In this document: positions 1-64,000 of the stretch, one piece after another
Layout: each line of letters starts with the position of its first letter
Numbering within the stretch: position 1 is the stretch's first letter
NCBI RefSeq assembly: GCF_044324785.1
Contig: NZ_CP172127.1
Direction: 5' to 3' (one strand)
Length of the DNA: 64,000 nucleotides
DNA from: Escherichia coli
GTDB lineage: Bacteria > Pseudomonadota > Gammaproteobacteria > Enterobacterales > Enterobacteriaceae
The notes under the pieces: generated by a model
Told to the model about the DNA's origin: nothing
Databases searched by the model: none
What the model saw: the letters and a program-made list of their open reading frames with translations, nothing else
Position numbers and translations under genes: made by a program

Positions 1-1359
1 CTTCACCAGATCAGCATGATGCTGATAGCCATTAAAGAAGACGTTCAGCACAACGGCGCTAAGGGTTGCGAGCATAATGCCGCTATGCAGCAACGGTTGC
101 AGTACGGCCGGTAACTTAGAAAAGAAATCGTGAGAGAGCGTCGGAGTCATGCCAACGCCGAGACTGATCGCTACAATATAGAGGTTGTAACGGTTAGTGG
201 TGTAGTTACAGCGCGACAGAATTCGAATCCCTGTCGCCAGTACCATGCCGAACATCACCAGCCCAGCGCCGCCCAGCACAAATTGCGGAATGGAGGCGAC
301 CAGCACCGCCATTTTTGGCACCATGCCAAACAGGATTAATATAATTCCCGAAGAAATACACACCCAGCGGCTATGAACGCGCGTCACGCTAACCAGGCCA
401 ACGTTTTGTGAAAATGACGTGTGGGGGAAGCTGTTAAACGTTCCGCCTATCATTGTTCCTACGCCATCGACACGCAGCCCGCGAATAATATCGTGTGAAG
501 AGAGTTTACGACCGACTATTTCACCCAGTGCCAGGAACATCCCCATCGACTCGATAAACACGATGATTAACACGGCAGTCATGGTCAGAATGGAAACGGG
601 ATCGAAAATCGGCATACCAAATGACATCGGCGTGACAATCGCAAACCATGAAGCATCATGTAGCCCGGATAAATTGACTTCATTCATCATCCACGAAAGT
701 AAAAAGCCAAATACAATCCCCAGTAATACGGCGACGTTGGACATAAATCCTTTCGCATAGCGAGTAATGAGCAAGATAAAAATTAAGACGGCAAAGGAGA
801 TCCCCAAATAAACGGGATTACCATATTGCGGATTCCCTTTACCTCCGGCGGCCCAGTCAATACCCACCTGAATGATGCTAAGTCCGATAGAAGTAATAAC
901 CACACCGGTAACCAGTGGCGGGAATAAAGGCATCAAGCGACCGATAAGTGGCGCTAATAATGTGGTGATAAAACCCGCGGCGATAGTGGCACCAAATATC
1001 CCCAGCAGGCCGATATCCGGGTTCATCCCAATGGCTATCATTGGTGTTACAGCGGCGAAGGTCACCGACATAATCACCGGCAGGCGGATCCCCATAAAGC
1101 GGCCGATACCGATACATTGCAATAATGTGACGATTCCGCAGCAAAAGAGATCCGAGCTAATGAGCATCGCAATAGCTTCTTTTGAGAGGCCCAGTCGGTC
1201 ACCAATCATAAGAGGAACAGCGACTGCACCTGCGTACATGACAAGGACGTGTTGCAGACCGAGTATGATCAGCTTTCCTGGTGATAATATGCGGTCAACC
1301 TCATCAGTTGGGCGGTCTTGCCCTGAAGATGAGGAAAGTTGGGAATCTATGGCGCTCAT
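1..1359 (-). CDS. uacT: NCS2-family nucleobase (uric acid/xanthine-type) permease; C-terminus runs off the window start
   Basis: Minus-strand ORF with ATG at 1359 preceded by a GGAG-type RBS; translation MSAIDSQLSSSSGQ... is a multi-TM permease of the nucleobase:cation symporter-2 type. Position next to ygfT matches E. coli K-12 synteny. Not in the ORF track because it is truncated by the window edge. Confidence 0.8.
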   Translation of the reverse strand, partial: MSAIDSQLSSSSGQDRPTDEVDRILSPGKLIILGLQHVLVMYAGAVAVPLMIGDRLGLSKEAIAMLISSDLFCCGIVTLLQCIGIGRFMGIRLPVIMSVTFAAVTPMIAIGMNPDIGLLGIFGATIAAGFITTLLAPLIGRLMPLFPPLVTGVVITSIGLSIIQVGIDWAAGGKGNPQYGNPVYLGISFAVLIFILLITRYAKGFMSNVAVLLGIVFGFLLSWMMNEVNLSGLHDASWFAIVTPMSFGMPIFDPVSILTMTAVLIIVFIESMGMFLALGEIVGRKLSSHDIIRGLRVDGVGTMIGGTFNSFPHTSFSQNVGLVSVTRVHSRWVCISSGIILILFGMVPKMAVLVASIPQFVLGGAGLVMFGMVLATGIRILSRCNYTTNRYNLYIVAISLGVGMTPTLSHDFFSKLPAVLQPLLHSGIMLATLSAVVLNVFFNGYQHHADLVK

Positions 1360-1794
1360 CAGTGTTTCTCCTTTCGCCCGCCAGAGTAAAAAGCAACCGT
1401 TTACGTTAATGAAACTGTCTAAACACATGCTCGTGGAGTGCCAGTTTTTGCGAGGAAGGGGAGTTAGAGACAGGAATTGCGGAGGCAATCACATAATCGT
1501 GGTTAAACCACGAAAATGAGAAGAGAACCTGACAATGGAATTATCTGTAATTTTCTCATATTGATATTTCATTAATCATTCTGGCATGTCGCACTCTCGC
1601 TTTTAATCGTTTTTATCTGGATAGCGCTCTTTTGGTCGGCAATGTTGAAATAATGAAAGCGGCACAGATTGAGGGGCAATAATTTGAACTCAGTCGCAAA
1701 ATTATAATTAAAACGGTCATGCTACCTAATATATGCCCGTTTATTGCATCGCGAAATTTGAGAAGACATAACTCATTAAATGAAAGGGATGCAA

Positions 1795-3714
1795 ATGAAT
1801 AAGTTTATCGCTGCTGAAGCTGCGGAATGTATAGGCTGTCATGCTTGTGAAATTGCCTGTGCGGTGGCACATAATCAAGAAAACTGGCCGCTGAGTCACA
1901 GTGACTTTCGACCGCGTATCCACGTTGTAGGGAAAGGCCAGGCTGCGAATCCGGTGGCCTGCCATCACTGCAACAATGCTCCTTGCGTTACGGCTTGTCC
2001 GGTTAATGCTCTGACTTTCCAGCCCGATAGCGTACAACTGGACGAGCAAAAATGTATTGGTTGTAAAAGATGCGCAATCGCTTGCCCCTTTGGCGTCGTT
2101 GAGATGGTCGATACGATTGCGCAGAAATGCGACCTTTGTAACCAGCGCAGTTCCGGCACGCAAGCCTGTATTGAAGTCTGCCCAACACAGGCGTTACGGC
2201 TGATGGACGATAAAGGGTTGCAGCAGATAAAGGTGGCCCGCCAGCGCAAAACGGCAGCAGGAAAAGCGTCATCAGACGCTCAGCCATCTCGCAGTGCAGC
2301 GTTGCTCCCCGTTAACTCGCGTAAAGGCGCAGATAAAATTTCAGCGAGTGAACGGAAAACCCACTTTGGCGAAATTTATTGCGGGCTGGATCCACAACAA
2401 GCGACTTTTGAGAGTGACCGCTGTGTTTATTGCGCCGAAAAAGCTAACTGCAACTGGCATTGCCCGCTGCATAACGCTATTCCGGATTACATCCGTCTGG
2501 TGCAGGAAGGAAAGATTATTGAAGCGGCAGAACTTTGCCACCAGACCAGTTCCTTGCCAGAAATCTGCGGCAGAGTTTGCCCACAGGACCGTCTTTGTGA
2601 AGGCGCATGTACTTTGAAAGATCACTCTGGCGCAGTCTCTATCGGGAATCTGGAACGCTACATCACCGATACCGCGCTGGCGATGGGCTGGCGTCCCGAT
2701 GTCAGCAAAGTTGTTCCCCGTAGCGAAAAAGTGGCGGTGATTGGCGCAGGGCCTGCAGGGTTAGGGTGTGCTGATATTCTGGCGCGCGCAGGAGTTCAGG
2801 TTGATGTCTTTGATCGCCATCCAGAAATTGGCGGTATGCTGACTTTTGGCATACCTCCTTTCAAACTCGATAAAACGGTATTAAGCCAGCGGCGAGAGAT
2901 ATTCACCGCAATGGGAATCGACTTTCATCTTAACTGTGAAATTGGCCGCGATATTACCTTTAGCGATTTAACTTCTGAATATGATGCAGTTTTCATCGGC
3001 GTGGGGACTTACGGGATGATGCGAGCAGATCTGCCGCATGAAGATGCGCCCGGTGTCATTCAGGCTCTACCGTTCCTGACTGCCCATACCCGCCAGCTCA
3101 TGGGGTTGCCGGAGTCTGAAGAGTATCCGCTGACGGATGTGGAAGGTAAGCGAGTCGTGGTATTGGGCGGTGGCGATACGACCATGGATTGTTTGCGGAC
3201 TTCCATCCGCCTCAATGCCGCCAGCGTGACCTGCGCGTATCGTCGTGATGAAGTCAGTATGCCGGGCTCGCGCAAAGAGGTGGTCAATGCGCGCGAGGAA
3301 GGTGTTGAGTTTCAGTTCAATGTTCAGCCGCAATATATCGCTTGTGACGAAGATGGGCGTTTAACTGCGGTGGGCCTGATTCGTACAGCCATGGGTGAGC
3401 CGGGGCCGGATGGTCGCCGTCGTCCTCGTCCGGTAGCGGGTTCAGAATTTGAATTGCCCGCCGATGTTCTGATTATGGCCTTTGGTTTCCAGGCGCATGC
3501 CATGCCGTGGTTGCAGGGCAGCGGAATTAAACTCGATAAATGGGGCCTGATTCAAACCGGTGACGTTGGGTATTTACCTACCCAGACGCATCTGAAAAAA
3601 GTCTTTGCTGGTGGTGATGCAGTTCATGGCGCGGATCTGGTTGTCACTGCAATGGCCGCAGGAAGGCAGGCGGCGCGCGATATGTTAACTCTGTTTGATA
3701 CGAAGGCATCGTGA
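1795..3714 (+). CDS. ygfT: Fe-S / FAD-NAD(P)-binding oxidoreductase (glutamate synthase small-subunit-like with N-terminal ferredoxin domain)
   Basis: ORF 1780..3714; Cys clusters [11 protein letters not shown] and CxxCxxC..CP (4Fe-4S) followed by GAGPAGL dinucleotide-binding motif. Start placed at the third ATG (MNKF..., 639 aa, RBS aaaggga) to match the known length; 1780 is an alternative. Confidence 0.85.
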
Positions 3715-4202
3715 TGAAATCGTTAATTATCGTTAATCCGGCTGACTGTATTGGCTGCCGTACTTGTGAAGTGGCCTGTGTGGTCGCTCACCCTTCAGAA
3801 CAGGAGTTGAATGCCGATGTCTTTTTACCCCGGCTGAAGGTACAGCGACTGGACTGCATCAGTGCGCCGGTGATGTGCCATCAGTGTGAAAACGCCCCTT
3901 GTGTTGGCGCTTGCCCCGTGGGAGCGCTGACGATGGGCGAGCAGGTGGTGCAGGCCAATTCTGCCCGTTGTATTGGCTGTCAGAGTTGCGTCAGTGCGTG
4001 CCCGTTTGGGATGATAACCATTCAGTCGTTGCCGGGGGATACCCGGCAACAAATTGTGAAATGCGATCTCTGTGAACAGCGGGAAGAGGGGCCTGCCTGC
4101 GTTGAATCTTGCCCGACACAGGCGCTGCAGTTGCTTACTGAAAGAGAACTCAGGCGAGTCCGCCAGCAGCGTATTGTTGCCAGCGGTGAGAATCCTCTCT
4201 GA
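3711..4202 (+). CDS. ygfS: 4Fe-4S ferredoxin-type protein
   Basis: 163 aa with four CxxCxxCxxxCP-type cysteine clusters; start overlaps ygfT stop (ATGA), consistent with a ygfST operon. Confidence 0.85.
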
Positions 4203-4209
4203 AAGAAAT

Positions 4210-4231
4210 CTCCGCGCTGAAAGGCGCGGAG
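4210..4231. terminator. Hairpin between convergent ygfS and ghxQ (probable bidirectional terminator)
   Basis: Inverted repeat ctccgcgc-tgaaag-gcgcggag; T-rich run on the minus-strand side (end of the ygfK-ghxQ operon). Confidence 0.5.
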
Positions 4232-4237
4232 AATCTA

Positions 4238-5605
4238 TTAGATTGCCCAACCACCCGCGTAAAATGCGACCAGTGCGGCAGTAATGATCACCGTACCAAT
4301 ATTCAGCTTTTGCCATTCGCGTGCAAAGACGCGGCCTACGACCAGTGTCACAAAGCCCAGCATAATACCGGTAACGATATTACAAGTCAGAACGATGAAC
4401 ACGGCACACACCAGGCCAGCCATAGCGTCAATAAAATCATTGAAATCCAGCTTCGAGACGTTACTTAACATCAGCAAACCTACGTACATCAGAGCGGGTG
4501 CAGTGGCGTAACCAGGGATCAAAAATGACAGCGGTGATAAGAACAAAATCAGCAGGAATAACGCCCCCACTACGGTTGCGGTCAACCCTGTTTTACCCCC
4601 GGCGGCGGTTCCTGCCGCTGATTCGATATAAACCGCTGCGGGCGCTGCGCCCACCAGGCCGGAGAATATTGAACTTACTGAGTCACTGGTCAGGGCTTTG
4701 CCGCCGTTGATGATCTGGTTGTCTTTATCCAACAAATTCGCCTGACCGGCGACGGCACGGATGGTGCCAGTGGCGTCGAACACTGCGGTCATCACCAATG
4801 CTAGTACACTCGGAAGTACAGTTGGCTGGAGTGCGCCCATAATATCGAGGCTGAAAATCAGAGACTTACCATCTTCGCCAGTCAGGCTTGGCATCGCCAC
4901 CAGACCGTGGTATTTCACCGCTGGATCAAAGATTAAGCCGATGATCGAGATGGCAATAATCACCAACAAGATCCCGCCGGGTACGCGGCACTTTTCCAGA
5001 CCGAAGATGACCGCCAGCCCCAGCAAGCTCATCATCACCGGGAAGGAGGTAAACGCACCGAGCGCCACCGGCAAGCCTTCAATCGGGTTTTTGATAACCA
5101 TTCCCACACCGTTAGCAGCAATCAGCAGCAGAAACAGGCCGATACCGATACCTGTACCGTGAGCGATACCCATGGGCAAATTACGTAAGATCCAGGTACG
5201 CACACCGGTTACGGAAATGGCGGTGAAGATGACGCCCATCAGAAAGACCGCGCCCAGTGCGACAGGAACGCTAATTTGTTGCCCGAGTACCAGACTGAAT
5301 GCGGTAAACGCCGTCAAGGAAATCGCGCAACCAATCGCCATTGGCAAATTGGCCCATAACCCCATCAGCAACGAGCCGAAGCCCGCGACCAGACAGGTGG
5401 CAACAAACACAGCTGCGGGAGGAAAACCTGCTTTGCCCAGCATTCCCGGAACGACGATAACGGAATAAACCATGGCCAGAAAGGTCGTTAAGCCAGCCAG
5501 TACTTCCTGACGAACGGTACTGCCACGAGCGGTAATTTTAAAATAATTATCCAGCGCGCCCTGTGGCTTTGGTGCGTCCGGTGTTTGTAGGATGTCTCCA
5601 GACAT
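4238..5605 (-). CDS. ghxQ: Guanine/hypoxanthine permease (NCS2/AzgA family)
   Basis: 455 aa multi-TM protein; length and synteny match K-12 ghxQ (ygfQ). Confidence 0.85.
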
Positions 5606-5640
5606 AATGATGTCCTCACGAGGATGTTAAAGTTTTATTA

Positions 5641-6960
5641 TTAGTTGCGTTCGTACACCAGACGACCATCAACGTAGGTGCGGTAGATCGAACGGTCATC
5701 GCCCAACGTCATCATCACGAACAATTTGTCGACTAAAGAAACAGAGTTGTCATAGCGCAGCTGCTGTAGCGGAGTGGCGGTGGGTTCCATCACCACGAAA
5801 TCAGCCTCTTTGCCAGGTAAAAAGTTGCCAATCAAATCGTCAAGGCCCAGAGATTTCGCTCCGCCGAGCGTGGCCAGGTAAAATGCTTCATATGCCGAGA
5901 GGCGATAGCCTTGTAGTTGCAACACTTTGTAGGCTTCGTTTAGCGTTTGCAGCATGTTGAAAGTTGTTCCGGCACCGATATCCGTTCCCATGCCCACTTT
6001 GACTTTCTTCTGCCATGCTTTTTTCAAGTTGAATAAGCCGCTGCCGAGGTAAAGGTTGGAGGTCGGACAGAAAGCAATGCTGGATTTGGTTTCGCTGAGA
6101 CGATCCCACTCTTTTTCTTCGAGATGGACGCAGTGAGCAAAGACACAGTTTTTACCTGTCAGGCCATACTGGTGATAAACATCCAGATAGCCATCATGTT
6201 CAGGATAAAGTTCTTTCACCCAGGCAATTTCATCTTTGTTTTCACAGAGATGGGTATGTACCCACGTATCCGGATATTCTTCTTTCAGGCGTTGCGCCAT
6301 CGCCATCTGTTCAGGTGACGATGTTGGGGCGAAGCGTGGTGTAATGGCATATAACAGACGGCCATTTTTATGCCAGCGTTCGATCAGTTCTTTGCTTTGG
6401 TGATAGCTACTTTCCGCCGTGTCGAGCAGATAATCTGGCGCATTACGGTCCATCATCACTTTACCGGCAATCATTCGCATATTGATATGACTGGCGGCTT
6501 CAAACAACGCATCCACAGATTGTGGATGAACCGTACCAAACACCAGTGCCGTAGTCGTACCGTTACGTAAAAGCTGCTTGATGAAGAACGCCGACATTTC
6601 GCGGGCGTACTCTAAATCCTCATAACGACGTTCAGTAGGGAAGGTGTGTTTATTCAACCACTCCAGCAATTGCTCACCATAGGCTCCCACCATTTCACTT
6701 TGCGGATAATGGATATGTGTATCGACAAAGCCCGGTACTATCAGTTTGCCGCGATAGTCGCGCACGCGAATGGTGTCAGGAATTTGATGCTTTCCGTTTT
6801 CCCATTCGCCAAACCATTCCACTTTTCCCTGTTTAATAAGTAATAAACCATCCTCAATAAACCGCAGCGCAGAGGCAATCTCTTCCGGGTTATCGACCGT
6901 ACGGGTGACATCAATAAAACTGCCTCGTACCGCTTTTAACGTGTGTTCTCCTGACATCAT
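5641..6960 (-). CDS. guaD: Guanine deaminase (amidohydrolase superfamily)
   Basis: ORF 5641..7080 trimmed to the internal ATG (MMSGEHTLKAVRGSFIDV..., 439 aa) with AAGGAG RBS; amidohydrolase metal-binding HxH pattern. Confidence 0.85.
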   Translation of the reverse strand: MMSGEHTLKAVRGSFIDVTRTVDNPEEIASALRFIEDGLLLIKQGKVEWFGEWENGKHQIPDTIRVRDYRGKLIVPGFVDTHIHYPQSEMVGAYGEQLLEWLNKHTFPTERRYEDLEYAREMSAFFIKQLLRNGTTTALVFGTVHPQSVDALFEAASHINMRMIAGKVMMDRNAPDYLLDTAESSYHQSKELIERWHKNGRLLYAITPRFAPTSSPEQMAMAQRLKEEYPDTWVHTHLCENKDEIAWVKELYPEHDGYLDVYHQYGLTGKNCVFAHCVHLEEKEWDRLSETKSSIAFCPTSNLYLGSGLFNLKKAWQKKVKVGMGTDIGAGTTFNMLQTLNEAYKVLQLQGYRLSAYEAFYLATLGGAKSLGLDDLIGNFLPGKEADFVVMEPTATPLQQLRYDNSVSLVDKLFVMMTLGDDRSIYRTYVDGRLVYERN

Positions 6961-6974
6961 TGACTCCTTTACTG

Positions 6975-8375
6975 TTAATCCATCTCTTCCGCTGAGGTAA
7001 TACCAGGCAGAACGTTTTCCTGTCGGTAGCCACCAGGGAGGATAATATTTAATAAAATCGCAGTTAACCCGCCAGCACAAATAGGGTTTTCAACTAGTAC
7101 ATAAATAGAGGCTGGCAATATTTTAAAAATTTCGGGATCGTAGGAGACGCCAAGCCCTAAACCTAAAGAAGTGGCGACAATAAGTGTTTCTCGGCGCTTT
7201 AAACCGTTGGTGATGATGATGCGAATCCCTGCGATGGCAATCATGGAAAACATCAACGTCATTGCGCCTCCCAGAACTGCCGAGGGAATGGTCGTGAAGA
7301 AGCCGCCAATCATCGGAAACAAACCGAGGATAACCAGCATTACCGCGATGGTTCGCCCGACATAACGTGAAGCGACGCCAGTCATCTGAATAACCCCATT
7401 ATTTTGCGCAAACGTGGTTAAGGGTAATGAACCGACAGCGGAGGCGATAACAGAAACCAGACCATCTGCCAGCACGCCGCCTTTCAGTCGGGACTGATAC
7501 TCTTCCCCCTGAATGGGGCGGCGAGAAACCATTGCCGTGGCGGTGATATCGCCGACAGCTTCCAGCACGCTAAGCAAATAAATCGTGCCAACCACCAGGA
7601 ACTGATGGAAGCTGAAACTAAACCCGTATTTGAACGGATGCGGGATGGTGATTAACGGCAAATTGCGCATACTGCTGAAATCCACCATACCCAGGCATAA
7701 CGACGCGATATAACCGACGCATAGCCCAATGGCGATCCCTCCCATGCGTAGCAACGGACTGCGACAGCAGTTAAAGCCGATCACCACAATCAAAACCAAT
7801 AAACCAACGCCGAGATGTTCGTAATTGCCGAACGTACCGCTGCTTTTGGCTGCAAATCCTCCACCAAAATCGATAATGCCGACTTTAATCAGGCTTAAGC
7901 CGATCATCAGTACCACAATACCGCTGACAGTAGGCGTAATAACCCGACGTAAATAGGGCAGGATAAAAGAAGAGCCGACAACCAGAAATGCGCCAACGAA
8001 GGAGACGCCGAAGAGCGACGACATGATTAACTCTTCGTGAAAACCGTCGCTTTTCATGCTGCTGCCCAGCGCAATCATGACCGTAACAAATGAAAAATTG
8101 ACTGACTGAATTGAGAGAAGACCAGAACCGACGATGCCGTAGCGGTTTACTTGTAACCAGGTACCAATACCAGAGGCGATCATCGCCATAGAAACCAGAT
8201 AAGCGGTTGTTTCAGCGGAAAGCTGTAAGGCCGCACCCACGATTAACGCGGGGGTTACCATCGGAACGAAAATTGCCAACAGATGGGTAATGGCACCAAC
8301 GAGAGCCTGATGAAAGGGAGGGCGATCCTCCAGTTCAAATATAAGGTCAGAACCTGCATGGTTTATATCAGACAT
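6975..8375 (-). CDS. xanQ: Xanthine permease (NCS2 family)
   Basis: ORF 6975..8588 trimmed to MSDINHAGSDLIFELEDRPPF... (466 aa) with AAGGAG RBS; multi-TM permease. Confidence 0.85.
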   Translation of the reverse strand: MSDINHAGSDLIFELEDRPPFHQALVGAITHLLAIFVPMVTPALIVGAALQLSAETTAYLVSMAMIASGIGTWLQVNRYGIVGSGLLSIQSVNFSFVTVMIALGSSMKSDGFHEELIMSSLFGVSFVGAFLVVGSSFILPYLRRVITPTVSGIVVLMIGLSLIKVGIIDFGGGFAAKSSGTFGNYEHLGVGLLVLIVVIGFNCCRSPLLRMGGIAIGLCVGYIASLCLGMVDFSSMRNLPLITIPHPFKYGFSFSFHQFLVVGTIYLLSVLEAVGDITATAMVSRRPIQGEEYQSRLKGGVLADGLVSVIASAVGSLPLTTFAQNNGVIQMTGVASRYVGRTIAVMLVILGLFPMIGGFFTTIPSAVLGGAMTLMFSMIAIAGIRIIITNGLKRRETLIVATSLGLGLGVSYDPEIFKILPASIYVLVENPICAGGLTAILLNIILPGGYRQENVLPGITSAEEMD

Positions 8376-8539
8376 CCCTTCACTCCTTTTAAAGTAAATT
8401 TGATCATCTGAATCAGTAAAATAAATTCCCACGAATTTGGGGCGCAGGACGCCTTGAGAACGGCTTATCTCATTTTCGCAGTCACTATTTAGTCGTCGTT
8501 CAAACAGAGAAACAGGCCGCCGAAGCGGCCATTTATTAT

Positions 8540-11410
8540 TTATATTTTTTCTAGCGCGGTGAGTATTTTCTCCGGTGTGAAATGCCATTCGCGTAACCAG
8601 ATGCCGCAGGCATCGTGAATTGCGGTAGCAATCGCCGGAGCTGCGCCATTTACACCGATTTCCGAGATCGATTTCGCCCCGAACGGGCCGACTTTATCGT
8701 CGCTCGGCACCAGCACAGCGCGGAAATCACGCGGAATGTCACCAATTTTCGGTGCGCCGTAACTGCGTAAATCACGCGTTAACGGGTGACCTTCGGCGTC
8801 ATAAATGATCTCTTCGCTCATACTGTGGCCGATAGCTCGCAGGGTAGCACCGTAGATTTGTCCCAATGCTAATTCCGGGTTGACCGGTGTACCGCAGTCC
8901 AGCAAGGCGTAGAATTTATCCAGGCGGATTTCACCCGTACGCGTATTGACGGCAACTTCAGCGAAGTTCGCGCCATACGGGAAGGCGAAATCAGGCGTGA
9001 TATAACTGCCAGTTCCCACCAGTGAACCAAAGCCGGTGCCGGTTTCGCCTTTATGGGCAATATCCCCGAAACTAACTTCGCCTTTCTTGCCGCGAACGAC
9101 GCCCGGCGTTGCTAGTTGAACATCTGCCACTGGCTCACCCAACATTTGTGCACCGTGGAACAGAATTTTCTCCCGCAGATTTTCTGCTGCCAAACGCGCC
9201 GCGTTACCCGAGAAGCAAGTACCGGACGAGGCATATGCGCCTTTATCAAACAACGCATGATCGGTATCACCGGAGATAACATGCACGTCCTGCGGTGGGC
9301 AGTGCAGCACTTCTGCTGCCAGTTTCGTCACCACAGTATCCAAACCAGTACCAATATCCGCACCGCCAGAATGAACGATAAAGGTGCCGTCCGATTCCAG
9401 TTTGATCATGCAGTTAGCCTGATCGATATCCGGGATCCCTGATTTCTGCATGATAATGGCGACGCCACGACCGATGTGCCAGTCACCGTTTTGTGGTTTT
9501 GGTGAAGACCATTGGATCATCTCGCGACCCTGACGCAGGATCTCTTCCAGTGCGCAGCTGGCGGCGGAAGGAACGGAGGTCGGCGCTTTACCTTCACCGA
9601 TTGCACCGAGAATTTTCAGCTCTTGCCCTTCGTGTACCCGGTTACGTTCGATAATTTCCAGTTGGTCGATCTGTAACTGTTCAGCCAGTTCCGCTAATGC
9701 CATGGTGATAGCGAAGTTACCTTTCGGTGCGCCATAACCCTGATAAGCACCATTTGGGCAAATGTTGCTGTAGTAGGTGGTGACCTGAAAATCGACGTTA
9801 TCGCACGGATATAACGGCAGCGACAGCGCCGGTCCGTTACACGGTACGGTGAGTGAGTGGTTGCCGTAAGGGCCAGTGTTGGCGCGGAAATCCATCTTCA
9901 CTGCCGTCAGGCGACCATCTTTTTTCGCTCCCAGTTTGACGGTGACTTTCGCGACGTGACGAGAGGTGTTAGCAATAAACTCTTCTTCACGGGTGTAGCG
10001 GAACAGTACCGGACGCCCGGTCACGCAGGTTGCCCAGGCGCACACTTCTTCCAGCAGGATGTCCTGTTTGGAACCAAAACCGCCGCCAACTCGCTCTTTA
10101 ATGACATGAACTTTATGCTGTTTCATGCCCACGAGGCGCGCGACCTGGCGGCGTAAGTGCCATGGTACCTGGGTGGAGGCGTGGATAACCAGACGATCGC
10201 CGTCCATACGGGTAAAGCAGATATGAGTTTCAGTCGGGCACTGCTGCGCCTGCGTTGAGTTATAGGTTCGCTCAATGATCACATCGGCATCGGCAAAGCC
10301 TTTGTCCATATCGCCGATATGACCATGAATACTGGCGGCGATATTTTTACGGGGGCGAGAACCGATCGGGAAGTTGATGATCATATGCTCGCCGCGCTGG
10401 GCTGCATGGCTGTTATCGTCTTCCAGAGTATCTGGCGCACCAGCAACATACACCACCGGTTCATCGTGCACGACAGGCGCATCTTCCGCCATTGCTTCGT
10501 CGATCGACATTACAGGTTTAAGCACTTCATATTCAACGTCGATGAGCTTCAGTGCTTCGAGCGCAATTTCTTCACTTTCTGCGACGACCGCAGCAACGCG
10601 ATCGCCGACGTGACGCATTTTCTTGCCGAACATACGGCGGTCAAGCGGTGACGGTTCCGGTGCGCTCTGACCGCCCGGGGTATAGTAGATATCCGGGCAA
10701 TTCAGGTGAGTAATAACGTGAACAACGCCCGGTAAGGCTTCAGCTTTGCTGACATCCAGATGAGTAATCAGTGCGTGAGCGTGTGGGCTACGTAACATTT
10801 TAATGACGCAGGCGTCAGCCGTTACGCGGTCTTCAACATAGCAGGGTTTCGCCTGCACCATTTTCGCGGCATCAGTTTTAGGATAATGCTTACCAATGAC
10901 TTCAAGGTCATCGCGGAAAGTTGGAGCTATATCAATGGTGGCCTGCGGATTATTTTTACGTGCAACCGCCAGTTCAATGACCTGATAGTATTGTTGCCAG
11001 CCTGCATCGCGGCTGAACAAACCAGAAAGCGCGTCGTCGATCTCTTCGCGGGTCGGTGCGGCAATGCGATCGAGAAGATCGGTGATAATCAGAGCCGCAG
11101 CTGGATCGTTATAACCAGACTGCACCACGCCAACATCAACCATTGCCTGTTGAACCAGACTTAACTCGTTCCATTTGCCCAGAGACTCTGCGGTACGAAT
11201 ATCTGCCTTCTCTAACTGTGCGGCGATAAGCAAGGACGCGTTAACGATATTACCGTTACAGATAATTGCGTCAGAACCGGCAAACCCGAATCCATCATCG
11301 CTGTTGCGTACAGAGTGCATTCCCATGTTAAACAACAGCTTTTGCACGTTTTCGCCTGGATTAACGGTTAGCTCCTGAGGCGCGCCATTTAAAGTAAAGT
11401 GGATGATCAT
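8540..11410 (-). CDS. xdhD: Molybdenum-containing hydroxylase, fused [2Fe-2S] and Mo-cofactor-binding subunit (xanthine dehydrogenase family)
   Basis: 956 aa; N-terminal 2Fe-2S cysteine pattern and aldehyde oxidase/xanthine dehydrogenase-like body; length and synteny match K-12 xdhD. Confidence 0.85.
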   Translation of the reverse strand: MIIHFTLNGAPQELTVNPGENVQKLLFNMGMHSVRNSDDGFGFAGSDAIICNGNIVNASLLIAAQLEKADIRTAESLGKWNELSLVQQAMVDVGVVQSGYNDPAAALIITDLLDRIAAPTREEIDDALSGLFSRDAGWQQYYQVIELAVARKNNPQATIDIAPTFRDDLEVIGKHYPKTDAAKMVQAKPCYVEDRVTADACVIKMLRSPHAHALITHLDVSKAEALPGVVHVITHLNCPDIYYTPGGQSAPEPSPLDRRMFGKKMRHVGDRVAAVVAESEEIALEALKLIDVEYEVLKPVMSIDEAMAEDAPVVHDEPVVYVAGAPDTLEDDNSHAAQRGEHMIINFPIGSRPRKNIAASIHGHIGDMDKGFADADVIIERTYNSTQAQQCPTETHICFTRMDGDRLVIHASTQVPWHLRRQVARLVGMKQHKVHVIKERVGGGFGSKQDILLEEVCAWATCVTGRPVLFRYTREEEFIANTSRHVAKVTVKLGAKKDGRLTAVKMDFRANTGPYGNHSLTVPCNGPALSLPLYPCDNVDFQVTTYYSNICPNGAYQGYGAPKGNFAITMALAELAEQLQIDQLEIIERNRVHEGQELKILGAIGEGKAPTSVPSAASCALEEILRQGREMIQWSSPKPQNGDWHIGRGVAIIMQKSGIPDIDQANCMIKLESDGTFIVHSGGADIGTGLDTVVTKLAAEVLHCPPQDVHVISGDTDHALFDKGAYASSGTCFSGNAARLAAENLREKILFHGAQMLGEPVADVQLATPGVVRGKKGEVSFGDIAHKGETGTGFGSLVGTGSYITPDFAFPYGANFAEVAVNTRTGEIRLDKFYALLDCGTPVNPELALGQIYGATLRAIGHSMSEEIIYDAEGHPLTRDLRSYGAPKIGDIPRDFRAVLVPSDDKVGPFGAKSISEIGVNGAAPAIATAIHDACGIWLREWHFTPEKILTALEKI

Positions 11411-12186
11411 ACGGCTTCCTCCCCAGCCTGTTGGCAGTCGGCATACAGGTCGGCTACCAGAACTCCCGTGATATAGCGTTTATAGGCCACGCTGCCCCGC
11501 AAATCTTCCTGCGGGAAAATGGCGTTGGCGACAGCCTGTTCAAGTGCATTGCCTTCCAGATTTTGTTTTTCAACATCGTGCAGACGCAGGGCTTTACTGG
11601 CGACGCCATCCAGCGCAATTCGCATACCGTCGTGGTCTGTCATTGCAACGGCTGCCGTCACGACGGTTAAACCTGCCTGAGAACGGCTAATTTTGCGGGT
11701 CGCACAGGTGCGATACGGATCTTTAATGATAATTTCGGTTAGCAGGCGATCGCATGGGCAGGCCAGGTACTCTTCGATTGACAGTGTTTCGCCATTGCCA
11801 AAAACCAGTTCAGCATCCAGTGCCAGCAGGACGGGAAGCAGCACAGACTCTTCCTGCCGGGCGGCGATTTCACCACCAATGGTCGACTGATTACGAACAT
11901 GGCGAGAGTAGACAAAGCCGAGGGCTTCACGCAGTGCTGCAGGAATAAATCGCGCATCACGCAGTGGCTGCAAGCGAGACATTGCGCCAATCCGCAGTGC
12001 ACCGTTATCCCAGTCAACCCAGTCCAGTTCCAGATCCTGTAAGGAAATGGCAATCTTTTTATCGGTACGGGTTGGTGTAGCGTTGAGTTTGCTGCCCCCG
12101 GCGAACCAGACGGCTTCATCCTGGTAGCGGCGCTTCAGTTCCAGCGCCTGTTCGACAGAGTCGGGCCTGAAAAATTGTTCAATCAT
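11407..12186 (-). CDS. ygfM: FAD-binding subunit of molybdenum hydroxylase (CoxM/XdhB-like)
   Basis: 259 aa; start overlaps xdhD region (operon); synteny. Confidence 0.8.
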   Translation of the reverse strand: MIEQFFRPDSVEQALELKRRYQDEAVWFAGGSKLNATPTRTDKKIAISLQDLELDWVDWDNGALRIGAMSRLQPLRDARFIPAALREALGFVYSRHVRNQSTIGGEIAARQEESVLLPVLLALDAELVFGNGETLSIEEYLACPCDRLLTEIIIKDPYRTCATRKISRSQAGLTVVTAAVAMTDHDGMRIALDGVASKALRLHDVEKQNLEGNALEQAVANAIFPQEDLRGSVAYKRYITGVLVADLYADCQQAGEEAV

Positions 12187-12236
12187 CTTCTTTCCTTATT
12201 TAACCCTCTTCCCAGCGGGAAGAGGGTATTTGTCAT

Positions 12237-13565
12237 TTATGCCAACGCATCCATCCGACGCCACATACTGGCAGCGGCTTTTCTGGCTTGCGCATAAATG
12301 GAATCGCAATCGAAGTTAAACTGACGGTCTTCATAGACCATCACGCCATTGACCATCACGCTATGAACGCTGCCTGAGCCCATACCGAAAGCGATATGCC
12401 CGGCGATATTGTCTGCCAGCAGCGGTGTCGGCGAGTTGTAATCGCAAATGGTTAAATCGGCTTTGTAACCGGCTTCCAGAAGGCCAAATTTCGCGCCAAA
12501 GTTGCGGCTCATCAGTTCGTTGCCGTTAGCCAGTGCTTTGGCAAAACTGTCAGGCCACAGCGGACCACCCGCATCGCGATGTTTAAAGAAGGCAAATTTC
12601 ATCTCTTCAAACATGTCCGAACCAATGCCGTCCGTTCCCAACGCCAGATTGCGGATGTCGCTAAGGTGATGGTTGTAGCCGACATGGTTGTTCATGTTTG
12701 AACGGGCGTTATGCACCAGGAACGCATCGCGCTGATTGAGTAGGGCGATGTCATCTTTCGACAAGTACAGCCCATGAGCGACCAGCGTTTTGCTGTCGAT
12801 GAGATCGAATTGCGCCAGTCGTGCCAGCAGGTCTTTGCCGTACCAGTGGTGACTGTAGGAAACGTCATAAAGGTCTTCCGCAGCGTGAATATGCAAACCA
12901 CGACCTGTGGCTTTCACGGCTTCACGCAGCATCTCCAGACCGGCATCCGGCACGGTAAACGGCGCGTGAGCGCCGATATGTGCTTCCACCAGATACGGCT
13001 CGGTTGCTGCTTTCTTCGCCTCATCAATCTGACGGGCGAAGCGGATGTTTTCTTCTACACCTTCCTGCAACTCTTTGATGCCGTTGTTACGGTCAGTAGT
13101 TTCAAAACAGGTCATCGCGCGCAGGCCAACTTTTAAAAATGCGTTGCGCAATGTGGAGAGCGACCCGCCGATATACGCCGGAGAGGCATGGTGATCGATA
13201 ACCGATGTACATCCGCTCTTAATTGCTTCCAGGGTACAAATCAGTCCGCTGTAATAGAGCGACTCTTCATCAAGGGCGCGATCGAGTCGCCACCAGAGAT
13301 TTTTCAGCGTTGAGATGAAATCCGGGCAGGGGGCGATGTTTGCCATAATTCCGCGGGACAGCCCCGAGTAAAAATGGTTGTGCGAGCAGACAATTCCCGG
13401 CATCACAATCCGACCATGCATCTCTTTGTAGCTGGCATCGGGGTAGCGTTGCGTCAGGGCATCGCCGATAGCGACAATCACATCATTTTCGATGGCGATA
13501 TCAACGCCTTCCTGCACTTTCGCCGGGTGTAACTGCACTGCGGTGACATTCTTCAGAATCAACAT
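12237..13565 (-). CDS. ssnA: Amidohydrolase (chlorohydrolase/aminohydrolase family)
   Basis: 442 aa; HxH metal-binding motif near the N-terminus (CSHNHFYSG); synteny. Confidence 0.85.
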   Translation of the reverse strand: MLILKNVTAVQLHPAKVQEGVDIAIENDVIVAIGDALTQRYPDASYKEMHGRIVMPGIVCSHNHFYSGLSRGIMANIAPCPDFISTLKNLWWRLDRALDEESLYYSGLICTLEAIKSGCTSVIDHHASPAYIGGSLSTLRNAFLKVGLRAMTCFETTDRNNGIKELQEGVEENIRFARQIDEAKKAATEPYLVEAHIGAHAPFTVPDAGLEMLREAVKATGRGLHIHAAEDLYDVSYSHHWYGKDLLARLAQFDLIDSKTLVAHGLYLSKDDIALLNQRDAFLVHNARSNMNNHVGYNHHLSDIRNLALGTDGIGSDMFEEMKFAFFKHRDAGGPLWPDSFAKALANGNELMSRNFGAKFGLLEAGYKADLTICDYNSPTPLLADNIAGHIAFGMGSGSVHSVMVNGVMVYEDRQFNFDCDSIYAQARKAAASMWRRMDALA

Positions 13566-13567
13566 GA

Positions 13568-16500
13568 TTACACCTCCACGCGGCCCAGCAGATAATGATG
13601 ATGCTGGTGGACATGGCTAATGATGCGGCACATATCGTTCAGCTCCGGTGGTACGTTGTTGAACTGACCTTCGCTGTCGATGTTTAACACCCAGCTTTGG
13701 TTATTCAGACGTACTCGTACCCGGCAATCTTCCACAAGGAAGCCTGGGTTGCTGCTGTTATCAAAGTCTTGCGACAGGCTGAAGACGGTGATTTTGTCTT
13801 TGTACGGTTTACCGTTCCACGGACAGAACTGAGCGCAGTTGCCGCATTCGTTACAGTAAGCGTCGAGGTGCAGCGTCTGGAAACGGTTCTGGAAGCCAGG
13901 GACCGCAATGGAGACGTTGGCGCGGTTCGGGCAGACATCCACACACTTGCTGCAAACGTAGTTACATTCAAGGCAGCGAGCAGCTTCCTGCGCGACAAAC
14001 GCATCACGATCGTCACTGTTCACCAGCGTGATAGAGATATCGCCTTTACGTTGATAGATTTCCGCCGGATTGACGTTGTTCCAGTATTTATCGTTCTGGT
14101 GGGAACGGATATTTTCCCGACTAAGGATGGCATCGGTCGCCCGACGCGCGGTTCCGACAGCAGCGACAATGGAGGATGGTCCGCGCTGTACGTCGCCGAT
14201 CATAAAGACGTCAGTCAGACGAGTTTCGCCATTATGGTCGACGTCTGGCCAGCCGTTTTTGTCCAGCGGCACGCCCATCGCATTCAGGGCTTCAGTATCC
14301 TGCTGTTCACCAATGGCGGTGATCAGGCTGTCTACATGCAGTGTTACTGTTTCGTTGGTTTCAACCGGACGGCGACGACCTTTCTCATCAGGTTCGCCAA
14401 GCGACATAACGCGCAAGGTTAAGGTGCCATCAGCATCGAAACGTTCCGGATTATTCAGGAAACGGAACTCCACGCCGTCGTGCAACGCTTCTTCATACTC
14501 TTCGCGCCATGCTGGCATCTCTTGCAGTGAACGACGGTAAACGACCGTTGCTTTTTCTACGCCTGGAACGCGTAACGCCGCACGAGCGCAGTCCATTGCC
14601 GTGTTACCCGCCCCGACAACGACCACATGTTTGCCCAGCTTGAGCGCTGTGCCCTTGTTGTATTCACGCAGGAAGGGGAGTGATTTCCAGACATTTTGGT
14701 TGTCGCCCGCCAGTTTCACACCGCTATTTTTATCAGTGCCGGTGGCAATCAGAACATAGTGGAAGCCCTGATTTTTTAACTGTTCAACGGTCAAATCGGG
14801 TGAGCAGCCATACTCAAATTTCACGCCGTGAGCGGCAACAAAATCGATATCGTGCTGAATTAACTCTGCAGGAATACGGAACTGAGGAATGATATTTTTC
14901 ACCACGCCGCCCGCATTGGCTTCGCGTTCAAACAGCGTAACCGGATGGCCCGCTCTGGCAAGGAAGTAACCTGCTGCCAGACCCGCCGGACCTGCACCAA
15001 TCACGGCAACCGGATGGCGTGAACCAGAACCGGCTGGTTTGTGCCAGCGTTGCTTATATTCATCCCAACCTTTTTCCAGCGCGACTTTTTTCAGTTCGCG
15101 GATATTCAGCGCACTGTCGTAATCCAGGCGGGTACAGTTGTATTGGCACTGGTGATCGCAAATATGACCGGTAATGGCGGGCAGGGCGTTGCGTTGGTAG
15201 ATGAGTTCCAGTGCGTCGGCATAGCGGTGTTCGCCAAGCAGACGGATGTATTCCGGAATATCCTGTTTAATGGCGCAAGCAGTAACGCACGGTGCAACGT
15301 AGCAGTCGGTCAGCGGCAGGTCTTCTGCCACTTCAATACGCTCTTCTGGCTTCCAGTGTTTCTGAGTGTATTCCATGGTTAACGCGTCTGCTGCCAGTTT
15401 GTTCAGTCGTTCGACGTCAACATGGTCAAGCCCCCAGGCGTCGGAGCCTTCCAGCTCGCGCATGCAGGCACTTAAGCGCAGATAGCCGCCAGGTTTCAGC
15501 AGGTCGGTTGCCATCGTGATAGGGCGAATACCAGTATCAAAAATATCGCGGATAGTCAGCTGACTGGCACCACCGGAATAAGAAATGGGCAGTTTGCCGT
15601 CAAAGGCGCGAGAGAGAACTGCTGCAACATTGATGGAGAGCGGGAACAGCGCACGGCCTGACATATACATCTCTTCACCAGGCAGTGCGCCTTTATTGTT
15701 GATGGTGCCGAGAGTGTTAGTCAGTTTTACGCCAAAGCCGAGTGATTTTTCTTTTGCCAGTGCCATCAGACGTTCCAGCATTTCCAGTGCTTGCGTCAGC
15801 TTGAGGTCGTGATCAAATGACTCTTCTTTTAAGCCTATGTAACCGAAACCGCAGACATCGAGGATCTCACGAACACGCGCGTACCCCAGTAAGGTCGGGT
15901 TGAGTTTCACAAAGGTATTGAGCCCTTTTTCTTCCAGCATGTAGCGGCAAATGGCTTCGATTTCATGCGGAGGACAGCCGTGCATGGTGGAGAGGGTGAC
16001 GCCCTGCACCATGCTGGTGGGGATGCGAGCGGGTAAGGCTTGCAAGCTTTCGCGTTTTTCCTGCAATCCGTGGCGGGCTAAAAATGCGTCATCCTGGAGT
16101 AATTTATTCAGCGTATCGCGATATTGAGCGAATTTCGGATGGTCAGATGCGTCCATCATATTGTCGATGAACTGTTGCATCGGCGGTTGCTTAATACCTT
16201 CGAGGTTGTAACCGACGCTCATATTAAAGATGAACGATTTACCGGAATCAGAAGGCTGGAACATCGCTTCGAGAAGGTGCAGGGCAAACCAGGCTTTGAG
16301 GTATTCATCCCAGGCTTTAAGCAGGGTAAATTCGGTGGACCATTCGGTGTTAAAGCACTCGTCTTCGGCATCAATACAGGGCTTTTCCAGCTCCAGGCGG
16401 TCAAGAATTTGGACGGTTTTTAGTTCGATGAAGCGTCCGCCAGTCAGCCAGGAAGTGACAATATTTTGCGCGAGCTGCGTGTGCGGGCCAGCGGCAGGGC

Positions 16501-16666
16501 CGACGGGAGTGGCACAGGTTTCACCGAAGACGCTAACAGTTTTACCTTTTACGGGTGAGTAAAACTGTTGCTCGGGAATACCAAAGATTGAGCGTTGTTG
16601 TTGGTATTCATCAAATATGCGCGTCAAAAGTTCCTCAAACGGAATGGGACGCATAATATCCCCCAT
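13568..16666 (-). CDS. ygfK: Large Fe-S flavoprotein oxidoreductase (putative selenate reductase-type subunit)
   Basis: 1032 aa; GAGPAGL and GAGNTAMD dinucleotide-binding motifs, C-terminal 4Fe-4S Cys clusters; first gene of the minus-strand ygfK..ghxQ operon. Confidence 0.85.
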   Translation of the reverse strand: MGDIMRPIPFEELLTRIFDEYQQQRSIFGIPEQQFYSPVKGKTVSVFGETCATPVGPAAGPHTQLAQNIVTSWLTGGRFIELKTVQILDRLELEKPCIDAEDECFNTEWSTEFTLLKAWDEYLKAWFALHLLEAMFQPSDSGKSFIFNMSVGYNLEGIKQPPMQQFIDNMMDASDHPKFAQYRDTLNKLLQDDAFLARHGLQEKRESLQALPARIPTSMVQGVTLSTMHGCPPHEIEAICRYMLEEKGLNTFVKLNPTLLGYARVREILDVCGFGYIGLKEESFDHDLKLTQALEMLERLMALAKEKSLGFGVKLTNTLGTINNKGALPGEEMYMSGRALFPLSINVAAVLSRAFDGKLPISYSGGASQLTIRDIFDTGIRPITMATDLLKPGGYLRLSACMRELEGSDAWGLDHVDVERLNKLAADALTMEYTQKHWKPEERIEVAEDLPLTDCYVAPCVTACAIKQDIPEYIRLLGEHRYADALELIYQRNALPAITGHICDHQCQYNCTRLDYDSALNIRELKKVALEKGWDEYKQRWHKPAGSGSRHPVAVIGAGPAGLAAGYFLARAGHPVTLFEREANAGGVVKNIIPQFRIPAELIQHDIDFVAAHGVKFEYGCSPDLTVEQLKNQGFHYVLIATGTDKNSGVKLAGDNQNVWKSLPFLREYNKGTALKLGKHVVVVGAGNTAMDCARAALRVPGVEKATVVYRRSLQEMPAWREEYEEALHDGVEFRFLNNPERFDADGTLTLRVMSLGEPDEKGRRRPVETNETVTLHVDSLITAIGEQQDTEALNAMGVPLDKNGWPDVDHNGETRLTDVFMIGDVQRGPSSIVAAVGTARRATDAILSRENIRSHQNDKYWNNVNPAEIYQRKGDISITLVNSDDRDAFVAQEAARCLECNYVCSKCVDVCPNRANVSIAVPGFQNRFQTLHLDAYCNECGNCAQFCPWNGKPYKDKITVFSLSQDFDNSSNPGFLVEDCRVRVRLNNQSWVLNIDSEGQFNNVPPELNDMCRIISHVHQHHHYLLGRVEV

Positions 16667-16817
16667 AACCCTCTCCTTAGCTTATACAGATATCATTGAG
16701 TGACCGGTGTTGAGAAATCCGGTGGTTTAGGGGGATAGAGCAACAATCGCACCACTCTTGCCAGGTTTGGCGGGAAATATAAAAAAATGTGAGGCGGCTC
16801 GAAACTTAGGAGCTTTT

Positions 16818-16833
16818 TGTGAATGAACTCACA
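16818..16833. promoter_or_regulatory. Candidate CRP binding site upstream of ygfK
   Basis: Perfect match to the CRP consensus half-sites TGTGA-N6-TCACA (tgtgaatgaactcaca), about 150 bp upstream of the ygfK start. Confidence 0.35.
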
Positions 16834-16987
16834 GGTGCCAAATGAGAATTAAAATCACTCCTGAAAATTATTATTGCCAGCCCATTTATCACTTTTTCTC
16901 TTTTCTCAAAATCAGTGATTCCTTATCATTATGATAAAGAGAACTGGAAGGGTTAAATATTTGAACGCAATCGTTTAACTACGTTTT

Positions 16988-17566
16988 CTAAATTTCAGTA
17001 TACCTTTTTTTCGCTGTAATAAAGTCGTCCGGAGTATCAATATCTAAAATTATTTCTGCATTTTCTATTTCGACGGAATAATGTTCTCCCATAAGGAGTG
17101 CCTGACGCATATTGGTGATATTGGGACGCTGGATTGCCTGCATCAGGCATGGCTTTGACACTAAAATCGGATGGCCGGGAATGCCATTATGGAGTGGCAG
17201 TATTGCGCCATCATTTCGTAACGACCAGATTTTCCTAAAAATATCGATGGTGAGGGTAGGCATGTCACCGTGGGTGAGAAAACAATATTCTGTTTGTACC
17301 GCGGGTACTGCGGCCTTTACTGATGTTAGTAAACCCTGTGCATAATCTGGGTTATGGATAATAGTGATATTGCTCTGGTTCGCATAACGCTTGTGCAGTT
17401 CATTACCACGATAGCCGGTGACTAAAATAATTCGGCTACAAAACTGCAACGCATTTTTGATACTTGTATCAAGAATTGTTCCCTGTTGCCAGGGTAACAT
17501 CATTTTCCATTGCCCCATTCTTGATGATAATCCGGCAGCGGTAATTATACAGTCGATGGCTGACAT
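16988..17566 (-). CDS. mocA: Molybdenum cofactor cytidylyltransferase (MobA-like NTP transferase)
   Basis: 192 aa; MobA-like N-terminus (ITAAGLSSRMG); synteny with K-12 mocA (ygfJ). Confidence 0.8.
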   Translation of the reverse strand: MSAIDCIITAAGLSSRMGQWKMMLPWQQGTILDTSIKNALQFCSRIILVTGYRGNELHKRYANQSNITIIHNPDYAQGLLTSVKAAVPAVQTEYCFLTHGDMPTLTIDIFRKIWSLRNDGAILPLHNGIPGHPILVSKPCLMQAIQRPNITNMRQALLMGEHYSVEIENAEIILDIDTPDDFITAKKRYTEI

Positions 17567-17668
17567 AGTGGTTCCATTATTTATAGGGGCTAATAACGCC
17601 TGATAATTGCGTTACTTCCTGATGGATTAAGTTGGGGATAATTTATCCCAGAGAGGTCATAAAGACTC

Positions 17669-18439
17669 GTGAAAAGTATAGTTGACCCATCGGCATTATT
17701 CATTGATTTAGGCGCGCAGAAACGTCCCACTGTGATTTCTGTTGTTGGGGCTGGGGGGAAAACCAGCTTGCTTTTTTGGCTGGCAGAACTGATCCAGGCT
17801 AGCGGCAGGCGTGTGTTAATCACTACGACGACACATATGTTTATGCCAACGTCTCACTGGCCCGTGGTTTTCTGTCGTGATCCCGCCATGCTTCCTCATG
17901 CGTCTCTTACATCCCCCATTTCATTTTGTTTTCACAGCTGGAAAGCGAACCAGGGAAAAGTGCAGGGATTTATGCCAGAAGCGATTGATGCACTGGTGCA
18001 ACGACCAGAGTGTGACGTAATTCTCATTGAGGCAGATGGCTCGCGTGGAATGCCGTTAAAAGCGCCTGATGAGCACGAACCTTGCATACCCAAAAGCAGT
18101 TGCTGCGTGATTGCTGTGATGGGAGGACATATTTTGGGCGCGAAAGTGAGCACAGAAAATGTCCATCGCTGGTCGCAGTTTGCTGATATTACCGGGTTAA
18201 CACCTGATGCAACCTTGCAACTGAGCGATCTCGTTGCGCTGGTTCGCCACCCTCAGGGCGCATTTAAAAACGTACCGCAAGGTTGTCGGCGAGTCTGGTT
18301 CATTAACCGTTTTTCTCAATGTGAGAATGCGATTGCGCAAAGCGAGCTCCTTCAACCGCTGCAACAACACGACGTAGAGGCAATCTGGCTGGGCGATATA
18401 CAAGAACATCCTGCAATCGCGCGCAGATTTGTGAATTAG
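17669..18439 (+). CDS. yqeC: Putative selenium-dependent hydroxylase accessory protein (P-loop)
   Basis: 256 aa; Walker A-like VVGAGGKTS; synteny. Confidence 0.8.
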   Translation: MKSIVDPSALFIDLGAQKRPTVISVVGAGGKTSLLFWLAELIQASGRRVLITTTTHMFMPTSHWPVVFCRDPAMLPHASLTSPISFCFHSWKANQGKVQGFMPEAIDALVQRPECDVILIEADGSRGMPLKAPDEHEPCIPKSSCCVIAVMGGHILGAKVSTENVHRWSQFADITGLTPDATLQLSDLVALVRHPQGAFKNVPQGCRRVWFINRFSQCENAIAQSELLQPLQQHDVEAIWLGDIQEHPAIARRFVN

Positions 18440-18486
18440 CGGCCCGGGTATTCCGGGTTACTGAAAGGATATCCATTGAGGTTGGT

Positions 18487-20112
18487 ATGAATATTTTCAC
18501 AGAGGCTGCAAAACTCGAAGAGCAAAATTGTCCGTTTGCGATGGCGCAAATTGTTGATAGCCGAGGCTCGACTCCCCGCCATTCTGCACAAATGTTAGTG
18601 CGCGCCGATGGCTCTATCGTCGGTACAATTGGTGGCGGAATGGTTGAGCGGAAGGTGATTGAAGAGTCGCTTCAGGCATTGCAGGAGCGTAAGCCGCGAT
18701 TATTCCATGGACGTATGGCTCGTAACGGTGCGGATGCTGTCGGGTCAGATTGTGGAGGTGCAATGTCAGTATTTATCAGCGTCCATGGTATGCGTCCACG
18801 TCTGGTGTTGATTGGCGCGGGGCATGTCAACCGGGCGATAGCCCAGAGTGCGGCGCTATTAGGATTTGATATTGCCGTTGCTGATATTTATCGCGAAAGC
18901 CTCAATCCTGAACTATTCCCACCATCAACCACGCTTCTCCATGCTGAGTCGTTTGGTGCAGCAGTGGAAGCACTGGATATTCGCCCTGATAATTTTGTCC
19001 TGATTGCCACGAATAATCAGGATCGTGAAGCCCTCGACAAACTCATTGAACAGCCCATTGCATGGTTGGGGTTGCTGGCAAGTCGTCGCAAGGTTCAGCT
19101 TTTCCTGCGTCAATTGCGTGAGAAAGGCGTGGCTGAAGAACATATTGCCCGTTTACATGCGCCCGTTGGTTACAACATAGGTGCGGAAACGCCGCAGGAG
19201 ATCGCCATCAGCGTGCTGGCAGAAATATTACAGGTGAAAAATAACGCGCCGGGTGGGCTGATGATGAAACCTTCTCATCCTTCCGGACACCAGCTGGTGG
19301 TGATTCGCGGTGCGGGAGATATCGCCAGTGGTGTGGCGCTACGTCTGTATCATGCGGGTTTTAAAGTGATCATGCTGGAAGTGGAAAAACCGACAGTGAT
19401 TCGTTGTACCGTGGCGTTTGCCCAGGCCGTGTTCGATGGCGAAATGACGGTCGAAGGCGTCACTGCCCGCCTGGCAACCAGCTCTGCGGAAGCGATGAAA
19501 CTTACCGAACGCGGATTCATCCCTGTGATGGTAGATCCCGCCTGTTCATTGCTTGATGAACTGAAACCGCTTTGCGTGGTGGACGCTATTCTGGCGAAAC
19601 AGAATTTGGGTACGCGGGCAGATATGGCACCAGTAACAATCGCGCTTGGGCCGGGCTTTACTGCTGGGAAGGATTGCCATGCGGTAATTGAAACAAATCG
19701 CGGGCACTGGCTCGGTCAGGTGATTTACTCTGGTTGTGCGCAGGAGAATACCGGTGTTCCCGGCAATATTATGGGGCATACCACCCGACGGGTGATCCGT
19801 GCTCCTGCTGCAGGCATTATGCGATCCAACGTGAAATTAGGCGATCTGGTGAAAGAGGGCGATGTGATTGCCTGGATTGGTGAGCATGAAATTAAAGCAC
19901 CGTTGACGGGGATGGTGCGTGGCTTGTTGAACGACGGACTGGCGGTGGTCGGTGGTTTTAAAATTGGTGATATCGATCCACGTGGTGAAACGGCTGATTT
20001 CACCAGCGTTTCTGATAAAGCCCGGGCAATTGGCGGCGGCGTACTTGAGGCGTTAATGATGTTGATGCATCAGGGCGTGAAAGCGACAAAAGAAGTGCTG
20101 GAAGTGGCTTAA
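18487..20112 (+). CDS. yqeB: XdhC/CoxI-family molybdenum hydroxylase maturation protein
   Basis: 541 aa; Rossmann-like GAGHV and GAGDIASG motifs; synteny. Confidence 0.8.
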   Translation: MNIFTEAAKLEEQNCPFAMAQIVDSRGSTPRHSAQMLVRADGSIVGTIGGGMVERKVIEESLQALQERKPRLFHGRMARNGADAVGSDCGGAMSVFISVHGMRPRLVLIGAGHVNRAIAQSAALLGFDIAVADIYRESLNPELFPPSTTLLHAESFGAAVEALDIRPDNFVLIATNNQDREALDKLIEQPIAWLGLLASRRKVQLFLRQLREKGVAEEHIARLHAPVGYNIGAETPQEIAISVLAEILQVKNNAPGGLMMKPSHPSGHQLVVIRGAGDIASGVALRLYHAGFKVIMLEVEKPTVIRCTVAFAQAVFDGEMTVEGVTARLATSSAEAMKLTERGFIPVMVDPACSLLDELKPLCVVDAILAKQNLGTRADMAPVTIALGPGFTAGKDCHAVIETNRGHWLGQVIYSGCAQENTGVPGNIMGHTTRRVIRAPAAGIMRSNVKLGDLVKEGDVIAWIGEHEIKAPLTGMVRGLLNDGLAVVGGFKIGDIDPRGETADFTSVSDKARAIGGGVLEALMMLMHQGVKATKEVLEVA

Positions 20113-20120
20113 ATGAAAAT

Positions 20121-20150
20121 GGCCGGATGGTATTACCCACCCGGCCTTTA
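20121..20150. terminator. Hairpin between convergent yqeB and yqeA
   Basis: Imperfect inverted repeat ggccggatgg...ccacccggcc flanked by T-rich runs on both strands. Confidence 0.45.
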
Positions 20151-20152
20151 AA

Positions 20153-21085
20153 TTACTGACAAATCACCGTTCCGGTTTTGCCTTCAATCCCTTCTTTCGC
20201 TTTGCTCAATACGGTAATCAGTGCTTCACGACCTGCGCGAGAGCGAGCAAACGAGGCGGCAGCTTCCACTTTAGGCAGCATAGAACCTTTCGCAAAATGA
20301 CCTTCTTCGATAAAGCGTTCAGCATCACTTAATGACAGGCGATCGAGCCACTGTTCATTCTCTTTACCGAAGTTAATGGCCACTTTTTCTACCGCAGTCA
20401 GAATGATCAGCATATCGGCATCAATCATCTCTGCTAAACGGGCGCTGGCCCAGTCTTTATCAATAACCGCGCTGGCACCACGCAGATGGTTACCTTCACG
20501 AATAACAGGAATACCACCACCGCCAACGGTGATCACTACCTGGCCTGCATCTACCAGAGCTTTAACCGTTTCTTTTTCAATGATATCAACCGGTTTTGGC
20601 GAGGCAACAACACGGCGATAGCCGCGACCAGCATCTTCTTTCAGAGTGTAACCCTGTTTTGTCAGTTGCTCTGCTTCCTGCTCGGTAAAGAACGAACCGA
20701 TCGGCTTGGTCGGGTTGAGGAATGCCGGATCGTTAGCATCGACTTCGACCTGGGTAACCAGCGTTGCTACAGGTTTATTAATGCCACGAGAAAGCAGTTC
20801 TTCTCTTAAGGCGTTTTGTAGATCGTAACCAATATAGCCCTGGCTTAAGGCAACACAGACAGACATCGGCAGCATTGGCGAGTGCGCTTCAGTTTTTGCG
20901 GCAGCTTCAAAGGCCTGGTTAATCATGCCCACCTGTGGCCCGTTACCATGAGTGACGATGACCTCATGTCCCTGGGCAATTAAATCAACAATTGCCTGAG
21001 AAGTAATTTTTACCGCTTTCATTTGTCCGGCCAGGTCGTCGCCCAGCGCATTCCCGCCCAGGGCGAGAACAATTTTCTTACTCAT
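20153..21085 (-). CDS. yqeA: Carbamate kinase-like protein
   Basis: 310 aa; amino-acid kinase family N-terminus (KIVLALGGNAL); synteny. Confidence 0.85.
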   Translation of the reverse strand: MSKKIVLALGGNALGDDLAGQMKAVKITSQAIVDLIAQGHEVIVTHGNGPQVGMINQAFEAAAKTEAHSPMLPMSVCVALSQGYIGYDLQNALREELLSRGINKPVATLVTQVEVDANDPAFLNPTKPIGSFFTEQEAEQLTKQGYTLKEDAGRGYRRVVASPKPVDIIEKETVKALVDAGQVVITVGGGGIPVIREGNHLRGASAVIDKDWASARLAEMIDADMLIILTAVEKVAINFGKENEQWLDRLSLSDAERFIEEGHFAKGSMLPKVEAAASFARSRAGREALITVLSKAKEGIEGKTGTVICQ

Positions 21086-21132
21086 TTTTCCTCACTCATC
21101 ATTCTTGATTGTGTATAGATCCCTGGCAGTGG

Positions 21133-22518
21133 TTAGAGCACGGGAGGGACAAACGGTTTGCGTCGCAGGAATCGACCTCGCCCGGCTTTGCCTGTAAAGG
21201 TGCCGTCACAGAAAATCGTTTCACCACGGGATAAGGTTCTGACAATCGCGCCCTGACAGGTAAAACCCTCCCATGGCGAATAGTCAGCGTTGTCGTGGAG
21301 ATGGCGATGCTGAATTTGTTGGCTCTGACGTGGGTCGATAATCACCACGTCGCCATCGGAACCGGGCGCTAATAATCCTTTTTGCGGCCACAGGCCAAAC
21401 AGCCTGGCGGGCATCGCGCTGGTTAATTCAACAAAACGTTCCGGTGTTATACGTCCCGTCATTACGCCACTGGAAAACAGTAACTGCATGCGGTTTTCCA
21501 CACCGGGTAAGCCATTTGGGCAGCGACTGAAATCGCCTTTAGAAATTTGCAGGCGTTGAGCCATTGAGAACGTGCAGTGATCGGTCGCCACCACGTCAAT
21601 CGCACCATCGCTGATGCCACACCACAGTTTGTCCTGCTCGCGTACGTTACGCAGCGGTGGGCTAAGAATGAACTTCATGCCATCTTCTGTATCGTAACTG
21701 CGTTCGTCCAACAGGAGATATTGTGGGCAGGTTTCAACCCAGACTGGCTGGTGATTCGCACGGGCAAGACGCAGATAATCCAGACCTAAGCCGTTAGACA
21801 GGTGCACGATATAGAGCGGGGCGTTACCGGCAATTTGTGCCAGGTTAATCATGCGGGCGATGGCTTCCGCTTCGCATTCCAGAGGGCGACTCAAGGCGTG
21901 ATAGCGCGGCGCGGTTAACCCTGCGGCGATAAACTCCGCCCGCTTGCTGGCGATAGCTGCATCATTTTCCGGGTGCACGGTGGTCAGCGCGCCGGACTCA
22001 TGCAAGCGGCGTAACGCCTGCAAAACCTCGTCATCGTTGAGTTTGTATTGATAGGTTAAATAGAGTTTAAAACTGCTCAGTCCTTCTTCGACCATCATCG
22101 GAATTTCGTCGAGGATGGCGTGATTAATGTGCTGGATCACACCGTGAAAGCTGTAGTCGATGACCGCCTTATGGGCGGCATAGCCACGATAAACCTCCAG
22201 TTGATGGCGTAACCGACAGCCGTTTGGGCCAAATCCCATATGGTCAATAATGGTTGTTGTACCGCCACACGCAGCTGCGCGGGTACCGGTAAAAAAATCA
22301 TCACAACTGCGCGCGATGCCGACATCAATATTGAAATGCGTATGGACATCCACGCCGCCAGGGAAAACGTAACAGCCAGTGGCATCAATTTCTTCATACG
22401 GGAGCTGCGGCGAAATATTGTTGCCCAACTGGCGAACAATCCCGCTTTCAATCAGCAAATCCTGTTTGGCTTGTCCATCTGCGTTAACGACAGTGCCGTT
22501 TTTGATCAATACGCGCAT
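21133..22518 (-). CDS. hyuA: D-hydantoinase / cyclic amidohydrolase
   Basis: ORF 21133..22530 trimmed to MRVLIKNGTVV... (461 aa); HxH (DVHTHF) metal motif; synteny. Confidence 0.85.
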   Translation of the reverse strand: MRVLIKNGTVVNADGQAKQDLLIESGIVRQLGNNISPQLPYEEIDATGCYVFPGGVDVHTHFNIDVGIARSCDDFFTGTRAAACGGTTTIIDHMGFGPNGCRLRHQLEVYRGYAAHKAVIDYSFHGVIQHINHAILDEIPMMVEEGLSSFKLYLTYQYKLNDDEVLQALRRLHESGALTTVHPENDAAIASKRAEFIAAGLTAPRYHALSRPLECEAEAIARMINLAQIAGNAPLYIVHLSNGLGLDYLRLARANHQPVWVETCPQYLLLDERSYDTEDGMKFILSPPLRNVREQDKLWCGISDGAIDVVATDHCTFSMAQRLQISKGDFSRCPNGLPGVENRMQLLFSSGVMTGRITPERFVELTSAMPARLFGLWPQKGLLAPGSDGDVVIIDPRQSQQIQHRHLHDNADYSPWEGFTCQGAIVRTLSRGETIFCDGTFTGKAGRGRFLRRKPFVPPVL

Positions 22519-22526
22519 AGCAAACT

Positions 22527-22553
22527 CCAAAAACCCTCCGGCGAACCGGAGGG
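22527..22553 (-). terminator. Intercistronic hairpin plus T-run between ygeY and hyuA (possible attenuator)
   Basis: ccctccgg-cgaa-ccggaggg followed on the minus strand by TTTTTGGAG; the T-run overlaps the hyuA RBS. Confidence 0.4.
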
Positions 22554-22570
22554 GAATAAGTGAAGAGTAA

Positions 22571-23782
22571 TTATTCGGTTGCCAGCCAGCTTAACGGGAT
22601 TGCAGCGTACATCGCGGCACAGGTCACCAGGTGAGATTTCCAGGTTTTTTCGTTAGGTGCATGCGCTTCAGGTTCTTTACCCGGGCCAAAGCCGATCACC
22701 GGAATGCCGTGACGGCCCATGATAGATACGCCGTTAGTTGAGAAGGTCCACTTATCAACAACCGGCGCTTTGCCAAACAGCCCTTCGTAGGCATTCACCA
22801 GTGCTTTAACGGTGAAGTGATCTTCTTCCACTTTCCAGGTCGGGAAGTAGCATTCGGTTGGGTAAACCAGGCCAGTCCAGGACGGACGGTCGTAGTTGTA
22901 CATAGAAACAACCGCGTTAGCTTTCTGTACTGCAGGCAGGGCGCGGATTTCGTCCAGCGCGCCTTCCCAGGTTTCGCCCCAGGTCAGACGGCGGTCAATA
23001 GAGACGGCGCAGCTATCTGCTACTGCGCAACGGCTTGGGGATGTGAAGAAGATTTCAGAAACGGTGAGGGTGCCTTTGCCGAGGAATTCGTCATAACCCA
23101 GACGTTGGGAGAGTTCTTGTAATTCGCCAAGAATCGGACCCATTTTGAAAATGGCGTTGTCACCGCGTTCTGGTGCAGAACCGTGGCAGCTAACACCCTG
23201 AACATCAATACGAATTTCCATACGACCGCGTTGACCACGGTATACCTGGCAATCAGTCGGTTCAGTACTGACCACAAATTCCGGGCGAATGCCGGATTGT
23301 TCAATAATGTACTGCCAGCACAGACCGTCGCAGTCTTCTTCCTGCACCGTACCGGTAACCAGCAGGGTATATTCATCTTCCAGACCGAGGTCTTTAATGA
23401 TTTTACCGGCATAAACCATAGAGGCCATGCCGCCTTCCTGGTCGGAAGTACCGCGACCACCGATCAGTTCATCAGTTTCCATGCCTTCGTACGGATCGAA
23501 GTCCCAGTTTTTGATGTTGCCAATGCCGACGGTATCAATATGAGCGTCCATTGCCACCAGACGCGGGCCGTGGCCGATATAACCGAGAACGTTGCCCATC
23601 GGGTCGATTTCAACTTTATCGAAGCCGACTTTTTCCATCTCTTCTTTAATACGATGTACTACGCGTTTTTCATCGCAGCTTTCACTGGGAATAGCAACCA
23701 TATCGCGCAGAAAGCGAGTCATGTCTGCCTGGTAATCTTTTGCTTTTTCAAGAATCAGTTTGAATGGAATATTCTTAGCCAT
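22571..23782 (-). CDS. ygeY: M20-family peptidase (ArgE/DapE-like)
   Basis: 403 aa; M20 metal-binding pattern; synteny. Confidence 0.85.
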
Positions 23783-23839
23783 TATTTTTCTCCAGATTTT
23801 TTACTCCCCGTTTTGCGGGGAGCAGTTCCAATAGGGTGA

Positions 23840-25036
23840 TTAAGGTGCTACAGCGTGTTTGCCTTCCCAGACAACTTCGCGGTAGTGCTTCACGTCTGTG
23901 TCGCCTTCAGTGCTGATAACCAGCACTACGGCATCTTTGTTCAGCGCCAGTTTTTCCATCAGGCTTTGACGTTGCGGGTGATAATGAACCGCTGCGAGAA
24001 CGCCCAAACCGACAGCGCCAGATTCACCGGAGATGATGCGTGGATCGTTGCCGTACGGATTACCCAGTACGCGCATACCTAATGCGGCAACGCTGTCCTG
24101 GCAGGAGATGAATTGGGTGGCGCAGTTACGTAGGATTTCCCAGCCCAGCGGGTTAGGTTCGCCACAGGCCAGGCCTGCCATGATGGTGGCCATATCACCG
24201 CCAACGTTGACGATGTCGCCTTTGACGCCAGAGCGATAAATACAGTCAGCTTTGTCAGGTTCAACAATAATGCTGTGCAGATTTTGCGGGCTGTAGACGT
24301 CGACCAGATAACCCAGCACACCACCAGCCATTGCACCGACACCGGCTTGCAGCAGAACGTGCGTCGGGGTTACGCCCATTTCACGCATTTGCTCGACGGC
24401 TTCATCTGCCAGTGTTGCGTAGCCTTGCATGATCCAGGTTGGGATTTTGGTGTAACCTTCCCAGGCGGTATCTTGCACCACTTCCCAGCCGTGCTGCTGC
24501 GCGTGTTGCATGGTCAGGCGAACGGTATCGTCATAGTTCATATCCGTGACGATGCACTCGGCACCGAGGTTCAGAATGGCGTCAACGCGTTCCTGAGCAG
24601 AACCTTTCGGCATGTAAATCACCGCATTCTGTCCGAGTTGCTGTGCTGCCCACGCCACACCGCGCCCGTGGTTGCCGTCGGTGGTGGTCGCGAAAGTCAT
24701 TTTTTCGCCGATGGCATTTTTCAGGTGCTCAAATGACAGCGTTTCGATATCAAGATGATATTTTTCGCACAATAATTGAGCGATGGCGTATGCACCGCCG
24801 AGCATTTTGAAGGCGTTCAGACCGAATCGTTTTGATTCGTCTTTGACGAGAATTTTCTTCACACCAAAAAGGTTTGCGAGATCGTCCAGCGCACAAAGCG
24901 GTGTTGGGCGATAACCAGCAATTTTCTGGTGGAACTGGCGCGCCAGTTTGGCCTGGCTTTGCGAAAAGAGCGGTGATGTTTCGCCGTTGAAAAATTTGTT
25001 ATCGGCGATATCAATCTTCAATGAGAAAACGGACAT
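23840..25036 (-). CDS. ygeX: PLP-dependent 2,3-diaminopropionate ammonia-lyase
   Basis: 398 aa; PLP-lysine region (NAFKMLGG); synteny with K-12 ygeX (dpaL). Confidence 0.85.
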   Translation of the reverse strand: MSVFSLKIDIADNKFFNGETSPLFSQSQAKLARQFHQKIAGYRPTPLCALDDLANLFGVKKILVKDESKRFGLNAFKMLGGAYAIAQLLCEKYHLDIETLSFEHLKNAIGEKMTFATTTDGNHGRGVAWAAQQLGQNAVIYMPKGSAQERVDAILNLGAECIVTDMNYDDTVRLTMQHAQQHGWEVVQDTAWEGYTKIPTWIMQGYATLADEAVEQMREMGVTPTHVLLQAGVGAMAGGVLGYLVDVYSPQNLHSIIVEPDKADCIYRSGVKGDIVNVGGDMATIMAGLACGEPNPLGWEILRNCATQFISCQDSVAALGMRVLGNPYGNDPRIISGESGAVGLGVLAAVHYHPQRQSLMEKLALNKDAVVLVISTEGDTDVKHYREVVWEGKHAVAP

Positions 25037-25093
25037 ATCCTATCCTTTTGGCCTCTGGAAATAGAGGGCCGACCAGCTGATCGGCCCGAGGGG

Positions 25094-26284
25094 TTATTTC
25101 ACGCGTTCTTGCGCTTCTTTCAGCAGTTGCTCGAGCAGTGCACCTGGTTTGGCGTATTTACGGGACAGGATCATCGCGGCGATGATATAAGGCTTCCAGC
25201 TGGCTTCTTTGTAGGTCGCGATACGGTATTTTTCGAATACGCCTTCAGTCACTTCACCTTCTTTGCAGGATACGCCGCTGATATCAGCTGGCAGGCAGTG
25301 CATGTACAGGGCTTCGCCATCACGGGTCAGTTCCATCATCTCTTCGGTGCAATGCCAGTCTTTGTGCTGAGCGTTCTGCGCCAGACACTGTTTTTCCAGT
25401 GCTTTTAAGCCTTCGTGATCGTTAGCGCGCAGCAATTCAGTACGCTCTTCCATCACTTTGTAAGGTGCCCATGACTTCGGATAAACGATGTCTGCGTCTT
25501 TGAAGGCTTCTTCCATGCTGGTGACCTGACGGAAGCTACCGCCGGAGGCTTTAGCATTGTTTTTAGCGACTTCAACGACATCCGGGATCAGGTCGTAGCC
25601 TTCCGGATGGGCCAGGGTGACATCCATACCGAAGCGAGTCATCAGACCGATGATGCCTTGTGGTACAGAGAGCGGTTTGCCATAGCTTGGGGAGTAGGCC
25701 CAGGTCATGGCGATTTTTTTACCTTTCAGGTTTTCCAGTGAACCAAAGTGTTCACGTAACCATGCGAGGTCAGCCATTGACTGAGTCGGGTGGTCAATAT
25801 CGCATTGCAGGTTCACTAAAGCCGGACGCTGCGGCAGTACGCCCTGCTTGTAGCCGTCATCAAGTGCAGCGCCAACTTCACGCATATAAGCGTTGCCTGC
25901 GCCCAGATACATATCGTCACGAATACCGATGGCATCGGCGCAGAAGGAGATCATATTGGCGGTTTCACGCACGGTTTCGCCGTGAGCGATTTGTGATTTG
26001 CCTTCGTCGAGATCTTGCTGTGCAAGGCCGAGCAGGTTAAGCGCGGAAGCATAAGAGAAGCGGGTACGGGTGGAGTTGTCGCGGAATACGGAAATACCTA
26101 ATCCACTATTAAAGACTTTGGTTGAGATGTTTTCAGCACGCAGTGCTTTTAATGCTGCGGCAACGTCCAGTACTTGTTTCAGTTCATCTGGCGTCTGTTC
26201 CCACGTTAACAAAAAATCTTTCTCGTGAAGGTGAGAGGTCAGCGAATTGATATCCTTAATCAGCTCATTAACAGTTTTCATCAT
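25094..26284 (-). CDS. ygeW: Carbamoyltransferase (ATCase/OTCase family)
   Basis: 396 aa; carbamoyl-phosphate binding STRTR and HCLP motifs present. Confidence 0.85.
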   Translation of the reverse strand: MMKTVNELIKDINSLTSHLHEKDFLLTWEQTPDELKQVLDVAAALKALRAENISTKVFNSGLGISVFRDNSTRTRFSYASALNLLGLAQQDLDEGKSQIAHGETVRETANMISFCADAIGIRDDMYLGAGNAYMREVGAALDDGYKQGVLPQRPALVNLQCDIDHPTQSMADLAWLREHFGSLENLKGKKIAMTWAYSPSYGKPLSVPQGIIGLMTRFGMDVTLAHPEGYDLIPDVVEVAKNNAKASGGSFRQVTSMEEAFKDADIVYPKSWAPYKVMEERTELLRANDHEGLKALEKQCLAQNAQHKDWHCTEEMMELTRDGEALYMHCLPADISGVSCKEGEVTEGVFEKYRIATYKEASWKPYIIAAMILSRKYAKPGALLEQLLKEAQERVK

Positions 26285-26376
26285 AAAGTCCCGGTAGTGG
26301 AATGACAGGCAAAGAGGTTTATTTCACTGTGACTTGCCAAAAGTGATTGGTCTTTTCACAGCTATACCTGGGACTA

Positions 26377-26391
26377 ACAATAACTATGCCA
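26377..26391 (-). promoter_or_regulatory. Candidate sigma54 (-24/-12) promoter for ygeW
   Basis: Minus-strand TGGCAT-N5-TTGT (consensus TGGCAC-N5-TTGC; one mismatch in the -12 element) about 95 bp upstream of ygeW, next to the divergently encoded sigma54 activator ygeV. Confidence 0.3.
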
Positions 26392-26760
26392 GAATTATCC
26401 AAGCGGCTGCAAAAGACTAATTTGACGGGTAATGTGTGGGGTTGATCACAAATTGATGCCAGCTTCTGGTTGTTTGTAAAATACGAAAACGTTTGGCTTT
26501 TTTTATCGCGTTATTTATTTGCTGCTAAGTATCAGAAATAAGATAAAGGGGCAGGTTATCCCTCGTCAGTTTGATAAACTCACCGCCGTAATTCTCATAT
26601 TGATATAGAAATGTGATATCTCTTCCATAATTTCATTAGAAAGTGATAAAAATCTTATGTTTTTATCAAAGCCAATTTCGTCTGAGTTAATATCATCATG
26701 ATCTGTGAACCATCAACGTCTTCAATGATCGACTTTTAAGTAAGTCTGGAAGGTAAAGCT

Positions 26761-28539
26761 ATGGAGCTTGCTACTACGCAGTCAGTACTGATGCAAATTC
26801 AACCGACAATTCAGCGTTTTGCCAGAATGCTTGCCAGCGTTTTGCAGCTTGAGGTTGAGATCGTTGATGAAAACTTGTGTCGCGTCGCCGGAACGGGCGC
26901 GTATGGGAAGTTTCTTGGTCGCCAGTTGAGCGGCAACTCACGCCTGCTCCGCCACGTCCTGGAAACGAAAACTGAAAAAGTTGTGACACAATCTCGCTTC
27001 GATCCCCTTTGCGAAGGTTGCGATAGTAAAGAAAATTGCCGTGAAAAAGCATTTCTGGGTACGCCTGTCATTTTACAGGATCGTTGTGTTGGGGTGATAA
27101 GTTTGATTGCCGTTACCCACGAGCAACAAGAACATATCAGTGATAATTTACGCGAATTTTCTGATTACGTTCGCCATATATCCACCATTTTTGTTTCGAA
27201 ACTTCTGGAGGATCAGGGGCCAGGAGATAACATCAGTAAAATATTCGCGACCATGATCGATAATATGGATCAGGGCGTATTAGTTGTTGATGATGAAAGT
27301 CGGGTTCAGTTTGTTAATCAGACTGCCTTAAAAACACTCGGTGTTGTGCAAAATAATATTATTGGGAAACCTATCCGTTTCAGACCATTAACATTTGAGA
27401 GTAATTTTACCCATGGACATATGCAGCATATTGTTTCGTGGGACGATAAAAGTGAATTAATCATTGGTCAATTGCATAACATTCAGGGCCGACAATTATT
27501 TTTAATGGCGTTTCACCAATCGCATACCAGTTTTTCTGTAGCAAATGCACCTGATGAACCGCATATTGAACAATTGGTTGGCGAGTGCCGTGTTATGCGG
27601 CAATTAAAACGACTCATTAGCCGTATTGCACCCAGCCCATCCAGCGTTATGGTGGTTGGTGAAAGCGGCACGGGTAAAGAAGTCGTCGCCCGTGCAATCC
27701 ATAAGTTGAGCGGAAGACGGAATAAACCTTTTATTGCTATCAACTGTGCCGCGATTCCGGAGCAGCTTCTGGAGAGCGAACTGTTCGGTTATGTTAAAGG
27801 CGCATTTACTGGCGCTTCTGCCAACGGTAAAACAGGGTTGATTCAGGCGGCGAATACGGGCACGCTGTTTCTCGATGAAATAGGTGATATGCCATTAATG
27901 TTGCAGGCTAAATTACTGCGCGCTATTGAGGCGCGTGAAATTCTGCCGATTGGTGCCAGTAGCCCAATACAAGTCGACATCCGCATCATTTCTGCAACTA
28001 ATCAGAATTTGGCCCAGTTCATTGCCGAAGGTAAATTCCGCGAAGATCTCTTCTACCGACTTAATGTTATCCCGATAACTCTTCCACCGCTGCGTGAACG
28101 TCAGGAAGATATTGAACTACTAGTGCATTACTTTTTACATCTGCATACCCGTCGTCTGGGATCGGTTTATCCTGGCATTGCTCCTGATGTCGTCGAAATA
28201 TTGCGTAAGCATCGTTGGCCCGGAAACCTGCGCGAGTTAAGCAATTTGATGGAATATCTGGTTAACGTTGTTCCTTCAGGTGAAGTTATCGATAGCACGC
28301 TATTGCCGCCAAATCTGCTGAATAATGGCACAACGGAACAAAGTGATGTAACAGAGGTCAGCGAGGCGCACCTCGCACTCGATGATGCGGGCGGCACGGC
28401 GCTGGAGGAGATGGAAAAGCAAATGATCCGCGAGGCGCTTTCACGTCATAACAGCAAGAAGCAAGTTGCTGATGAACTGGGCATCGGCATTGCTACGCTC
28501 TATCGCAAGATTAAAAAATATGAGTTGTTAAACACATAA
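26761..28539 (+). CDS. ygeV: Sigma54-dependent transcriptional activator (enhancer-binding protein)
   Basis: 592 aa; AAA+ core with Walker A GESGTGKE and the sigma54-contact GAFTGA motif; C-terminal HTH. Confidence 0.85.
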   Translation: MELATTQSVLMQIQPTIQRFARMLASVLQLEVEIVDENLCRVAGTGAYGKFLGRQLSGNSRLLRHVLETKTEKVVTQSRFDPLCEGCDSKENCREKAFLGTPVILQDRCVGVISLIAVTHEQQEHISDNLREFSDYVRHISTIFVSKLLEDQGPGDNISKIFATMIDNMDQGVLVVDDESRVQFVNQTALKTLGVVQNNIIGKPIRFRPLTFESNFTHGHMQHIVSWDDKSELIIGQLHNIQGRQLFLMAFHQSHTSFSVANAPDEPHIEQLVGECRVMRQLKRLISRIAPSPSSVMVVGESGTGKEVVARAIHKLSGRRNKPFIAINCAAIPEQLLESELFGYVKGAFTGASANGKTGLIQAANTGTLFLDEIGDMPLMLQAKLLRAIEAREILPIGASSPIQVDIRIISATNQNLAQFIAEGKFREDLFYRLNVIPITLPPLRERQEDIELLVHYFLHLHTRRLGSVYPGIAPDVVEILRKHRWPGNLRELSNLMEYLVNVVPSGEVIDSTLLPPNLLNNGTTEQSDVTEVSEAHLALDDAGGTALEEMEKQMIREALSRHNSKKQVADELGIGIATLYRKIKKYELLNT

Positions 28540-28550
28540 CCTCAGTGAAT

Positions 28551-28570
28551 CCGGCCTGAATTCAGGCCGG
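28551..28570. terminator. Perfect palindrome between convergent ygeV and xdhC
   Basis: ccggcctgaa|ttcaggccgg followed by atatcctttt. Confidence 0.5.
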
Positions 28571-28578
28571 ATATCCTT

Positions 28579-29058
28579 TTACTTCGTTTTCTCGCAATCC
28601 AGAACTGTATTTACAATCATCTGATACCCCGTGCAGCGACAAAGATTTCCCGCCAGACCGCGACGAATTTCCGTAATGGTTAATGGCTTCTCGCGTGGTT
28701 TCGCCAACATTGCCGTGGTAGCCATAATCAGGCCTGGCGTACAAAACCCGCACTGCACCGCGCCGGATTTCGCATAAGCCTGCTGAACATGAGAAAGTTT
28801 TCCGCCTTTCGCTTCACCTTCCAGCGTGCGGATCTCTTTTCCTTCAGCCCAGGCGGCAAGGTATAAGCAACTGTCTATTGCTGTGCCGTCGACCAGCACC
28901 GTACAGGCACCACATTCACCCACGCAGCACCCTTGTTTGACACTTAACAGTCCTTGATCGCGGAGTAATTCCGAGAGCGGCATGCCTGGTGCGGCGTGAA
29001 GCTGAAAAGGCATCCCGTTAATGGTGCATTCGATGGTAATTGTTTCGCTGTGATTCAT
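28579..29058 (-). CDS. xdhC: Xanthine dehydrogenase [2Fe-2S] subunit
   Basis: 159 aa; two 2Fe-2S Cys clusters (CxxGxCGxCxV..C and CGFCTPG..C..C). Confidence 0.85.
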
Positions 29059-29933
29059 TGCAATTTTCCCCCCGCCGCGGCGACGGCTTCGCTAATCACT
29101 TTTTTGGTCATCGTCTGGATGAGATGCAGACGAAACTCTTTACTGGCCCGCCATGAAGAACGCGGGGCGACATCTTGCAGGACAGATTCGCTGATAGCTT
29201 CCAGCGTTTGCAGGTTTAATGGCGCATTTTGTGCAGTCTGTTCGGCATGTTGGCAGCGAATCGGCGTTGGCGCGGCAACACCAAATGCCAGACGTAATTC
29301 GCTGAAATTGCCGTTATCCAGTCGGCAATGTGCGGCGCAGCCAATCGTTGAAATATCCATTGCGTCGCGCATGGCATATTTAAAATGCGCGCTGCCCGCG
29401 TGTTCTTTCGGCTGGGGCGGAAAATGAAAGGCGACAAGGATTTCGTCATGCTCAAGAGACACTTTGCCCGGCCCAGTGTGAAAGCCATTAATCGGGACGA
29501 AACGAACACCGCGCGGGGAGTGAATCTCCAGTTTCGCGTCATAAATTAGCGTTGGCGTGGCAGAATCTGCGCTGGTAGCACCGTTGCAAATATTTCCACC
29601 GTAGGTAGCGACGTTACGGATCTGCGGTCCGGCAATGGATGAGGCCGCAGCACATAACGCCGGGAGATGACGTTGAGTTACAGGATCTTCAATGAGCTGG
29701 GTAAATGTCGTTGCAGAGCCGATACGTAGCGAGCCATCTTCCGCCAGCGTAATTCCCCGCAGCTCCGCCAGATTGTGAATATCAACAATATGGCGATAAC
29801 GGTCATTGTGATGGTGGAGCTGAATCAGTACGTCAGTGCCACCGGCGAGCAGTTTGGCCTGCGGGTTGTCAGCCAGCAGGTTGATGGCATCGGCAAGGGT
29901 TGCTGCGCGATGGTAAGAAGCAAAATCAAACAT
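29055..29933 (-). CDS. xdhB: Xanthine dehydrogenase FAD-binding subunit
   Basis: 292 aa; FAD-binding (AGGTD) motif; overlaps xdhC start by 4 nt. Confidence 0.85.
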
Positions 29934-29943
29934 GATGTTATCC

Positions 29944-32202
29944 TCAAATCAATCCTGCCAGATGGAACTCTTCATATAACCGTTTTGGCGTCAGCGGCAG
30001 TGTATTGATTGCAACACCGGTAGCCATCTTCACCGCGTTACGAATAGCAGCGGCAACAGGAATTATGGGTGGCTCACCCAGTGACTTATGTCCGTATGCG
30101 GATTGCGGCTCATTGATTTCGACGAACGCGCTTTCCAGTTGTGGCAGATCCGGCATGGTCGGCATTTTGTAATCCAGCAGATTGGGGTTACGGACCACGC
30201 CGCTTTTCGCATCAATGATCATCTCTTCAAATAGCGCCCAGCCAATGCCCATTCCCATTCCGCCGTGTACCTGACCTTCTGCCAGTAGCGGATTAAGAAT
30301 ATGGCCCGAATCATGAACGTTGAGGATGCGGTTGATGGTGACTTTGCACAGCGCAATATCGATCGTCAGATCAACAAAGGTACAGCCAAATGCCGGTGGG
30401 TTAGTGGTGGTTTTGATGGAGCTTTCAGCAGAGAGCTGCCCGCCGCGTTCAGGGTGGTAGAAAGCGTCCATCGCCAAATCTTTTAACGACATTAACGGCT
30501 CTTCCGGTCGTTCAATCAGCACGATATGGCCTTTTATCAGGGTCAGATTCATCGCTGACTGATGTAGCATGACTGCGGCGTGAGCGATGATTTTCTCTTT
30601 TAATAACAGTGCCGCACTGCGCAGCGCAGGCGCGGCAACATAGCTCTGGCGTGAGGCAAATGCGCCGGGATCGAACGGCGTAACGTCGGTATCTTGTGTT
30701 GAAATAACGCGAACGTCGCTGACCGGAACCCCCACGGTTTCTGCCACCATTTGCGAGAAGACAGTGTCGGCACCCTGACCGATTTCTGTCGCGCCGCTTT
30801 GCACGTTGATGGTTCCATCCTGATTCATCAACAGGCGCGCGCCTGCTATTTCTACGCCGACAGGCCAGGTGTTAGAGGTGTAGCTAAAACAGGCGACGCC
30901 AACGCCGCGGCGTAAATTGCCTTGCTGGTTCTGGCACTCTGCACGGCGTTTTTCCCATTCAAAGATTTTCCGGCCTTTTTCAAGACACTCCGGCAACCCT
31001 GCGCTGTAAATACGTTTGCCTGTGAGCGGATTAGCATCTCCTTCGCGGGCGGCGTTGCGTAAACGAATTTCAACAGGATCAATACCTAACGCTGTCGCGG
31101 CGTCATCAAGCATAGACTCAACGGCAAATACGACTTGTGGCGCGCCATAACCACGCATCGCACCAGCCGAGGGGAGGTTGGTATAGCAGGTCTTTGAACT
31201 GTAAGCGTAGGCACAACGAGGATAAAGGTAAGCGACTTTATTCCCCCCCGCAGAAGCGATGGAGTGCCCGTGAGATGCATAAGCGCCGGTGTTAGACAGA
31301 ACATCCAGACTATAACCTTTCAATGTTCCGTCGCGGTTCACGCCCATTTGCCCGTCAATAGTGAAAGCGTGGCGGGTTCGGGTTGCGAGGAAACATTCTT
31401 CACGACTAAGGGAAACTTTCACCGGAATGCCGCCAAGCTTGCTGGTCAGGAATGCCGCCATTGGCTCTTCCAGAACATCCTGTTTATTACCAAAACCGCC
31501 ACCGACAAACGGTTTGATAACTCGTACGCATGACCAGGGAATATCCAGCGCCTGACCAACGACGCGGCGAACAATGTGCGGGATCTGGGTGCTGGAAACG
31601 ATGGTAATTCGAGAGTCATCCTCCATCCATGCCAGCGATGTCACGCTTTCCATGTGACAATGTTGAATGACCGGCGTCTGATAGTGCCCCTGTACCTGGT
31701 AGTCGGCGGCATCGATTGTTTGTTGGACATTACCCGTCGACATCGTGCTTTGTTTTAGTAAATTGCCGCCGTTATGGATTGGTGCAGCGTCATCTGCCAG
31801 CGCCGCTTCTGGCGTGGTGATAACGGGTAATTCTTGCCACTCAATGCTGACCAATTGCGCCGCTTTTTCTGCCGTGAGTTCATCACGGGCCACGACGATG
31901 GCAACGGCGTCACCATGATGACGAACATGGCGAGTTAGCAGTGCGCGATCGGCGGTATCGCGCTTGTTTTCGTCAAGTGTCCAGGCATGCCCAGCTGTAG
32001 CGAATGGGATATCAGGTACATCTTCCCAGGTAAAAATCGCCAGTACGCCTGGTAAACTTCTGGCTTGTTCATCATTAATACTTACGGCATAACCATGTGC
32101 GATAGGGCTACGTACATATTTCGCGTAACACATGCCCGCCATAACATAATCGTCAGTATATCGTGCCCGCCCGGTGACCTTAGCAATGGCATCGACGCGC
32201 AT
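29944..32202 (-). CDS. xdhA: Xanthine dehydrogenase molybdenum-binding subunit
   Basis: ORF 29944..32241 trimmed to MRVDAIAKVTG... (752 aa); an in-frame ATG at 32241 with a stronger SD (GAGGGGA) is an alternative start. Confidence 0.85.
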   Translation of the reverse strand: MRVDAIAKVTGRARYTDDYVMAGMCYAKYVRSPIAHGYAVSINDEQARSLPGVLAIFTWEDVPDIPFATAGHAWTLDENKRDTADRALLTRHVRHHGDAVAIVVARDELTAEKAAQLVSIEWQELPVITTPEAALADDAAPIHNGGNLLKQSTMSTGNVQQTIDAADYQVQGHYQTPVIQHCHMESVTSLAWMEDDSRITIVSSTQIPHIVRRVVGQALDIPWSCVRVIKPFVGGGFGNKQDVLEEPMAAFLTSKLGGIPVKVSLSREECFLATRTRHAFTIDGQMGVNRDGTLKGYSLDVLSNTGAYASHGHSIASAGGNKVAYLYPRCAYAYSSKTCYTNLPSAGAMRGYGAPQVVFAVESMLDDAATALGIDPVEIRLRNAAREGDANPLTGKRIYSAGLPECLEKGRKIFEWEKRRAECQNQQGNLRRGVGVACFSYTSNTWPVGVEIAGARLLMNQDGTINVQSGATEIGQGADTVFSQMVAETVGVPVSDVRVISTQDTDVTPFDPGAFASRQSYVAAPALRSAALLLKEKIIAHAAVMLHQSAMNLTLIKGHIVLIERPEEPLMSLKDLAMDAFYHPERGGQLSAESSIKTTTNPPAFGCTFVDLTIDIALCKVTINRILNVHDSGHILNPLLAEGQVHGGMGMGIGWALFEEMIIDAKSGVVRNPNLLDYKMPTMPDLPQLESAFVEINEPQSAYGHKSLGEPPIIPVAAAIRNAVKMATGVAINTLPLTPKRLYEEFHLAGLI

Positions 32203-32653
32203 GCAAGATTCACCCGTAGCGGTTGCTTCCCGCGCTTCCATAGAAATCCCCTCGATTTGAACATTTGGTTCTTATGGCAAAGATTTAGTCTAAGCAGGCA
32301 AGATTTACGCCAGAAACGACGATAAGCGTTAGGGGAGGAAGGAAGTGTGATGACGTTAAAAAAACACAGATATGATACGAAACAGGACCCTGAATAGGGA
32401 CAGTGATACGTATCAATATGAGTGGCGATAAAATCAATGTGATAAATCAGGATTATTACGCATCAGGATGGAAATAGGGTAAAAGTCAGGAACTTCGATA
32501 CCTCTGCAGCGAATATTTTGCTGATGATACTTCCCTTTGCCAAATGAAATTAACCTCTTTCTCTATTACCGCGTTTTTCCAGAAGCAAGAGATTGGGTAT
32601 CCAGAGGCTGGCTGCTATGATATGGCGTCTTGTTTTTTAAGCGAGGAAAGATT

Positions 32654-33409
32654 TTGAGTGCGGGACGCCTGAATAAAAAATCTCTGGGTATCGTGATGTT
32701 GTTATCGATTGGACTGCTTTTGGCGGGCTGTTCGGGTAGCAAATCATCCGATACAGGAACGTATTCCGGCTCCGTTTACACCGTGAAACGGGGGGATACG
32801 CTATATCGTATTTCGCGCACCACGGGAACCAGCGTAAAAGAACTTGCGCGACTGAACGGCATTTCACCCCCTTACACCATTGAAGTTGGTCAGAAACTAA
32901 AACTGGGTGGGGCGAAAAATAGCAGTAGTACACGTAAATCAACCGCCAAATCAACGACCAAAACCGCATCGGTTACACCGTCATCAGCGGTACCGAAATC
33001 TTCCTGGCCGCCAGTAGGCCAACGTTGTTGGTTATGGCCAACGACAGGGAAAGTTATCATGCCGTATTCGACAGCTGATGGCGGCAATAAAGGGATTGAT
33101 ATCTCTGCTCCACGGGGTACACCTATTTACGCCGCGGGTGCAGGAAAGGTGGTGTATGTGGGCAACCAGCTGCGTGGCTACGGTAATCTCATCATGATTA
33201 AACACAGTGAAGATTACATTACGGCTTACGCCCATAATGACACGATGCTGGTAAATAATGGGCAAAGCGTGAAGGCTGGGCAAAAAATCGCCACTATGGG
33301 GAGCACTGATGCGGCATCTGTTCGCCTGCATTTCCAGATTCGTTACCGTGCTACGGCAATTGATCCGCTGCGTTACTTGCCGCCTCAGGGCAGCAAGCCA
33401 AAATGCTGA
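32654..33409 (+). CDS. ygeR: LysM / M23-peptidase-domain lipoprotein
   Basis: Signal peptide with lipobox LLAGC; LysM segment (YTVKRGDTLYRISR) and M23 peptidase-like C-terminus; start assigned to TTG at 32654 after RBS GAGGAAAG (251 aa); the ORF-track ATG at 32630 is an alternative. Confidence 0.75.
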   Translation: MSAGRLNKKSLGIVMLLSIGLLLAGCSGSKSSDTGTYSGSVYTVKRGDTLYRISRTTGTSVKELARLNGISPPYTIEVGQKLKLGGAKNSSSTRKSTAKSTTKTASVTPSSAVPKSSWPPVGQRCWLWPTTGKVIMPYSTADGGNKGIDISAPRGTPIYAAGAGKVVYVGNQLRGYGNLIMIKHSEDYITAYAHNDTMLVNNGQSVKAGQKIATMGSTDAASVRLHFQIRYRATAIDPLRYLPPQGSKPKC

Positions 33410-33442
33410 TGGCGAATTAATCAGCAGTCAGCAGCGCGGCAC

Positions 33443-33470
33443 TTGCTAAGGAGAGCGTAAGGTTTATAAT
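33443..33470 (+). promoter_or_regulatory. Probable sigma70 promoter of glyU
   Basis: -35 TTGCTA, 16-bp spacer, perfect -10 TATAAT, GC-rich discriminator; about 18 bp upstream of the mature tRNA 5' end. Confidence 0.5.
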
Positions 33471-33487
33471 GCCTTACGCATCTCGAA

Positions 33488-33561
33488 GCGGGCGTAGTTC
33501 AATGGTAGAACGAGAGCTTCCCAAGCTCTATACGAGGGTTCGATTCCCTTCGCCCGCTCCA
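33488..33561 (+). tRNA. glyU: tRNA-Gly (anticodon CCC)
   Basis: 74-nt sequence GCGGGCGTAGTTCAATGGTAGAAC...TTCGATTCCCTTCGCCCGCTCCA with cloverleaf stems, anticodon loop cTTCCCAAg and encoded 3' CCA. Confidence 0.9.
33544..33561 (+). repeat. attL core (3' end of glyU)
   Basis: Exact 18-bp copy of the sequence at 52689-52706. Confidence 0.75.
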
Positions 33562-33725
33562 AACAAACATTTCTCAACGTCTACTGAAGTCCATCAAATC
33601 CACGAATATCAAGCCTTTCAGCCATTTTCATAGCTTATTAACGTCTACTCACAACTACCAGAATCTACACACAGAAGTGTATAGTAATGCGTATAGGACA
33701 AAATTTATTTTTTGGAGCTATACAC

Positions 33726-34940
33726 ATGCTGCTTTCAGACCTTGCTATCAGGCGCGCGAAGCCGAAAGAAAAGGCTTATACACTCAATGACGGTAACGGG
33801 CTTTCGTTACTCATTGAGCCGAACGGCTCGAAAGGGTGGCGACTACGTTACAGATTTGCAGGAAAGCCCAAAATGTTGTCGTTGGGCGTGTACCCTGATG
33901 TGTCTCTGTCTGATGCCAGAGCGGCAAGGGATGAGGCTAAAAGGCTTCTTGCTGGTGGTATAAATCCAAGTGAGGCCAGAAAAGCTCAAAAGCGAGAACA
34001 GGCGAGCAAATTTGGCAATACTTTTGAGGGTATCGCTCGCGAATGGTATGAAAAGCGGATCGACAGGTGGTCATCGTCATACGCCGAGGAAATGATCGAG
34101 ACGTTTGAAAAAGACGTTTTTCCGTACATTGGCGGCAGGCCGATCGCAGAAATTAAGCCAATGGAGTTGCTTGCGGTTCTCTCCCGTCTTAATGACCGTG
34201 GGGCGACCGAAAAATTGCGTAAGGTTCGCCAGCGATGCGGCGAGGTGTTCCGGTACGCAATCATCACCGGACGCGCTGAATATAACCCCGCACCAGATCT
34301 GGCAAGCGCATTTGCTCCACACAAAAAAGAGCATTATGCCTATTTGAAGGCCGACGAACTGCCGGAATTTTTCCGCGTTCTTAATACGTACACCGGAAGC
34401 CAGATCGTCAAGCTGGGTATGCGATTATTGATTCTGACAGGGCTCCGGCCAGGGGAATTACGACAGGCAGAATGGCAGGAGATCGATTTTGATAATCGTT
34501 TGTGGGAAGTGCCTAAAGAACGAATGAAGATGCGCCGTCCTCATTGTGTGCCGCTTTCAGAACAGGCGATCGCTATTCTGGAACAGTTAAAACACATGAC
34601 GGGGCAGTATCAGTTTATTTTCCCTGGTCGAATCCAGCACAGTAAGCCGATGAGTGAAATGGCGATGAACGTGCTTATTCGTCGTATTGGCTATTCTGGG
34701 CGCGTTACTGGTCATGGGTTCCGGCACACGATGAGCACGATTTTACATGAGCAGGGCTATAACACCGCGTGGATAGAAACGCAGCTTGCACACGTTGATA
34801 AGAACTCAATTCGTGGCACGTACAATCATGCGCAATATCTGGACGGGCGGCGCGAGATGCTCCAGTGGTACGCCGACTATATGGACTCACTGGAACAGGG
34901 CGGCAACGTGGTGCATGGCAAGTTCGGAAAATGTGGATGA
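33726..34940 (+). CDS. int: Tyrosine recombinase, P4-family integrase
   Basis: N-terminus MLLSDLAIRRAKPKEKAYTLNDGNGLSLLIEPNGSKGWRLRYRFAGKPKMLSLGVYPDVSLSDAR is the P4-type integrase arm-binding signature; C-terminal catalytic residues (R..HGFRHT..Y); ATG at 33726 with GGAG RBS preferred over the ORF-track start at 33687. Confidence 0.85.
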   Translation: MLLSDLAIRRAKPKEKAYTLNDGNGLSLLIEPNGSKGWRLRYRFAGKPKMLSLGVYPDVSLSDARAARDEAKRLLAGGINPSEARKAQKREQASKFGNTFEGIAREWYEKRIDRWSSSYAEEMIETFEKDVFPYIGGRPIAEIKPMELLAVLSRLNDRGATEKLRKVRQRCGEVFRYAIITGRAEYNPAPDLASAFAPHKKEHYAYLKADELPEFFRVLNTYTGSQIVKLGMRLLILTGLRPGELRQAEWQEIDFDNRLWEVPKERMKMRRPHCVPLSEQAIAILEQLKHMTGQYQFIFPGRIQHSKPMSEMAMNVLIRRIGYSGRVTGHGFRHTMSTILHEQGYNTAWIETQLAHVDKNSIRGTYNHAQYLDGRREMLQWYADYMDSLEQGGNVVHGKFGKCG

Positions 34941-35062
34941 CTGGTTGAGTATACAGTAGTAGACTTTGAGCGACGAAAGAAAAAGCTGTGTCTAGGGTCG
35001 CTCCCGAAAAACCGTATACCTCGACGGGCTGGCACAGCCACTACAGTAGAGGACGCTGAGGT

Positions 35063-35866
35063 GTGCGTATGATTGATATTCATGCCGAATTAAACGAATA
35101 CAAAAAAGATTTTATTTCTTTACGTGAATTTCTTGAGGTCGTGCTTAAGGTCGCTGGTGATGATTATGATGTTTCAGATCTCATAACTTGGATACTCAGG
35201 AGAATAAGCGGAGAACATATCCGCCTGTACACAGTAAATGAATTTAAGCTGTTGGAATCTTTTTGTAACCCGTATCGGGATGAATTTGATTATGATGTTC
35301 TTTATAGAAATCTGGATGCGGTTCGGAAACATGGTTGTTTACCTGGTGAGAGGGATGAAAATGGTTTTCTGGTGTCCGGTTATTGGGAAGATCCCGAATT
35401 TGAGAACATTGGATTTATAAGGGGTGAAATTTTCGCAATTTTTCCCGATGTCCTTGACGCGTTAACGAAGCTGGAAGGCGCTAACTCTTCTGAAAATGAC
35501 GAGGTACAAGGACGCGATATTGAAAAGAAAGAGTTGCGTACAGAGGATGATTTATTATCCCAAATCGCAATGCTGGAAAGAGAAAACGCAGAGTTAAGGG
35601 CAAGGATAGAGCAGTTAGAGCAAGAGCGCCCGATACACTTATATAAATACTGGGATAAAGACCCATTAGCTAAGGCTATTGAGATTAGAAACAGAGAGTG
35701 GGCCAATTACGATCCAGAAAATGATTTTGCCACCAGGGGAAATCAAGAAGCGATAACCAGGGAGCTTAAGCAGTGGGGGGCAAGTAATGCTCTTGCAACG
35801 CTCATAGAGAGGACTGCCTGCCCTATTAACCGAGACAACAGCCAAAAGAACGCAAAGCCGGATTAA
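35063..35866 (+). CDS. Hypothetical protein (coiled-coil C-terminus), integrase-adjacent
   Basis: 267-aa ORF; acidic, with a heptad-like segment (LLSQIAMLERENAELRARIEQLEQE); no recognisable catalytic motif. Confidence 0.45.
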   Translation: MRMIDIHAELNEYKKDFISLREFLEVVLKVAGDDYDVSDLITWILRRISGEHIRLYTVNEFKLLESFCNPYRDEFDYDVLYRNLDAVRKHGCLPGERDENGFLVSGYWEDPEFENIGFIRGEIFAIFPDVLDALTKLEGANSSENDEVQGRDIEKKELRTEDDLLSQIAMLERENAELRARIEQLEQERPIHLYKYWDKDPLAKAIEIRNREWANYDPENDFATRGNQEAITRELKQWGASNALATLIERTACPINRDNSQKNAKPD

Positions 35867-35881
35867 CGCACCATACCGCAT

Positions 35882-36024
35882 ACCCTGAGGGTGATTTACT
35901 GTTACCCTGAGGGTATTTTTTTATCTTCCCCGTCAATTTTACCATCACCCTTAGGGTAGATTTCCTCCCGATTACCATCACCCTTAGGGTTAATTTCCTT
36001 CCGGTAACCATTAGGCCTGAGGGT
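35882..36024. repeat. Cluster of five near-palindromic 11-bp repeats (ACCCTGAGGGT / ACCCTTAGGGT) upstream of alpA
   Basis: Copies at 35882, 35904, 35947, 35980 and 36016 (the last as CCTGAGGGT); two copies sit inside a 17-bp direct repeat ACCATCACCCTTAGGGT. Confidence 0.5.
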
Positions 36025-36093
36025 ATGAAAATATTCGTTATTTCTGTGCCATGATTACCTCGTCAAATTGAGTAGACGTTATGAGGTAAATAG

Positions 36094-36291
36094 ATGTCAA
36101 ATACGCTTATTCGTTTAACAGAAGTTCAGCGTAGAACTGGATATAGCAAGGCATGGATTTATCGCCTTATGGGGCAAGGTAAATTTCCTGCATCAGTTAA
36201 AATTGGCTCGCGAGCGATTGCTTTCGTTGAAAGTGAAATTGACGAATGGATCAATCAGCGTATTGCCGAATCACGCGGAACGGCTGCCTGA
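36094..36291 (+). CDS. alpA: AlpA-family phage regulatory protein (excisionase/transcriptional regulator-like HTH)
   Basis: 65 aa; MSNTLIRLTEVQRRTGYSKAWIYRLMGQGKFPASVKIGSRAIAFVESEIDEWI matches the AlpA/Vis-type HTH pattern; RBS present. Confidence 0.8.
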   Translation: MSNTLIRLTEVQRRTGYSKAWIYRLMGQGKFPASVKIGSRAIAFVESEIDEWINQRIAESRGTAA

Positions 36292-36366
36292 TTAAATAGC
36301 TACGGGTTATTGCCCAAGCTATCCACTAGCAAATAAAAAGTAACTTAATTCGATAGCGGAGTTTTT

Positions 36367-37191
36367 ATGAAACTGCGAAAAACGCCCGTACAGGGGCAGG
36401 GCTTTGTTCGGCCTGAAAACCAGAATCTGCAAAATTTCGGCGAAATTATCCCGGTTATTTCCGGCGTTATTGGCGGGCGTGAAGCCGCTGTTGTTAGCGC
36501 AAAAGCGTTACACAAAGCGTTGGGCGTGGGAAAAGACTTCTCTACATGGATCACTGATCGTATCTCTGAATATGACTTCACCATTGGGTACGATTACTCA
36601 GTCCATAAAACAATTTCCCCAAATTTGGGGAAAAGCCCGAATGGCGAGGCTTACAGCAAGATTAAGCACTCTGGCAGACCCGGTAAAGACTATCTGTTAA
36701 GTGTCGGAATGGCGAAAGAACTGGCAATGATCGAACGCACCGAACAGGGCCGCGCCGTTCGTCAGTACTTCATCAAATGCGAGGAGGAGCTACACAAAGT
36801 AGCGCCAGTGCGTTCCGCAGCGTTACGCCGTGAACTGAAAGCCCGTATCACCGTTGCCAGCTACTTTAAGCCGATGTGTGCCGCGCTGGAGGCGTACCGC
36901 GCTGAACTGGGTAAAAACACGCTCCAGCACCACTACACCACGGAAGCCAATATGCTGGCGCGTATCGTGCTGGGTGGCATGACTGCAAAACAGTGGGCGC
37001 AGGCGAACGGCATCACAGGCGAACCACGCGACCACATGAGCACGCTGCAGCTTGAGCACCTTTCTTACCTTGAGCAGAGCAATATCACGCTGATTGAGTT
37101 AGGCCAGGACTACCACCAGCGGAAAGCTGAATTAATTCGTCTTTCGCAACGCTGGTTAGCCCGCCGCATGGAGGTGAGCAGCCATGCGTAA
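36367..37191 (+). CDS. Phage antirepressor-like regulatory protein
   Basis: 274 aa; N-terminal segment (VVSAKALHKALGVGKDFSTWITDRI) resembles AntA/Rha-type phage regulatory domains. Confidence 0.5.
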   Translation: MKLRKTPVQGQGFVRPENQNLQNFGEIIPVISGVIGGREAAVVSAKALHKALGVGKDFSTWITDRISEYDFTIGYDYSVHKTISPNLGKSPNGEAYSKIKHSGRPGKDYLLSVGMAKELAMIERTEQGRAVRQYFIKCEEELHKVAPVRSAALRRELKARITVASYFKPMCAALEAYRAELGKNTLQHHYTTEANMLARIVLGGMTAKQWAQANGITGEPRDHMSTLQLEHLSYLEQSNITLIELGQDYHQRKAELIRLSQRWLARRMEVSSHA

Positions 37192-37741
37192 ACCTGTCTT
37201 TTATGCCGGGCGCACTGAAATCTCTGTCATTAAATTCGATGACATTCAGGTGCGCATAGTGAGTATCAACGGCGAGCCGTGGTTTGTTGGCGCTGATGTG
37301 TGTGCTGCGCTGGAAATCAGCAATGTTACTGATGCTGTTTCAGTTCTGGATAACGACGAGGTAATGACCCTAGCTTTAACCGAGGGGCATTCCGGTAAGC
37401 GTGGTGGTGCCAGAAGCTGGAATGTTGTCTCTGAATCAGGTTTCTACAAACTGATCGCCCGCAGCCGTAAAGCTTCCACACCTGGCACATTTGCGCACCG
37501 TTTCAGTAACTGGGTATTCCGCGAGGTTATTCCTTCAATCCGCAAAACGGGGAGTTATGGTGTTCCGTTTGCCATGCTGAATGATTTCAGTAAACGCCAG
37601 GCTGCATATCAACAGGAAGCCAGCAAACGCGGTTACAGGTTACAGCAATGCAAAGAGGCAAAAGATGCACTGGAACGAGAAGAGCGGGCGCTATGGCGTA
37701 AATATCAGCCTGATTTTCTGGAGGGTGAAAGCAATGTGTAA
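37184..37741 (+). CDS. Bro-N domain protein (phage antirepressor family)
   Basis: 185 aa; GEPWFVGADVCAALEISNV...VLDNDE...ESGFYKLIARSRK...FSNWVFREVIPSIRKTGSYG is the Bro-N signature. Confidence 0.7.
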   Translation: MRKPVFYAGRTEISVIKFDDIQVRIVSINGEPWFVGADVCAALEISNVTDAVSVLDNDEVMTLALTEGHSGKRGGARSWNVVSESGFYKLIARSRKASTPGTFAHRFSNWVFREVIPSIRKTGSYGVPFAMLNDFSKRQAAYQQEASKRGYRLQQCKEAKDALEREERALWRKYQPDFLEGESNV

Positions 37742-37909
37742 CGATCCGAACGTTACAGAAAGAAAAAGCGCCCCGTTGCTGGATAACAGGCAAAACAAAG
37801 GCGACCGGGATAGGTCGCCAGTGGGAACAAAGGAAATCAAACGCATCGCCAACAATGCCAGATTTGCGGCTGGTGGGCAATGTGATCAGTGTGCTGGCTT
37901 GCTGGTGGG

Positions 37910-38107
37910 CTATTCCTGCTCTTTAGCATCGCCATACTGCGATGTTTTCCAGGTATGCGATCCCATTTTTGTGCGCCTGTACTCTTTTAAGAACTTCTCA
38001 AGGACAAACGCACATGGCGCAAATCTTTCCTGTTCTTGTTCGCTTACCGCATTTTTGCGTTGTTTTTTCCTGGATGAGGATAATTTCTTTAATGATTTGT
38101 CAGTCAT
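37910..38107 (-). CDS. Small hypothetical protein (paralogue of 38165..38362)
   Basis: 65-aa minus-strand ORF in a region where the overlapping plus-strand ORF looks non-coding; shares the C-terminal KEQE ending and a basic/acidic pattern with its neighbour. Confidence 0.3.
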   Translation of the reverse strand: MTDKSLKKLSSSRKKQRKNAVSEQEQERFAPCAFVLEKFLKEYRRTKMGSHTWKTSQYGDAKEQE

Positions 38108-38164
38108 CGTAGATACCTGTAACCCTGTGCGCCACAGTTCACCGCACCACGGCGCTGGTGATGG

Positions 38165-38362
38165 TTACTCCTGCTCTTTGGCCTTCCGGCGCTGTTCATA
38201 TTTTAATTTGCGTCCACAGGCATCTAAGACCCATGCGGAAAAATTAGCACTAGGATTAGTTAATTTTTCTTGTTCAACACTGGCATCAATCCCATCTATA
38301 AGCTCGTGCGGGAATCGAATATTTTTCTTTGCTGATTTGTTGTTTGTGTTTCCGCTAGACAT
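38165..38362 (-). CDS. Small hypothetical protein, candidate regulator divergent from the replication operon
   Basis: 65-aa minus-strand ORF whose 5' end abuts the operator-like palindromes at 38391-38469. Confidence 0.3.
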   Translation of the reverse strand: MSSGNTNNKSAKKNIRFPHELIDGIDASVEQEKLTNPSANFSAWVLDACGRKLKYEQRRKAKEQE

Positions 38363-38390
38363 TGGTACACCTCACTTAAATGGATTTGAT

Positions 38391-38469
38391 GGGCGCACAC
38401 AATACAGCAAAAAAAGTGAGAAGTTAAGTATTGACATGTGCGCACACATGATTTTAATCTGTGCGCACA
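38391..38469 (+). promoter_or_regulatory. Sigma70-like promoter overlapped by three GTGCGCAC palindromic operator-like sites
   Basis: -35 TTGACA (38431-38436), 16-bp spacer, -10 TTTAAT (38453-38458); palindrome GCGCACA at 38393-38399, TGTGCGCACACA within the spacer (38437-38448) and GTGCGCACA at 38461-38469. Confidence 0.45.
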
Positions 38470-38567
38470 GTTTGGGTTGCATTGCTCAAATTAAGCAACG
38501 CCCCGCAGTGCTCGCAACACATGCAGGGCGTCTAACCACCAACGATAGAAAGCGTATCGAGGTAGCT

Positions 38568-38771
38568 ATGTTAAATCATACCACACACCCGCAAGGGCGG
38601 GACTCGCACAACCTGAATAAATACATCTGGCGTTTTATCGCCCTGAGCACCGCACAACCACGCGTAATACACATCGAGGCCGCCAGCGAACAGGAAGCCC
38701 GTCAGCAATCCCCGGCTGGCTGCGTGATGGTATTTACTGCCCGCATCCGTCAGGGGGAATACTATGCGTGA
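38568..38771 (+). CDS. Small hypothetical protein (first ORF downstream of the operator-controlled promoter)
   Basis: 67 codons (MLNHTTHPQGRDSHNLNKYIWRF...) with GAGG RBS; corresponds to the only plausible coding part of ORF-track entry 37581..38771. Confidence 0.3.
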   Translation: MLNHTTHPQGRDSHNLNKYIWRFIALSTAQPRVIHIEAASEQEARQQSPAGCVMVFTARIRQGEYYA

Positions 38772-39021
38772 TGAACGATTTATTCTTCTGGAGCAAAAAT
38801 TCAGTGAAGCGCCAAAAAATGAAATTGATGCTCTTTTGCATATCGCGAATATGCTAAAAGTAGCAACGTTCCTTATAGTTTCGAATCTGGAGCATGAAAC
38901 GGCGTTAGATATACTGAACAGTGCTGTCGATTATTCTGAATATATTGCCGAGGATAAATACAGGCAATTACCAGATTTGTTAGCCCATAAATATAAAGAA
39001 GAACCTCACACCGGGAAATAA
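38764..39021 (+). CDS. Hypothetical protein
   Basis: 85-aa ORF in the same orientation and tightly packed with the replication gene. Confidence 0.4.
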   Translation: MRDERFILLEQKFSEAPKNEIDALLHIANMLKVATFLIVSNLEHETALDILNSAVDYSEYIAEDKYRQLPDLLAHKYKEEPHTGK

Positions 39022-39023
39022 AC

Positions 39024-39326
39024 ATGAAGAAGATTAAATTTACTGGCTTAAATGCCAGCGGACAGACTCACCCGAAAATCAGGATCGGGGATATTTTCCG
39101 GGATAAATATGGTGACAGCGTGGTTATTAATTCCGTGTATGAACGGCACATTACATACCGCCGCGCAGGGTACGACTATGACTGTGTGATGCCCGTTCAT
39201 CAGTTCCGGCGTGATTTTTCACTGGTATGTGCAGTACCACGCAGTAAGCCCACCAGTAAAGAGAAAGCACGGGCAAATATTCAGGTAATAAAGAACATGA
39301 TTAACGCATTCAGGGGCAAGAAATGA
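39024..39326 (+). CDS. Hypothetical protein
   Basis: 100-aa ORF; stop overlaps the start of the 708-aa replication gene (ATGA). Confidence 0.4.
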   Translation: MKKIKFTGLNASGQTHPKIRIGDIFRDKYGDSVVINSVYERHITYRRAGYDYDCVMPVHQFRRDFSLVCAVPRSKPTSKEKARANIQVIKNMINAFRGKK

Positions 39327-48273: not shown

Positions 48274-51029
48274 TGAAACAGGCATGTGTTGAAGCTATTG
48301 CGCAGACACTTGGTCGCCAGCCAAAGGCTGATGAGCTGAAAAATATCGAAGATCGTATCAAAGAAGCAGTGCAACATGTGCACAGAAAGAATGCAAAAGA
48401 AGGCAAAAGTGGTATTCCTGATGCTCAAACATACATGGATGCTGCAGAACTGGTACGCCAGCGTGTGGTTCATGATGTGTACAAGAAAAGACAGCGTGTT
48501 GCCCAGAATGCGATCGCCATCAGTAAAATTACTGACACTCTCGATGCTAACATCCCGCCTGATCAGCAGACACCTGTTAATTTGCAGCAGTTTATTTTTG
48601 CTGGCCGACGATCGAGAGACAAAGCTGATATCTCCGTTGCTTCTGCTGAAGAGCTTGCAATTGGGGCATATCAGGACTGGTCCCGTCAGCTCAGTGCTGA
48701 ACTTCTAAAAGCAGGTGATGACGTCCGCAAATTCTTCGAGCAGAGCAGGGCGCTTGGAGAGCAGCGGTTTCGGAGTGTATTCGACAGGCAGGCGGCAAAG
48801 TCTGCACAACTCCAGATCCTGAAAGAAATATATGGCGAAGATACCGGGAATCCCCTGGCGAAGAAAATTGCACAGATTTGGAAGGATGTAACAGGCCGTG
48901 TTCGTCATGAGATGAACGACAATGGCTTTGACATAGGCCTGCGAGAAGACTGGCATACGCCATATGTGGATGATGCTGACCTTATTCGCAATGCCGGGCG
49001 CGAAGAATGGCTGGCATCGTTACCAGTGGCAGAGCAAGCTACAGCACGTCTTTCAGGTCGCCAGCCACCGATTGAGTTTGCCCGCCAGAAATGGGTTGAT
49101 GACGCTTACAACACGCAGGATCGCAGCAATTACGTTAATCCTGACGGCAGCATTATGAATGACGTCGAGTACCGTCAGGCACTGGAAGCGATCTTTGAAA
49201 CGAAGGCCACTGATGGGGCAAACAAAATTGAGCCTGGTACATTTATGGGAGCCGGAGGAATAAAGAGCCGTGGTTCTCAGCACAGGGTGATGGCGTTCAA
49301 GGATGCGCAGTCACACTTCGCCTATATGGAACGATACACTCAGCAGCCGCTGGTGGGGGTGATGATGTCGCACCTGCAATCATCATCCAGGGATTTGGGC
49401 GTCGTTAAAGCCTTTGGTCCGGACGCCGAAAGAAACTTTTCCCTGGTACTGGATCGCATCTATAAGCGCGCAGTAACAGGCGGGAAACGCAAAAAAGAAA
49501 TGGAGGATGAGGCCAAATTAGTTGCCCGTATGTTCAACTCAATGGCTGGCCTAAATGGTGTCGCTTCATCGAGTGTGTTCTCTTCAGCAGTTGGTGGTCT
49601 GCGTAACCTGATGACCAGCGCCATGCTTGGCACCAGCGTACTGACAGCAACCAGCGACCAGGCAATTATGCGGGCAAATGCGCAGGCGCTGGGCTTTACC
49701 CGTGGTGGAATGCGGCTTTCCGTTAACACTATCAAAAACCTGTTTAGTGGAGATGCCAAAAAGGCGAATGCTGAACTCGGTCTGCTGGTGGATTCACATG
49801 CTGCTGTGGTTTCGAAAATGGGCGGGTTTGACTTGTCTCGCGGCATAACTGGCTGGTTCGCAGAGAAGACACTGAAGTGGTCCGGGCTGATCGCTATGGA
49901 CCGCGCAAACAAAGCGTCGTTTGGTCTCCTGATGTACAAAAACATTGGCGAGCTGACCAGAAAATTTAAGACGCTGGACGATATGAAAGGAACCGATAAA
50001 ACCATTCTGGCTAACAAGGGATGGAGCAATGAGGACTGGGCCATCATGGCAGCGGCAGAACTCAGGCCGATGACTACTGCCGGGCATATGGGGATGACGC
50101 CAGACGCGATTTACGCTGTGCCCGATAACGTAATAGCCGACATTATGGCAGACCGTATTACCCGGATTCGTGCCGGGAGTGAAAAGGCACTGGCAGCCCT
50201 TGGAGATCTCCCTCCAGAACGCCTGAAACGGATGAAAGAAGCATTCGACGCTGAGGCTGAGCAGACCATCACGCGCATGATTCGTAATGCACGCGCTGAA
50301 GCAGCCCAGAAATTGCTGGGAATTACGCACGGTGAGATGACCAATGCTGTGACCACCGCTACGGGTATTGATACATATGCCCGTGATGATGCTGGCGAGT
50401 TAATGAAGAGCTTCATGCTCTTCAAAACAACCCCATTTGCTGGATTTCGGCAACTTGTTAACAGAACACGGGATTTGGACACCGTTCCGGCCATTAAATT
50501 TCTGGCCTCATATATCGGGGGAACAACTCTTGCTGGTATGTTTGCGATCCAGATGAACAGTTTGTTAAATGGTAATGATCCGCTGGATATGACAAAACCA
50601 ACCACATGGGTTCAGGCTTTACTGAAAGGTGGTTCGTTCGGTATCTACGGTGATTTTATTTTCCAGGACCATACGCAATATGGCTCCAGAATCGGTGCCA
50701 CTATGGGTGGCCCTGTGTTGAGCTTTGCAGAGCAGTTAACAAAATTACTGATTACTAACCCACAGAAGGCTCTACAGGGTGAAGAAACATCATTCGGTGC
50801 CGATGCACTGAAAACAGCCCGCATGATCACCCCATTCGCAAACCTGTGGTATGCGAAAGCGATAACCAATCACCTGATATTGCAACAACTTCAGGAGATG
50901 GCAAACCCTGGTTACAATGATCGAGTAAGGGACCGCGCGCAACGGGAGTTCGACATAACGAGTTGGTGGGAACCGGGTGCTATTGCGCCACGTAGAGCAC
51001 CGGATTTTGGAAAGGCGGTGGGGAACTGA
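48273..51029 (+). CDS. Large hypothetical protein (918 aa), cargo operon gene 3
   Basis: ATG at 48273 overlaps the upstream stop (TAATG) with a GAGGA RBS; the ORF-track start at 48252 is a GTG in the same frame; no recognisable catalytic motif. Confidence 0.6.
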   Translation: MKQACVEAIAQTLGRQPKADELKNIEDRIKEAVQHVHRKNAKEGKSGIPDAQTYMDAAELVRQRVVHDVYKKRQRVAQNAIAISKITDTLDANIPPDQQTPVNLQQFIFAGRRSRDKADISVASAEELAIGAYQDWSRQLSAELLKAGDDVRKFFEQSRALGEQRFRSVFDRQAAKSAQLQILKEIYGEDTGNPLAKKIAQIWKDVTGRVRHEMNDNGFDIGLREDWHTPYVDDADLIRNAGREEWLASLPVAEQATARLSGRQPPIEFARQKWVDDAYNTQDRSNYVNPDGSIMNDVEYRQALEAIFETKATDGANKIEPGTFMGAGGIKSRGSQHRVMAFKDAQSHFAYMERYTQQPLVGVMMSHLQSSSRDLGVVKAFGPDAERNFSLVLDRIYKRAVTGGKRKKEMEDEAKLVARMFNSMAGLNGVASSSVFSSAVGGLRNLMTSAMLGTSVLTATSDQAIMRANAQALGFTRGGMRLSVNTIKNLFSGDAKKANAELGLLVDSHAAVVSKMGGFDLSRGITGWFAEKTLKWSGLIAMDRANKASFGLLMYKNIGELTRKFKTLDDMKGTDKTILANKGWSNEDWAIMAAAELRPMTTAGHMGMTPDAIYAVPDNVIADIMADRITRIRAGSEKALAALGDLPPERLKRMKEAFDAEAEQTITRMIRNARAEAAQKLLGITHGEMTNAVTTATGIDTYARDDAGELMKSFMLFKTTPFAGFRQLVNRTRDLDTVPAIKFLASYIGGTTLAGMFAIQMNSLLNGNDPLDMTKPTTWVQALLKGGSFGIYGDFIFQDHTQYGSRIGATMGGPVLSFAEQLTKLLITNPQKALQGEETSFGADALKTARMITPFANLWYAKAITNHLILQQLQEMANPGYNDRVRDRAQREFDITSWWEPGAIAPRRAPDFGKAVGN

Positions 51030-51343
51030 TGACGAGAGATAAAATTGAATATATTGCTTCTCTTAAATATGAAGCTGAGAAATGGAGAAGGATTGGCGGG
51101 TGGGGAACATTAATATCACTCTCTGCTTTACTTATAGACTCCTGGTTCAGACATATTGATGCAGCATCATTACTTTTTGAATCAGCAGTACTTGGTGGAT
51201 TCATTTGCTGTTGGGGTGGTAATTATGATCGGGCGTCCAAACATAAGAGAGAACTTGACGCGATATGTTTTGCTTTATTCGGTAAGGATTACGAAAGTTC
51301 TGACCTTGATATAATTGAATTCAACAAAACGGAACTATCGTGA
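51029..51343 (+). CDS. Small protein with one hydrophobic segment (104 aa), cargo operon gene 4
   Basis: TGATG coupling to gene 3; predicted membrane-spanning stretch (LISLSALLIDSWF...VLGGFICCWGG); followed by a terminator. Confidence 0.45.
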   Translation: MTRDKIEYIASLKYEAEKWRRIGGWGTLISLSALLIDSWFRHIDAASLLFESAVLGGFICCWGGNYDRASKHKRELDAICFALFGKDYESSDLDIIEFNKTELS

Positions 51344-51351
51344 CATGTCAC

Positions 51352-51376
51352 AGGCCGCTTTCGCGGCCTTGTTTTT
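51352..51376 (+). terminator. Rho-independent terminator of the cargo operon
   Basis: Stem aggccgc / gcggcct with loop tttc, followed by TGTTTTT; 9 nt after the stop of the 104-aa gene. Confidence 0.6.
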
Positions 51377-52045
51377 AACGAATGCCACCGCCGCCCGGGC
51401 GGGAATTCGCAGATAAAAAAGCACGCTGCACGGTTTTATTAATACTTATACCATTAGGATTGATCCTTCAATGGACAATCCTTCCATCGTGTGGCCAGCC
51501 ATTCATATTCTTTGTCTTTTCTTCAGTATCGGCTTTGCATCTTCTACACCCTGAAAGATGTCGTTTTATGGTGTATCTGATGATTTATTCCCTAACAATA
51601 GATATTCGAAAAATTAATCAGTTAAAACAATTATTTGGATAATTTCAGGTAAAACTATCTTAATCTTCTGGTGGATCTCAATGCGTAGTGACGGTATCGG
51701 GATTAAGGGCGTGGATATTCGCGATATATGCCGCTACACCCCTCAACAGTAATAGATATGAGCTTTTCACGCTCTCCTTTCACTGCTGAGAACGGCAACA
51801 ACGTGCCACAGGAACGCGCTGTAATCGATTCTGACGCACTTAATTGCGTTGGGTAATGGTTTTTGCCAGCCTGTGGGGGTAACTCTGTTTTATGAGGCTT
51901 TGGCTATAGTGCAAAAATACACTTTGTCTTGCCTCTCAATTTGATGAGACTGGAACGACAACAGGACAGACCACCAGCAACAGTTACCGTATTCAGCCGT
52001 TCTGTGGCACCAGTGGAACTATCAACCCCTGCTTTCAGCAATGTG

Positions 52046-52203
52046 TTTGCGGGTTATTTTGGGGCGTTTGCGGGTTATTTGGGATGTTTTGCGGGTTATG
52101 TGATGCTTGAATAATGAACAGTGTATTTTGCAACATATTGATACTAAAGAACAAAAAATAGTTAGCATACTAAGATAACCCGGTAACCCGCATAACCCGC
52201 ACT
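52046..52203. repeat. Iteron cluster B: three inverted and three direct copies of the same (A/G)TAACCCGC motif
   Basis: TTTGCGGGTTAT at 52046, 52067 and 52088; ATAACCCGG at 52175, GTAACCCGCA at 52183, ATAACCCGCAC at 52193; same motif as cluster A, ~10.5 kb away, just inside attR. Confidence 0.55.
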
Positions 52204-52688
52204 GTTTTGTATATATATACGAAAAATTGCATTCAGGAGGGGGGGAGCGAAATCCCTACAATCCATTGCTTATGGGACCGCCCGCCTCGTCAAATTTTTA
52301 CACCCGCGAAATAAAAAAATACTTCACGCTGGTGGGCATGATGCTGATATGGGAGGCTTCCATAACGCCACCATTCGGAACTATGCAAATCTGCATAGAA
52401 AAGGGGATGCCTGATACAATACCCTCGCCCGATAAAATCACACCGATAAACTCATCTGCCACGAGTAGAAAGAGCGAACGAACCCGATACGCAGTAATGC
52501 TTGTCGGGTACAGCTTTTTAAGGCGGCTGTAGATATCAGGCCATCCGTGATCATCCACCAGCGAGATAGCCGATAACGATGACGCATAACCCTCAAGCGA
52601 GGGATAAATGTGTATAGAAATGTGTATAGAATTGATTTTAGAACTCGCAGGATTCGCGCTATTACTGGCCTTGTGTGATGTTGTATTG

Positions 52689-52706
52689 TTCCCTTCGCCC
52701 GCTCCA
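52689..52706 (+). repeat. attR core (duplicated glyU 3' end)
   Basis: Exact 18-bp copy of the glyU 3' end, 19.1 kb downstream of the tRNA. Confidence 0.75.
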
Positions 52707-52938
52707 ATTTATCTTCACCTCATCAACCTGTCATTTTTGTTGTATCTGATTTTCTATATTATCTTAATTCAATCGCTTCAGACTTTTCGCAATCGCCGAA
52801 ATACTTCCCCATTTTTTTGTAAATAAAAGCGTTTACGCAATGCAATCCATTTGTAACAACCCAGGTAAAATACCTTATTTTCAAGTTGTTAAATAAGTGG
52901 TTATCTACGCTTTTAACAAACGATTGATGGAATCTTTT

Positions 52939-54549
52939 ATGAAAGGGAAATCTACATTAACTCTTCTGCTCGCTGGTATATTTTCATGCGGCACATGCCA
53001 GGCGACAGGGGCAGAAGTGACGAGTGAATCTGTATTTAACATTCTTAATTCCACGAGGGCAGTAACAGATAAAAGTTATTTATCGTTAAATCCAGATAAG
53101 TATCCTAATTATCGTCTTCTGATTCACTCAGCCAAATTACAAAATGAAATAAAGAGCCACTATACCAAAGACGAAATTCAAGGATTGTTTACATTAACAG
53201 AAAACACACGAAAGTTAGCGTTGACGGAGAAACCCTGGGGAACGTTTATTCTTGCTTCTACTTTCGAAGATGACAAAACAGCGGCAGAAACCCACTATGA
53301 TGCTGTCTGGCTGAGGGATAGTTTATGGGGCTATATGGCATTAGTATCAGATCAGGAAAATAGGGTAGCTGCAAAAAAGATTCTGCTCACCCTGTGGGAT
53401 TATATGTCTACGCCCGACCAGATTAAGCGGATGCAGGATGTCATTAGCAACCCAAAACGACTGGATGGAATTCCCGGGCAAATGAATGCTGTGCATATCC
53501 GATTTGACAGCAACTCCCCCGTGATGGCAGATGTGCAGGAAGAAGGCAAGCCGCAGCTGTGGAACCATAAACAAAATGATGCTTTAGGTCTTTATCTTGA
53601 TCTCCTTATACAAGCAATCGACACTGGTACTATTAACGCTGAAGACTGGGAAAAAGGTGACCGATTAAAATCGATTGCGCTGTTGGTTGCTTATCTGGAT
53701 AAAGCCAATTTCTATGTTATGGAAGATTCTGGAGCGTGGGAAGAAGATGCCCGATTAAACACATCTTCAGTTGCACTGGTGACCTCTGGACTGGAACGTT
53801 TGTCAAACCTACTCTCGAAGAAAGACTCTGTTTTTGTCTCTGATTTACTACGCGAAGCTAAAGCCAATGAACTGGATGAACCTCTTTCAACAACGAGGTT
53901 GAACCATCTCATAGATAAAGGGTATGAAAGAATAACGCTACAGCTTGATTTAGGGGGAGAATCCCCTGGTTATCTGGAAAAAGATAAACATTACAGAGAA
54001 GCTGATGCGGCCTTACTTAATGTTATTTATCCTGCAAATCTTTCAAAGATAAACACCAGAAGAAAAGAGCAAGTTCTAAAAATAGTTAAAAAACTAGCAG
54101 GTCCGTATGGTATAAAAAGATACGAGAAGGATAATTATCAGTCGGCAAATTTTTGGTTCAATGATATTAAAACTGATACCGATCAAAATTCACATGCGAA
54201 AAGAGAAAAGAGCTTCATTCCATCAACAGAAGCAGAATGGTTTTTTGACTCATGGTATGCAAAATCAGCAGCAATTGTTTATAAAGAATCAAGAAAAGAA
54301 GAATATTTGAATGACTCAGTGCAATTTATGAATAGATCATTGGCCCAAATAACAGGCGAGAATATGATTGGTGCAAATGGCAGGAGCGTACCTGAAATGG
54401 CACTTCCCGAAAGCTATAACTATATCCACAAGTCAGGAACTTTGCATGAAGCGCCAAGCCCTATCATTCCGCTAAACTGGTCGAAAGCCTCAATGACTCT
54501 TATGTTGAAAGAAATGTCCAACCTTATCAATGATGAGGGAAATAAATAG
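52939..54549 (+). CDS. Secreted (possibly lipo-) protein with glucoamylase-like (GH15-type) motifs
   Basis: Signal peptide MKGKSTLTLLLAGIFSCGTCQA; glucoamylase-type motifs WLRDS (W-x-R-D) and GAWEE (general-acid region); AT-rich like the neighbouring T3SS genes; the ORF-track start at 52897 is an alternative. Confidence 0.55.
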   Translation: MKGKSTLTLLLAGIFSCGTCQATGAEVTSESVFNILNSTRAVTDKSYLSLNPDKYPNYRLLIHSAKLQNEIKSHYTKDEIQGLFTLTENTRKLALTEKPWGTFILASTFEDDKTAAETHYDAVWLRDSLWGYMALVSDQENRVAAKKILLTLWDYMSTPDQIKRMQDVISNPKRLDGIPGQMNAVHIRFDSNSPVMADVQEEGKPQLWNHKQNDALGLYLDLLIQAIDTGTINAEDWEKGDRLKSIALLVAYLDKANFYVMEDSGAWEEDARLNTSSVALVTSGLERLSNLLSKKDSVFVSDLLREAKANELDEPLSTTRLNHLIDKGYERITLQLDLGGESPGYLEKDKHYREADAALLNVIYPANLSKINTRRKEQVLKIVKKLAGPYGIKRYEKDNYQSANFWFNDIKTDTDQNSHAKREKSFIPSTEAEWFFDSWYAKSAAIVYKESRKEEYLNDSVQFMNRSLAQITGENMIGANGRSVPEMALPESYNYIHKSGTLHEAPSPIIPLNWSKASMTLMLKEMSNLINDEGNK

Positions 54550-54614
54550 TTTTCATAATGAGGCGGTCCTGGATTAAAAGGACCGCTCAAAGAGAAATCG
54601 TAAGGGAGGTAAAA

Positions 54615-54794
54615 GTGATCAATAAATTACTGTTAGCTTACCTGATAGGTCTGGTTGTGACATCGACCTTAATATTTATCTTCTCGGAAGAAAAAGTAAC
54701 ATATCGGTTGTTTGCTGCAGTAATTACAGGGTTGACCTGGCCGCTTAGCCTCATTCCATCCATCATAAGTCTCATGATTCGTAAATCCGACTAA
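54615..54794 (+). CDS. Small membrane protein (two predicted TM segments)
   Basis: GTG start at 54615 preceded by strong RBS GGGAGGT; hydrophobic segments LLLAYLIGLVVTSTLIFIF and LFAAVITGLTWPLSLIPSIISL. Confidence 0.35.
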   Translation: MINKLLLAYLIGLVVTSTLIFIFSEEKVTYRLFAAVITGLTWPLSLIPSIISLMIRKSD

Positions 54795-55139
54795 CAAGAA
54801 AATTATATGAACGATTAAGAAAAATAGAATCGAAAAAGAGAATAAAATATATGAGGGGAGTAACAAAACACTCGCAGTGCGTTAATGTGTAACTAACAAA
54901 TATGATTTTTATTGAAAATAGTCACCAAACAAGTGTTATAAGAAATACGGGGTATGTTTAAGTAAAACATATCAACCGTTGCAATTCTGTATATGGACAG
55001 GATGACTTACTACTGTAAGTGGCTGATAGCTATTCGCTCATAACAAAATCATTATTTTATAAATAGGAATCATCACTTTTTAATCATGTTTTTATTGCAA
55101 GTTTATGGAGAATGAGAATATGGAATAAGGAGATGAAAC

Positions 55140-55889
55140 ATGATTGAAGAAGGGCTGTTACTTCCAATGAATGTTTTGCTTCAAGGACAGAAGTTAACCC
55201 TACTGGATCCTGAAATGTGGTTCTTACGGGGAAATGAAAACAAGGATGTAACCCTTGTTATTACGATTGGTAATAACCATCAAAAATTAATGGTAGTGGA
55301 AGACATATTACTGCTCATTGACCGAAGCCAAATTGAGGTAACTGCAGGGAAAGTAATTTATCATCCACTTCGCATTGATATCCTGAGTAAATTATTAGCT
55401 TTTATAGATGAATCAACGGGGAGTGTGGAAAGGGAACACCATGAGTTGTTTGCTGATGCCTTGCCCTTTGCATCAGAAGTTGTGCTATTCAGTAAAGTTG
55501 CAAGTGAAGCCTGGTTTTTAGCCACTTATCTGAGCAGCGATAATATTAATGAAATTCTGTTTCAGCATCTAAGAAAAACAGAATGCTATAAACTGGTTCG
55601 CTATTTATTATCGCAATCGCTCATACAGACTTCACTCTATGATCTTGGTGAGCTTTACGGCGTATCGTATTCACATTTTCGCCGTTTATGTAGTTATGCA
55701 TTGGGTGGTAAAGTTAAAACGGAATTATGTGGCTGGAGAGTTGCCAGAGCCGTGTTGGAAATCATTGAAGGAAACAGTGATATGACAACAATTGCGCATA
55801 AATATGGCTACTCATCCTCATCACACTTTTCAGCCGAAGTAAAAAGCCGGTTAGGAAAAACACCGAGAGAACTATGTAAAAAGTTATGA
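55140..55889 (+). CDS. eivF: AraC-family T3SS transcriptional activator (InvF homologue)
   Basis: 249 aa; C-terminal AraC-type HTH (SYSHFRRLC...IAHKYGYSSSSHFSAEVKSRLGKTP); first gene of an inv-like operon; AT-rich. Confidence 0.8.
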   Translation: MIEEGLLLPMNVLLQGQKLTLLDPEMWFLRGNENKDVTLVITIGNNHQKLMVVEDILLLIDRSQIEVTAGKVIYHPLRIDILSKLLAFIDESTGSVEREHHELFADALPFASEVVLFSKVASEAWFLATYLSSDNINEILFQHLRKTECYKLVRYLLSQSLIQTSLYDLGELYGVSYSHFRRLCSYALGGKVKTELCGWRVARAVLEIIEGNSDMTTIAHKYGYSSSSHFSAEVKSRLGKTPRELCKKL

Positions 55890-57589
55890 AAATAAAATTA
55901 TGCATTACTATTATATTAATTTCAGCCTTATGCATTTTTAATGGATTATTGACTCCTGGTGCATATGCCGCAACAGCGAATGGATACGTAGCAAATAAAG
56001 AAAATCTACGTAGTTTTTTTGAAACGGTTTCATCATATGCGGGTAAGCCTACAATAGTAAGTAAGCTTGCCATGAAGAAACAGATCAGCGGAAATTTTGA
56101 TTTAACCGAACCCTATGCCTTGATTGAACGCCTGTCGGCGCAGATGGGACTTATTTGGTATGATGATGGCAAAGCTATTTATATCTATGACTCATCAGAG
56201 ATGCGTAATGCTCTGATTAATCTGAGAAAGGTATCGACTAATGAGTTTAATAATTTCTTAAAAAAATCGGGTCTGTATAACTCTCGTTATGAAATTAAAG
56301 GGGGCGGCAATGGTACTTTCTATGTATCGGGGCCACCGGTTTATGTTGACCTGGTCGTTAATGCTGCGAAATTAATGGAGCAAAACAGCGATGGCATCGA
56401 GATCGGACGCAATAAAGTAGGGATTATTCACCTGGTCAACACATTCGTTAATGATCGGACTTATGAATTACGTGGCGAAAAGATAGTTATTCCTGGCATG
56501 GCAAAAGTACTATCAACATTGTTAAATAATAACATTAAGCAAAGCACAGGGGTGAACGTACTTTCTGAAATTTCAAGTCGTCAACAACTAAAAAACGTAT
56601 CACGTATGCCTCCTTTTCCTGGTGCTGAAGAAGATGATGACCTACAAGTAGAGAAAATAATATCGACAGCTGGAGCGCCAGAGACTGACGATATACAAAT
56701 TATTGCATATCCTGATACCAACAGTTTACTTGTTAAAGGAACAGTATCTCAGGTTGATTTTATCGAGAAGTTAGTAGCTACGCTCGATATTCCAAAGCGA
56801 CATATTGAATTATCTTTATGGATAATAGATATTGATAAGACTGATCTAGAACAGTTAGGAGCTGACTGGTCGGGCACGATAAAAATTGGATCCAGCCTAA
56901 GTGCATCATTTAATAATTCAGGTTCAATTAGTACCCTGGATGGGACACAGTTTATTGCAACAATACAGGCACTTGCGCAAAAAAGAAGAGCCGCCGTTGT
57001 TGCTCGTCCTGTCGTTTTAACACAGGAGAATATTCCTGCTATATTTGATAATAACCGTACTTTCTATACTAAATTAGTCGGCGAGCGTACTGCGGAGTTG
57101 GATGAAGTAACCTATGGTACGATGATTAGCGTGCTACCACGATTTGCTTCGCGAAATCAAATTGAATTACTCTTGAATATTGAAGATGGCAATGAAATCA
57201 ATTCCGACAAGACCAATGTTGATGATCTGCCTCAGGTTGGTAGAACGCTAATAAGTACTATTGCGCGCGTGCCTCAAGGGAAAAGTCTTTTGATTGGTGG
57301 ATATACACGAGATACGAATACCTATGAAAGTCGCAAGATCCCAATATTAGGCAGTATTCCATTTATTGGTAAATTATTTGGATATGAAGGAACAAATGCG
57401 AATAACATCGTTCGTGTCTTTCTTATTGAGCCAAGAGAGATCGATGAGCGCATGATGAATAATGCGAATGAGGCTGCGGTTGACGCCAGAGCAATAACAC
57501 AGCAAATGGCAAAAAATAAAGAAATCAACGATGAATTACTGCAGAAATGGATAAAAACTTACCTGAATCGTGAAGTCGTCGGAGGATAG
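55886..57589 (+). CDS. eivG: T3SS outer-membrane secretin (InvG/SctC homologue)
   Basis: 567 aa; signal peptide; long collinear similarity to Salmonella InvG (e.g. LIWYDDGKAIYIYDSSEMRNA, GTFYVSGPPVYVDLVVNAA); ATGA overlap with eivF. Confidence 0.85.
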   Translation: MKIKLCITIILISALCIFNGLLTPGAYAATANGYVANKENLRSFFETVSSYAGKPTIVSKLAMKKQISGNFDLTEPYALIERLSAQMGLIWYDDGKAIYIYDSSEMRNALINLRKVSTNEFNNFLKKSGLYNSRYEIKGGGNGTFYVSGPPVYVDLVVNAAKLMEQNSDGIEIGRNKVGIIHLVNTFVNDRTYELRGEKIVIPGMAKVLSTLLNNNIKQSTGVNVLSEISSRQQLKNVSRMPPFPGAEEDDDLQVEKIISTAGAPETDDIQIIAYPDTNSLLVKGTVSQVDFIEKLVATLDIPKRHIELSLWIIDIDKTDLEQLGADWSGTIKIGSSLSASFNNSGSISTLDGTQFIATIQALAQKRRAAVVARPVVLTQENIPAIFDNNRTFYTKLVGERTAELDEVTYGTMISVLPRFASRNQIELLLNIEDGNEINSDKTNVDDLPQVGRTLISTIARVPQGKSLLIGGYTRDTNTYESRKIPILGSIPFIGKLFGYEGTNANNIVRVFLIEPREIDERMMNNANEAAVDARAITQQMAKNKEINDELLQKWIKTYLNREVVGG

Positions 57590-57593
57590 TGAA

Positions 57594-64000: not shown

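Follow-up and report, generated by a model that had tools for sequence, protein, structure and literature searches.

A putative ribbon-helix-helix repressor operon antisense to an eta-like reading frame: a probable immunity switch in a tRNA-Gly satellite island of Escherichia coli

In a stretch of 64,000 nt from Escherichia coli (contig NZ_CP172127.1 of RefSeq assembly GCF_044324785.1, here called the window) we analyzed a region that is probably the immunity switch of a PICI or P4-type satellite at a tRNA-Gly gene: one small minus-strand gene (ORF A) would encode the repressor, a second one (ORF B) would be a passenger of the same operon, and an eta-like frame on the opposite strand would serve read-through. 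The features are compiled in Table 1. Both minus-strand ORFs are indeed present, each with an ...AKEQE end; their starts lie 255 nt (85 codons) apart, which places them in a common frame, and a 396-codon plus-strand ORF at 37581-38771 spans the two. Translated, the spacer between them reads PSPAPWCGELWRTGLQVST. A 901-nt query (37700-38600) was found with 100% identity in several complete E. coli RefSeq genomes, where PGAP annotates ORF A as CDS WP_000094456.1 ('YlcI/YnfO family protein') and ORF B as CDS WP_024188802.1 ('hypothetical protein'). Of 5,426 complete E. coli genomes, about 1,260 contain matching DNA.

Table 1. Features of the region, with positions in the window
Feature	Position	Strand	Description
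Eta-like long ORF	37734..38771	plus	345 codons, counted from ATG 37734; the open frame itself reaches back to 37581
Terminator-like hairpin and T-run	37800..37819	minus	GGCGACCTATCCCGGTCGCC then TTTGTTTT; 7 pairs, 6 of them G-C
3'-end direct repeat, ORF B copy	37908..37927		end of ORF B
ORF B	37910..38107	minus	65 codons, ATG start; orphan small basic protein, conserved core ERFAPCAFxLEKFLKEY
A-B spacer	38108..38164	minus	57 nt; no stop in the A/B frame or in the antisense eta-like frame
3'-end direct repeat, ORF A copy	38163..38182		last codons and stop of ORF A
ORF A	38165..38362	minus	65 codons, ATG start; YlcI/YnfO (DUF3950), ribbon-helix-helix-like; proposed immunity repressor
Operator O3 (predicted)	38390..38399		TGGGCGCACA; directly past the leftward -10; proposed autoregulation site; centre 47 bp from O1
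Leftward promoter (candidate, for A-B)	38399..38427	minus	-35 TTAACT 38427-38422; -10 TATTGT 38404-38399
Rightward promoter (PLE-like, candidate)	38431..38460	plus	perfect -35 TTGACA 38431-38436
Operator O1 (predicted)	38437..38446		TGTGCGCACA; between -35 and -10 of the rightward promoter
Operator O2 (predicted)	38460..38469		TGTGCGCACA; at the expected rightward transcription start; centre 23 bp from O1
Structured leader	38499..38562	plus	hairpin 1 38499-38530, conserved TCTAACCACCAAC, hairpin 2 38543-38559
Icd-like / Kil-like gene	38568..38771	plus	67 aa; first gene of the proposed repressed operon; NF033153 68.6 bits

The island that holds the region is estimated at roughly 18 kb and lies beside the tRNA-Gly gene. 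Its order is int, an int-alpA RNA motif, a gene for an AlpA-like HTH protein, AntA/AntB and BRO-N, followed on the opposite strand by ORF B and ORF A; past ORF A come the Icd-like gene, DUF4222, a DUF927 primase, SSB, ProQ/FinO and PerC. Locus L119 shows the same gene order from the tRNA-Gly to PerC. EcCICFT073, the model element among Gram-negative PICIs, has the identical module, which consists of alpA, a 428-codon plus-strand ORF, a homologue of ORF B, a 'YlcI/YnfO' gene and an Icd-like gene. Judged by this gene order, the element of the window has the Gram-negative PICI layout of the EcCICFT073 type. [quoted passage not shown]

By its profile matches ORF A is a clear member of the YlcI/YnfO (DUF3950) family: NF041551 scored 59 bits against a cutoff of 30 (E 3.5e-16) and PF13132 28.3 against a cutoff of 25, and PF13132 was matched by 38/38 aligned homologues. 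These homologues are found throughout Enterobacterales, with R16, F17, P18, F41, S42, W44, V45 and C49 invariant; a paper on the function of YlcI/YnfO was not found in the open-access literature. The AF2 monomer of ORF A (pLDDT 76) has an extended segment at residues 13-18 and helices at 19-35 and 41-64, a predicted strand-helix-helix topology like that of solved ribbon-helix-helix (RHH) domains. With the RHH families of Pfam the 38 members gave sub-threshold matches only: HicB_lk_antitox in 10/38 (best E 0.0021) and single matches to Arc (0.0092), NikA-like, CopG_antitoxin and RHH_1. A profile search of the PDB with ORF A yielded 0 matches, phmmer none to RHH proteins, and Foldseek with the monomer model against the PDB no meaningful match, while a model of a linker-fused tandem was of low confidence (pLDDT 51) and showed no strands. 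Because the RHH matches stay below threshold, Foldseek came back empty and the dimer model failed, we regard the predicted ribbon-helix-helix fold of ORF A as moderately supported.

ORF B belongs to a different family (phrog_21027, 6e-46, as compared with phrog_949 for ORF A), with 44 clusters found almost only in Escherichia. The gene is intact in 80/81 sequences (80 IMG/VR loci and the window), which comprise 41 protein variants and differ by whole-codon indels. An exhaustive HMM search with ORF B found 17 clusters among 1.8 billion representatives, all of them small proteins with the common motif [KT]F.LE[QK]FLK..[KR]RTKMG.[HY]TWK.S. We then compared replacements in both frames over 21 DNA variants of the C-terminal 39 codons: in the frame of ORF B they are conservative (mean BLOSUM62 +0.45, synonymous fraction 0.45), in the antisense frame radical (mean BLOSUM62 -0.98, synonymous fraction 0.40). 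Judged by this pattern, ORF B is under selection at the protein level. The preliminary description had left the coding status of the two ORFs uncertain and had suggested that they might be a duplicated pseudo-ORF; both are coding, and they belong to phrog_949 / NF041551 on the one hand and phrog_21027 on the other. It had also placed both where a repressor or small regulator would be expected. This holds for the upstream ORF A, which sits at such a position and resembles a repressor; ORF B is a separate conserved orphan protein.

With at most one mismatch, TGTGCGCACA was found three times in the 64-kb window, and all three matches are confined to 80 bp of the interval that separates ORF A from the Icd-like gene. 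They are the predicted operators O1 to O3. A strict consensus promoter scan listed no sigma-70 site here, and the promoter calls therefore rest on conservation: most E. coli RHH types, like almost all of 26 loci from other genera, keep a TTGAC-type hexamer where the rightward -35 stands, and the leftward -10 reads TATACT or TATAGT in most relatives, at the same distance from the start of A. The -10 of the rightward candidate could be TTTAAT (38453-38458) or TAATCT (38455-38460). At the position of O3 every other A type has a half-site.

Evidence for the role of ORF A comes from a survey of the position that it occupies (the A slot) in the 80 IMG/VR loci, which were retrieved through ORF B. The A-slot proteins are of many small types with the strand-helix-helix sequence pattern of ORF A: YlcI-like proteins of 59-65 aa, proteins of 101 aa with an extra C-terminal domain, and Arc-like proteins of 57-63 aa. 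Searches of A-slot proteins from the IMG/VR loci and O157, some of them Arc-like, against RHH families gave sub-threshold matches only; one Arc-like protein has the Arc repressor as its top PDB match, with a full-length alignment at a non-significant E=1.1. Each A type comes with a private palindrome that is repeated at constant positions relative to the promoter (for example GTGTTCAACAC, GTGGGCCACAC, GTGGCTGACAC, GGTAATTACC, GGTGGTCACC and TACGTACGTA). Over 84 loci, the N-terminal type of A pairs one-to-one with an operator 10-mer in 21/22 types, and these 10-mers recur nearby at 8-10 of 10 bases. The genes on either side do not follow the operator: two Icd types, MLNHTTHPQG and MRNHTTHPQG, are combined with 8 and 7 different operators, respectively, and ORF B is constant across operator types. 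Since the A type covaries with the operator and the Icd-like gene and ORF B do not, ORF A is probably the immunity repressor of the icd-primase operon. Such covariation of operator and repressor is the classic signature of immunity repressors and would imply DNA binding by ORF A, although it could partly result from the physical linkage of neighbouring DNA.

The same layout, with a TTGAC-type -35, operator, operator, leader and icd-like gene, surrounds YlcI in 26 species of other genera, which include Serratia, Rahnella, Pectobacterium, Klebsiella, Pantoea, Xenorhabdus, Proteus, Gilliamella and Orbus, and the operators are again type-specific. In Rahnella, the N-terminus of YlcI equals that of the window except for the start codon (GTG in Rahnella), and identical TGTGCGCACA sites stand amid otherwise diverged DNA.

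The plus-strand ORF had been considered unlikely to be real. It runs antisense through ORF B and then ORF A, continues over the promoter and the leader and ends as the Icd-like protein. Its terminal domain is, by profile match, homologous to P4 Kil: NF033153 also matches P4 ORF137 (X51522 8168-8584), the eta/kil gene formerly listed as the 'cI protein' ORF, at residues 85-132 with 73.9 bits (7.8e-21). A GGAGG at 37720-37724 lies 9 nt upstream of ATG 37734, which itself stands 5 nt before the BRO-N stop (37739-37741), giving the long ORF and BRO-N an overlap of 8 nt. In one composite element (L003), the long ORF begins 11 nt past the alpA stop and is preceded by the Shine-Dalgarno sequence GGGGAG. 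No sub-segment of the window contains a stop in the phase of icd, as compared with 13 and 16 stops in the other two plus frames from the ORF B stop to the icd start. The phase of icd is likewise free of stops in 56 of 65 distinct relatives, with 8-19 stops in each other frame, and the ORF is no mere product of chance; in the remaining 9/65 the long frame is out of phase with icd, most of these exceptions having 1-2 stops in another frame, as one frameshift would give. Frames are conserved on both strands in the relatives, where the preliminary description had envisaged elements with disruptive indels in the minus-strand ORFs and an intact plus frame. The A-B spacers have lengths divisible by 3 (57, 42, 186, 9, 105, 48) in nearly all of the 80 related loci, and both genes therefore stay in a single antisense phase with coinciding third codon positions.

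This arrangement raises the question of whether one strand alone is meaningful, be it the long ORF or the minus-strand genes, the other frame being a 'shadow' of the coinciding third positions. In this phase an antisense stop needs Tyr after a codon ending in T or C, or His/Gln after a codon ending in T, and owing to these restricted contexts the antisense openness of the A and B genes of the window is unsurprising (under synonymous recoding, P=0.77 for A and 0.42 for B), with corresponding values of 0.09-0.29 for other types of the two genes. The replacements in the eta frame also look unconstrained, with the mean BLOSUM of -0.98 given above. Nevertheless, we consider a shadow unlikely on either strand. 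The minus genes are real by their family HMM matches, their covariation with operators and their conservative replacements, and the plus frame stays open over about 430 nt of DNA that is non-coding on the minus strand: the three segments concerned are jointly open in the window with P=0.005 under a Markov null. At least 6 unrelated A types, whose individual P(open) is 0.18-0.29, moreover leave the frame open, and to this are added the stop counts in the 56 relatives and the spacers that remain multiples of 3. From these patterns we conclude that selection probably keeps the plus-strand frame translatable, while the peptide itself looks unconstrained. The segment 37742-37909 of the eta-like frame yielded no ungapped homologues. 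A ..KTKAT..GRQW.. peptide recurs in this segment and reflects the terminator hairpin of the minus strand; in relatives, a hairpin of different sequence stands at the same place behind the A-B operon.

Alternatively, the operon could be a type II toxin-antitoxin system in which ORF A is an autoregulating RHH antitoxin and ORF B a small, island-stabilising toxin. As in RHH toxin-antitoxin operons of the RelBE or CopG/ParD kind, the RHH gene precedes the one for a small basic protein, and a single operon has an autoregulatory palindrome at its own promoter; A-slot proteins give weak matches to HicB, CopG-antitoxin and VapB-like families, and one JGI record calls a homologue of B 'RelE'. Unlike in such operons, however, A and B are not co-inherited: no ORF B stands next to YlcI in 26/26 loci of other genera, where the DNA downstream of YlcI consists of unrelated sequences, and an IncFII plasmid and another island carry homologues of B unaccompanied by A (L088-L090). 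Neither Pfam nor PADLOC matched ORF B to any family, toxins included, and two of the three operators lie on the opposite, rightward promoter, where a toxin-antitoxin system has no need of them. We therefore find this alternative improbable, and a dedicated toxin partner is an unlikely role for ORF B. A distant homologue of B (L085-L087) keeps the RHH-B-Icd layout. ORF B is thus, on its distribution, a real orphan gene that appears dispensable for the function of ORF A; our best guess is an accessory protein or modulator that is expressed in the silent island.

The two ORFs had been described as tandem paralogues. That they are diverged duplicates, with the KEQE ending as the last trace of common ancestry, is hardly credible: the same length, the same frame, a common 20-30 nt repeat at the 3' ends and a loose N-terminal likeness (NKSAKK and DKSLKK) would fit, but BLASTP (E<=100) did not align ORF A with ORF B, hhalign gave a probability of 0.2% when profiles of 32 ORF B and 38 ORF A sequences were compared, the families are unrelated, far homologues of B keep a ...RTKMGxHTWKxS core that has nothing in common with YlcI, and the tails of A and B shuffle independently, which points to recombination at the 3' ends. 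The ORFs share the ...AKEQE ending because a DNA repeat of 20-30 nt stands at both 3' ends. Its two copies are identical at 17/20 bases, and over 33 nt around the stop codons 20/33 bases agree, as compared with 8.3 on average (99.9th percentile 17) for random pairs of 33-mers from these loci. The repeat is restricted to loci with KEQE-type tails on both A and B. Between loci, A tails (..KAKEQE, ..GIEPKG) and B tails (..KEQE, ..EPD, ..EQKG) are shuffled independently, and one class of loci retains a remnant ...RRQRRKAKEQE behind a swapped Arc-like gene. Since these patterns argue against duplication and for recombination at the 3' ends, we read the repeat as a probable recombination footprint at module boundaries and not as a relic of duplication. 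That the ORFs have the same frame and stand a multiple of 3 apart, in turn, is best explained by the antisense long frame and not by duplication. A fusion of A and B by stop-codon read-through was considered and rejected; some relatives have extra in-frame stops in the spacer (L059, 'PSPAPW*E').

In the switch that we propose, a weak leftward promoter would in the silent state transcribe the operon of A and then B, closed by the hairpin at 37819-37800. ORF A, as a small RHH protein, would bind the three 10-bp palindromes. On O1 and O2 it would cover the TTGACA promoter and the transcription start and thereby keep the operon of the icd-like gene, DUF4222, primase and SSB switched off; on O3, downstream of its own -10, it would limit its own synthesis by autoregulation. 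ORF A would thus take over the job that the CI RNA has in P4. ORF B would be a separate small basic passenger in the repressor operon. Upon induction, plus-strand transcripts from the upstream genes controlled by AlpA would enter the region, and by analogy with eta/kil of P4 the long ORF would be translated only on such AlpA-dependent transcripts. As the frame is free of stops, ribosomes could follow the polymerase as it traverses the A-B operon, passes the repressed promoter and reaches the replication genes, in the manner of an anti-terminating function. More tentatively, EcCICFT073-type PICIs in general may have a master repressor of this kind, an RHH protein of 57-101 aa encoded antisense within a 'Bro/eta-like' ORF and for that reason overlooked so far, with both strands acting as one switch. 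Upon infection by a helper, AlpA-driven rightward transcription, protected by translation of the stop-free frame and running head-on through the repressor operon, would then silence that operon and at the same time bypass the repressed promoter. ORF B could in this case buffer leaky Icd/Kil toxicity or sense the helper phage.

The closest known counterpart is the immunity region of P4, which comprises PLL, vis and eta/kil, with PLE inside eta/kil, together with the CI RNA and seqA. According to the passages of PMC10111431 that deal with Forti et al. 1999, P4 eta contains a constitutive promoter with Kil as the truncated product, synthesis of full-length Eta requires the upstream late promoter and is translationally coupled to the alpA homologue, and translation of Eta prevents termination, so that late transcripts read through. 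Both regions have the order alpA/vis homologue, long ORF and genes towards the primase; in both, an Icd/Kil domain (NF033153) forms the end of the long ORF, which contains a promoter (a candidate in the window) and is open upstream of it. In contrast, P4 represses by a processed RNA, whereas the window has palindromes on the promoter and, on the opposite strand, an operon of two protein genes. Searches with the Rfam families C4 (CI RNA) and isrK (seqA) found both in P4 and in L003, our positive controls, and none in the window, either at the gathering score or at E<=10; O157 (L002) and EcCICFT073 were also without C4 or isrK by Rfam. L003 is a composite in which an identical copy of the YlcI gene of the window is followed by isrK/C4 and two Icd-like genes, which suggests that RNA and protein immunity modules are alternatives that can be combined.

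Arc and Mnt in immI of P22 resemble the proposed repressor as small RHH proteins with palindromic operators that overlap promoters in a divergent control region. In ORF A, the motif N-I-R-F-P-H-E-L-I resembles N-L-R-W-P-R-E-V-L of Arc, although the sequence match is not significant and hhalign gave a probability of 5%. The regulated genes differ, being replication genes and icd in the window and an antirepressor in P22, and we know of no long antisense ORF in P22. The fold of Stl/Rpr, the master repressors of the Gram-positive PICIs (SaPIs), is different from the one proposed for ORF A. ORF A is also far smaller than Stl/Rpr and has no sequence relation to it; the likeness lies in the proposed role, a divergent repressor that silences the replication module of an island (PMC6092414). 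Stl is lifted by proteins of the helper phage, whereas the override proposed for the window is AlpA-driven read-through. YlcI of K-12 has the motif IRFP...NFSAWV..AC in common with ORF A. Unlike ORF A, it is encoded beside the cos site of the DLP12 prophage and nohD, with no icd-like neighbour and no comparable operator array.

The genes of the region had been annotated before, and the eta/kil logic of P4 was known. A protein repressor in Gram-negative PICIs is not mentioned in the open-access literature that we searched; for some PICIs, later papers describe immunity of the RNA type (CI/seqA) alone (PMC10111431), and a 2023 survey names 'immunity repressor RNAs' only. The region offers a concrete candidate for such a repressor, a hypervariable RHH-like protein with private operators on the icd-primase promoter, which is present in EcCICFT073 as well, and with it a likely role for the uncharacterised YlcI/YnfO (DUF3950) family. 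The specificity types of operator and repressor would allow a prediction of mutual immunity among satellites. The locus also has a gene overlap of about 400 nt between the strands in which the antisense frame appears to be held free of stops by selection; as a consequence of this overlap, annotation pipelines alternate here between 'Icd-like pseudogenes' and small genes.

In the structured leader, hairpin 2 abuts the Shine-Dalgarno sequence GAGG at 38559-38562. A search of Rfam with the leader of the window returned no family at E<=10. In an RNAalifold alignment of 32 diverse leaders, compensatory changes were found in 11/11 predicted pairs.

The icd-like gene (window 38568-38771, plus strand) is preceded by a conserved, structured 5′ leader, in which two hairpins, the first of them GC-rich, are separated by the invariant motif TCTAACCAC; the Shine-Dalgarno sequence of the gene lies within or abuts the second hairpin. 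Among 32 diverse leaders sampled across many genera, each of the 11 predicted base pairs showed compensatory changes, and a search against Rfam yielded no family match (E ≤ 10). The leader may represent an uncatalogued cis-regulatory RNA.

A further GC-rich hairpin, GGCTGGCGGCACACAGCCGCCAC, is located between an alpA-like gene, directly 5′ of it, and the long ORF at two comparison loci (L002, ~2690-2720; L118, ~6718-6745). It is a candidate terminator, which an AlpA-type antiterminator would have to bypass (compare PMC9371919).

Features located in the window and in the comparison locus L003 (NZ_CP146512.1, region 3187-4586)
Feature	Location	Coordinates	Strand	Remarks
tRNA gene	window	33488-33558		annotated as tRNA-Gly in the near-identical strain SCU-105
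int-alpA RNA motif	window	34985-35052		Rfam, 46.9 bits
Perfect Chi site GCTGGTGG	window	37869-37876	plus	
Perfect Chi site GCTGGTGG	window	37901-37908	plus	
Near-Chi site	window	38153-38160		7/8 match
icd leader	window	38499-38562		
isrK	L003	3698-3774		
C4, first copy	L003	3799-3886		
C4, second copy	L003	4277-4364		

L003 carries a YlcI gene identical to that of the window (ORF A, the proposed repressor gene). Behind it come isrK and then two successive pairs, each consisting of C4 and an Icd-like gene; isrK and C4 are the Rfam families of the P4 immunity RNAs seqA and CI. Judged by its sequence, this locus is a stack of putative protein-type and RNA-type immunity modules within a single element. 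PGAP calls 'Icd-like pseudogenes (incomplete)' on the plus strand here (2855-3185 and 3458-3910) and in L002 from O157:H7 TR01 (2744-3337). In L002 it leaves out both an Arc-like RHH gene (3187-3360, minus strand) and the homologue of the small orphan gene ORF B (2956-3144, minus strand). This systematic annotation conflict stems from the overlap of genes on the two strands.

The name-giving ylcI of K-12 MG1655 (L120, 6252-6446) immediately adjoins the DLP12 cos site and nohD; this locus has neither an icd-like neighbour nor a comparable operator array, and thus the YlcI family has a second genomic context. A distant ORF B homologue (L089/L090, 3001-3192) is solitary on an IncFII-type plasmid contig, where a DUF2913 gene lies on one side of it and a gene of the sulfatase family on the other. 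Its Shine-Dalgarno sequence is strong, and TCTAATAACCACCAATAGCG, which is similar to the icd leader motif, is found upstream on the same strand. The ORF B core motif also recurs in two very long database proteins, P0161 (2045 aa, 26 stretches) and P0166 (767 aa, 11 stretches), which may be translations of repetitive DNA.

The two perfect Chi sites, 32 nt apart, lie shortly beyond the ORF B stop, and the near-Chi site lies beyond that of ORF A, inside the repeated 3′ ends of these ORFs. Chi sites, of which the window contains 20 versus 1.7 expected from shuffling, may partly account for the mosaic junctions of this region.

The tRNA gene beside the island is its likely attachment site, and the int-alpA RNA motif is positioned 3′ of int and 5′ of the next ORF. 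Whereas EcCICFT073 carries capsid genes in its late zone, the corresponding zone here (window ~43700-51400; 19286-26633 in L119) encodes three consecutive large hypothetical proteins of 843, 686 and 918 aa; possible counterparts are the 'DNA transfer protein'-like genes reported in EcCIMP1 (PMC11773190).

Follow-up and report, generated by a model that had tools for sequence, protein, structure and literature searches.

A 206-bp divergent control region in a satellite-like island of Escherichia coli probably houses an exchangeable, autoregulated repressor-operator cassette, in which a small protein of the YlcI/YnfO family with a predicted ribbon-helix-helix (RHH) fold would gate the replication operon of the element. 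We arrived at this reading by comparing the region with its relatives at the nucleotide and protein level. The intergenic gap separates a leftward gene of 65 aa from a rightward operon in a window of 64,000 nucleotides (the whole stretch of DNA that was analysed), and its features are as follows.

37910–38107, minus strand: second small ORF, 65 aa, phrog_21027, downstream of ylcI; an accessory gene
38165–38362, minus strand: ylcI-family gene, 65 aa, WP_000094456.1; candidate ribbon-helix-helix repressor
38389–38400: O1, ATGGGCGCACAC, imperfect copy of the operator, positioned on the -10/+1 of the ylcI promoter (leftward)
38399–38404, minus strand: probable -10 of the ylcI promoter, TATTGT (plus strand ACAATA), overlapping O1 by 2 nt
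38422–38427, minus strand: possible -35 of the ylcI promoter, TTAACT, read from the sequence, with a 17-bp spacer and 3 bp from the -35 of P_R
38431–38436, plus strand: -35 of the rightward promoter P_R, TTGACA, read from the sequence
38436–38447: O2, ATGTGCGCACAC, core palindrome at 38437–38446; begins at the last -35 base and fills the promoter spacer
38453–38458, plus strand: alternative -10 of P_R, TTTAAT, with a 16-bp spacer; the choice of the original prediction
38455–38460, plus strand: probable -10 of P_R, TAATCT, with an 18-bp spacer; register conserved among classes
38459–38470: O3, CTGTGCGCACAG, core palindrome at 38460–38469; shares 2 nt with the end of the -10 and covers the predicted rightward +1
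38469–38492, plus strand: 5'-proximal hairpin of the predicted P_R transcript (fold prediction)
38498–38563, plus strand: conserved structured leader, made up of hairpin 1 (38498–38531), a single-stranded TCTAACCAC motif and hairpin 2 (38543–38559)
38568–38771, plus strand: Icd-like gene, first of the operon (RefSeq annotation; NF033153, 68.6 bits)
38764–41449, plus strand: rest of the operon, with a hypothetical gene, a DUF4222 gene and a DUF927 primase/helicase gene (39323–41449)

Palindromic sites and putative promoters of the control region

The original prediction had placed a perfect 8-bp palindrome within the spacer of the rightward promoter, which we confirmed: GTGCGCAC occurs exactly at 38438–38445 and again at 38461–38468, in both cases at the core of the perfect 10-bp palindrome TGTGCGCACA (38437–38446 and 38460–38469). 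With regard to the additional copies that had been described, the downstream one is exact and lies 23 bp away (O2 to O3, centre to centre), whereas the upstream one, reported as 40 bp distant, is centred 47 bp upstream of O2 and its core (38390–38399), GGGCGCAC, carries one mismatch to TGTGCGCACA; moreover, this imperfect copy appears to serve the leftward promoter. The raw number of GTGCGCAC copies in the 64 kb is ordinary, at two versus 1.5 expected, and it is the local clustering that is unusual, this being the sole palindromic 8-mer or 10-mer that recurs within 100 bp in the whole window. Dinucleotide-preserving shuffles of the 206-bp intergenic region yielded two copies of a palindromic 10-mer in 0 of 20,000 cases and two copies of a palindromic 8-mer in 63 of 20,000, while matches with at most two mismatches were rarer elsewhere in the window than expected by chance (16 versus 36.9). 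A conserved GC-rich stem-loop between ylcI and the second small ORF (38108–38164) contains CTGTGCGCCACAG, which corresponds to O3 with a one-base insertion; this similarity is absent in the L017 variant from E. coli and is probably coincidental.

Read from the sequence, P_R combines a consensus -35 element with a weak -10 and a long spacer. It had been described as a strong promoter of the form TTGACA-16 bp-TTTAAT, and both hexamers are literally present, matching the consensus at six of six and five of six positions, respectively, the latter without the A at position 2. The epithet is not supported by a consensus promoter scan, which called no promoter at P_R, and the -10 is probably TAATCT (3/6, 18-bp spacer) rather than TTTAAT, given its register homology with the -10 elements of other operator classes. 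Over 13 classes this register reads T-A-n-n-n-T, with T1 found in 12 and A2 and T6 in all 13; the equivalents include TATGGT, TAAGGT, TATCCT and CATACT, at a spacer length of 18 bp, or 17 bp in Klebsiella. The -35 position is occupied by TTGAC(A/G/T) or TTGAAG in nearly every related locus and by CTGAAG in one. On the ylcI side, other classes have TATAGT, TATGGT, TAAGGT or TATACT fused to O1 at the position of the -10, and Rahnella keeps ACAATA or ACGATA there; the possible -35, TTAACT, is weak and poorly conserved.

Public annotation often stretches the coding sequence of the Icd-like (or a hypothetical) protein leftward over the whole operator/promoter region, as in loci L003 (1947–2351), L004 (1892–2263) and L060 (6997–7971), and also in H72 and H74, two matches to the class-A control region. 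In the element vB_KppS-Ant, the over-extended coding sequence hides the ylcI gene entirely.

Operator classes and the protein that tracks them

An exact 28-mer from the conserved leader retrieved 55 IMG/VR contigs, in which the ~200 bp upstream of the leader comprised at least eight unrelated cassettes, all of which combine a small divergent gene and a TTGACA-like -35 with a repeated palindrome of their own at matching positions. A protein-based scan of one genome per species contributed 19 further loci, from Serratia, Rahnella, Pectobacterium, Klebsiella, Xenorhabdus, Brenneria, Affinibrenneria, Proteus and Gilliamella, and a shared layout was found in 33 distinct loci from E. coli and these nine scanned genera. 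In the related loci, the last base of TTGAC(N) is also the first of O2, and the first bases of O3 are fused to the T-A-n-n-n-T hexamer; where the sites are 12 bp long, the distance between the two is 23 bp in nearly every class. O1 lies 44–47 bp upstream of O2 in most classes, in a mirror-image fusion to an opposite-strand hexamer of the TAnnGT/TATTGT type; Pectobacterium L065 has no clear O1. At least 12 operator classes repeat this geometry while differing by lineage in the sites themselves, which are 11–12-bp pseudo-palindromes of the form (G/A)TGT-nnnn-ACA(C). At the centre of the site, the window and Rahnella have GCGC, and Serratia, Brenneria and some Pectobacterium loci have ATAT or ATGT; Xenorhabdus L076 has TTGT, some other Xenorhabdus loci have TTAA, and the O2 of Klebsiella has ACCC (GTGTACCCCCAC), among other variants.

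Comparison of the window with Rahnella gave 87–89% identity in the operator/promoter elements versus 49–53% in the remaining intergenic region. O2 and O3 are each identical in sequence between the two; O2 in particular agrees at 12 of 12 positions among the window, E. coli L017 and both Rahnella loci, with one difference in Pectobacterium L065, and O1 takes the form of the perfect TGTGCGCACA in Rahnella L063 and L064. The proposal that these are operator sites on a divergent control region ahead of the replication operon of a mobile element is thus supported by the footprint, the recurring geometry and the concerted change of the sites.

Two natural variants of class A alter the spacing of the sites. 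In L023 (~7256–7366, minus strand), a 23-bp tandem duplication adds an extra operator and -10, and in L038 a 23-bp deletion fuses O2 with O3 and removes the -10, both of which are consistent with recombination between direct operator repeats. Such variants, together with a terminator scan that flags 38435–38450 followed by ATTTTAAT, could be taken to mean that the palindromes act as nucleic-acid structures, either with O2 as the hairpin of a T-run terminator for read-in transcription from alpA/Bro, or as cruciform or recombination sites. We consider this very improbable: the stem has only 6 pairs and the T-tract is weak, the T-run after O2 is absent in other classes, and the duplication and deletion follow from the direct repeats rather than pointing to a function. 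A structural role would also leave the three copies, their promoter-locked register and their concerted lineage-specific change unexplained.

If the palindromes are instead protein-binding sites, their sequences should be read against those of the candidate binders. Within a locus, O2 and O3 share 10.6 of 12 positions; loci from different genera that carry the same N-terminal arm of YlcI agree at 10.1 of 12 operator positions, compared to 7.45 of 12 for loci with different arms, and the observed association was not reached in any of 20,000 permutations. The reverse search, in which the operator pair alone was matched against IMG/VR, returned 19 loci with a 13-nt gap between the copies. Fourteen of these belong to the already-known class A, with the gene shown in 7 of them, and one is cut by a contig end; among the 4 checkable loci in a new context (L085, L086, L087 and L091), all 4 have an adjacent YlcI gene. 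Four operator-pair matches with other gap lengths lie in unrelated contexts. The divergently encoded YlcI/YnfO protein is therefore a strong candidate, from sequence comparison, for the repressor that the original prediction had left unnamed. The covariation of ylcI with the operators could partly reflect physical linkage within one recombining cassette, and there is no evident simple recognition code: the arm of Proteus L075 (SEKKN-IRF) resembles that of the window (SAKKN-IRF), yet their operators differ.

A binder other than YlcI, be it AlpA, the Icd-like protein, a helper-phage repressor or a host factor, with YlcI acting elsewhere, appears unlikely. AlpA is a known regulator of Gram-negative phage-inducible chromosomal islands (PICIs; PMC6092414), and in PHROGs the Icd-like families phrog_6196 and phrog_1743 carry the label 'transcriptional repressor'. 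Nonetheless, the class of operator changes with the N-terminal variant of YlcI across genera, and an operator pair with a 23-bp period was found beside ylcI wherever we checked. In an island whose YlcI and operators are identical to those studied here, AlpA is only 30% identical and the primase belongs to a different family; AlpA was rejected as the operator binder because it does not covary with the operators. The Icd-like gene and the leader are ~90% identical across classes with unrelated operators, and this conservation led us to reject the Icd-like protein as well.

The variable part of the cassette, ~400 bp in length, consists of the N-terminal ~50 codons of ylcI plus the operators, and is flanked in E. 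coli by the conserved 3' end of ylcI (...QRRKAKEQE) and the leader hairpin. Such boundaries would be expected if specificity modules were exchanged by recombination. In cassettes F, G and H, ylcI is replaced by other small RHH-like genes, with their own repeated palindromes at the matching promoter. The start codon of the RHH-like gene in loci of these three cassettes (L007, L028, L031 and L036) is the CAT inside the TTGACAT of the -35, so the two promoters must overlap face to face. When the ylcI-operator-leader segment was compared at the DNA level with 50,697 phage genomes, no match was returned.

YlcI/YnfO and a proposed mechanism of repression

The product of the leftward gene is a member of the YlcI/YnfO (DUF3950) family by profile match, scoring 59 bits against NCBIfam NF041551 (cut-off 30), in agreement with its RefSeq name, and E=1.6e-6 against Pfam DUF3950 (PF13132). 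In its structural model, an N-terminal strand followed by two helices is superimposable on RHH proteins, on which basis YlcI is predicted to belong to the RHH fold class. An AF2 model of a linker-fused tandem of YlcI had no DSSP-assigned beta-ribbon (pTM 0.62, pLDDT 68) and was uninformative. Foldseek comparison of YlcI with the PDB gave nothing significant, the top match being the RHH protein ParB of pCXC100, and a profile-based sequence search of the PDB gave no meaningful or significant match to solved structures.

That top match, although not significant, and the fact that RHH proteins include partition and centromere binders, along with the repetition of the sites, would suit a different role for YlcI: it may bind mainly as an activator, as a centromere-type or copy-control RHH protein in the manner of ParG or omega, or at origin iterons. 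We judge this quite unlikely, since the position of the sites relative to the -35 and -10 elements of two promoters is constant in every lineage, with O3 on the -10/+1, and since there are only three sites, with no longer array and no further copies in the window.

Repression is the preferred role of YlcI at sites that are repeated, conserved and overlap core promoter elements. In the mechanism that we propose, the candidate operators O1 to O3 would be bound by divergently encoded YlcI/YnfO dimers or higher oligomers. Occupancy of O2 and O3 would occlude the -35/spacer and the -10/+1 of P_R and block RNA polymerase, leaving the leader, the Icd-like gene, the DUF4222 gene and the DUF927 primase-helicase, and thus the replication module, silent. 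As O1 covers the -10/+1 of the leftward promoter, YlcI would also limit its own synthesis, providing autoregulation. Swapping of the cassette between satellites would confer different 'immunity' specificities, and candidates for lifting the repression are a helper-phage factor or read-in transcription from the convergent alpA operon.

Both minus-strand small ORFs that had been pointed out as transcribed away from P_R are present, but only ylcI is conserved with the module outside E. coli. The second ORF is kept after ylcI in E. coli classes A–E and is absent from JNE141411, where YlcI is identical, and from other genera; no conserved gene was found downstream of ylcI in 13 loci from other genera. 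An assignment of YlcI as the RHH antitoxin of a type II toxin-antitoxin system was rejected, as there is no conserved co-transcribed toxin partner and ylcI is monocistronic in other genera.

The family also occurs in phages. Phage lambda (J02459, our locus L080) has an unannotated 64-aa YlcI/YnfO ORF at 48112–48303 on the minus strand (L080 1813–2004), ~200 bp from cos, which scores 37.6 bits against NF041551 and is 43% identical to the window protein, and Stx phages also carry the family. No GTGT...ACAC repeats were found upstream of the lambda homologue, which indicates a different context for this copy.

Several characterized systems resemble the proposed switch in part. In the immI region of phage P22, the RHH repressors Mnt and Arc act at the divergent promoters P_ant and P_mnt. 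The present locus would likewise hold an RHH repressor switch at divergent promoters, by predicted fold similarity, but YlcI has no detectable sequence homology to the P22 proteins, the controlled unit is a satellite replication module instead of an antirepressor, and there are three dispersed 12-bp sites (47-bp and 23-bp spacing) in a cassette that is swapped among many specificities. CopG of pMV158 and omega of pSM19035 are RHH repressors acting on replication operons, a type of control that we predict for YlcI. In contrast to these proteins and to RHH antitoxins, YlcI is a DUF3950 protein with no significant match to solved structures, resides on an integrated phage satellite, and is encoded divergently from the controlled operon rather than within it, without a toxin partner.

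The RNA-based immunity systems of P1 (immI, with c4 RNA, icd and ant) and P4 (CI RNA) share with the present locus an Icd-like gene (NF033153) at the head of the operon, a structured leader, and AntA/B and Bro-N genes nearby. They differ in that no C4 or isrK Rfam match was found here: none in the 64 kb at the gathering threshold, nor in 37800–39400 even at E<=10. To our knowledge, a protein-operator layer of the kind that we propose for this locus is no part of the P1 or P4 systems. Membership in the P1 c4/P4 CI group was rejected, as these searches found no C4- or isrK-type RNA upstream of the Icd-like gene; for this group as for toxin-antitoxin systems, the defining features were looked for and not found. 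We also know of no Stl or Rpr repressor that is an RHH protein. Stl and Rpr, from SaPIs and Gram-positive PICIs (PMC6092414, which gives no fold for either), are comparable in having the repressor gene divergent from the replication operon and in keeping the island quiescent.

The island, its leader RNA and biological meaning

The window is chromosomal DNA of E. coli and, over a query of 1.4 kb, 100% identical to strain SCU-105. The island is located at a tRNA-Gly gene (33488–33558), with an integrase gene at 33687–34940, followed by genes for an AlpA-like HTH protein, AntA/B and Bro-N, and then the Icd-like, DUF4222, DUF927 primase and SSB genes. An int-alpA RNA motif (RF02996, 46.9 bits) lies at 34985–35052 between the integrase and the next gene, and the order int-alpA, Bro, replication has been described for Gram-negative PICIs (PMC10111431). 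With an integrase at the att site, an alpA-type regulator and a replication module, the gene order is that of a PICI-like phage satellite. No capsid or packaging genes were recognised in the island. Three large consecutive ORFs of 843, 686 and 925 aa (43682–51029, plus strand), to which RefSeq adds a fourth of ~104 aa, are annotated as hypothetical and gave no PADLOC or NCBIfam match; they may form an uncharacterised cargo or defence operon. The 25-nt repeat of the tRNA 3' end that would mark attR was not found, so the right end of the island (~52 kb, before ETT2) is approximate. Type III secretion genes of ETT2 (sctC, a gatekeeper gene, a sctV-like gene, sctN and others; 55140–63417) flank the island on the right, such that the glyU locus holds both ETT2 and a satellite-like island.

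The leader/Icd-like segment is present in 1352 of 5426 complete E. coli genomes (about a quarter), and the class-A control region in 67 genomes, once each. Identical YlcI and operators occur in a cf-PICI-like island of O157:H7 that encodes a capsid, a protease and a portal protein, a class-E module in an island of Nissle 1917 with a capsid gene, and a Klebsiella-type module in the induced 16.5-kb element vB_KppS-Ant.

Downstream of the operators, the leader appears to be a conserved RNA structure. Aligning 15 sequences from 9 genera gave 95.9% paired cells and compensatory changes in 10 of the 18 pairs, compared to 0–2 in slid controls; the fold z-score is -2.0. Hairpin 2 adjoins the Shine-Dalgarno sequence, the leader also includes a CCA:UGG pairing to the start codon, and CCTTG...CAAGG hairpins similar to the 5'-proximal one follow O3 in other classes, as judged by eye. 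Rfam holds no known family for the control region or the leader, the only hit being a sub-threshold match to R1162 antisense (18 bits versus a gathering threshold of 55). The covarying leader suggests a second, post-transcriptional layer of control, and might act in the control of translation or be targeted by the island's ProQ/FinO protein, whose gene, like that of SSB, follows the DUF927 primase/helicase.

Induction of Gram-negative PICIs needs AlpA and a helper phage (PMC6092414; 10.1101/2022.09.08.507074). [quoted passage not shown] Our literature search on YlcI, YnfO, DUF3950, Icd-like proteins and PICI or cf-PICI repressors found no description of the module, and a paper on the AlpA antiterminator of P. 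aeruginosa makes no link to the AlpA of E. coli or of PICIs.

By extension, and as a more tentative proposal that we hold to be possible but rather doubtful, YlcI/YnfO proteins may be the missing master repressors of Gram-negative PICIs and cf-PICIs, with swappable immunity cassettes, helper-linked induction and the leader RNA as a second gate. The lambda/Stx paralogue near cos might then poison or compete with the satellite repressor or, alternatively, AlpA-driven convergent transcription through ylcI might lift the repression; the cassettes would define satellite immunity groups, and the covarying leader would add a post-transcriptional gate.

The 65-aa protein and its three 12-bp sites provide a testable candidate for the repressor of Gram-negative PICIs. 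If true, this would be the first functional assignment for DUF3950, a family that includes ylcI and ynfO of E. coli K-12 as well as the ORF that lies unannotated at the right end of lambda. The 12 or more natural operator/repressor pairs on one scaffold would be useful for the study of RHH specificity and for orthogonal switches.

Follow-up and report, generated by a model that had tools for sequence, protein, structure and literature searches.

Cluster B, an array of short repeats just inside the right attachment site of an Escherichia coli phage satellite of the PICI type, is probably the distal module of a replication origin that has been split into two modules. It was analysed within a 64,000-nucleotide stretch of DNA, here called the window, and comparison with many relatives shows it to be a conserved array of iterons of the cognate Rep type, with the anatomy of an origin, belonging to a compound origin that exists in both adjacent and split forms. 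It may act as initiation site, as second origin or as regulator. Among the phage satellites of Enterobacteria, PICIs and cf-PICIs rank with the most abundant, and the model of how they replicate has a single ori located by pri-rep.

The element is a 19.2-kb PICI-type satellite inserted in tRNA-Gly, with all of its genes reading rightwards (Table 1). Its gene order starts with an integrase, an AlpA-like regulator, Ant/BRO proteins, an Icd-like protein and a DUF4222 protein, continues with Rep, and is completed by SSB, a ProQ/FinO protein, PerC and three large proteins of phage virion families, a content that corresponds to the Gram-negative PICI/cf-PICI backbone (PMC6092414; bioRxiv 10.1101/2022.09.08.507074). 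Identical or near-identical islands were found in 44 of 5,426 complete E. coli genomes. The gene of the PerC-family regulator (about 43020-43250; 11373-11598 in locus L001) is a frameshifted pseudogene in the RefSeq annotation of the island of strain AH19D088, which is ~99% identical to the window island at the region compared. The cargo (43682-51029) consists of genes for proteins of 843, 686 and 918-925 aa from the phage virion/internal-protein families phrog_992, 1145 and 684, and PADLOC defence-system models gave no matches among the cargo and Rep proteins. Homologues ~92% identical to the 925-aa protein of L095, a relative of the N iteron type described below, occur on many ~40-kb IMG/VR phage contigs, and the window-type copies of this protein (L154/L155) are about 88% identical to that of L095. 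Such resemblances suggest that virion or ejection proteins of the helper type are present as copies in the satellite, a situation reminiscent of EcCIMP1 and phage Kapi1 (PMC11773190).

Table 1. Position of the features discussed in the text, in window coordinates
Feature	Position	Strand	Remarks
attL core TTCCCTTCGCCCGCTCCAA	33544..33562	+	3' end of tRNA-Gly-CCC
Rep (pri-rep) gene	39323..41449	+	708-aa DUF927 initiator-helicase, annotated primase/helicase
Cluster A	41473..41597		24 bp past Rep stop codon; canonical PICI ori position
Cluster B left set, three exact TGCGGGTTA iterons	52048..52098	+	Starts at 52048, 52069, 52090
Cluster B AT-rich spacer	52099..52174		76 bp, 72% A+T
IHF consensus match TATCAATATGTTG in cluster B spacer	52131-52143	-	Consensus WATCAANNNNTTR
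Cluster B right set, three abutting inverted iterons	52176..52201	-	One degenerate, two exact
TA-rich element CTGTTTTGTATATATATACGAAAAATTGCATTCAG, candidate DNA-unwinding element	52202..52236		Directly after last cluster B iteron
phiP27-type cos	52236..52318	+	84.5% identity to annotated phage phiP27 cos region
Two GTGTATAGAA repeats, candidate integrase arm-type sites	52610..52631	+	Third copy at 33677-33686, next to int
attR core TTCCCTTCGCCCGCTCCAA	52689..52707	+	19-bp direct repeat identical to attL

The 9-mer TGCGGGTTA occurs in 11 exact copies in the 64-kb window, all of them confined to clusters A (41473-41597) and B (52048-52201), which are 10.5-10.6 kb apart. When one mismatch is allowed, the matches rise to 33, against 14.2 +/- 3.6 in shuffled sequences and with 33 reached in none of 100 shuffles, the extra ones being scattered singletons. 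The initial annotation, which had described the same iteron in a second cluster ~10.5 kb away and inside attR, was therefore right on this point. The motif is not a dispersed genomic repeat, the case that the same annotation had named as refuting its proposal: the 3.27 Mb of fetched sequence contain 552 clustered and 84 isolated exact copies (chance expectation ~25).

Cluster B starts 10.6 kb beyond the stop codon of Rep and leaves 488 bp to the attR core, in a stretch that is non-coding according to the RefSeq annotation of an identical element and that follows terminator-like hairpins at 51352 and 51830, in keeping with its original placement between a terminator and attR. The iterons of its left set are spaced 21 bp, that is, two helical turns, and they are invariant in 20 distinct relatives in which the inter-iteron spacers vary. 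Three direct and three inverted identical copies had been reported; the three direct ones are exact, as are two inverted copies of sequence TAACCCGCA (52184-52192 and 52193-52201), but the third inverted one is the degenerate TAACCCGG at 52176-52183, where relatives carry TAACCCGC. The spacer between both sets contains the sole exact IHF consensus match of the 19-kb island, which is retained in the relatives L002, L003 and L067 and absent from L062 and L084. In a predicted single-strand DNA fold, cluster B shows the iteron-iteron hairpin (z = -2.75) that its inverted repeats lead one to expect, so that the hairpin adds no evidence of its own. From cluster B onwards, the right end of the island continues with the TA-rich element, cos, a fragment resembling rlfB, the integrase arm repeats and attR. 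An Rfam scan of 51300-52800 returned nothing meaningful, and no B-like sequence was found in a plasmid collection. In a phage collection, phage matches were limited to the cos part and to the rlfB-like fragment, with the iterons of cluster B matching only a short unannotated 2.2-kb phage record. The rlfB-like fragment comprises ~70 bp (52450-52520, minus strand) that are 84% identical to part of the rlfB (replication protein) gene of phages P1/P7, and lies inside a small annotated hypothetical ORF (52298-52558, minus strand).

Cluster A occupies the position expected for the origin of a PICI and is made of two abutting direct iterons, a 45-bp spacer of 71% A+T and four inverted iterons with spacings of 11, 21 and 21. 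Cluster B is its mirror image: cluster A reads as abutting(+)-AT-phased(-), and cluster B as phased(+)-AT-abutting(-). The Rep encoded just upstream of cluster A has DUF927 as its sole Pfam match (E = 1.6e-46), was assigned to phrog_1139, and matches in the PDB the 'pathogenicity island protein' 8TCH (E = 2.2e-14) and SCCmec Cch, 5DGK (E = 9e-4), similarities that place it in the initiator family of the SaPI Rep, a self-loading MCM-like helicase. SaPI Reps recognize their iterons with a C-terminal winged-helix domain (PMC9371898); the assignment of such a fold to the C-terminal domain of the window Rep rests on homology to those proteins, its AlphaFold model (pLDDT 45) being too poor for a fold search. 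The opposed iteron sets around an AT-rich centre that characterize the SaPI/PICI ori (PMC9371898, PMC6092414) are found in cluster B as well, and its iterons, identical to those of cluster A, would be cognate to Rep, as suggested by their co-variation in three iteron types. The location immediately 3' of rep (pri-rep) applies to cluster A but not to cluster B. GC skew gives no origin signal, being uniformly positive across the island because all of its genes are co-oriented. The proposal that the clusters bracket the element did not stand, since they only bracket its right-hand half (from ssb to the cargo), with cluster A 7.9 kb away from attL, nor did a role in partition, given that the island has no par genes.

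How general this arrangement could be was seen in Rep loci gathered from IMG/VR, E. coli genomes and one E. albertii genome, whose iteron clusters were scored by script; the E. albertii locus (L067) was the single one returned by a scan of genome contigs with very specific peptide patterns. Both clusters were directly adjacent in 40 of 92 non-identical Rep loci, across six iteron types, a circumstance that the initial annotation had missed. In this class, which includes the prototype cf-PICI EcCIEDL933, 11-12 iterons are found within about 310 bp after rep. Another 29 of the 92 loci showed the clusters split, with B 2.3-10.6 kb downstream; natural distances between A and B go from 0 to 11 kb. 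Only cluster A was visible in the remaining 23, most of which are truncated contigs. Three of these apparently A-only loci (L095-L097) share the layout of the window, and when re-fetched around the 925-aa gene, L095 and L097 revealed a distal cluster ~11 kb from A, whereas the contig of L096 ends before the expected position. In all 14 elements for which both ends were available, a single A module was accompanied by one or more cognate B modules, and A never stood alone, which answers positively the check proposed earlier on the conservation of both clusters in related elements. Altogether, the two clusters of the window are a split version of one compound origin. The segment 52041-52367 matches ~185 further E. 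coli genomes at 80-90% identity, and in each of the seven loci inspected a PICI or cf-PICI carries the match at its right end. A peculiar case is that of L065 (13001-14189, E. coli AH19B041), where the right end of a cf-PICI (B plus TA-rich element) abuts a complete HK97-like prophage at its terminase large-subunit gene, which is truncated at the 5' end, a junction that may correspond to a satellite-phage recombinant formed at or near cos.

Split pairs were seen with three iteron sequences, TGCGGGTTA, TGAACCAAC and TGGGACAAG. The N-type elements carry TGAACCAAC in both clusters, as in L084 (A at 11722-11830, B at 20168-20290) and L108 (A at 4025-4117, B at 15095-15206), and in L108 and L110 the split pair comes with the layout of the window, flanking ssb and the three virion genes. 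The E. albertii L067 shows TGGGACAAG-like iterons in both clusters, only 2.3 kb apart, and its B module has the same TA-rich element and phiP27-type cos as the window, with iterons that match its own Rep. This case amounts to a natural swap experiment, in which the iterons change with Rep next to an unchanged flank. The first three Reps compared were nearly identical at residues 145-600 and differed mainly at their termini, and the iteron type was found to follow the C-terminal ~100 aa (~60-110 aa in the Rep of the window). Over 97 loci, Reps of one iteron type were 76-92% identical in their last 60 aa and Reps of different types 29-67%, with similar iterons paired with similar C-termini. This co-variation of the distal iterons with both the proximal cluster and the Rep C-terminus favours the view that the clusters are paired cis sites of one replicon, as had been suggested at the outset.

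Iterons and spacers of cluster B have also diverged to very different extents. When 20 distinct B regions were aligned, variation was seen in 3 of 51 columns of the iterons versus 54 of 104 in the spacers (Fisher p = 4e-9), and nucleotide diversity was 0.006 in the iterons versus 0.139 in the spacers, about 24-fold less, a pattern pointing to purifying selection on the iterons. The idea of a decaying relic was rejected on the basis of this conservation. The TA-rich element next to the last iteron is constrained as tightly as the iterons, with pi = 0.006 in the 20 sequences, and no 20-mer of the B region is less stable than the one within it, which ranks 41 of 19,122 in the island. For the four iteron types with the best sampling (G, D, K and N), most elements have it after cluster B, whether B is adjacent or distal, and more diverged TA-rich versions follow B in EcCIEDL933 and in the N-type L084. 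A survey allowing 3 mismatches gave no match to this element in five G-type joined loci and in its N-type loci.

Some elements depart from this scheme. In L002 and L063, two E. coli PICIs at tRNA-Pro/yejM, a Rep C-terminus of the GGGACAAC type accompanies an adjacent A+B origin of the same type, and an intact but non-cognate B of the TGCGGGTTA type is found with cos at the right end (15008-15165 and 13008-13154, respectively). At the same tRNA-Pro site, L189 has a cognate split version and keeps, directly after A, a degenerate relic made of a last iteron and TA-rich element, as if the proximal B had been lost and the distal one kept. Judging from L002 and L063, an element with no cognate Rep can retain its B module, at least in the short term. 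Together with L189, they suggest that the Rep C-terminal domain is transferred along with the adjacent origin as a cassette, and that elements can transiently hold two B modules, either of which can be lost. A mobile cassette, states with two B modules and the loss of either copy would be expected if B were needed in cis with a free position.

Under the reading that we consider most probable, after induction and excision Rep would act as a self-loading MCM-like hexameric helicase that binds both modules through its C-terminal domain. IHF would bend the spacer of cluster B, melting would begin at the TA-rich element beside it, and Rep-Rep looping across 8-10 kb of the circular element would join A and B. 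In such a model, B would be an initiation site similar to the ori of P4, and A its gene-proximal partner similar to crr. Counting against a need for B, each module alone already shows two iteron sets around an AT-rich region, and A might be sufficient by itself, with B redundant or regulatory. The plasmid test done with the pri-ori of EcCICFT073 used the gene-proximal region only, where one or both modules may lie (PMC6092414). A stronger proposition, which we regard as tentative and rather doubtful, is that the origin of this large PICI/cf-PICI family is obligately composed of two parts, with A and a B bearing the unwinding element both needed in cis and separable to at least 11 kb by bridging of Rep hexamers. 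The space between modules would then be a cargo slot, and one lineage would have parked B next to cosN, 78 bp away, giving replication initiation and packaging a common starting point. If so, the slot would be the place where ssb, regulators, capsid/terminase modules or stolen virion genes are loaded.

The alternative that best survives, although unlikely, is that cluster B is a second and fully independent Rep-dependent origin that needs no communication with A. Each module alone fits the published anatomy of the PICI/SaPI ori, and both are similar in iteron number and AT-rich spacers. However, the presence of both module types in every complete element suggests that they are not redundant, and A and B consistently differ in form, with the TA-rich element only at B and a mirror-image layout. 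The history of L189, which lost the proximal B yet kept the distal one, also speaks against independence.

Much less probable is that cluster B is a negative array for copy control or titration, of the handcuffing type, instead of an initiation site. Arrays of this kind are found in P1 (incA), F (incC) and chromosome 2 of V. cholerae, and in iteron plasmids, too, an additional cognate array is located at a distance from the initiator gene; co-variation and conservation would fit such a function equally well. A satellite, on the other hand, needs burst replication after induction and not copy limitation, and a pure control array would require neither an AT-rich spacer nor an IHF consensus nor an unstable TA-rich element, all of which cluster B has. 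Moreover, B abuts A within one compact origin in the 40 relatives of the adjacent class.

We give the same low credit to a Rep-controlled promoter/operator formed by cluster B and the TA-rich element, which in the circular island would read through cos and attP into int. This idea draws on adjacent-type and N-type elements in which B is 15-40 bp upstream of a gene (the ssb operon or perC), as well as on the gene start that follows the TA-rich element in EcCIEDL933, L002 and L084, the last one with a perfect TATAAT. In the window, by contrast, a consensus promoter scan found nothing at 52200-52240, and there is neither an acceptable -35 nor a downstream gene. The run of G residues after the TA-rich element (52240-52246) varies from 5 to 8 G among relatives, so nothing is translated from there, and the 21-bp phased left set and AT-rich spacer would be left unexplained.

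Beyond the TA-rich element, the phiP27-type cos of the window includes an equivalent, CGCCCGCCTC (52279-52288), of the 10-nt cohesive end of phiP27, CGCCCGCCCC, located 78 bp past the last iteron of B. Several Burkholderia phage genomes have physical ends that match this cos segment as well. Having such a cos, and no terminase, HNH or capsid genes, the island would depend for its packaging on a helper, or else on a cf-PICI whose terminase is of the P27 family. Least credible of all is that cluster B is a non-functional recombination relic travelling with cos or a terminase-binding, cosB-like part of it: its closeness to cosN and the independence of the B+cos block from Rep specificity in L002 and L063 are set against iterons far less variable than spacers across 20 diverged sequences, iterons that change to match Rep while the TA-rich element and cos stay constant in L067, B modules without a phiP27-type cos in EcCIEDL933, L084 and other lineages, and phiP27-type cos sites 3.8 kb from the origin modules in L024 or devoid of such iterons in phage phiP27. 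The short distance between B and cosN is a feature of the lineage of the window and not of the B module, and the packaging role once considered for the repeats gives way to this separate cos downstream of them, which B lacks elsewhere. As for the integrase, the repeat GTGTATAGWA (33677-33686, 52610-52619 and 52622-52631; 3 matches versus 0.12 expected) probably represents its arm-type sites, distinct from the iterons. Cluster B as an arm site was rejected, given that there is no TGCGGGTTA near attL and that the arm-like repeats are those of GTGTATAGWA.

Taken as the two ends of a series, adjacent and split origins with matching iterons would offer a natural system for the study of how a self-loading MCM-like helicase is recruited and oriented. 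The same series bears on long-range looping by the initiator in PICIs, so far a phenomenon of P4 and plasmids, and on whether an origin next to cos affects concatemer formation and packaging. At a practical level, tools for satellite finding or ori annotation that only scan 3' of rep will miss half of such an origin, and engineered PICI vectors with only the rep-proximal cluster may replicate poorly.

Regarding known systems, the closest one by membership is the Rep-iteron ori of SaPIs and PICIs, and the closest by architecture is the ori/crr pair of P4. The former follows pri-rep directly on its 3' side (Ubeda et al.; Fillol-Salom et al. 2018 PMC6092414; Qiao et al. 2022 PMC9371898) and shares with the window family an initiator of the DUF927 family, short opposed iterons around an AT-rich centre and a specificity that tracks the Rep C-terminus. 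The published origin is however a single set-AT-set unit by rep, whereas the window family has two mirror-image units, the second of which in the window island is 10.6 kb from rep and by cos. No description of a distal, split or mirror-image double origin module of a PICI was found in the searchable literature.

The resemblance to P4 put forward in the initial annotation holds for the layout and not for homology. In both systems, two clusters of one initiator-binding repeat are kilobases apart, one of them directly 3' of the initiator gene: in the P4 record (L107), crr (4291-4590) is directly 3' of the alpha gene and near attP, and ori (9086-9809) is 4.7 kb away with the same type-1 repeats. 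Each 120-bp crr repeat opens with a pair of type-1 iterons spaced 9 bp, after which come inverted copies, the same local layout as in cluster A. On the contrary, the initiators are unrelated (Rep versus P4 alpha by BLASTP, best E = 0.12, not significant), the iteron of P4 is TGTTCACC and that of the window TGCGGGTTA, and the two P4 sites have no mirror-image relation; no fusion of both sites is known from P4 relatives. The window element is, moreover, a PICI, without sid, delta or psu genes and with a different cos.

A more distant parallel can be drawn with the plasmid systems of R6K (gamma with alpha/beta), P1 (incC/incA) and F (incB/incC), which also combine iteron arrays separated by kilobases with an IHF site within the origin, and whose arrays are thought to communicate by initiator-mediated looping. 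Those systems depend on a plasmid Rep (winged-helix dimer/monomer), loading of the host DnaB and copy control, whereas in the window a single protein serves as both initiator and helicase, within a replicon that is an inducible satellite.

Follow-up and report, generated by a model that had tools for sequence, protein, structure and literature searches.

What occupies the right end of an integrated genetic element in which no convincing gene can be recognised? This question is raised by positions 52204-52688 of a 64-kb stretch of Escherichia coli DNA (in the following referred to as the window), which lie, as an earlier note on this DNA had pointed out, between an iteron cluster on the left (52172-52201) and the attR core on the right (52689-52707). 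The same note had offered two readings, a gene remnant or an untranslated cis-acting region with arm sites of attP. Comparison with related sequences makes it highly probable, in our view, that the stretch forms the right-hand terminus of a PICI-type phage satellite, a non-coding region that acts in cis and carries a phiP27/SfV-type cos site, Chi, a terminator hairpin and arm repeats. Of the earlier interpretation, the cis-acting region with its arm sites is retained and the gene remnant is abandoned; the cos packaging site and the Chi sites had been overlooked.

The limits of the element are set by a tRNA gene. According to ARAGORN and Rfam, tRNA-Gly(ccc) at 33488-33561 is the sole tRNA in the window. 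A 19-bp direct repeat, ttcccttcgcccgctccaa, is found at 33544-33562, i.e. at the 3' end of this gene, and again at 52689-52707, and the similarity of the right flank to more than 5,000 E. coli genomes begins exactly at 52689, where it overlaps an annotated tRNA-Gly. The att repeats and the chromosome junction thus delimit an island of 19,126 bp (33563-52688), with the following landmarks:

33687-34940: int, a tyrosine integrase with an Arm-DNA-bind_3 domain (E=2e-26)
36094-36291: AlpA
52689-52707, plus strand: attR core, the 19-bp repeat of the tRNA-Gly(ccc) 3' end, identical to 33544-33562, with the junction at 52689

In addition, Rfam detects the int-alpA RNA motif in the island, which also encodes AntA and Bro-N proteins, a DUF927 primase, SSB, ProQ and three large ORFs. 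Iterons of the sequence GCGGGTTAT form two clusters of opposite orientation, at 52045-52107 and 52172-52201, the second of which, adjoining the stretch, is inverted and reads ATAACCCGC three times. Gram-negative PICIs display the gene order Integration-Bro-Replication-Late, with ori downstream of pri (PMC10111431), and the island matches this order: the integrase stands at one end, with att direct repeats in tRNA-Gly, and is followed by alpA, the Bro zone, the primase and then ori (iterons 52045-52201). Its 19,126 bp fall within the 10-20 kb of such elements, and it possesses no terminase, tail or lysis module, its only virion-related genes being the three large ORFs, which are homologues of gp15-gp17 of the podovirus epsilon15 (a 925-aa protein is 88.7% identical to gp17). 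No homologues of TerS, TerL or HNH occur anywhere in the 64-kb window. The host element is therefore probably a phage satellite of the PICI type, 19.1 kb long and inserted at tRNA-Gly(ccc); at least 12 unrelated isolates have an identical island there.

The left part of the stretch resembles the packaging region of a phage. In a sensitive BLASTN search of 50,697 phage records, positions 52236-52318 matched the Stx2e phage phiP27 (NC_003356, 21764-21845) with 84.5% identity over 83 bp. The cos region of this phage is a 116-bp gap between the gene of an HNH endonuclease and that of a Terminase_4 (P27-family) small terminase, and the match covers a 10-bp feature, CGCCCGCCCC, that is annotated there as "cos-site". 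The corresponding elements in the window are:

52235-52259, plus strand: G-rich upstream cos box AGGAGGGGGGGAGCGAAATCCCTAC, at a cosQ-like position, with the counterpart GGGAGGGGCGGGTCAAATCCCTG in phage and satellite loci
52236-52318, plus strand: homologue of the phiP27 intergenic (cos) region between HNH and TerS
52275-52311, plus strand: cos core, composed of GGAC, CGCCCGCCTC and GTCAAATTTTTACACCCGCGAAA, with a predicted 10-nt cohesive end at 52279-52288

The core has the composition of this cos type, namely GGAC, a 10-nt GC-rich end and (G/C)TC(A/G)AATTTTT..CCCGCGAAA, and the G-rich box lies upstream of it; phiP27 and nearly every one of the phage and satellite loci have the GGGAGGGGCGGGTCAAATCCCTG box 20-45 nt upstream of the core. 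A degenerate 37-nt cos pattern has a single match in the window, 52275-52311, with 0 mismatches, where 0 matches are expected from 100 shuffles. Four phiP27-like phage loci from IMG/VR (L048, L084, L112, L115) have exactly the 37-nt core of the window, each followed by a P27-family TerS; the same motif also occurs in Burkholderia phage records, where it closely precedes TerS and lies at the left end or near it (first ~115 bases). Sequencing of the virion-DNA ends of the related phage SfI revealed a 10-nt gap, TGCCCGCCCC (PMC3636060), at a position homologous to 52279-52288. The phiP27 annotation and this mapped gap lead to the prediction that the 10 nt after GGAC are the cohesive-end sequence, and we infer that 52236-52318 is a phiP27/SfV-type cos packaging site, copied as the whole HNH-TerS intergenic region. 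The placement between hnh and terS of its own genome, as in the phages, is not found here; the lack of HNH, TerS and TerL beside cos is what defines a satellite-borne copy, and it holds for all 28 TerS-less loci considered below. General scans added little: Rfam returned nothing credible in 51300-52950 at gathering and E<=1 thresholds, and promoter and terminator consensus matches were no more numerous than in shuffled sequences. A minus-strand hairpin with a T-run (52324-52341) was considered as a terminator and rejected, as it is composed of the Chi flank and the A-run of cos.

The relationship between this site and its phage counterparts emerges from a scan of IMG/VR with the 37-nt cos pattern, which yielded 111 loci. 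The loci were divided, 28 to 88, according to whether GCTGGTGGG occurs no more than 40 nt from the core, and the coincidence of this division with the absence of TerS was found afterwards; the 28 satellite loci include the window and two E. coli loci. The 88 phage loci have no Chi after the core, and in nearly all of them a P27-family TerS (156-167 aa, N-terminus ...GRGRKPKPTARKELAGNPGKRALNK) starts 16-27 nt downstream, the exceptions being contig ends, one IS insertion and one frameshift. The satellite loci are all (28/28) devoid of TerS and have in common the flank CTTCACGCTGGTGGGCNTGATGCCGATATGGGG, represented in the window by:

52319-52353, plus strand: satellite-specific right flank of cos, TACTTCACGCTGGTGGGCATGATGCTGATATGGG, which replaces the phage TerS start and occurs in 28/28 TerS-less loci and 0/88 phage loci

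There is also a further satellite subtype (GGACTGCCAGCCCCATCGA...), which is similar to another subtype of the phages (GGACTGCCAGCCCCCTCGA...), so that the satellite cores follow particular lineages of phages. In E. coli, 723 of 5,426 complete genomes match the stretch (736 records), and most of these records (several hundred) align to 52275-52353 with ~80-85% identity, in every case close to the right-hand end of an integrated element; cos-like copies are so placed also where the replicon and the integrase are of another kind. One such element, at tRNA-Ile, carries a primase, SSB and a protease/capsid fusion, and another is located next to smrA.

The same iteron origin and right-end segment are shared by capsid-forming PICIs (cf-PICIs), which possess their own HNH, P27-family TerS and TerL. 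In two of these (L122/L123), which interrupt the terL gene of a prophage, the copy at the right end is decayed, with 10/37 core mismatches, and Chi has changed from GCTGGTGG to GCGATGGTAGG, i.e. it was lost along with the cos core. Their own cos-like core, GGACACCGACCGCCTCCTCAAATTTTTGTGCACGGGAAT, stands in the canonical place between hnh and terS. Parasitism of cf-PICI terminases by the island was considered and is disfavoured, since the cf-PICI hnh-terS core differs (GGACACCGACCGCC...). Given such decay in terminase-bearing cf-PICIs, the intact copy in the terminase-less island of the window looks maintained.

Immediately to the right of cos lies the first of two Chi sites within the stretch:

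52328-52335, plus strand: Chi octamer 5'-GCTGGTGG-3', exact, 40 nt right of the predicted cos cut
52555-52562, minus strand: inverted Chi (CCACCAGC on the plus strand), forming an inverted repeat (I13) with 52324-52335

A further inverted Chi is located at 51971-51978. Chi follows the core at a distance of 10-17 nt in 28/28 satellite versus 0/88 phage loci, a contrast between related loci whose class was first set by the flank; as the satellite loci are closely related, this conservation does not represent 28 independent events, and on both grounds we take the result as suggestive. Of the 27 other satellite loci, 15 have an equivalent of the inverted Chi, 63-100 nt beyond the core. The island as a whole is rich in Chi, with 10 forward and 5 reverse copies in its 19.1 kb, while the flanks have 4 and 1 in 44.8 kb, and its 15 sites exceed the E. 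coli average of one per 4.6 kb (Poisson P=3e-5). Forward Chi is the active orientation for rightward packaging from cos, a rule given for phages in PMC12315714, where satellites are mentioned 0 times. Chi at 52328-52335 is oriented for recognition by a leftward-moving RecBCD, and Chi at 52555-52562 for one that enters at the cos-cut left end and travels rightward. Lambdoid phages lacking recombination modules have an abundance of Chi (PMC12315714), and a trade-off between Chi and recombinases is known in phages (PMC3784561). It is conceivable, if rather doubtful, that the Chi pair by cos is a dedicated RecBCD shield or recombination starter specific to terminase-less, Rec-less satellites. If this were true, RecBCD moving leftward along concatemers would be stopped just before cos, and RecBCD entering from the cos-cut end before att and int, while Chi would load RecA and thereby build multimers, which an element of 19 kb requires if a head of phage size is to be filled. 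No such cos-adjacent Chi is present in helper phages with this type of cos (0/88).

The remainder of the stretch is a mosaic of smaller elements, which begins at the origin and ends at the integrase sites:

52202-52234: AT-rich palindromic spacer TTTTGTATATATATACGAAAAA, adjoining the second iteron cluster, with overlapping palindromes I2/I12
52354-52532: lineage-specific insert of ~179 bp, which splits a palindrome that is compact in most relatives and holds most of the 86- and 101-aa ORFs
52381-52398: small hairpin or palindrome CTATGCA-AATC-TGCATAG, predicted in folds of both strands
52469-52519, plus strand: bidirectional-terminator-like hairpin with its stem at 52482-52509, a GUAA loop, an A-tract (52469-75) and a T-tract (52513-19)
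52533-52575: right arm of the palindrome and GATAGCCG..GATAACG box, aligning to L005 6158-6199 and L004 6098-6117
52608-52631, plus strand: two tandem, perfect arm-type repeats ATGTGTATAGAA, putative P' arm of attP

The AT-rich spacer is inherited together with the GCGGGTTAT iterons in the relatives L005 and L122-L124, whatever sequence comes next, and is probably the unwinding part of the replication origin of the island. In most relatives, an imperfect palindrome of compact form (GCTGGTGG..CCGATATGGG / CCCATATCGG..CCACCAGC) has the two Chi sites as its outer arms; L124 has a compensatory variant of it (CCGATACCG/CGGTATCGG). The insert that splits it is present in 44 of the 736 matching E. 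coli records, and L090 and L124 show intermediate or rearranged forms of this region; both also contain the CTATGCA-AATC-TGCATAG module, at other positions relative to the inverted Chi. A universally stable hairpin at the cos-side palindrome was considered and rejected, as the fold scores z -4.1 in L005 but z -0.7 in L004 and z ~-1.2 in the window. If the palindrome is a terminase-binding (cosB-like) element, the 179-bp insert could impair packaging here. The GATAGCCG..GATAACG box recurs in L005, L017, L045 and L047 and is common to satellites with different integrases.

Within the insert, the hairpin at 52469-52519 shares 84.5% identity with the DNA that separates the convergent P1 genes pmgF and rlfB. 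The window hairpin folds with -22.4 kcal/mol (z -2.8) and that of P1 with -27.6 kcal/mol (z -7.4); both loops are of the GNRA type, and two stem pairs, as read from the sequences, are compensatorily changed. The 71 P1-like bp were also considered as a remnant of rlfB or pmgF, which was rejected: tblastn gave no credible protein similarity, and the match corresponds to the intergenic hairpin of P1, with an rlfB overlap of 3 bp. The P1-like hairpin is thus most simply regarded as a bidirectional terminator acquired by recombination.

The search for integrase arm repeats that the earlier note had recommended was rewarding. Besides the two perfect copies of ATGTGTATAGAA near attR, three more copies with at most 2 mismatches are found beside attL, at 33675-33686 (plus), 33687-33698 (plus) and 33716-33727 (minus), so that, of the 11 matches at this threshold in 64 kb, 5 are no more than 170 bp away from an att core. 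The integrase has an arm-binding domain, and the motif occurs on both arms, is distinct from the core and changes with the integrase type. Indeed, the identity with a relative integrated next to dinD ends at 52563, and this relative has two copies of GTGTACATAA at the arm position; other satellites have yet other tandem pairs. These observations support the ATGTGTATAGAA repeats as candidates for the suspected arm-type sites.

From the homologies, positions and orientations of these elements, and from the absence of a terminase, a packaging route can be proposed. The satellite would excise and replicate from the adjacent iteron origin, the arm repeats (P' arm of attP) serving integration and excision. 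A terminase of a helper phage, together with its HNH partner (phiP27/SfV type), would then cut at 52279-52288, and packaging would proceed rightward, through attP into int. Chi and inverted Chi would attenuate RecBCD arriving from either side, and may promote RecBCD/RecA recombination yielding packageable multimers. The predicted helpers are phiP27/SfV/e14-like phages with HNH and a P27-family terminase. An HNH-cos-TerS arrangement of the phiP27 subtype with this core was found in 18 of 5,426 complete E. coli genomes; among the matches listed, strain A36 alone has both the phage and a related satellite. The virion-related cargo has to be considered as well: the small terminase of epsilon15 is annotated (HHpred) as resembling that of phage SF6 and is not named P27-family, and BLASTN of the phage records gave no DNA match between epsilon15 and the stretch, so that cargo and cos do not point to one and the same helper.

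Could the stretch instead be a gene, or belong entirely to the origin? The earlier note had found only short, overlapping ORFs here, which is borne out, as the following three were recovered and none is longer:

52227-52532, plus strand: 101-aa ORF with a TTG start
52298-52558, minus strand: 86-aa ORF with a GTG start, which ends inside the cos core, spans the lineage-specific insert and is judged spurious
52438-52707, minus strand: 89-aa ORF with a TTG start inside the tRNA-derived att core

A real or newly broken small-protein gene might be suspected, since PGAP annotates the 86-aa ORF (WP_050019225.1) in several genomes and versions of 135 or 251 aa in relatives, and the 86-aa ORF is unbroken in ~44 genomes. 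However, the three ORFs and the 251-aa ORF of a relative have no match among Pfam and PHROG families, and the 86-aa ORF, compared with ~5.8 billion proteins, retrieved just 5 clusters, all E. coli-type, with at least 87% identity and lengths of 68-151 aa. No Shine-Dalgarno sequence precedes the 86-aa GTG or the 101-aa TTG, in agreement with the earlier remark that no start is supported by a ribosome binding site. The PGAP/RefSeq calls in near-identical islands are inconsistent, as 86, 135 and 251 aa represent one frame stretched by 1-2-nt homopolymer indels (G7/G6/G5, C3/C2, A7/A6); the 135-aa form begins in the tRNA-derived att core, and the 251-aa form runs across the cos site and both iteron clusters. 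The 3' end of the 86-aa ORF lies within the cos core and its body in the insert that most relatives lack, and distant relatives are without the ORF-bearing DNA altogether (opposite 52354-52532, L005 has 7 bp and L004 17 bp). Alignment of related elements, by which the gene-remnant reading was to be checked, gives no full-length gene. With neither a conserved frame, nor a family or domain, nor translation signals, the three ORFs are judged to be spurious by-products of cis-acting sequence, and we consider a small-protein gene extremely improbable. Only slightly more credit, and still very little, can be given to the idea that the whole stretch extends the replication origin, with an unwinding element and host-factor sites and no packaging site: 52202-52234 is AT-rich, palindromic and always accompanied by GCGGGTTAT iterons, and the ori of a PICI is expected downstream of pri (PMC10111431), but this suits the first ~30 bp only. 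In L004 the cos segment is accompanied by another primase gene and is not directly preceded by GCGGGTTAT-type iterons, and in phages the segment lies directly upstream of TerS, at genome termini; it therefore does not track the replicon.

A third alternative accepts the cos homology and takes the site for a fossil, an inert leftover of ancient capture from, or recombination with, a phiP27-like phage, through which the island is not packaged now. None of the 12 genomes with the identical island is among the full-length phiP27-subtype matches listed, so that these offer no matching helper in the island-carrying genomes; moreover, the neighbouring conserved palindrome is broken by the 179-bp insert, and truly decayed copies do exist elsewhere (L122/L123). 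Yet it is these decayed copies that show what relaxed constraint looks like, with mismatches at 10 of 37 core positions, and the window copy is unlike them: its 37-nt core is fully intact and the same as in live phage-type loci, the G-rich box and Chi are intact as well, and recent mobility would agree with the finding that at least 12 unrelated isolates share the identical island and its tRNA site. We regard a fossil cos as unlikely, and prefer the reading of the stretch as the right end of a satellite with a maintained, helper-type packaging site.

With this reading, a seemingly empty island end becomes an annotated set consisting of an origin edge, cos, a Chi pair, a terminator hairpin, Int arm sites and the att core; the island is identified as a probable phage satellite, and the RefSeq "hypothetical protein" entries at this stretch are artefacts. 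The region is real and interpretable, and largely an ordinary cis-acting satellite end, with the cos-linked Chi as its sole, mildly novel detail. The latter provides a testable idea of how satellites without recombination or anti-RecBCD genes of their own might survive RecBCD. As the cos-plus-Chi module marks satellite right ends in many of the 723 matching genomes (of 5,426 complete E. coli genomes), it could serve as a sequence marker to find satellites and to sort them by helper type. In the literature searched, whose coverage was incomplete, neither the phiP27/SfV cos family in terminase-less E. coli satellites nor cos-linked Chi is described, and a search for the cos string led to the SfI paper (PMC3636060) only.

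Among the known systems, lambda and P4-family tyrosine integrases have short repeats on both attP arms and an N-terminal arm-binding domain, as the island does, for which binding is predicted. Terminase-less satellites with a helper cos are already well known from P4, SaPIbov5 and EcCICFT073. P4 uses the 19-nt cos of P2. Like P4 and SaPIbov5, the island carries a helper-type cos and no terminase of its own, although by description both have sequences and hosts unrelated to it; helpers of SaPIbov5 also need an HNH protein for cos cleavage (10.1101/2022.09.08.507074). In its Chi content the island resembles the LLS class of Rec-less lambdoid phages (PMC12315714), with Chi far above the E. coli average and an excess in the cos-active orientation; unlike this class, in which Chi is clustered near the right end, it has a Chi fixed 40 nt right of the cos cut and an inverted copy. 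With the cos of phiP27, SfV and SfI it shares the G-rich box, GGAC, the 10-nt GC-rich end and GTCAAATTTTTACACCCGCGAAA, but in these phages cos lies between hnh and terS, whereas the island has neither gene and a Chi-bearing flank replaces the TerS start. EcCICFT073 is likewise a terminase-less int-alpA-pri-ori island with a helper-type cosN at its far end and a non-phage flank in place of the phage cosB (PMC6092414); its cosN is, however, of the lambda/phi80 type and occurs in two copies, and deletion and cosmid assays have demonstrated its function (Fillol-Salom et al. 2018, PMC6092414), while the island, with a single phiP27/SfV-type site, is known by its sequence. What the island adds to these systems is, as predicted here, another such satellite, one that uses a different cos family, that of phiP27/SfV.

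Three features serve as landmarks in the 19.1-kb satellite island:

34985-35052, int-alpA RNA motif
36094-36291, alpA
43682-51029 (three ORFs of 843, 686 and 925 aa), plus 51029-51343, the island's 'late zone'

The genes of the late zone form a cassette with homology to the internal virion or ejection proteins gp15-gp16-gp17 of the podovirus epsilon15; its ORFs have strong PHROG matches to head and virion proteins, and the 925-aa product is 88.7% identical to gp17. No structural genes beyond these homologues are present in the island. The clues to a helper differ: the cargo points to a podovirus, whereas cos, the packaging-site copy at the island's right end, points to phages of the phiP27/SfV type.

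Between the int-alpA RNA motif and alpA lies an ORF of 267 aa (35063-35866) without a match to any family, which looks like cargo inserted at this position. Another ORF, of 138 aa (42597-43013), matches in its N-terminal half a PHROG annotated 'terminase' (E=1e-10) and in its C-terminal half an anti-repressor Ant family, with no Pfam match; its product could conceivably be a packaging-redirecting or DNA-binding factor.

Chi is strongly enriched in the island as a whole (33563-52688), which carries 10 forward and 5 reverse octamers in 19.1 kb, as against 4 and 1 in the 44.8 kb of flanking chromosome. Upstream of cos in related satellites, the mean density is 0.59 forward and 0.29 reverse Chi per kb.

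A fourth iteron-like sequence, CGCATAACCCTCA, differing by one mismatch from ATAACCCGCA, is found at 52583-52595, within the integrase-specific arm and ~390 bp from iteron cluster B; the resemblance may be due to chance. On the other side, ~660 bp (51380-52040) separate the iterons from the terminator hairpin (51352-51369) that follows the last island gene. Annotation of this region is inconsistent among relatives, the small ORFs of the compared loci L002 and L003 differing from each other, also in strand. The chromosome to the right of attR varies among strains (52708-54549 in the window versus 4352-5903 in loci L001 and L002): yqeG/yqeF come after the island in AH19D088 and FDAARGOS_1298, while the window has here an ORF of 550 aa that matches Glyco_hydro_15 (52897-54549), together with further genes.

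A satellite of E. coli A36 (L124, 2840-3400), integrated in yifB/comM, has a cos core identical to that of the window. The same genome carries, at ~3.33 Mb, a prophage packaging module of the phiP27 subtype (97.7% to the phiP27-like phage locus L048), and the two elements are a candidate natural helper-satellite pair.

Related right ends also occur in capsid-forming PICIs (cf-PICIs). Those of E. coli APEC17 (L122) and ETEC4085 (L123), both at 1-3300, sit within a prophage terL gene and encode a head-tail connector, HNH, P27-family TerS and TerL; they share the iteron origin of the window island, their version of the cos/Chi segment at the right end is decayed, and their own cos-like core lies between hnh and terS. 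The cf-PICI of E. coli MSB1_8B (L125, 1-3300), which adjoins hpt, combines its own hnh-terS-terL with a right-end cos of the phage type plus Chi, both intact, and thus has two cos-like sites that differ from each other.

Follow-up and report, generated by a model that had tools for sequence, protein, structure and literature searches.

The window analysed here is a stretch of 64,000 nucleotides of Escherichia coli DNA (NZ_CP172127.1), in which the gene of interest and its surroundings comprise the following features:

52689–52706, plus strand: attR, a duplicated 3′ end of the tRNA-Gly gene glyU; right boundary of an integrated element of about 19 kb and the true left neighbor of pkgA
52897–52938, plus strand: in-frame upstream extension from a GTG codon, the source of a 550-aa reading; without Shine–Dalgarno sequence, the signal peptide fitting the ATG at 52939 only
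52939–54549, plus strand: pkgA/ygeQ, intact and coding for a GH15-like (alpha/alpha)6 glycoside hydrolase of 536 aa; RefSeq name "glycoside hydrolase family 15 protein"
54615–54794, plus strand: 59-aa OrtT/GhoT-family small membrane protein (ECs3735-type, PF10753), with a GTG start after an AGGGAGG Shine–Dalgarno sequence
55140–55889, plus strand: eivF, which opens the ETT2 eiv operon and encodes an AraC regulator resembling InvF (listed for context)

The open reading frame at 52939–54549 is an intact allele of pkgA (ygeQ), an already known ETT2 gene. It shared 96%–99% DNA identity with the gene listed in RefSeq as "glycoside hydrolase family 15 protein" or ygeQ at glyU beside eivF, and the PGAP label of its product is also GH15 protein. 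Elsewhere the gene is named EC042_3075 (EAEC 042), ECs3736 plus ECs3737 (O157 Sakai, split), and b2863 (K-12, a truncated remnant). Neither the gene nor the idea of a glucoamylase-like ETT2 accessory is a discovery, as both were published before under the name pkgA. In two papers citing Pallen 2003 (PMC2808357, PMC3977695), the gene is called glucoamylase-like and, tentatively, a "potential ETT2 effector"; the product has been likened to both glucoamylase and phosphorylase kinase. No functional study turned up in a literature search under ygeQ or ECs3736, and pkgA is an ETT2 component that is known and annotated but has received little experimental attention.

The earlier note had described a protein of 550 aa. 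The reading frame itself is real, but this length is reached only from the GTG at 52897, whereas the ATG at 52939 yields 536 aa. The GTG start was disfavored because it lacks a Shine–Dalgarno sequence and because the signal peptide would be buried, and the extension at 52897–52938 is probably not translated. Both starts occur in RefSeq depending on the strain, with the ATG version in strain RM10425. Since homologues were found across several phyla and the dN/dS values were low (0.08 in the comparison with E. albertii, 0.13 in that with another E. coli allele), pkgA is a real gene under purifying selection and not a chance open reading frame. A promoter and terminator scan around pkgA returned nothing above chance.

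The gene lies between attR and eivF, as the earlier note had placed it, and the open reading frame for the 59-aa OrtT/GhoT-family protein, which went unmentioned there, sits between pkgA and eivF. The 18-bp tRNA-Gly 3′ end TTCCCTTCGCCCGCTCCA was found at 33544–33561, inside glyU, and again at 52689–52706 as attR, with a chance expectation of 0. The known E. coli locus has the same order of glyU, pkgA, small ORF, and eivF as the window; what differs here is the intact allele and the 19-kb integrated element separating pkgA from glyU. With a GC content of 0.402, against 0.385 for the downstream type III secretion genes and 0.507 for window positions 1–33000, pkgA is indeed AT-rich like the secretion genes, and the canonical inv/spa set does not include it, both as previously proposed.

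The AlphaFold model of PkgA was an (alpha/alpha)6 barrel with a pLDDT of 90.6 and a pTM of 0.91, and the closest solved structures were isomaltose glucohydrolase and the D1 domains of phosphorylase kinase (PhK) alpha and beta. Pfam PF00723 matched the protein weakly (E = 9.2e-6, 25.3 bits, model positions 14–309 of 427 only), and the NCBIfam scan gave nothing meaningful. When a profile of the family alignment was searched against the PDB, PhK alpha and beta were the sole matches; classical GH15 enzymes were reached by profile only via a sister sub-family. Classical glucoamylases are more distant from PkgA than PhK D1 is, in both sequence and structure, and PkgA belongs to a GH15 sub-family that includes the N-terminal D1 domain of eukaryotic PhK alpha and beta. 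Identity with isomaltose glucohydrolase (5Z3A), glucoamylases (3EQA, 1LF6), glucodextranase, and dextran dextrinase was 12%–16%, and PkgA, unlike these enzymes, has an extra N-terminal alpha/beta region of about 85 residues and insertions at 407–431 and 470–490.

The relationship with PhK also has its differences. While the PhK alpha/beta D1 domain (PDB 8JFK) is the first domain of a cytosolic kinase subunit of 1,100–1,200 aa, PkgA is free-standing, 536 aa long, bacterial, and exported. The D1 domain of PhK alpha has an intact active site with both catalytic glutamates, yet is inactive on maltose, isomaltose, and glycogen, and PhK beta is without some of the catalytic residues (PMC10978961). 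Since PhK alpha D1, the nearest solved relative, is inactive on these three substrates, the label "glucoamylase" should not be assumed for PkgA.

The W-x-R-D and G-x-W-E-E motifs reported earlier were both found in PkgA, and the active-site segments were assigned as follows, by alignment except for the last:

53308–53319, plus strand: W124-L-R126-D127, corresponding to W52-T-R54-D55 of Aspergillus niger glucoamylase, subsite −1 binding; R126 invariant
53560–53580, plus strand: W208-N-H-K-Q212-N-D214, corresponding to glucoamylase W120...Q124-R-D126; H210 is common to PhK alpha
53731–53745, plus strand: G265-A-W267-E268-E269; E268 is the predicted general acid, corresponding to glucoamylase E179 and PhK alpha Glu185
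54118–54156, plus strand: R394-Y-E-K-D-N-Y400...W406, corresponding to glucoamylase R305...Y311...W317
54406–54420, plus strand: P490-E491-S-Y-N494; E491 is the predicted general base, from topology and invariance, with no significant alignment

Conservation was assessed in 38 PkgA homologues with 38%–76% identity. W267-E268-E269 was invariant in all of them and aligned with W178-E179-E180 of A. niger glucoamylase and with the W-E motif of PhK alpha, whose glutamate is, in our reading, the catalytic Glu185 of PMC10978961. The subsite −1 residues R126/D127, W208, R394, and Y400, aligned to R54/D55, W120, R305, and Y311, were invariant or nearly so. Comparisons by hhalign with A. niger glucoamylase, a fungal glucoamylase profile, and trimmed C-terminal profiles aligned the N-terminal half consistently, and one register set Q470 opposite the glucoamylase base E400 with a low probability of 38%. 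No match was obtained when C-terminal fragments or profiles of PkgA were searched against the PDB using phmmer and hmmsearch. Q470 was not accepted as the equivalent of the base because this register is of low probability and at odds with the helix topology of the model. E431 was a further candidate for the base and was dropped because the barrel has three helices after this residue and not one.

Judging from the model and the conservation pattern, E491 is the probable general base. No other acid is invariant in the final loop between helices, which is where the base lies in GH15 enzymes, and E491 is invariant in the sister sub-family too. With the acid invariant and the base unaligned by sequence, the evidence leans toward conservation of the catalytic glutamates, and PkgA looks catalytically competent. 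PkgA might instead be a non-catalytic carbohydrate-binding or regulatory protein with a retained GH15 pocket, as PhK alpha D1 appears to be, which we consider improbable. The register with the invariant Gln470 opposite the catalytic base would favor such a protein, but it is the one that clashes with the model. An invariant acid, a base candidate, and a sugar-binding set kept across phyla under purifying selection are more typical of an enzyme, and the PhK assays covered three substrates only.

Among 5426 complete E. coli genomes, pkgA was present in 3985, always at one and the same locus, and it was missing where ETT2 was missing. The gene belongs to the island and is not a widely distributed core gene independent of it, the case that had been named as refuting the earlier proposal. 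At least 80% of its length was kept in 2968 of the 5426 genomes. O157 Sakai has a split copy, K-12 a truncated one, and several strains an IS-interrupted one; since many E. coli strains carry split or truncated copies, the gene is dispensable. In a tblastn search of plasmids with a close PkgA homologue, every match was an E. coli chromosome wrongly filed as a plasmid.

Homologues with at least 49% identity had ETT2/SPI-1-type neighbors in every metagenomic contig examined with enough flank (n = 7 loci with recognizable neighbors of this type). Those with 49%–65% identity in L010, L049, L051, L046, L048, and L007 adjoin island genes, which across the six loci were prgHIJK-orgA, hilA/ygeH-like, iagB-like, etrB-like, invH-like, or eivF- and ygeG-like genes, and in the Yersinia locus L003 a gene of the type III secretion tip-complex family lies about 10 kb from the homologue. 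The homologues have diverged to the same extent as the island proteins EprK (56%), IagB (52%–57%), and EtrB (50%–54%). Genes for effector-like proteins, namely SopD/pentapeptide and DXD glycosyltransferase proteins, sometimes lie beside the homologues in ETT2-like islands.

The OrtT-like open reading frame adjoins pkgA in eight divergent loci, directly downstream in seven of them and upstream in L046, and the two are a conserved gene pair. Pfam PF10753 matched residues 4–46 of the product encoded at 54615–54794 (E = 1.5e-11), in agreement with its RefSeq name. With its 59 aa and two hydrophobic segments, this protein belongs to the same PF10753 family as the toxins OrtT (YdcX) and GhoT; it is, however, the fixed neighbor of an exported glycosidase-like gene, whereas OrtT and GhoT are encoded at orphan or type V toxin loci. 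In all related metagenomic loci examined, pkgA and the OrtT-like gene travel with ETT2-like islands, which suggests a real link, although co-inheritance by itself is no proof of shared function.

The wider PkgA family is rare, occurs in several phyla, and is mostly unlinked to type III secretion. For the members in Gram-positives, Mollicutes, and Bdellovibrionales, no secretion system genes were found within 10 kb, and outside the island-linked clade no family member lay near type III secretion genes. The neighbors of the distant members (Commensalibacter, Bifidobacterium, Bdellovibrionales, Planctomycetota, Saccharibacteria, Clostridiales, and others) were mostly unrelated housekeeping genes, with one sugar symporter and one GH32 gene among them, and gave no usable clue to the substrate.

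On these distributions, pkgA could be a passenger gene carried at the edge of the island, without a present role in E. coli, whether a decaying remnant or the gene of a sugar-scavenging enzyme that has nothing to do with the secretion system. The split, truncated, and interrupted alleles fit this explanation, as do the housekeeping, symporter, and GH32 neighbors of the family elsewhere. Nevertheless, the allele in the window is intact and its dN/dS low, and both the ETT2-type linkage and the OrtT-like partner persist in at least six other loci despite rearrangement and 35%–51% protein divergence. We therefore regard a mere passenger as rather unlikely, and an accessory gene of the island as the better description.

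The signal peptide claimed previously was borne out by a Sec-type leader at the N-terminus of PkgA:

52939–53004, plus strand: Sec-type signal peptide, residues 1–22, from pattern match and hydropathy; lipobox I-F-S-C with Cys17 at 52987–52989

The N-terminus MKGKSTLTLLLAGIFSC17GTCQA22 begins with two lysines followed by a 10-residue stretch with a mean Kyte–Doolittle hydropathy of 2.25, and residues 1–23 had a pLDDT below 50 in the AlphaFold model. After this charged hydrophobic leader, the classical lipobox pattern [LVI][ASTVI][GAS]C was matched at Cys17, and an alternative signal peptidase I site follows C-Q-A22. The E. albertii homologue has V-L-A-C, which failed the strict lipobox pattern, and the remaining island-linked homologues aligned have signal peptidase I sites of the Ala-X-Ala type, the lipobox cysteine being unconserved outside Escherichia. 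A hydrophobic N-terminal export signal was present in every island-linked homologue aligned, and PkgA looks to be exported via the ordinary Sec route.

Type III substrates generally exit from the cytoplasm without such hydrophobic Sec signals. The conserved export signals therefore argue against an injected effector, and the published effector idea fits poorly with the Sec signal peptide and lipobox of the window copy. That PkgA is injected by ETT2 into the host, where it would attack or mimic the regulation of glycogen metabolism, is the least probable of the explanations considered, even with the gene at the end of the ETT2 cluster, the wording "potential effector" in both papers, the homology with the glycogen-regulating PhK alpha/beta D1 of the host, and the recurrence of homologues in ETT2-like islands, at times by effector-like genes, because no chaperone gene is paired with pkgA, its conserved partner is a small membrane protein, and relatives occur in Gram-positives, Mollicutes, and Bdellovibrionales with no secretion genes found within 10 kb. 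Because the name effector is at odds with the conserved signal, whether Sec or lipoprotein, the place of pkgA in ETT2 biology has probably been mis-stated.

Taken as a whole, the data are best explained, with moderate confidence, by a Sec-exported GH15-family glycoside hydrolase that is an accessory of ETT2-type islands and not an injected effector. Its likeliest role would be that of an envelope or extracellular alpha-glucoside hydrolase. The (alpha/alpha)6 barrel would be exported by Sec, probably lipid-anchored in Escherichia, and its most likely site of action would be the periplasm, the outer membrane, or the extracellular space. There it could cleave an alpha-glucosidic bond by inverting exo-hydrolysis, E268 serving as the putative general acid and E491 as the putative general base, while R126/D127, W208, W267, R394, and Y400 would hold the non-reducing glucose. 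The gene would be an old, co-inherited accessory of ETT2-type (SPI-1-family) islands and would form a two-gene module with that of the small OrtT/GhoT-like membrane protein, PkgA not being injected.

A bolder version is that PkgA and its OrtT-like partner constitute a Sec-exported envelope module tied to ETT2-type injectisomes and that PkgA is an active and tractable bacterial prototype of PhK alpha/beta D1, which we put forward as a speculative proposal only. If true, the module would provide injectisomes with a glycosidase accessory, for which no type III system offers a known example, and the substrate of PkgA could reveal what PhK alpha/beta D1 binds or cleaves. The PhK D1 domain has an intact active site and no known substrate; thus, a soluble bacterial homologue, as this free-standing relative of the glucoamylase-like domain of PhK alpha/beta is, offers an easy route to that question. 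Exported envelope proteins are also encoded elsewhere in the same islands: homologues of the IagB-type lytic transglycosylase and of the lipoprotein pilotin InvH adjoin pkgA homologues in L010, L049, L051, and L046, and resemble PkgA by analogy only, their fold and chemistry being unrelated.

The pkgA (ygeQ) ORF was read from the ATG at 52939, since the protein then opens with a typical export signal (MKGKSTLTLLLAGIFSCGTCQA) and RefSeq chose this start too in strain RM10425. The earlier note had given 52939-54549 and 550 aa; the coordinates stand, while that length belongs to the in-frame GTG upstream. The W-x-R-D and G-x-W-E-E motifs that it had named were both located, and its attR is the second copy of the 18-bp tRNA-Gly 3′ end.

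33544-33561 and 52689-52706: two copies of the 18-bp tRNA-Gly 3′ end, the first within glyU; none expected by chance
52897, + strand: upstream in-frame GTG of the pkgA ORF, which would give 550 aa
52939 (ATG) to 54549, + strand: pkgA ORF, 536 aa
53308-53319, + strand: W124-L-R126-D127 motif of PkgA
53731-53745, + strand: G265-A-W267-E268-E269 motif of PkgA
54615-54794, + strand: OrtT-like ORF, 59 aa, GTG start, AGGGAGG ribosome-binding site upstream; matches Pfam Toxin_GhoT_OrtT (E 1.5e-11)
55140: start of eivF

The GC content of pkgA (0.402) resembled that of the downstream secretion genes (0.385), as had been claimed, against 0.507 in the first 33 kb of the window. The duplicated tRNA end indicated a 19-kb integrated element between glyU and pkgA. 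This element (33562-52706, in glyU, with the 18-bp direct repeat on both sides) encodes a tyrosine integrase (33687-34940), a DUF927/primase protein (39323-41449) and three very large proteins (843, 686, and 925 aa) matching phage virion/internal head protein families; the same element occupies the identical site in E. coli strain fS10a. The eivJ/SpaN-type ORF (62542-63417) is a single 291-aa frame in the window and is broken into a pseudogene and a fragment in the otherwise near-identical fS10a. It is possible that the window's ETT2 copy is among the intact forms.

pkgA has been described before. Using megablast, the ORF was found in 3,985 of 5,426 complete E. coli genomes, with all matches chromosomal and at one locus; at least 80% of its length was covered in 2,968 of these genomes, and identity was typically 97% and at best 99.2%. 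The usual gene order was actS, tRNA-Gly, the GH15 gene, the GhoT/OrtT-family ORF, eivF, and sctC onward. RefSeq names the product "glycoside hydrolase family 15 protein" and labels frameshifted, truncated or IS-hit copies "ygeQ" plus a hypothetical protein. A review of ETT2 (PMC3977695) has the entry "ECs3736/pkgA ... Phosphorylase kinase and glucoamylase" along with ECs3737, lists b2863 and b2862 as their homologues, and describes pkgA as "speculated to be a ETT2 effector", crediting Pallen 2003. Our literature search found no experimental study of pkgA/ygeQ. Since the gene was already listed in the literature and annotated in RefSeq, the earlier note had made a correct rediscovery, with its observation confirmed and its interpretation upheld only in part.

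PkgA matched Pfam PF00723 weakly (E 9.2e-6, 25 bits, model positions 14-309 of 427), and an NCBIfam scan gave no match. The AlphaFold model, built with 38 homologues as input, was confident (pLDDT 90.6, pTM 0.91), with residues 1-23 disordered. Against the PDB, the single sequence matched only the beta (E 1.4e-3) and alpha (0.049) subunits of phosphorylase kinase (PhK), and the family profile only PhK alpha (4e-7) and PhK beta (1e-4). A sister sub-family of about 440 aa bridges the PkgA group and classical GH15, its profile matching PhK alpha (2.7e-18) and isomaltose glucohydrolase (2.5e-11). Part of the interest of pkgA lies in offering a simple bacterial model of the enigmatic glucoamylase-like D1 domain of PhK.

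Conservation was scored over 38 homologues with 38-76% identity. Invariant or nearly so were R126, D127, W208, H210, Q212, N213, D214, G265, W267, E268, E269, R353, D356, R394, Y395, D398, Y400, W406, E431, W434-W439, Q470, T472, P490, E491, S492, N494, and P511-W514. The family was aligned by hhalign with the A. niger glucoamylase sequence (identical to PDB 3EQA, residues 1-442) and a fungal glucoamylase profile. At low probabilities and in a consistent register, R126/D127 corresponded to glucoamylase R54/D55, W208, Q212 and D214 to W120, Q124 and D126, W267-E268-E269 to W178-E179-E180, and R394, Y400 and W406 to R305, Y311 and W317. In the alignment to PhK alpha, E268 faced the Glu of the W-E motif, which we take to be Glu185, the residue named catalytic in the PhK structure paper (PMC10978961). 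On these alignments, PkgA retains the general acid together with the sugar-binding residues.

The general base is probably E491, judging from topology and invariance. In the model, E491 lies in the loop joining the last two barrel helices. A hairpin and then P-L-N-W514-S-K-A come after it, much as a hairpin and then D-L-T-W417-S-Y-A come after E400-Q-Y-D in glucoamylase. E491 does not vary across the PkgA family or among 20 aligned sister sub-family sequences; more distant relatives have Gln (P0229) or Gly (P0251) here. These features favored E491 over Q470, which one hhalign run with trimmed profiles placed opposite E400 at 38% probability. The Q470 register was not adopted, as it sets the last barrel helix of glucoamylase on a predicted beta-hairpin and leaves the last helix of the PkgA model (513-534) without a partner. 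The relative P0251 (1360 aa) has a PkgA/PhK-D1-like domain at about 2-405 and then a much longer C-terminal extension with a zinc-metallopeptidase-like H-E-x-x-H motif; its Gly at the predicted-base position lies in C-P-G-S-Y-Y.

The most likely reading of PkgA is an exported enzyme of the GH15 type, predicted to take off non-reducing alpha-linked glucose with inversion, with E268 probably acting as the acid and E491 as the base. A rival explanation is that PkgA is a non-catalytic sugar-binding protein. The D1 domain of PhK alpha has an intact site, yet is inactive on maltose, isomaltose, and glycogen (PMC10978961), which cautions against assuming classical glucoamylase specificity for the PkgA sub-family.

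Another rival is that PkgA is a functionless passenger. The dN/dS values of 0.08 versus E. albertii and 0.13 versus another E. coli allele indicated that intact copies are under purifying selection. Split or truncated copies occur in many E. coli strains, including O157 Sakai, K-12, and strains with IS insertions, and about one fifth of the sampled full-length rows also carried a broken pkgA. This decay follows the general attrition of ETT2.

The predicted enzyme would have its site of action in the periplasm, at the outer membrane or extracellularly. The N-terminus bears out the proposed signal peptide, with two Lys followed by a 10-residue stretch of mean hydropathy 2.25; Cys17 fits the classical lipobox pattern, and a C-Q-A signal peptidase I site is also present. 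The Cys is retained at the aligned position in E. albertii (V-L-A-C), the remaining close homologues have Ala-X-Ala-type signal peptides, and Bdellovibrionales and Oligoflexia members have lipoboxes; Gram-positive members lack a signal altogether. Type III substrates are not known to have hydrophobic Sec/lipobox signals of this kind. Therefore, Sec appears the likely export route, and the third rival, the published idea that PkgA is an injected type III effector, is weakened; this conflict between label and signal deserves attention.

The PkgA family is rare: among 1.84 billion representative proteins, a profile search picked up 844 (E≤1e-3), of which 209 reached E≤1e-30. In a scan of 100,044 species, each represented by a single genome, 35 loci turned up, from Commensalibacter, Ureaplasma MAGs, Bdellovibrionales and Oligoflexia, and termite-gut MAGs of Elusimicrobiota, Planctomycetota, Synergistaceae, Clostridiales XIII, Mycoplasmataceae, and Saccharibacteria. 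None of these 35 loci had type III secretion genes within 10 kb; the neighbors were unrelated housekeeping genes, one sugar symporter, and one GH32 gene. The closer homologues, in E. albertii, Yersinia enterocolitica and various metagenomic contigs (L-numbers stand for contigs), were arranged as follows.

PkgA identity and surroundings of closer homologues
E. albertii, 76-77%: arrangement as in E. coli
L010, 65%: pkgA abuts prgH-prgI-prgJ-prgK-orgA; nearby ygeH/hilA-like regulator, iagB-like transglycosylase, etrB-like LuxR regulator, invH-like gene; also SopD/pentapeptide protein and parAB
Yersinia enterocolitica, 60-61%: tip-complex-family gene (type III secretion, PF06511) about 10 kb off, past an sbm-type operon
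L051, 58-61% by alignment: hilA-like, iagB-like, etrB-like (54%), pkgA, OrtT-like ORF
L046, 58%: InvH and OrtT-like ORF
L048, 55%: EivF homologue (45%) and YgeG-like chaperone
L007, 54%: hilA-like gene at 7 kb
L049, 49%: pkgA, OrtT-like ORF, invH-like, hilA-like, iagB-like, LuxR, orgBA-prgKJIH; adjoins TraI relaxase

At 49-65%, the identity of PkgA is in line with the values for the island proteins EprK (56-57%), IagB (52-57%), EtrB (50-54%), and EprI (70-72%). At seven loci (E. coli, E. albertii, L047, L048, L049, L050, and L051), the OrtT-like ORF comes immediately after pkgA on the same strand; in L046 it is upstream. Besides 54615-54794 in the window, its positions are L009 9687-9866, L049 5502-5669, L046 3144-3317, L047 ~9602-9724, L048 ~8286-8411, L050 ~8493-8606, and L051 ~6148-6249. 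We read pkgA and the small ORF as a putative old two-gene module co-inherited with ETT2-type islands, a gene-order argument for linkage, not for shared function. The conserved module is a further point of interest, and a "toxin"-family peptide is a constant neighbor of an exported glycosidase gene across divergent ETT2-like islands.

Other genes recur near pkgA homologues. A 416-aa protein with a DXD glycosyltransferase domain (PF04488), a domain of several toxin/effector glycosyltransferases, is found at L007 14298-15548, L047 160-1410, and L050 1330-2580, and pentapeptide-repeat and SopD-like proteins at L047 4678-5316 and L010 14046-15185; all of these are possible effector genes. The ETT2-like clusters of L010 (DRR526056_6432) and L049 (ERR13910451_1945) lie beside ParA and SopB-type partition genes or a TraI relaxase, which suggests a mobile, plasmid- or ICE-borne ETT2 relative. 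In the Yersinia enterocolitica contigs (L003 5748-9440, also L004 and L005), two proteins of 848 aa and 326-332 aa, neither with a Pfam match, are always encoded ahead of the pkgA homologue on the other strand, and an invasin-like gene is nearby.
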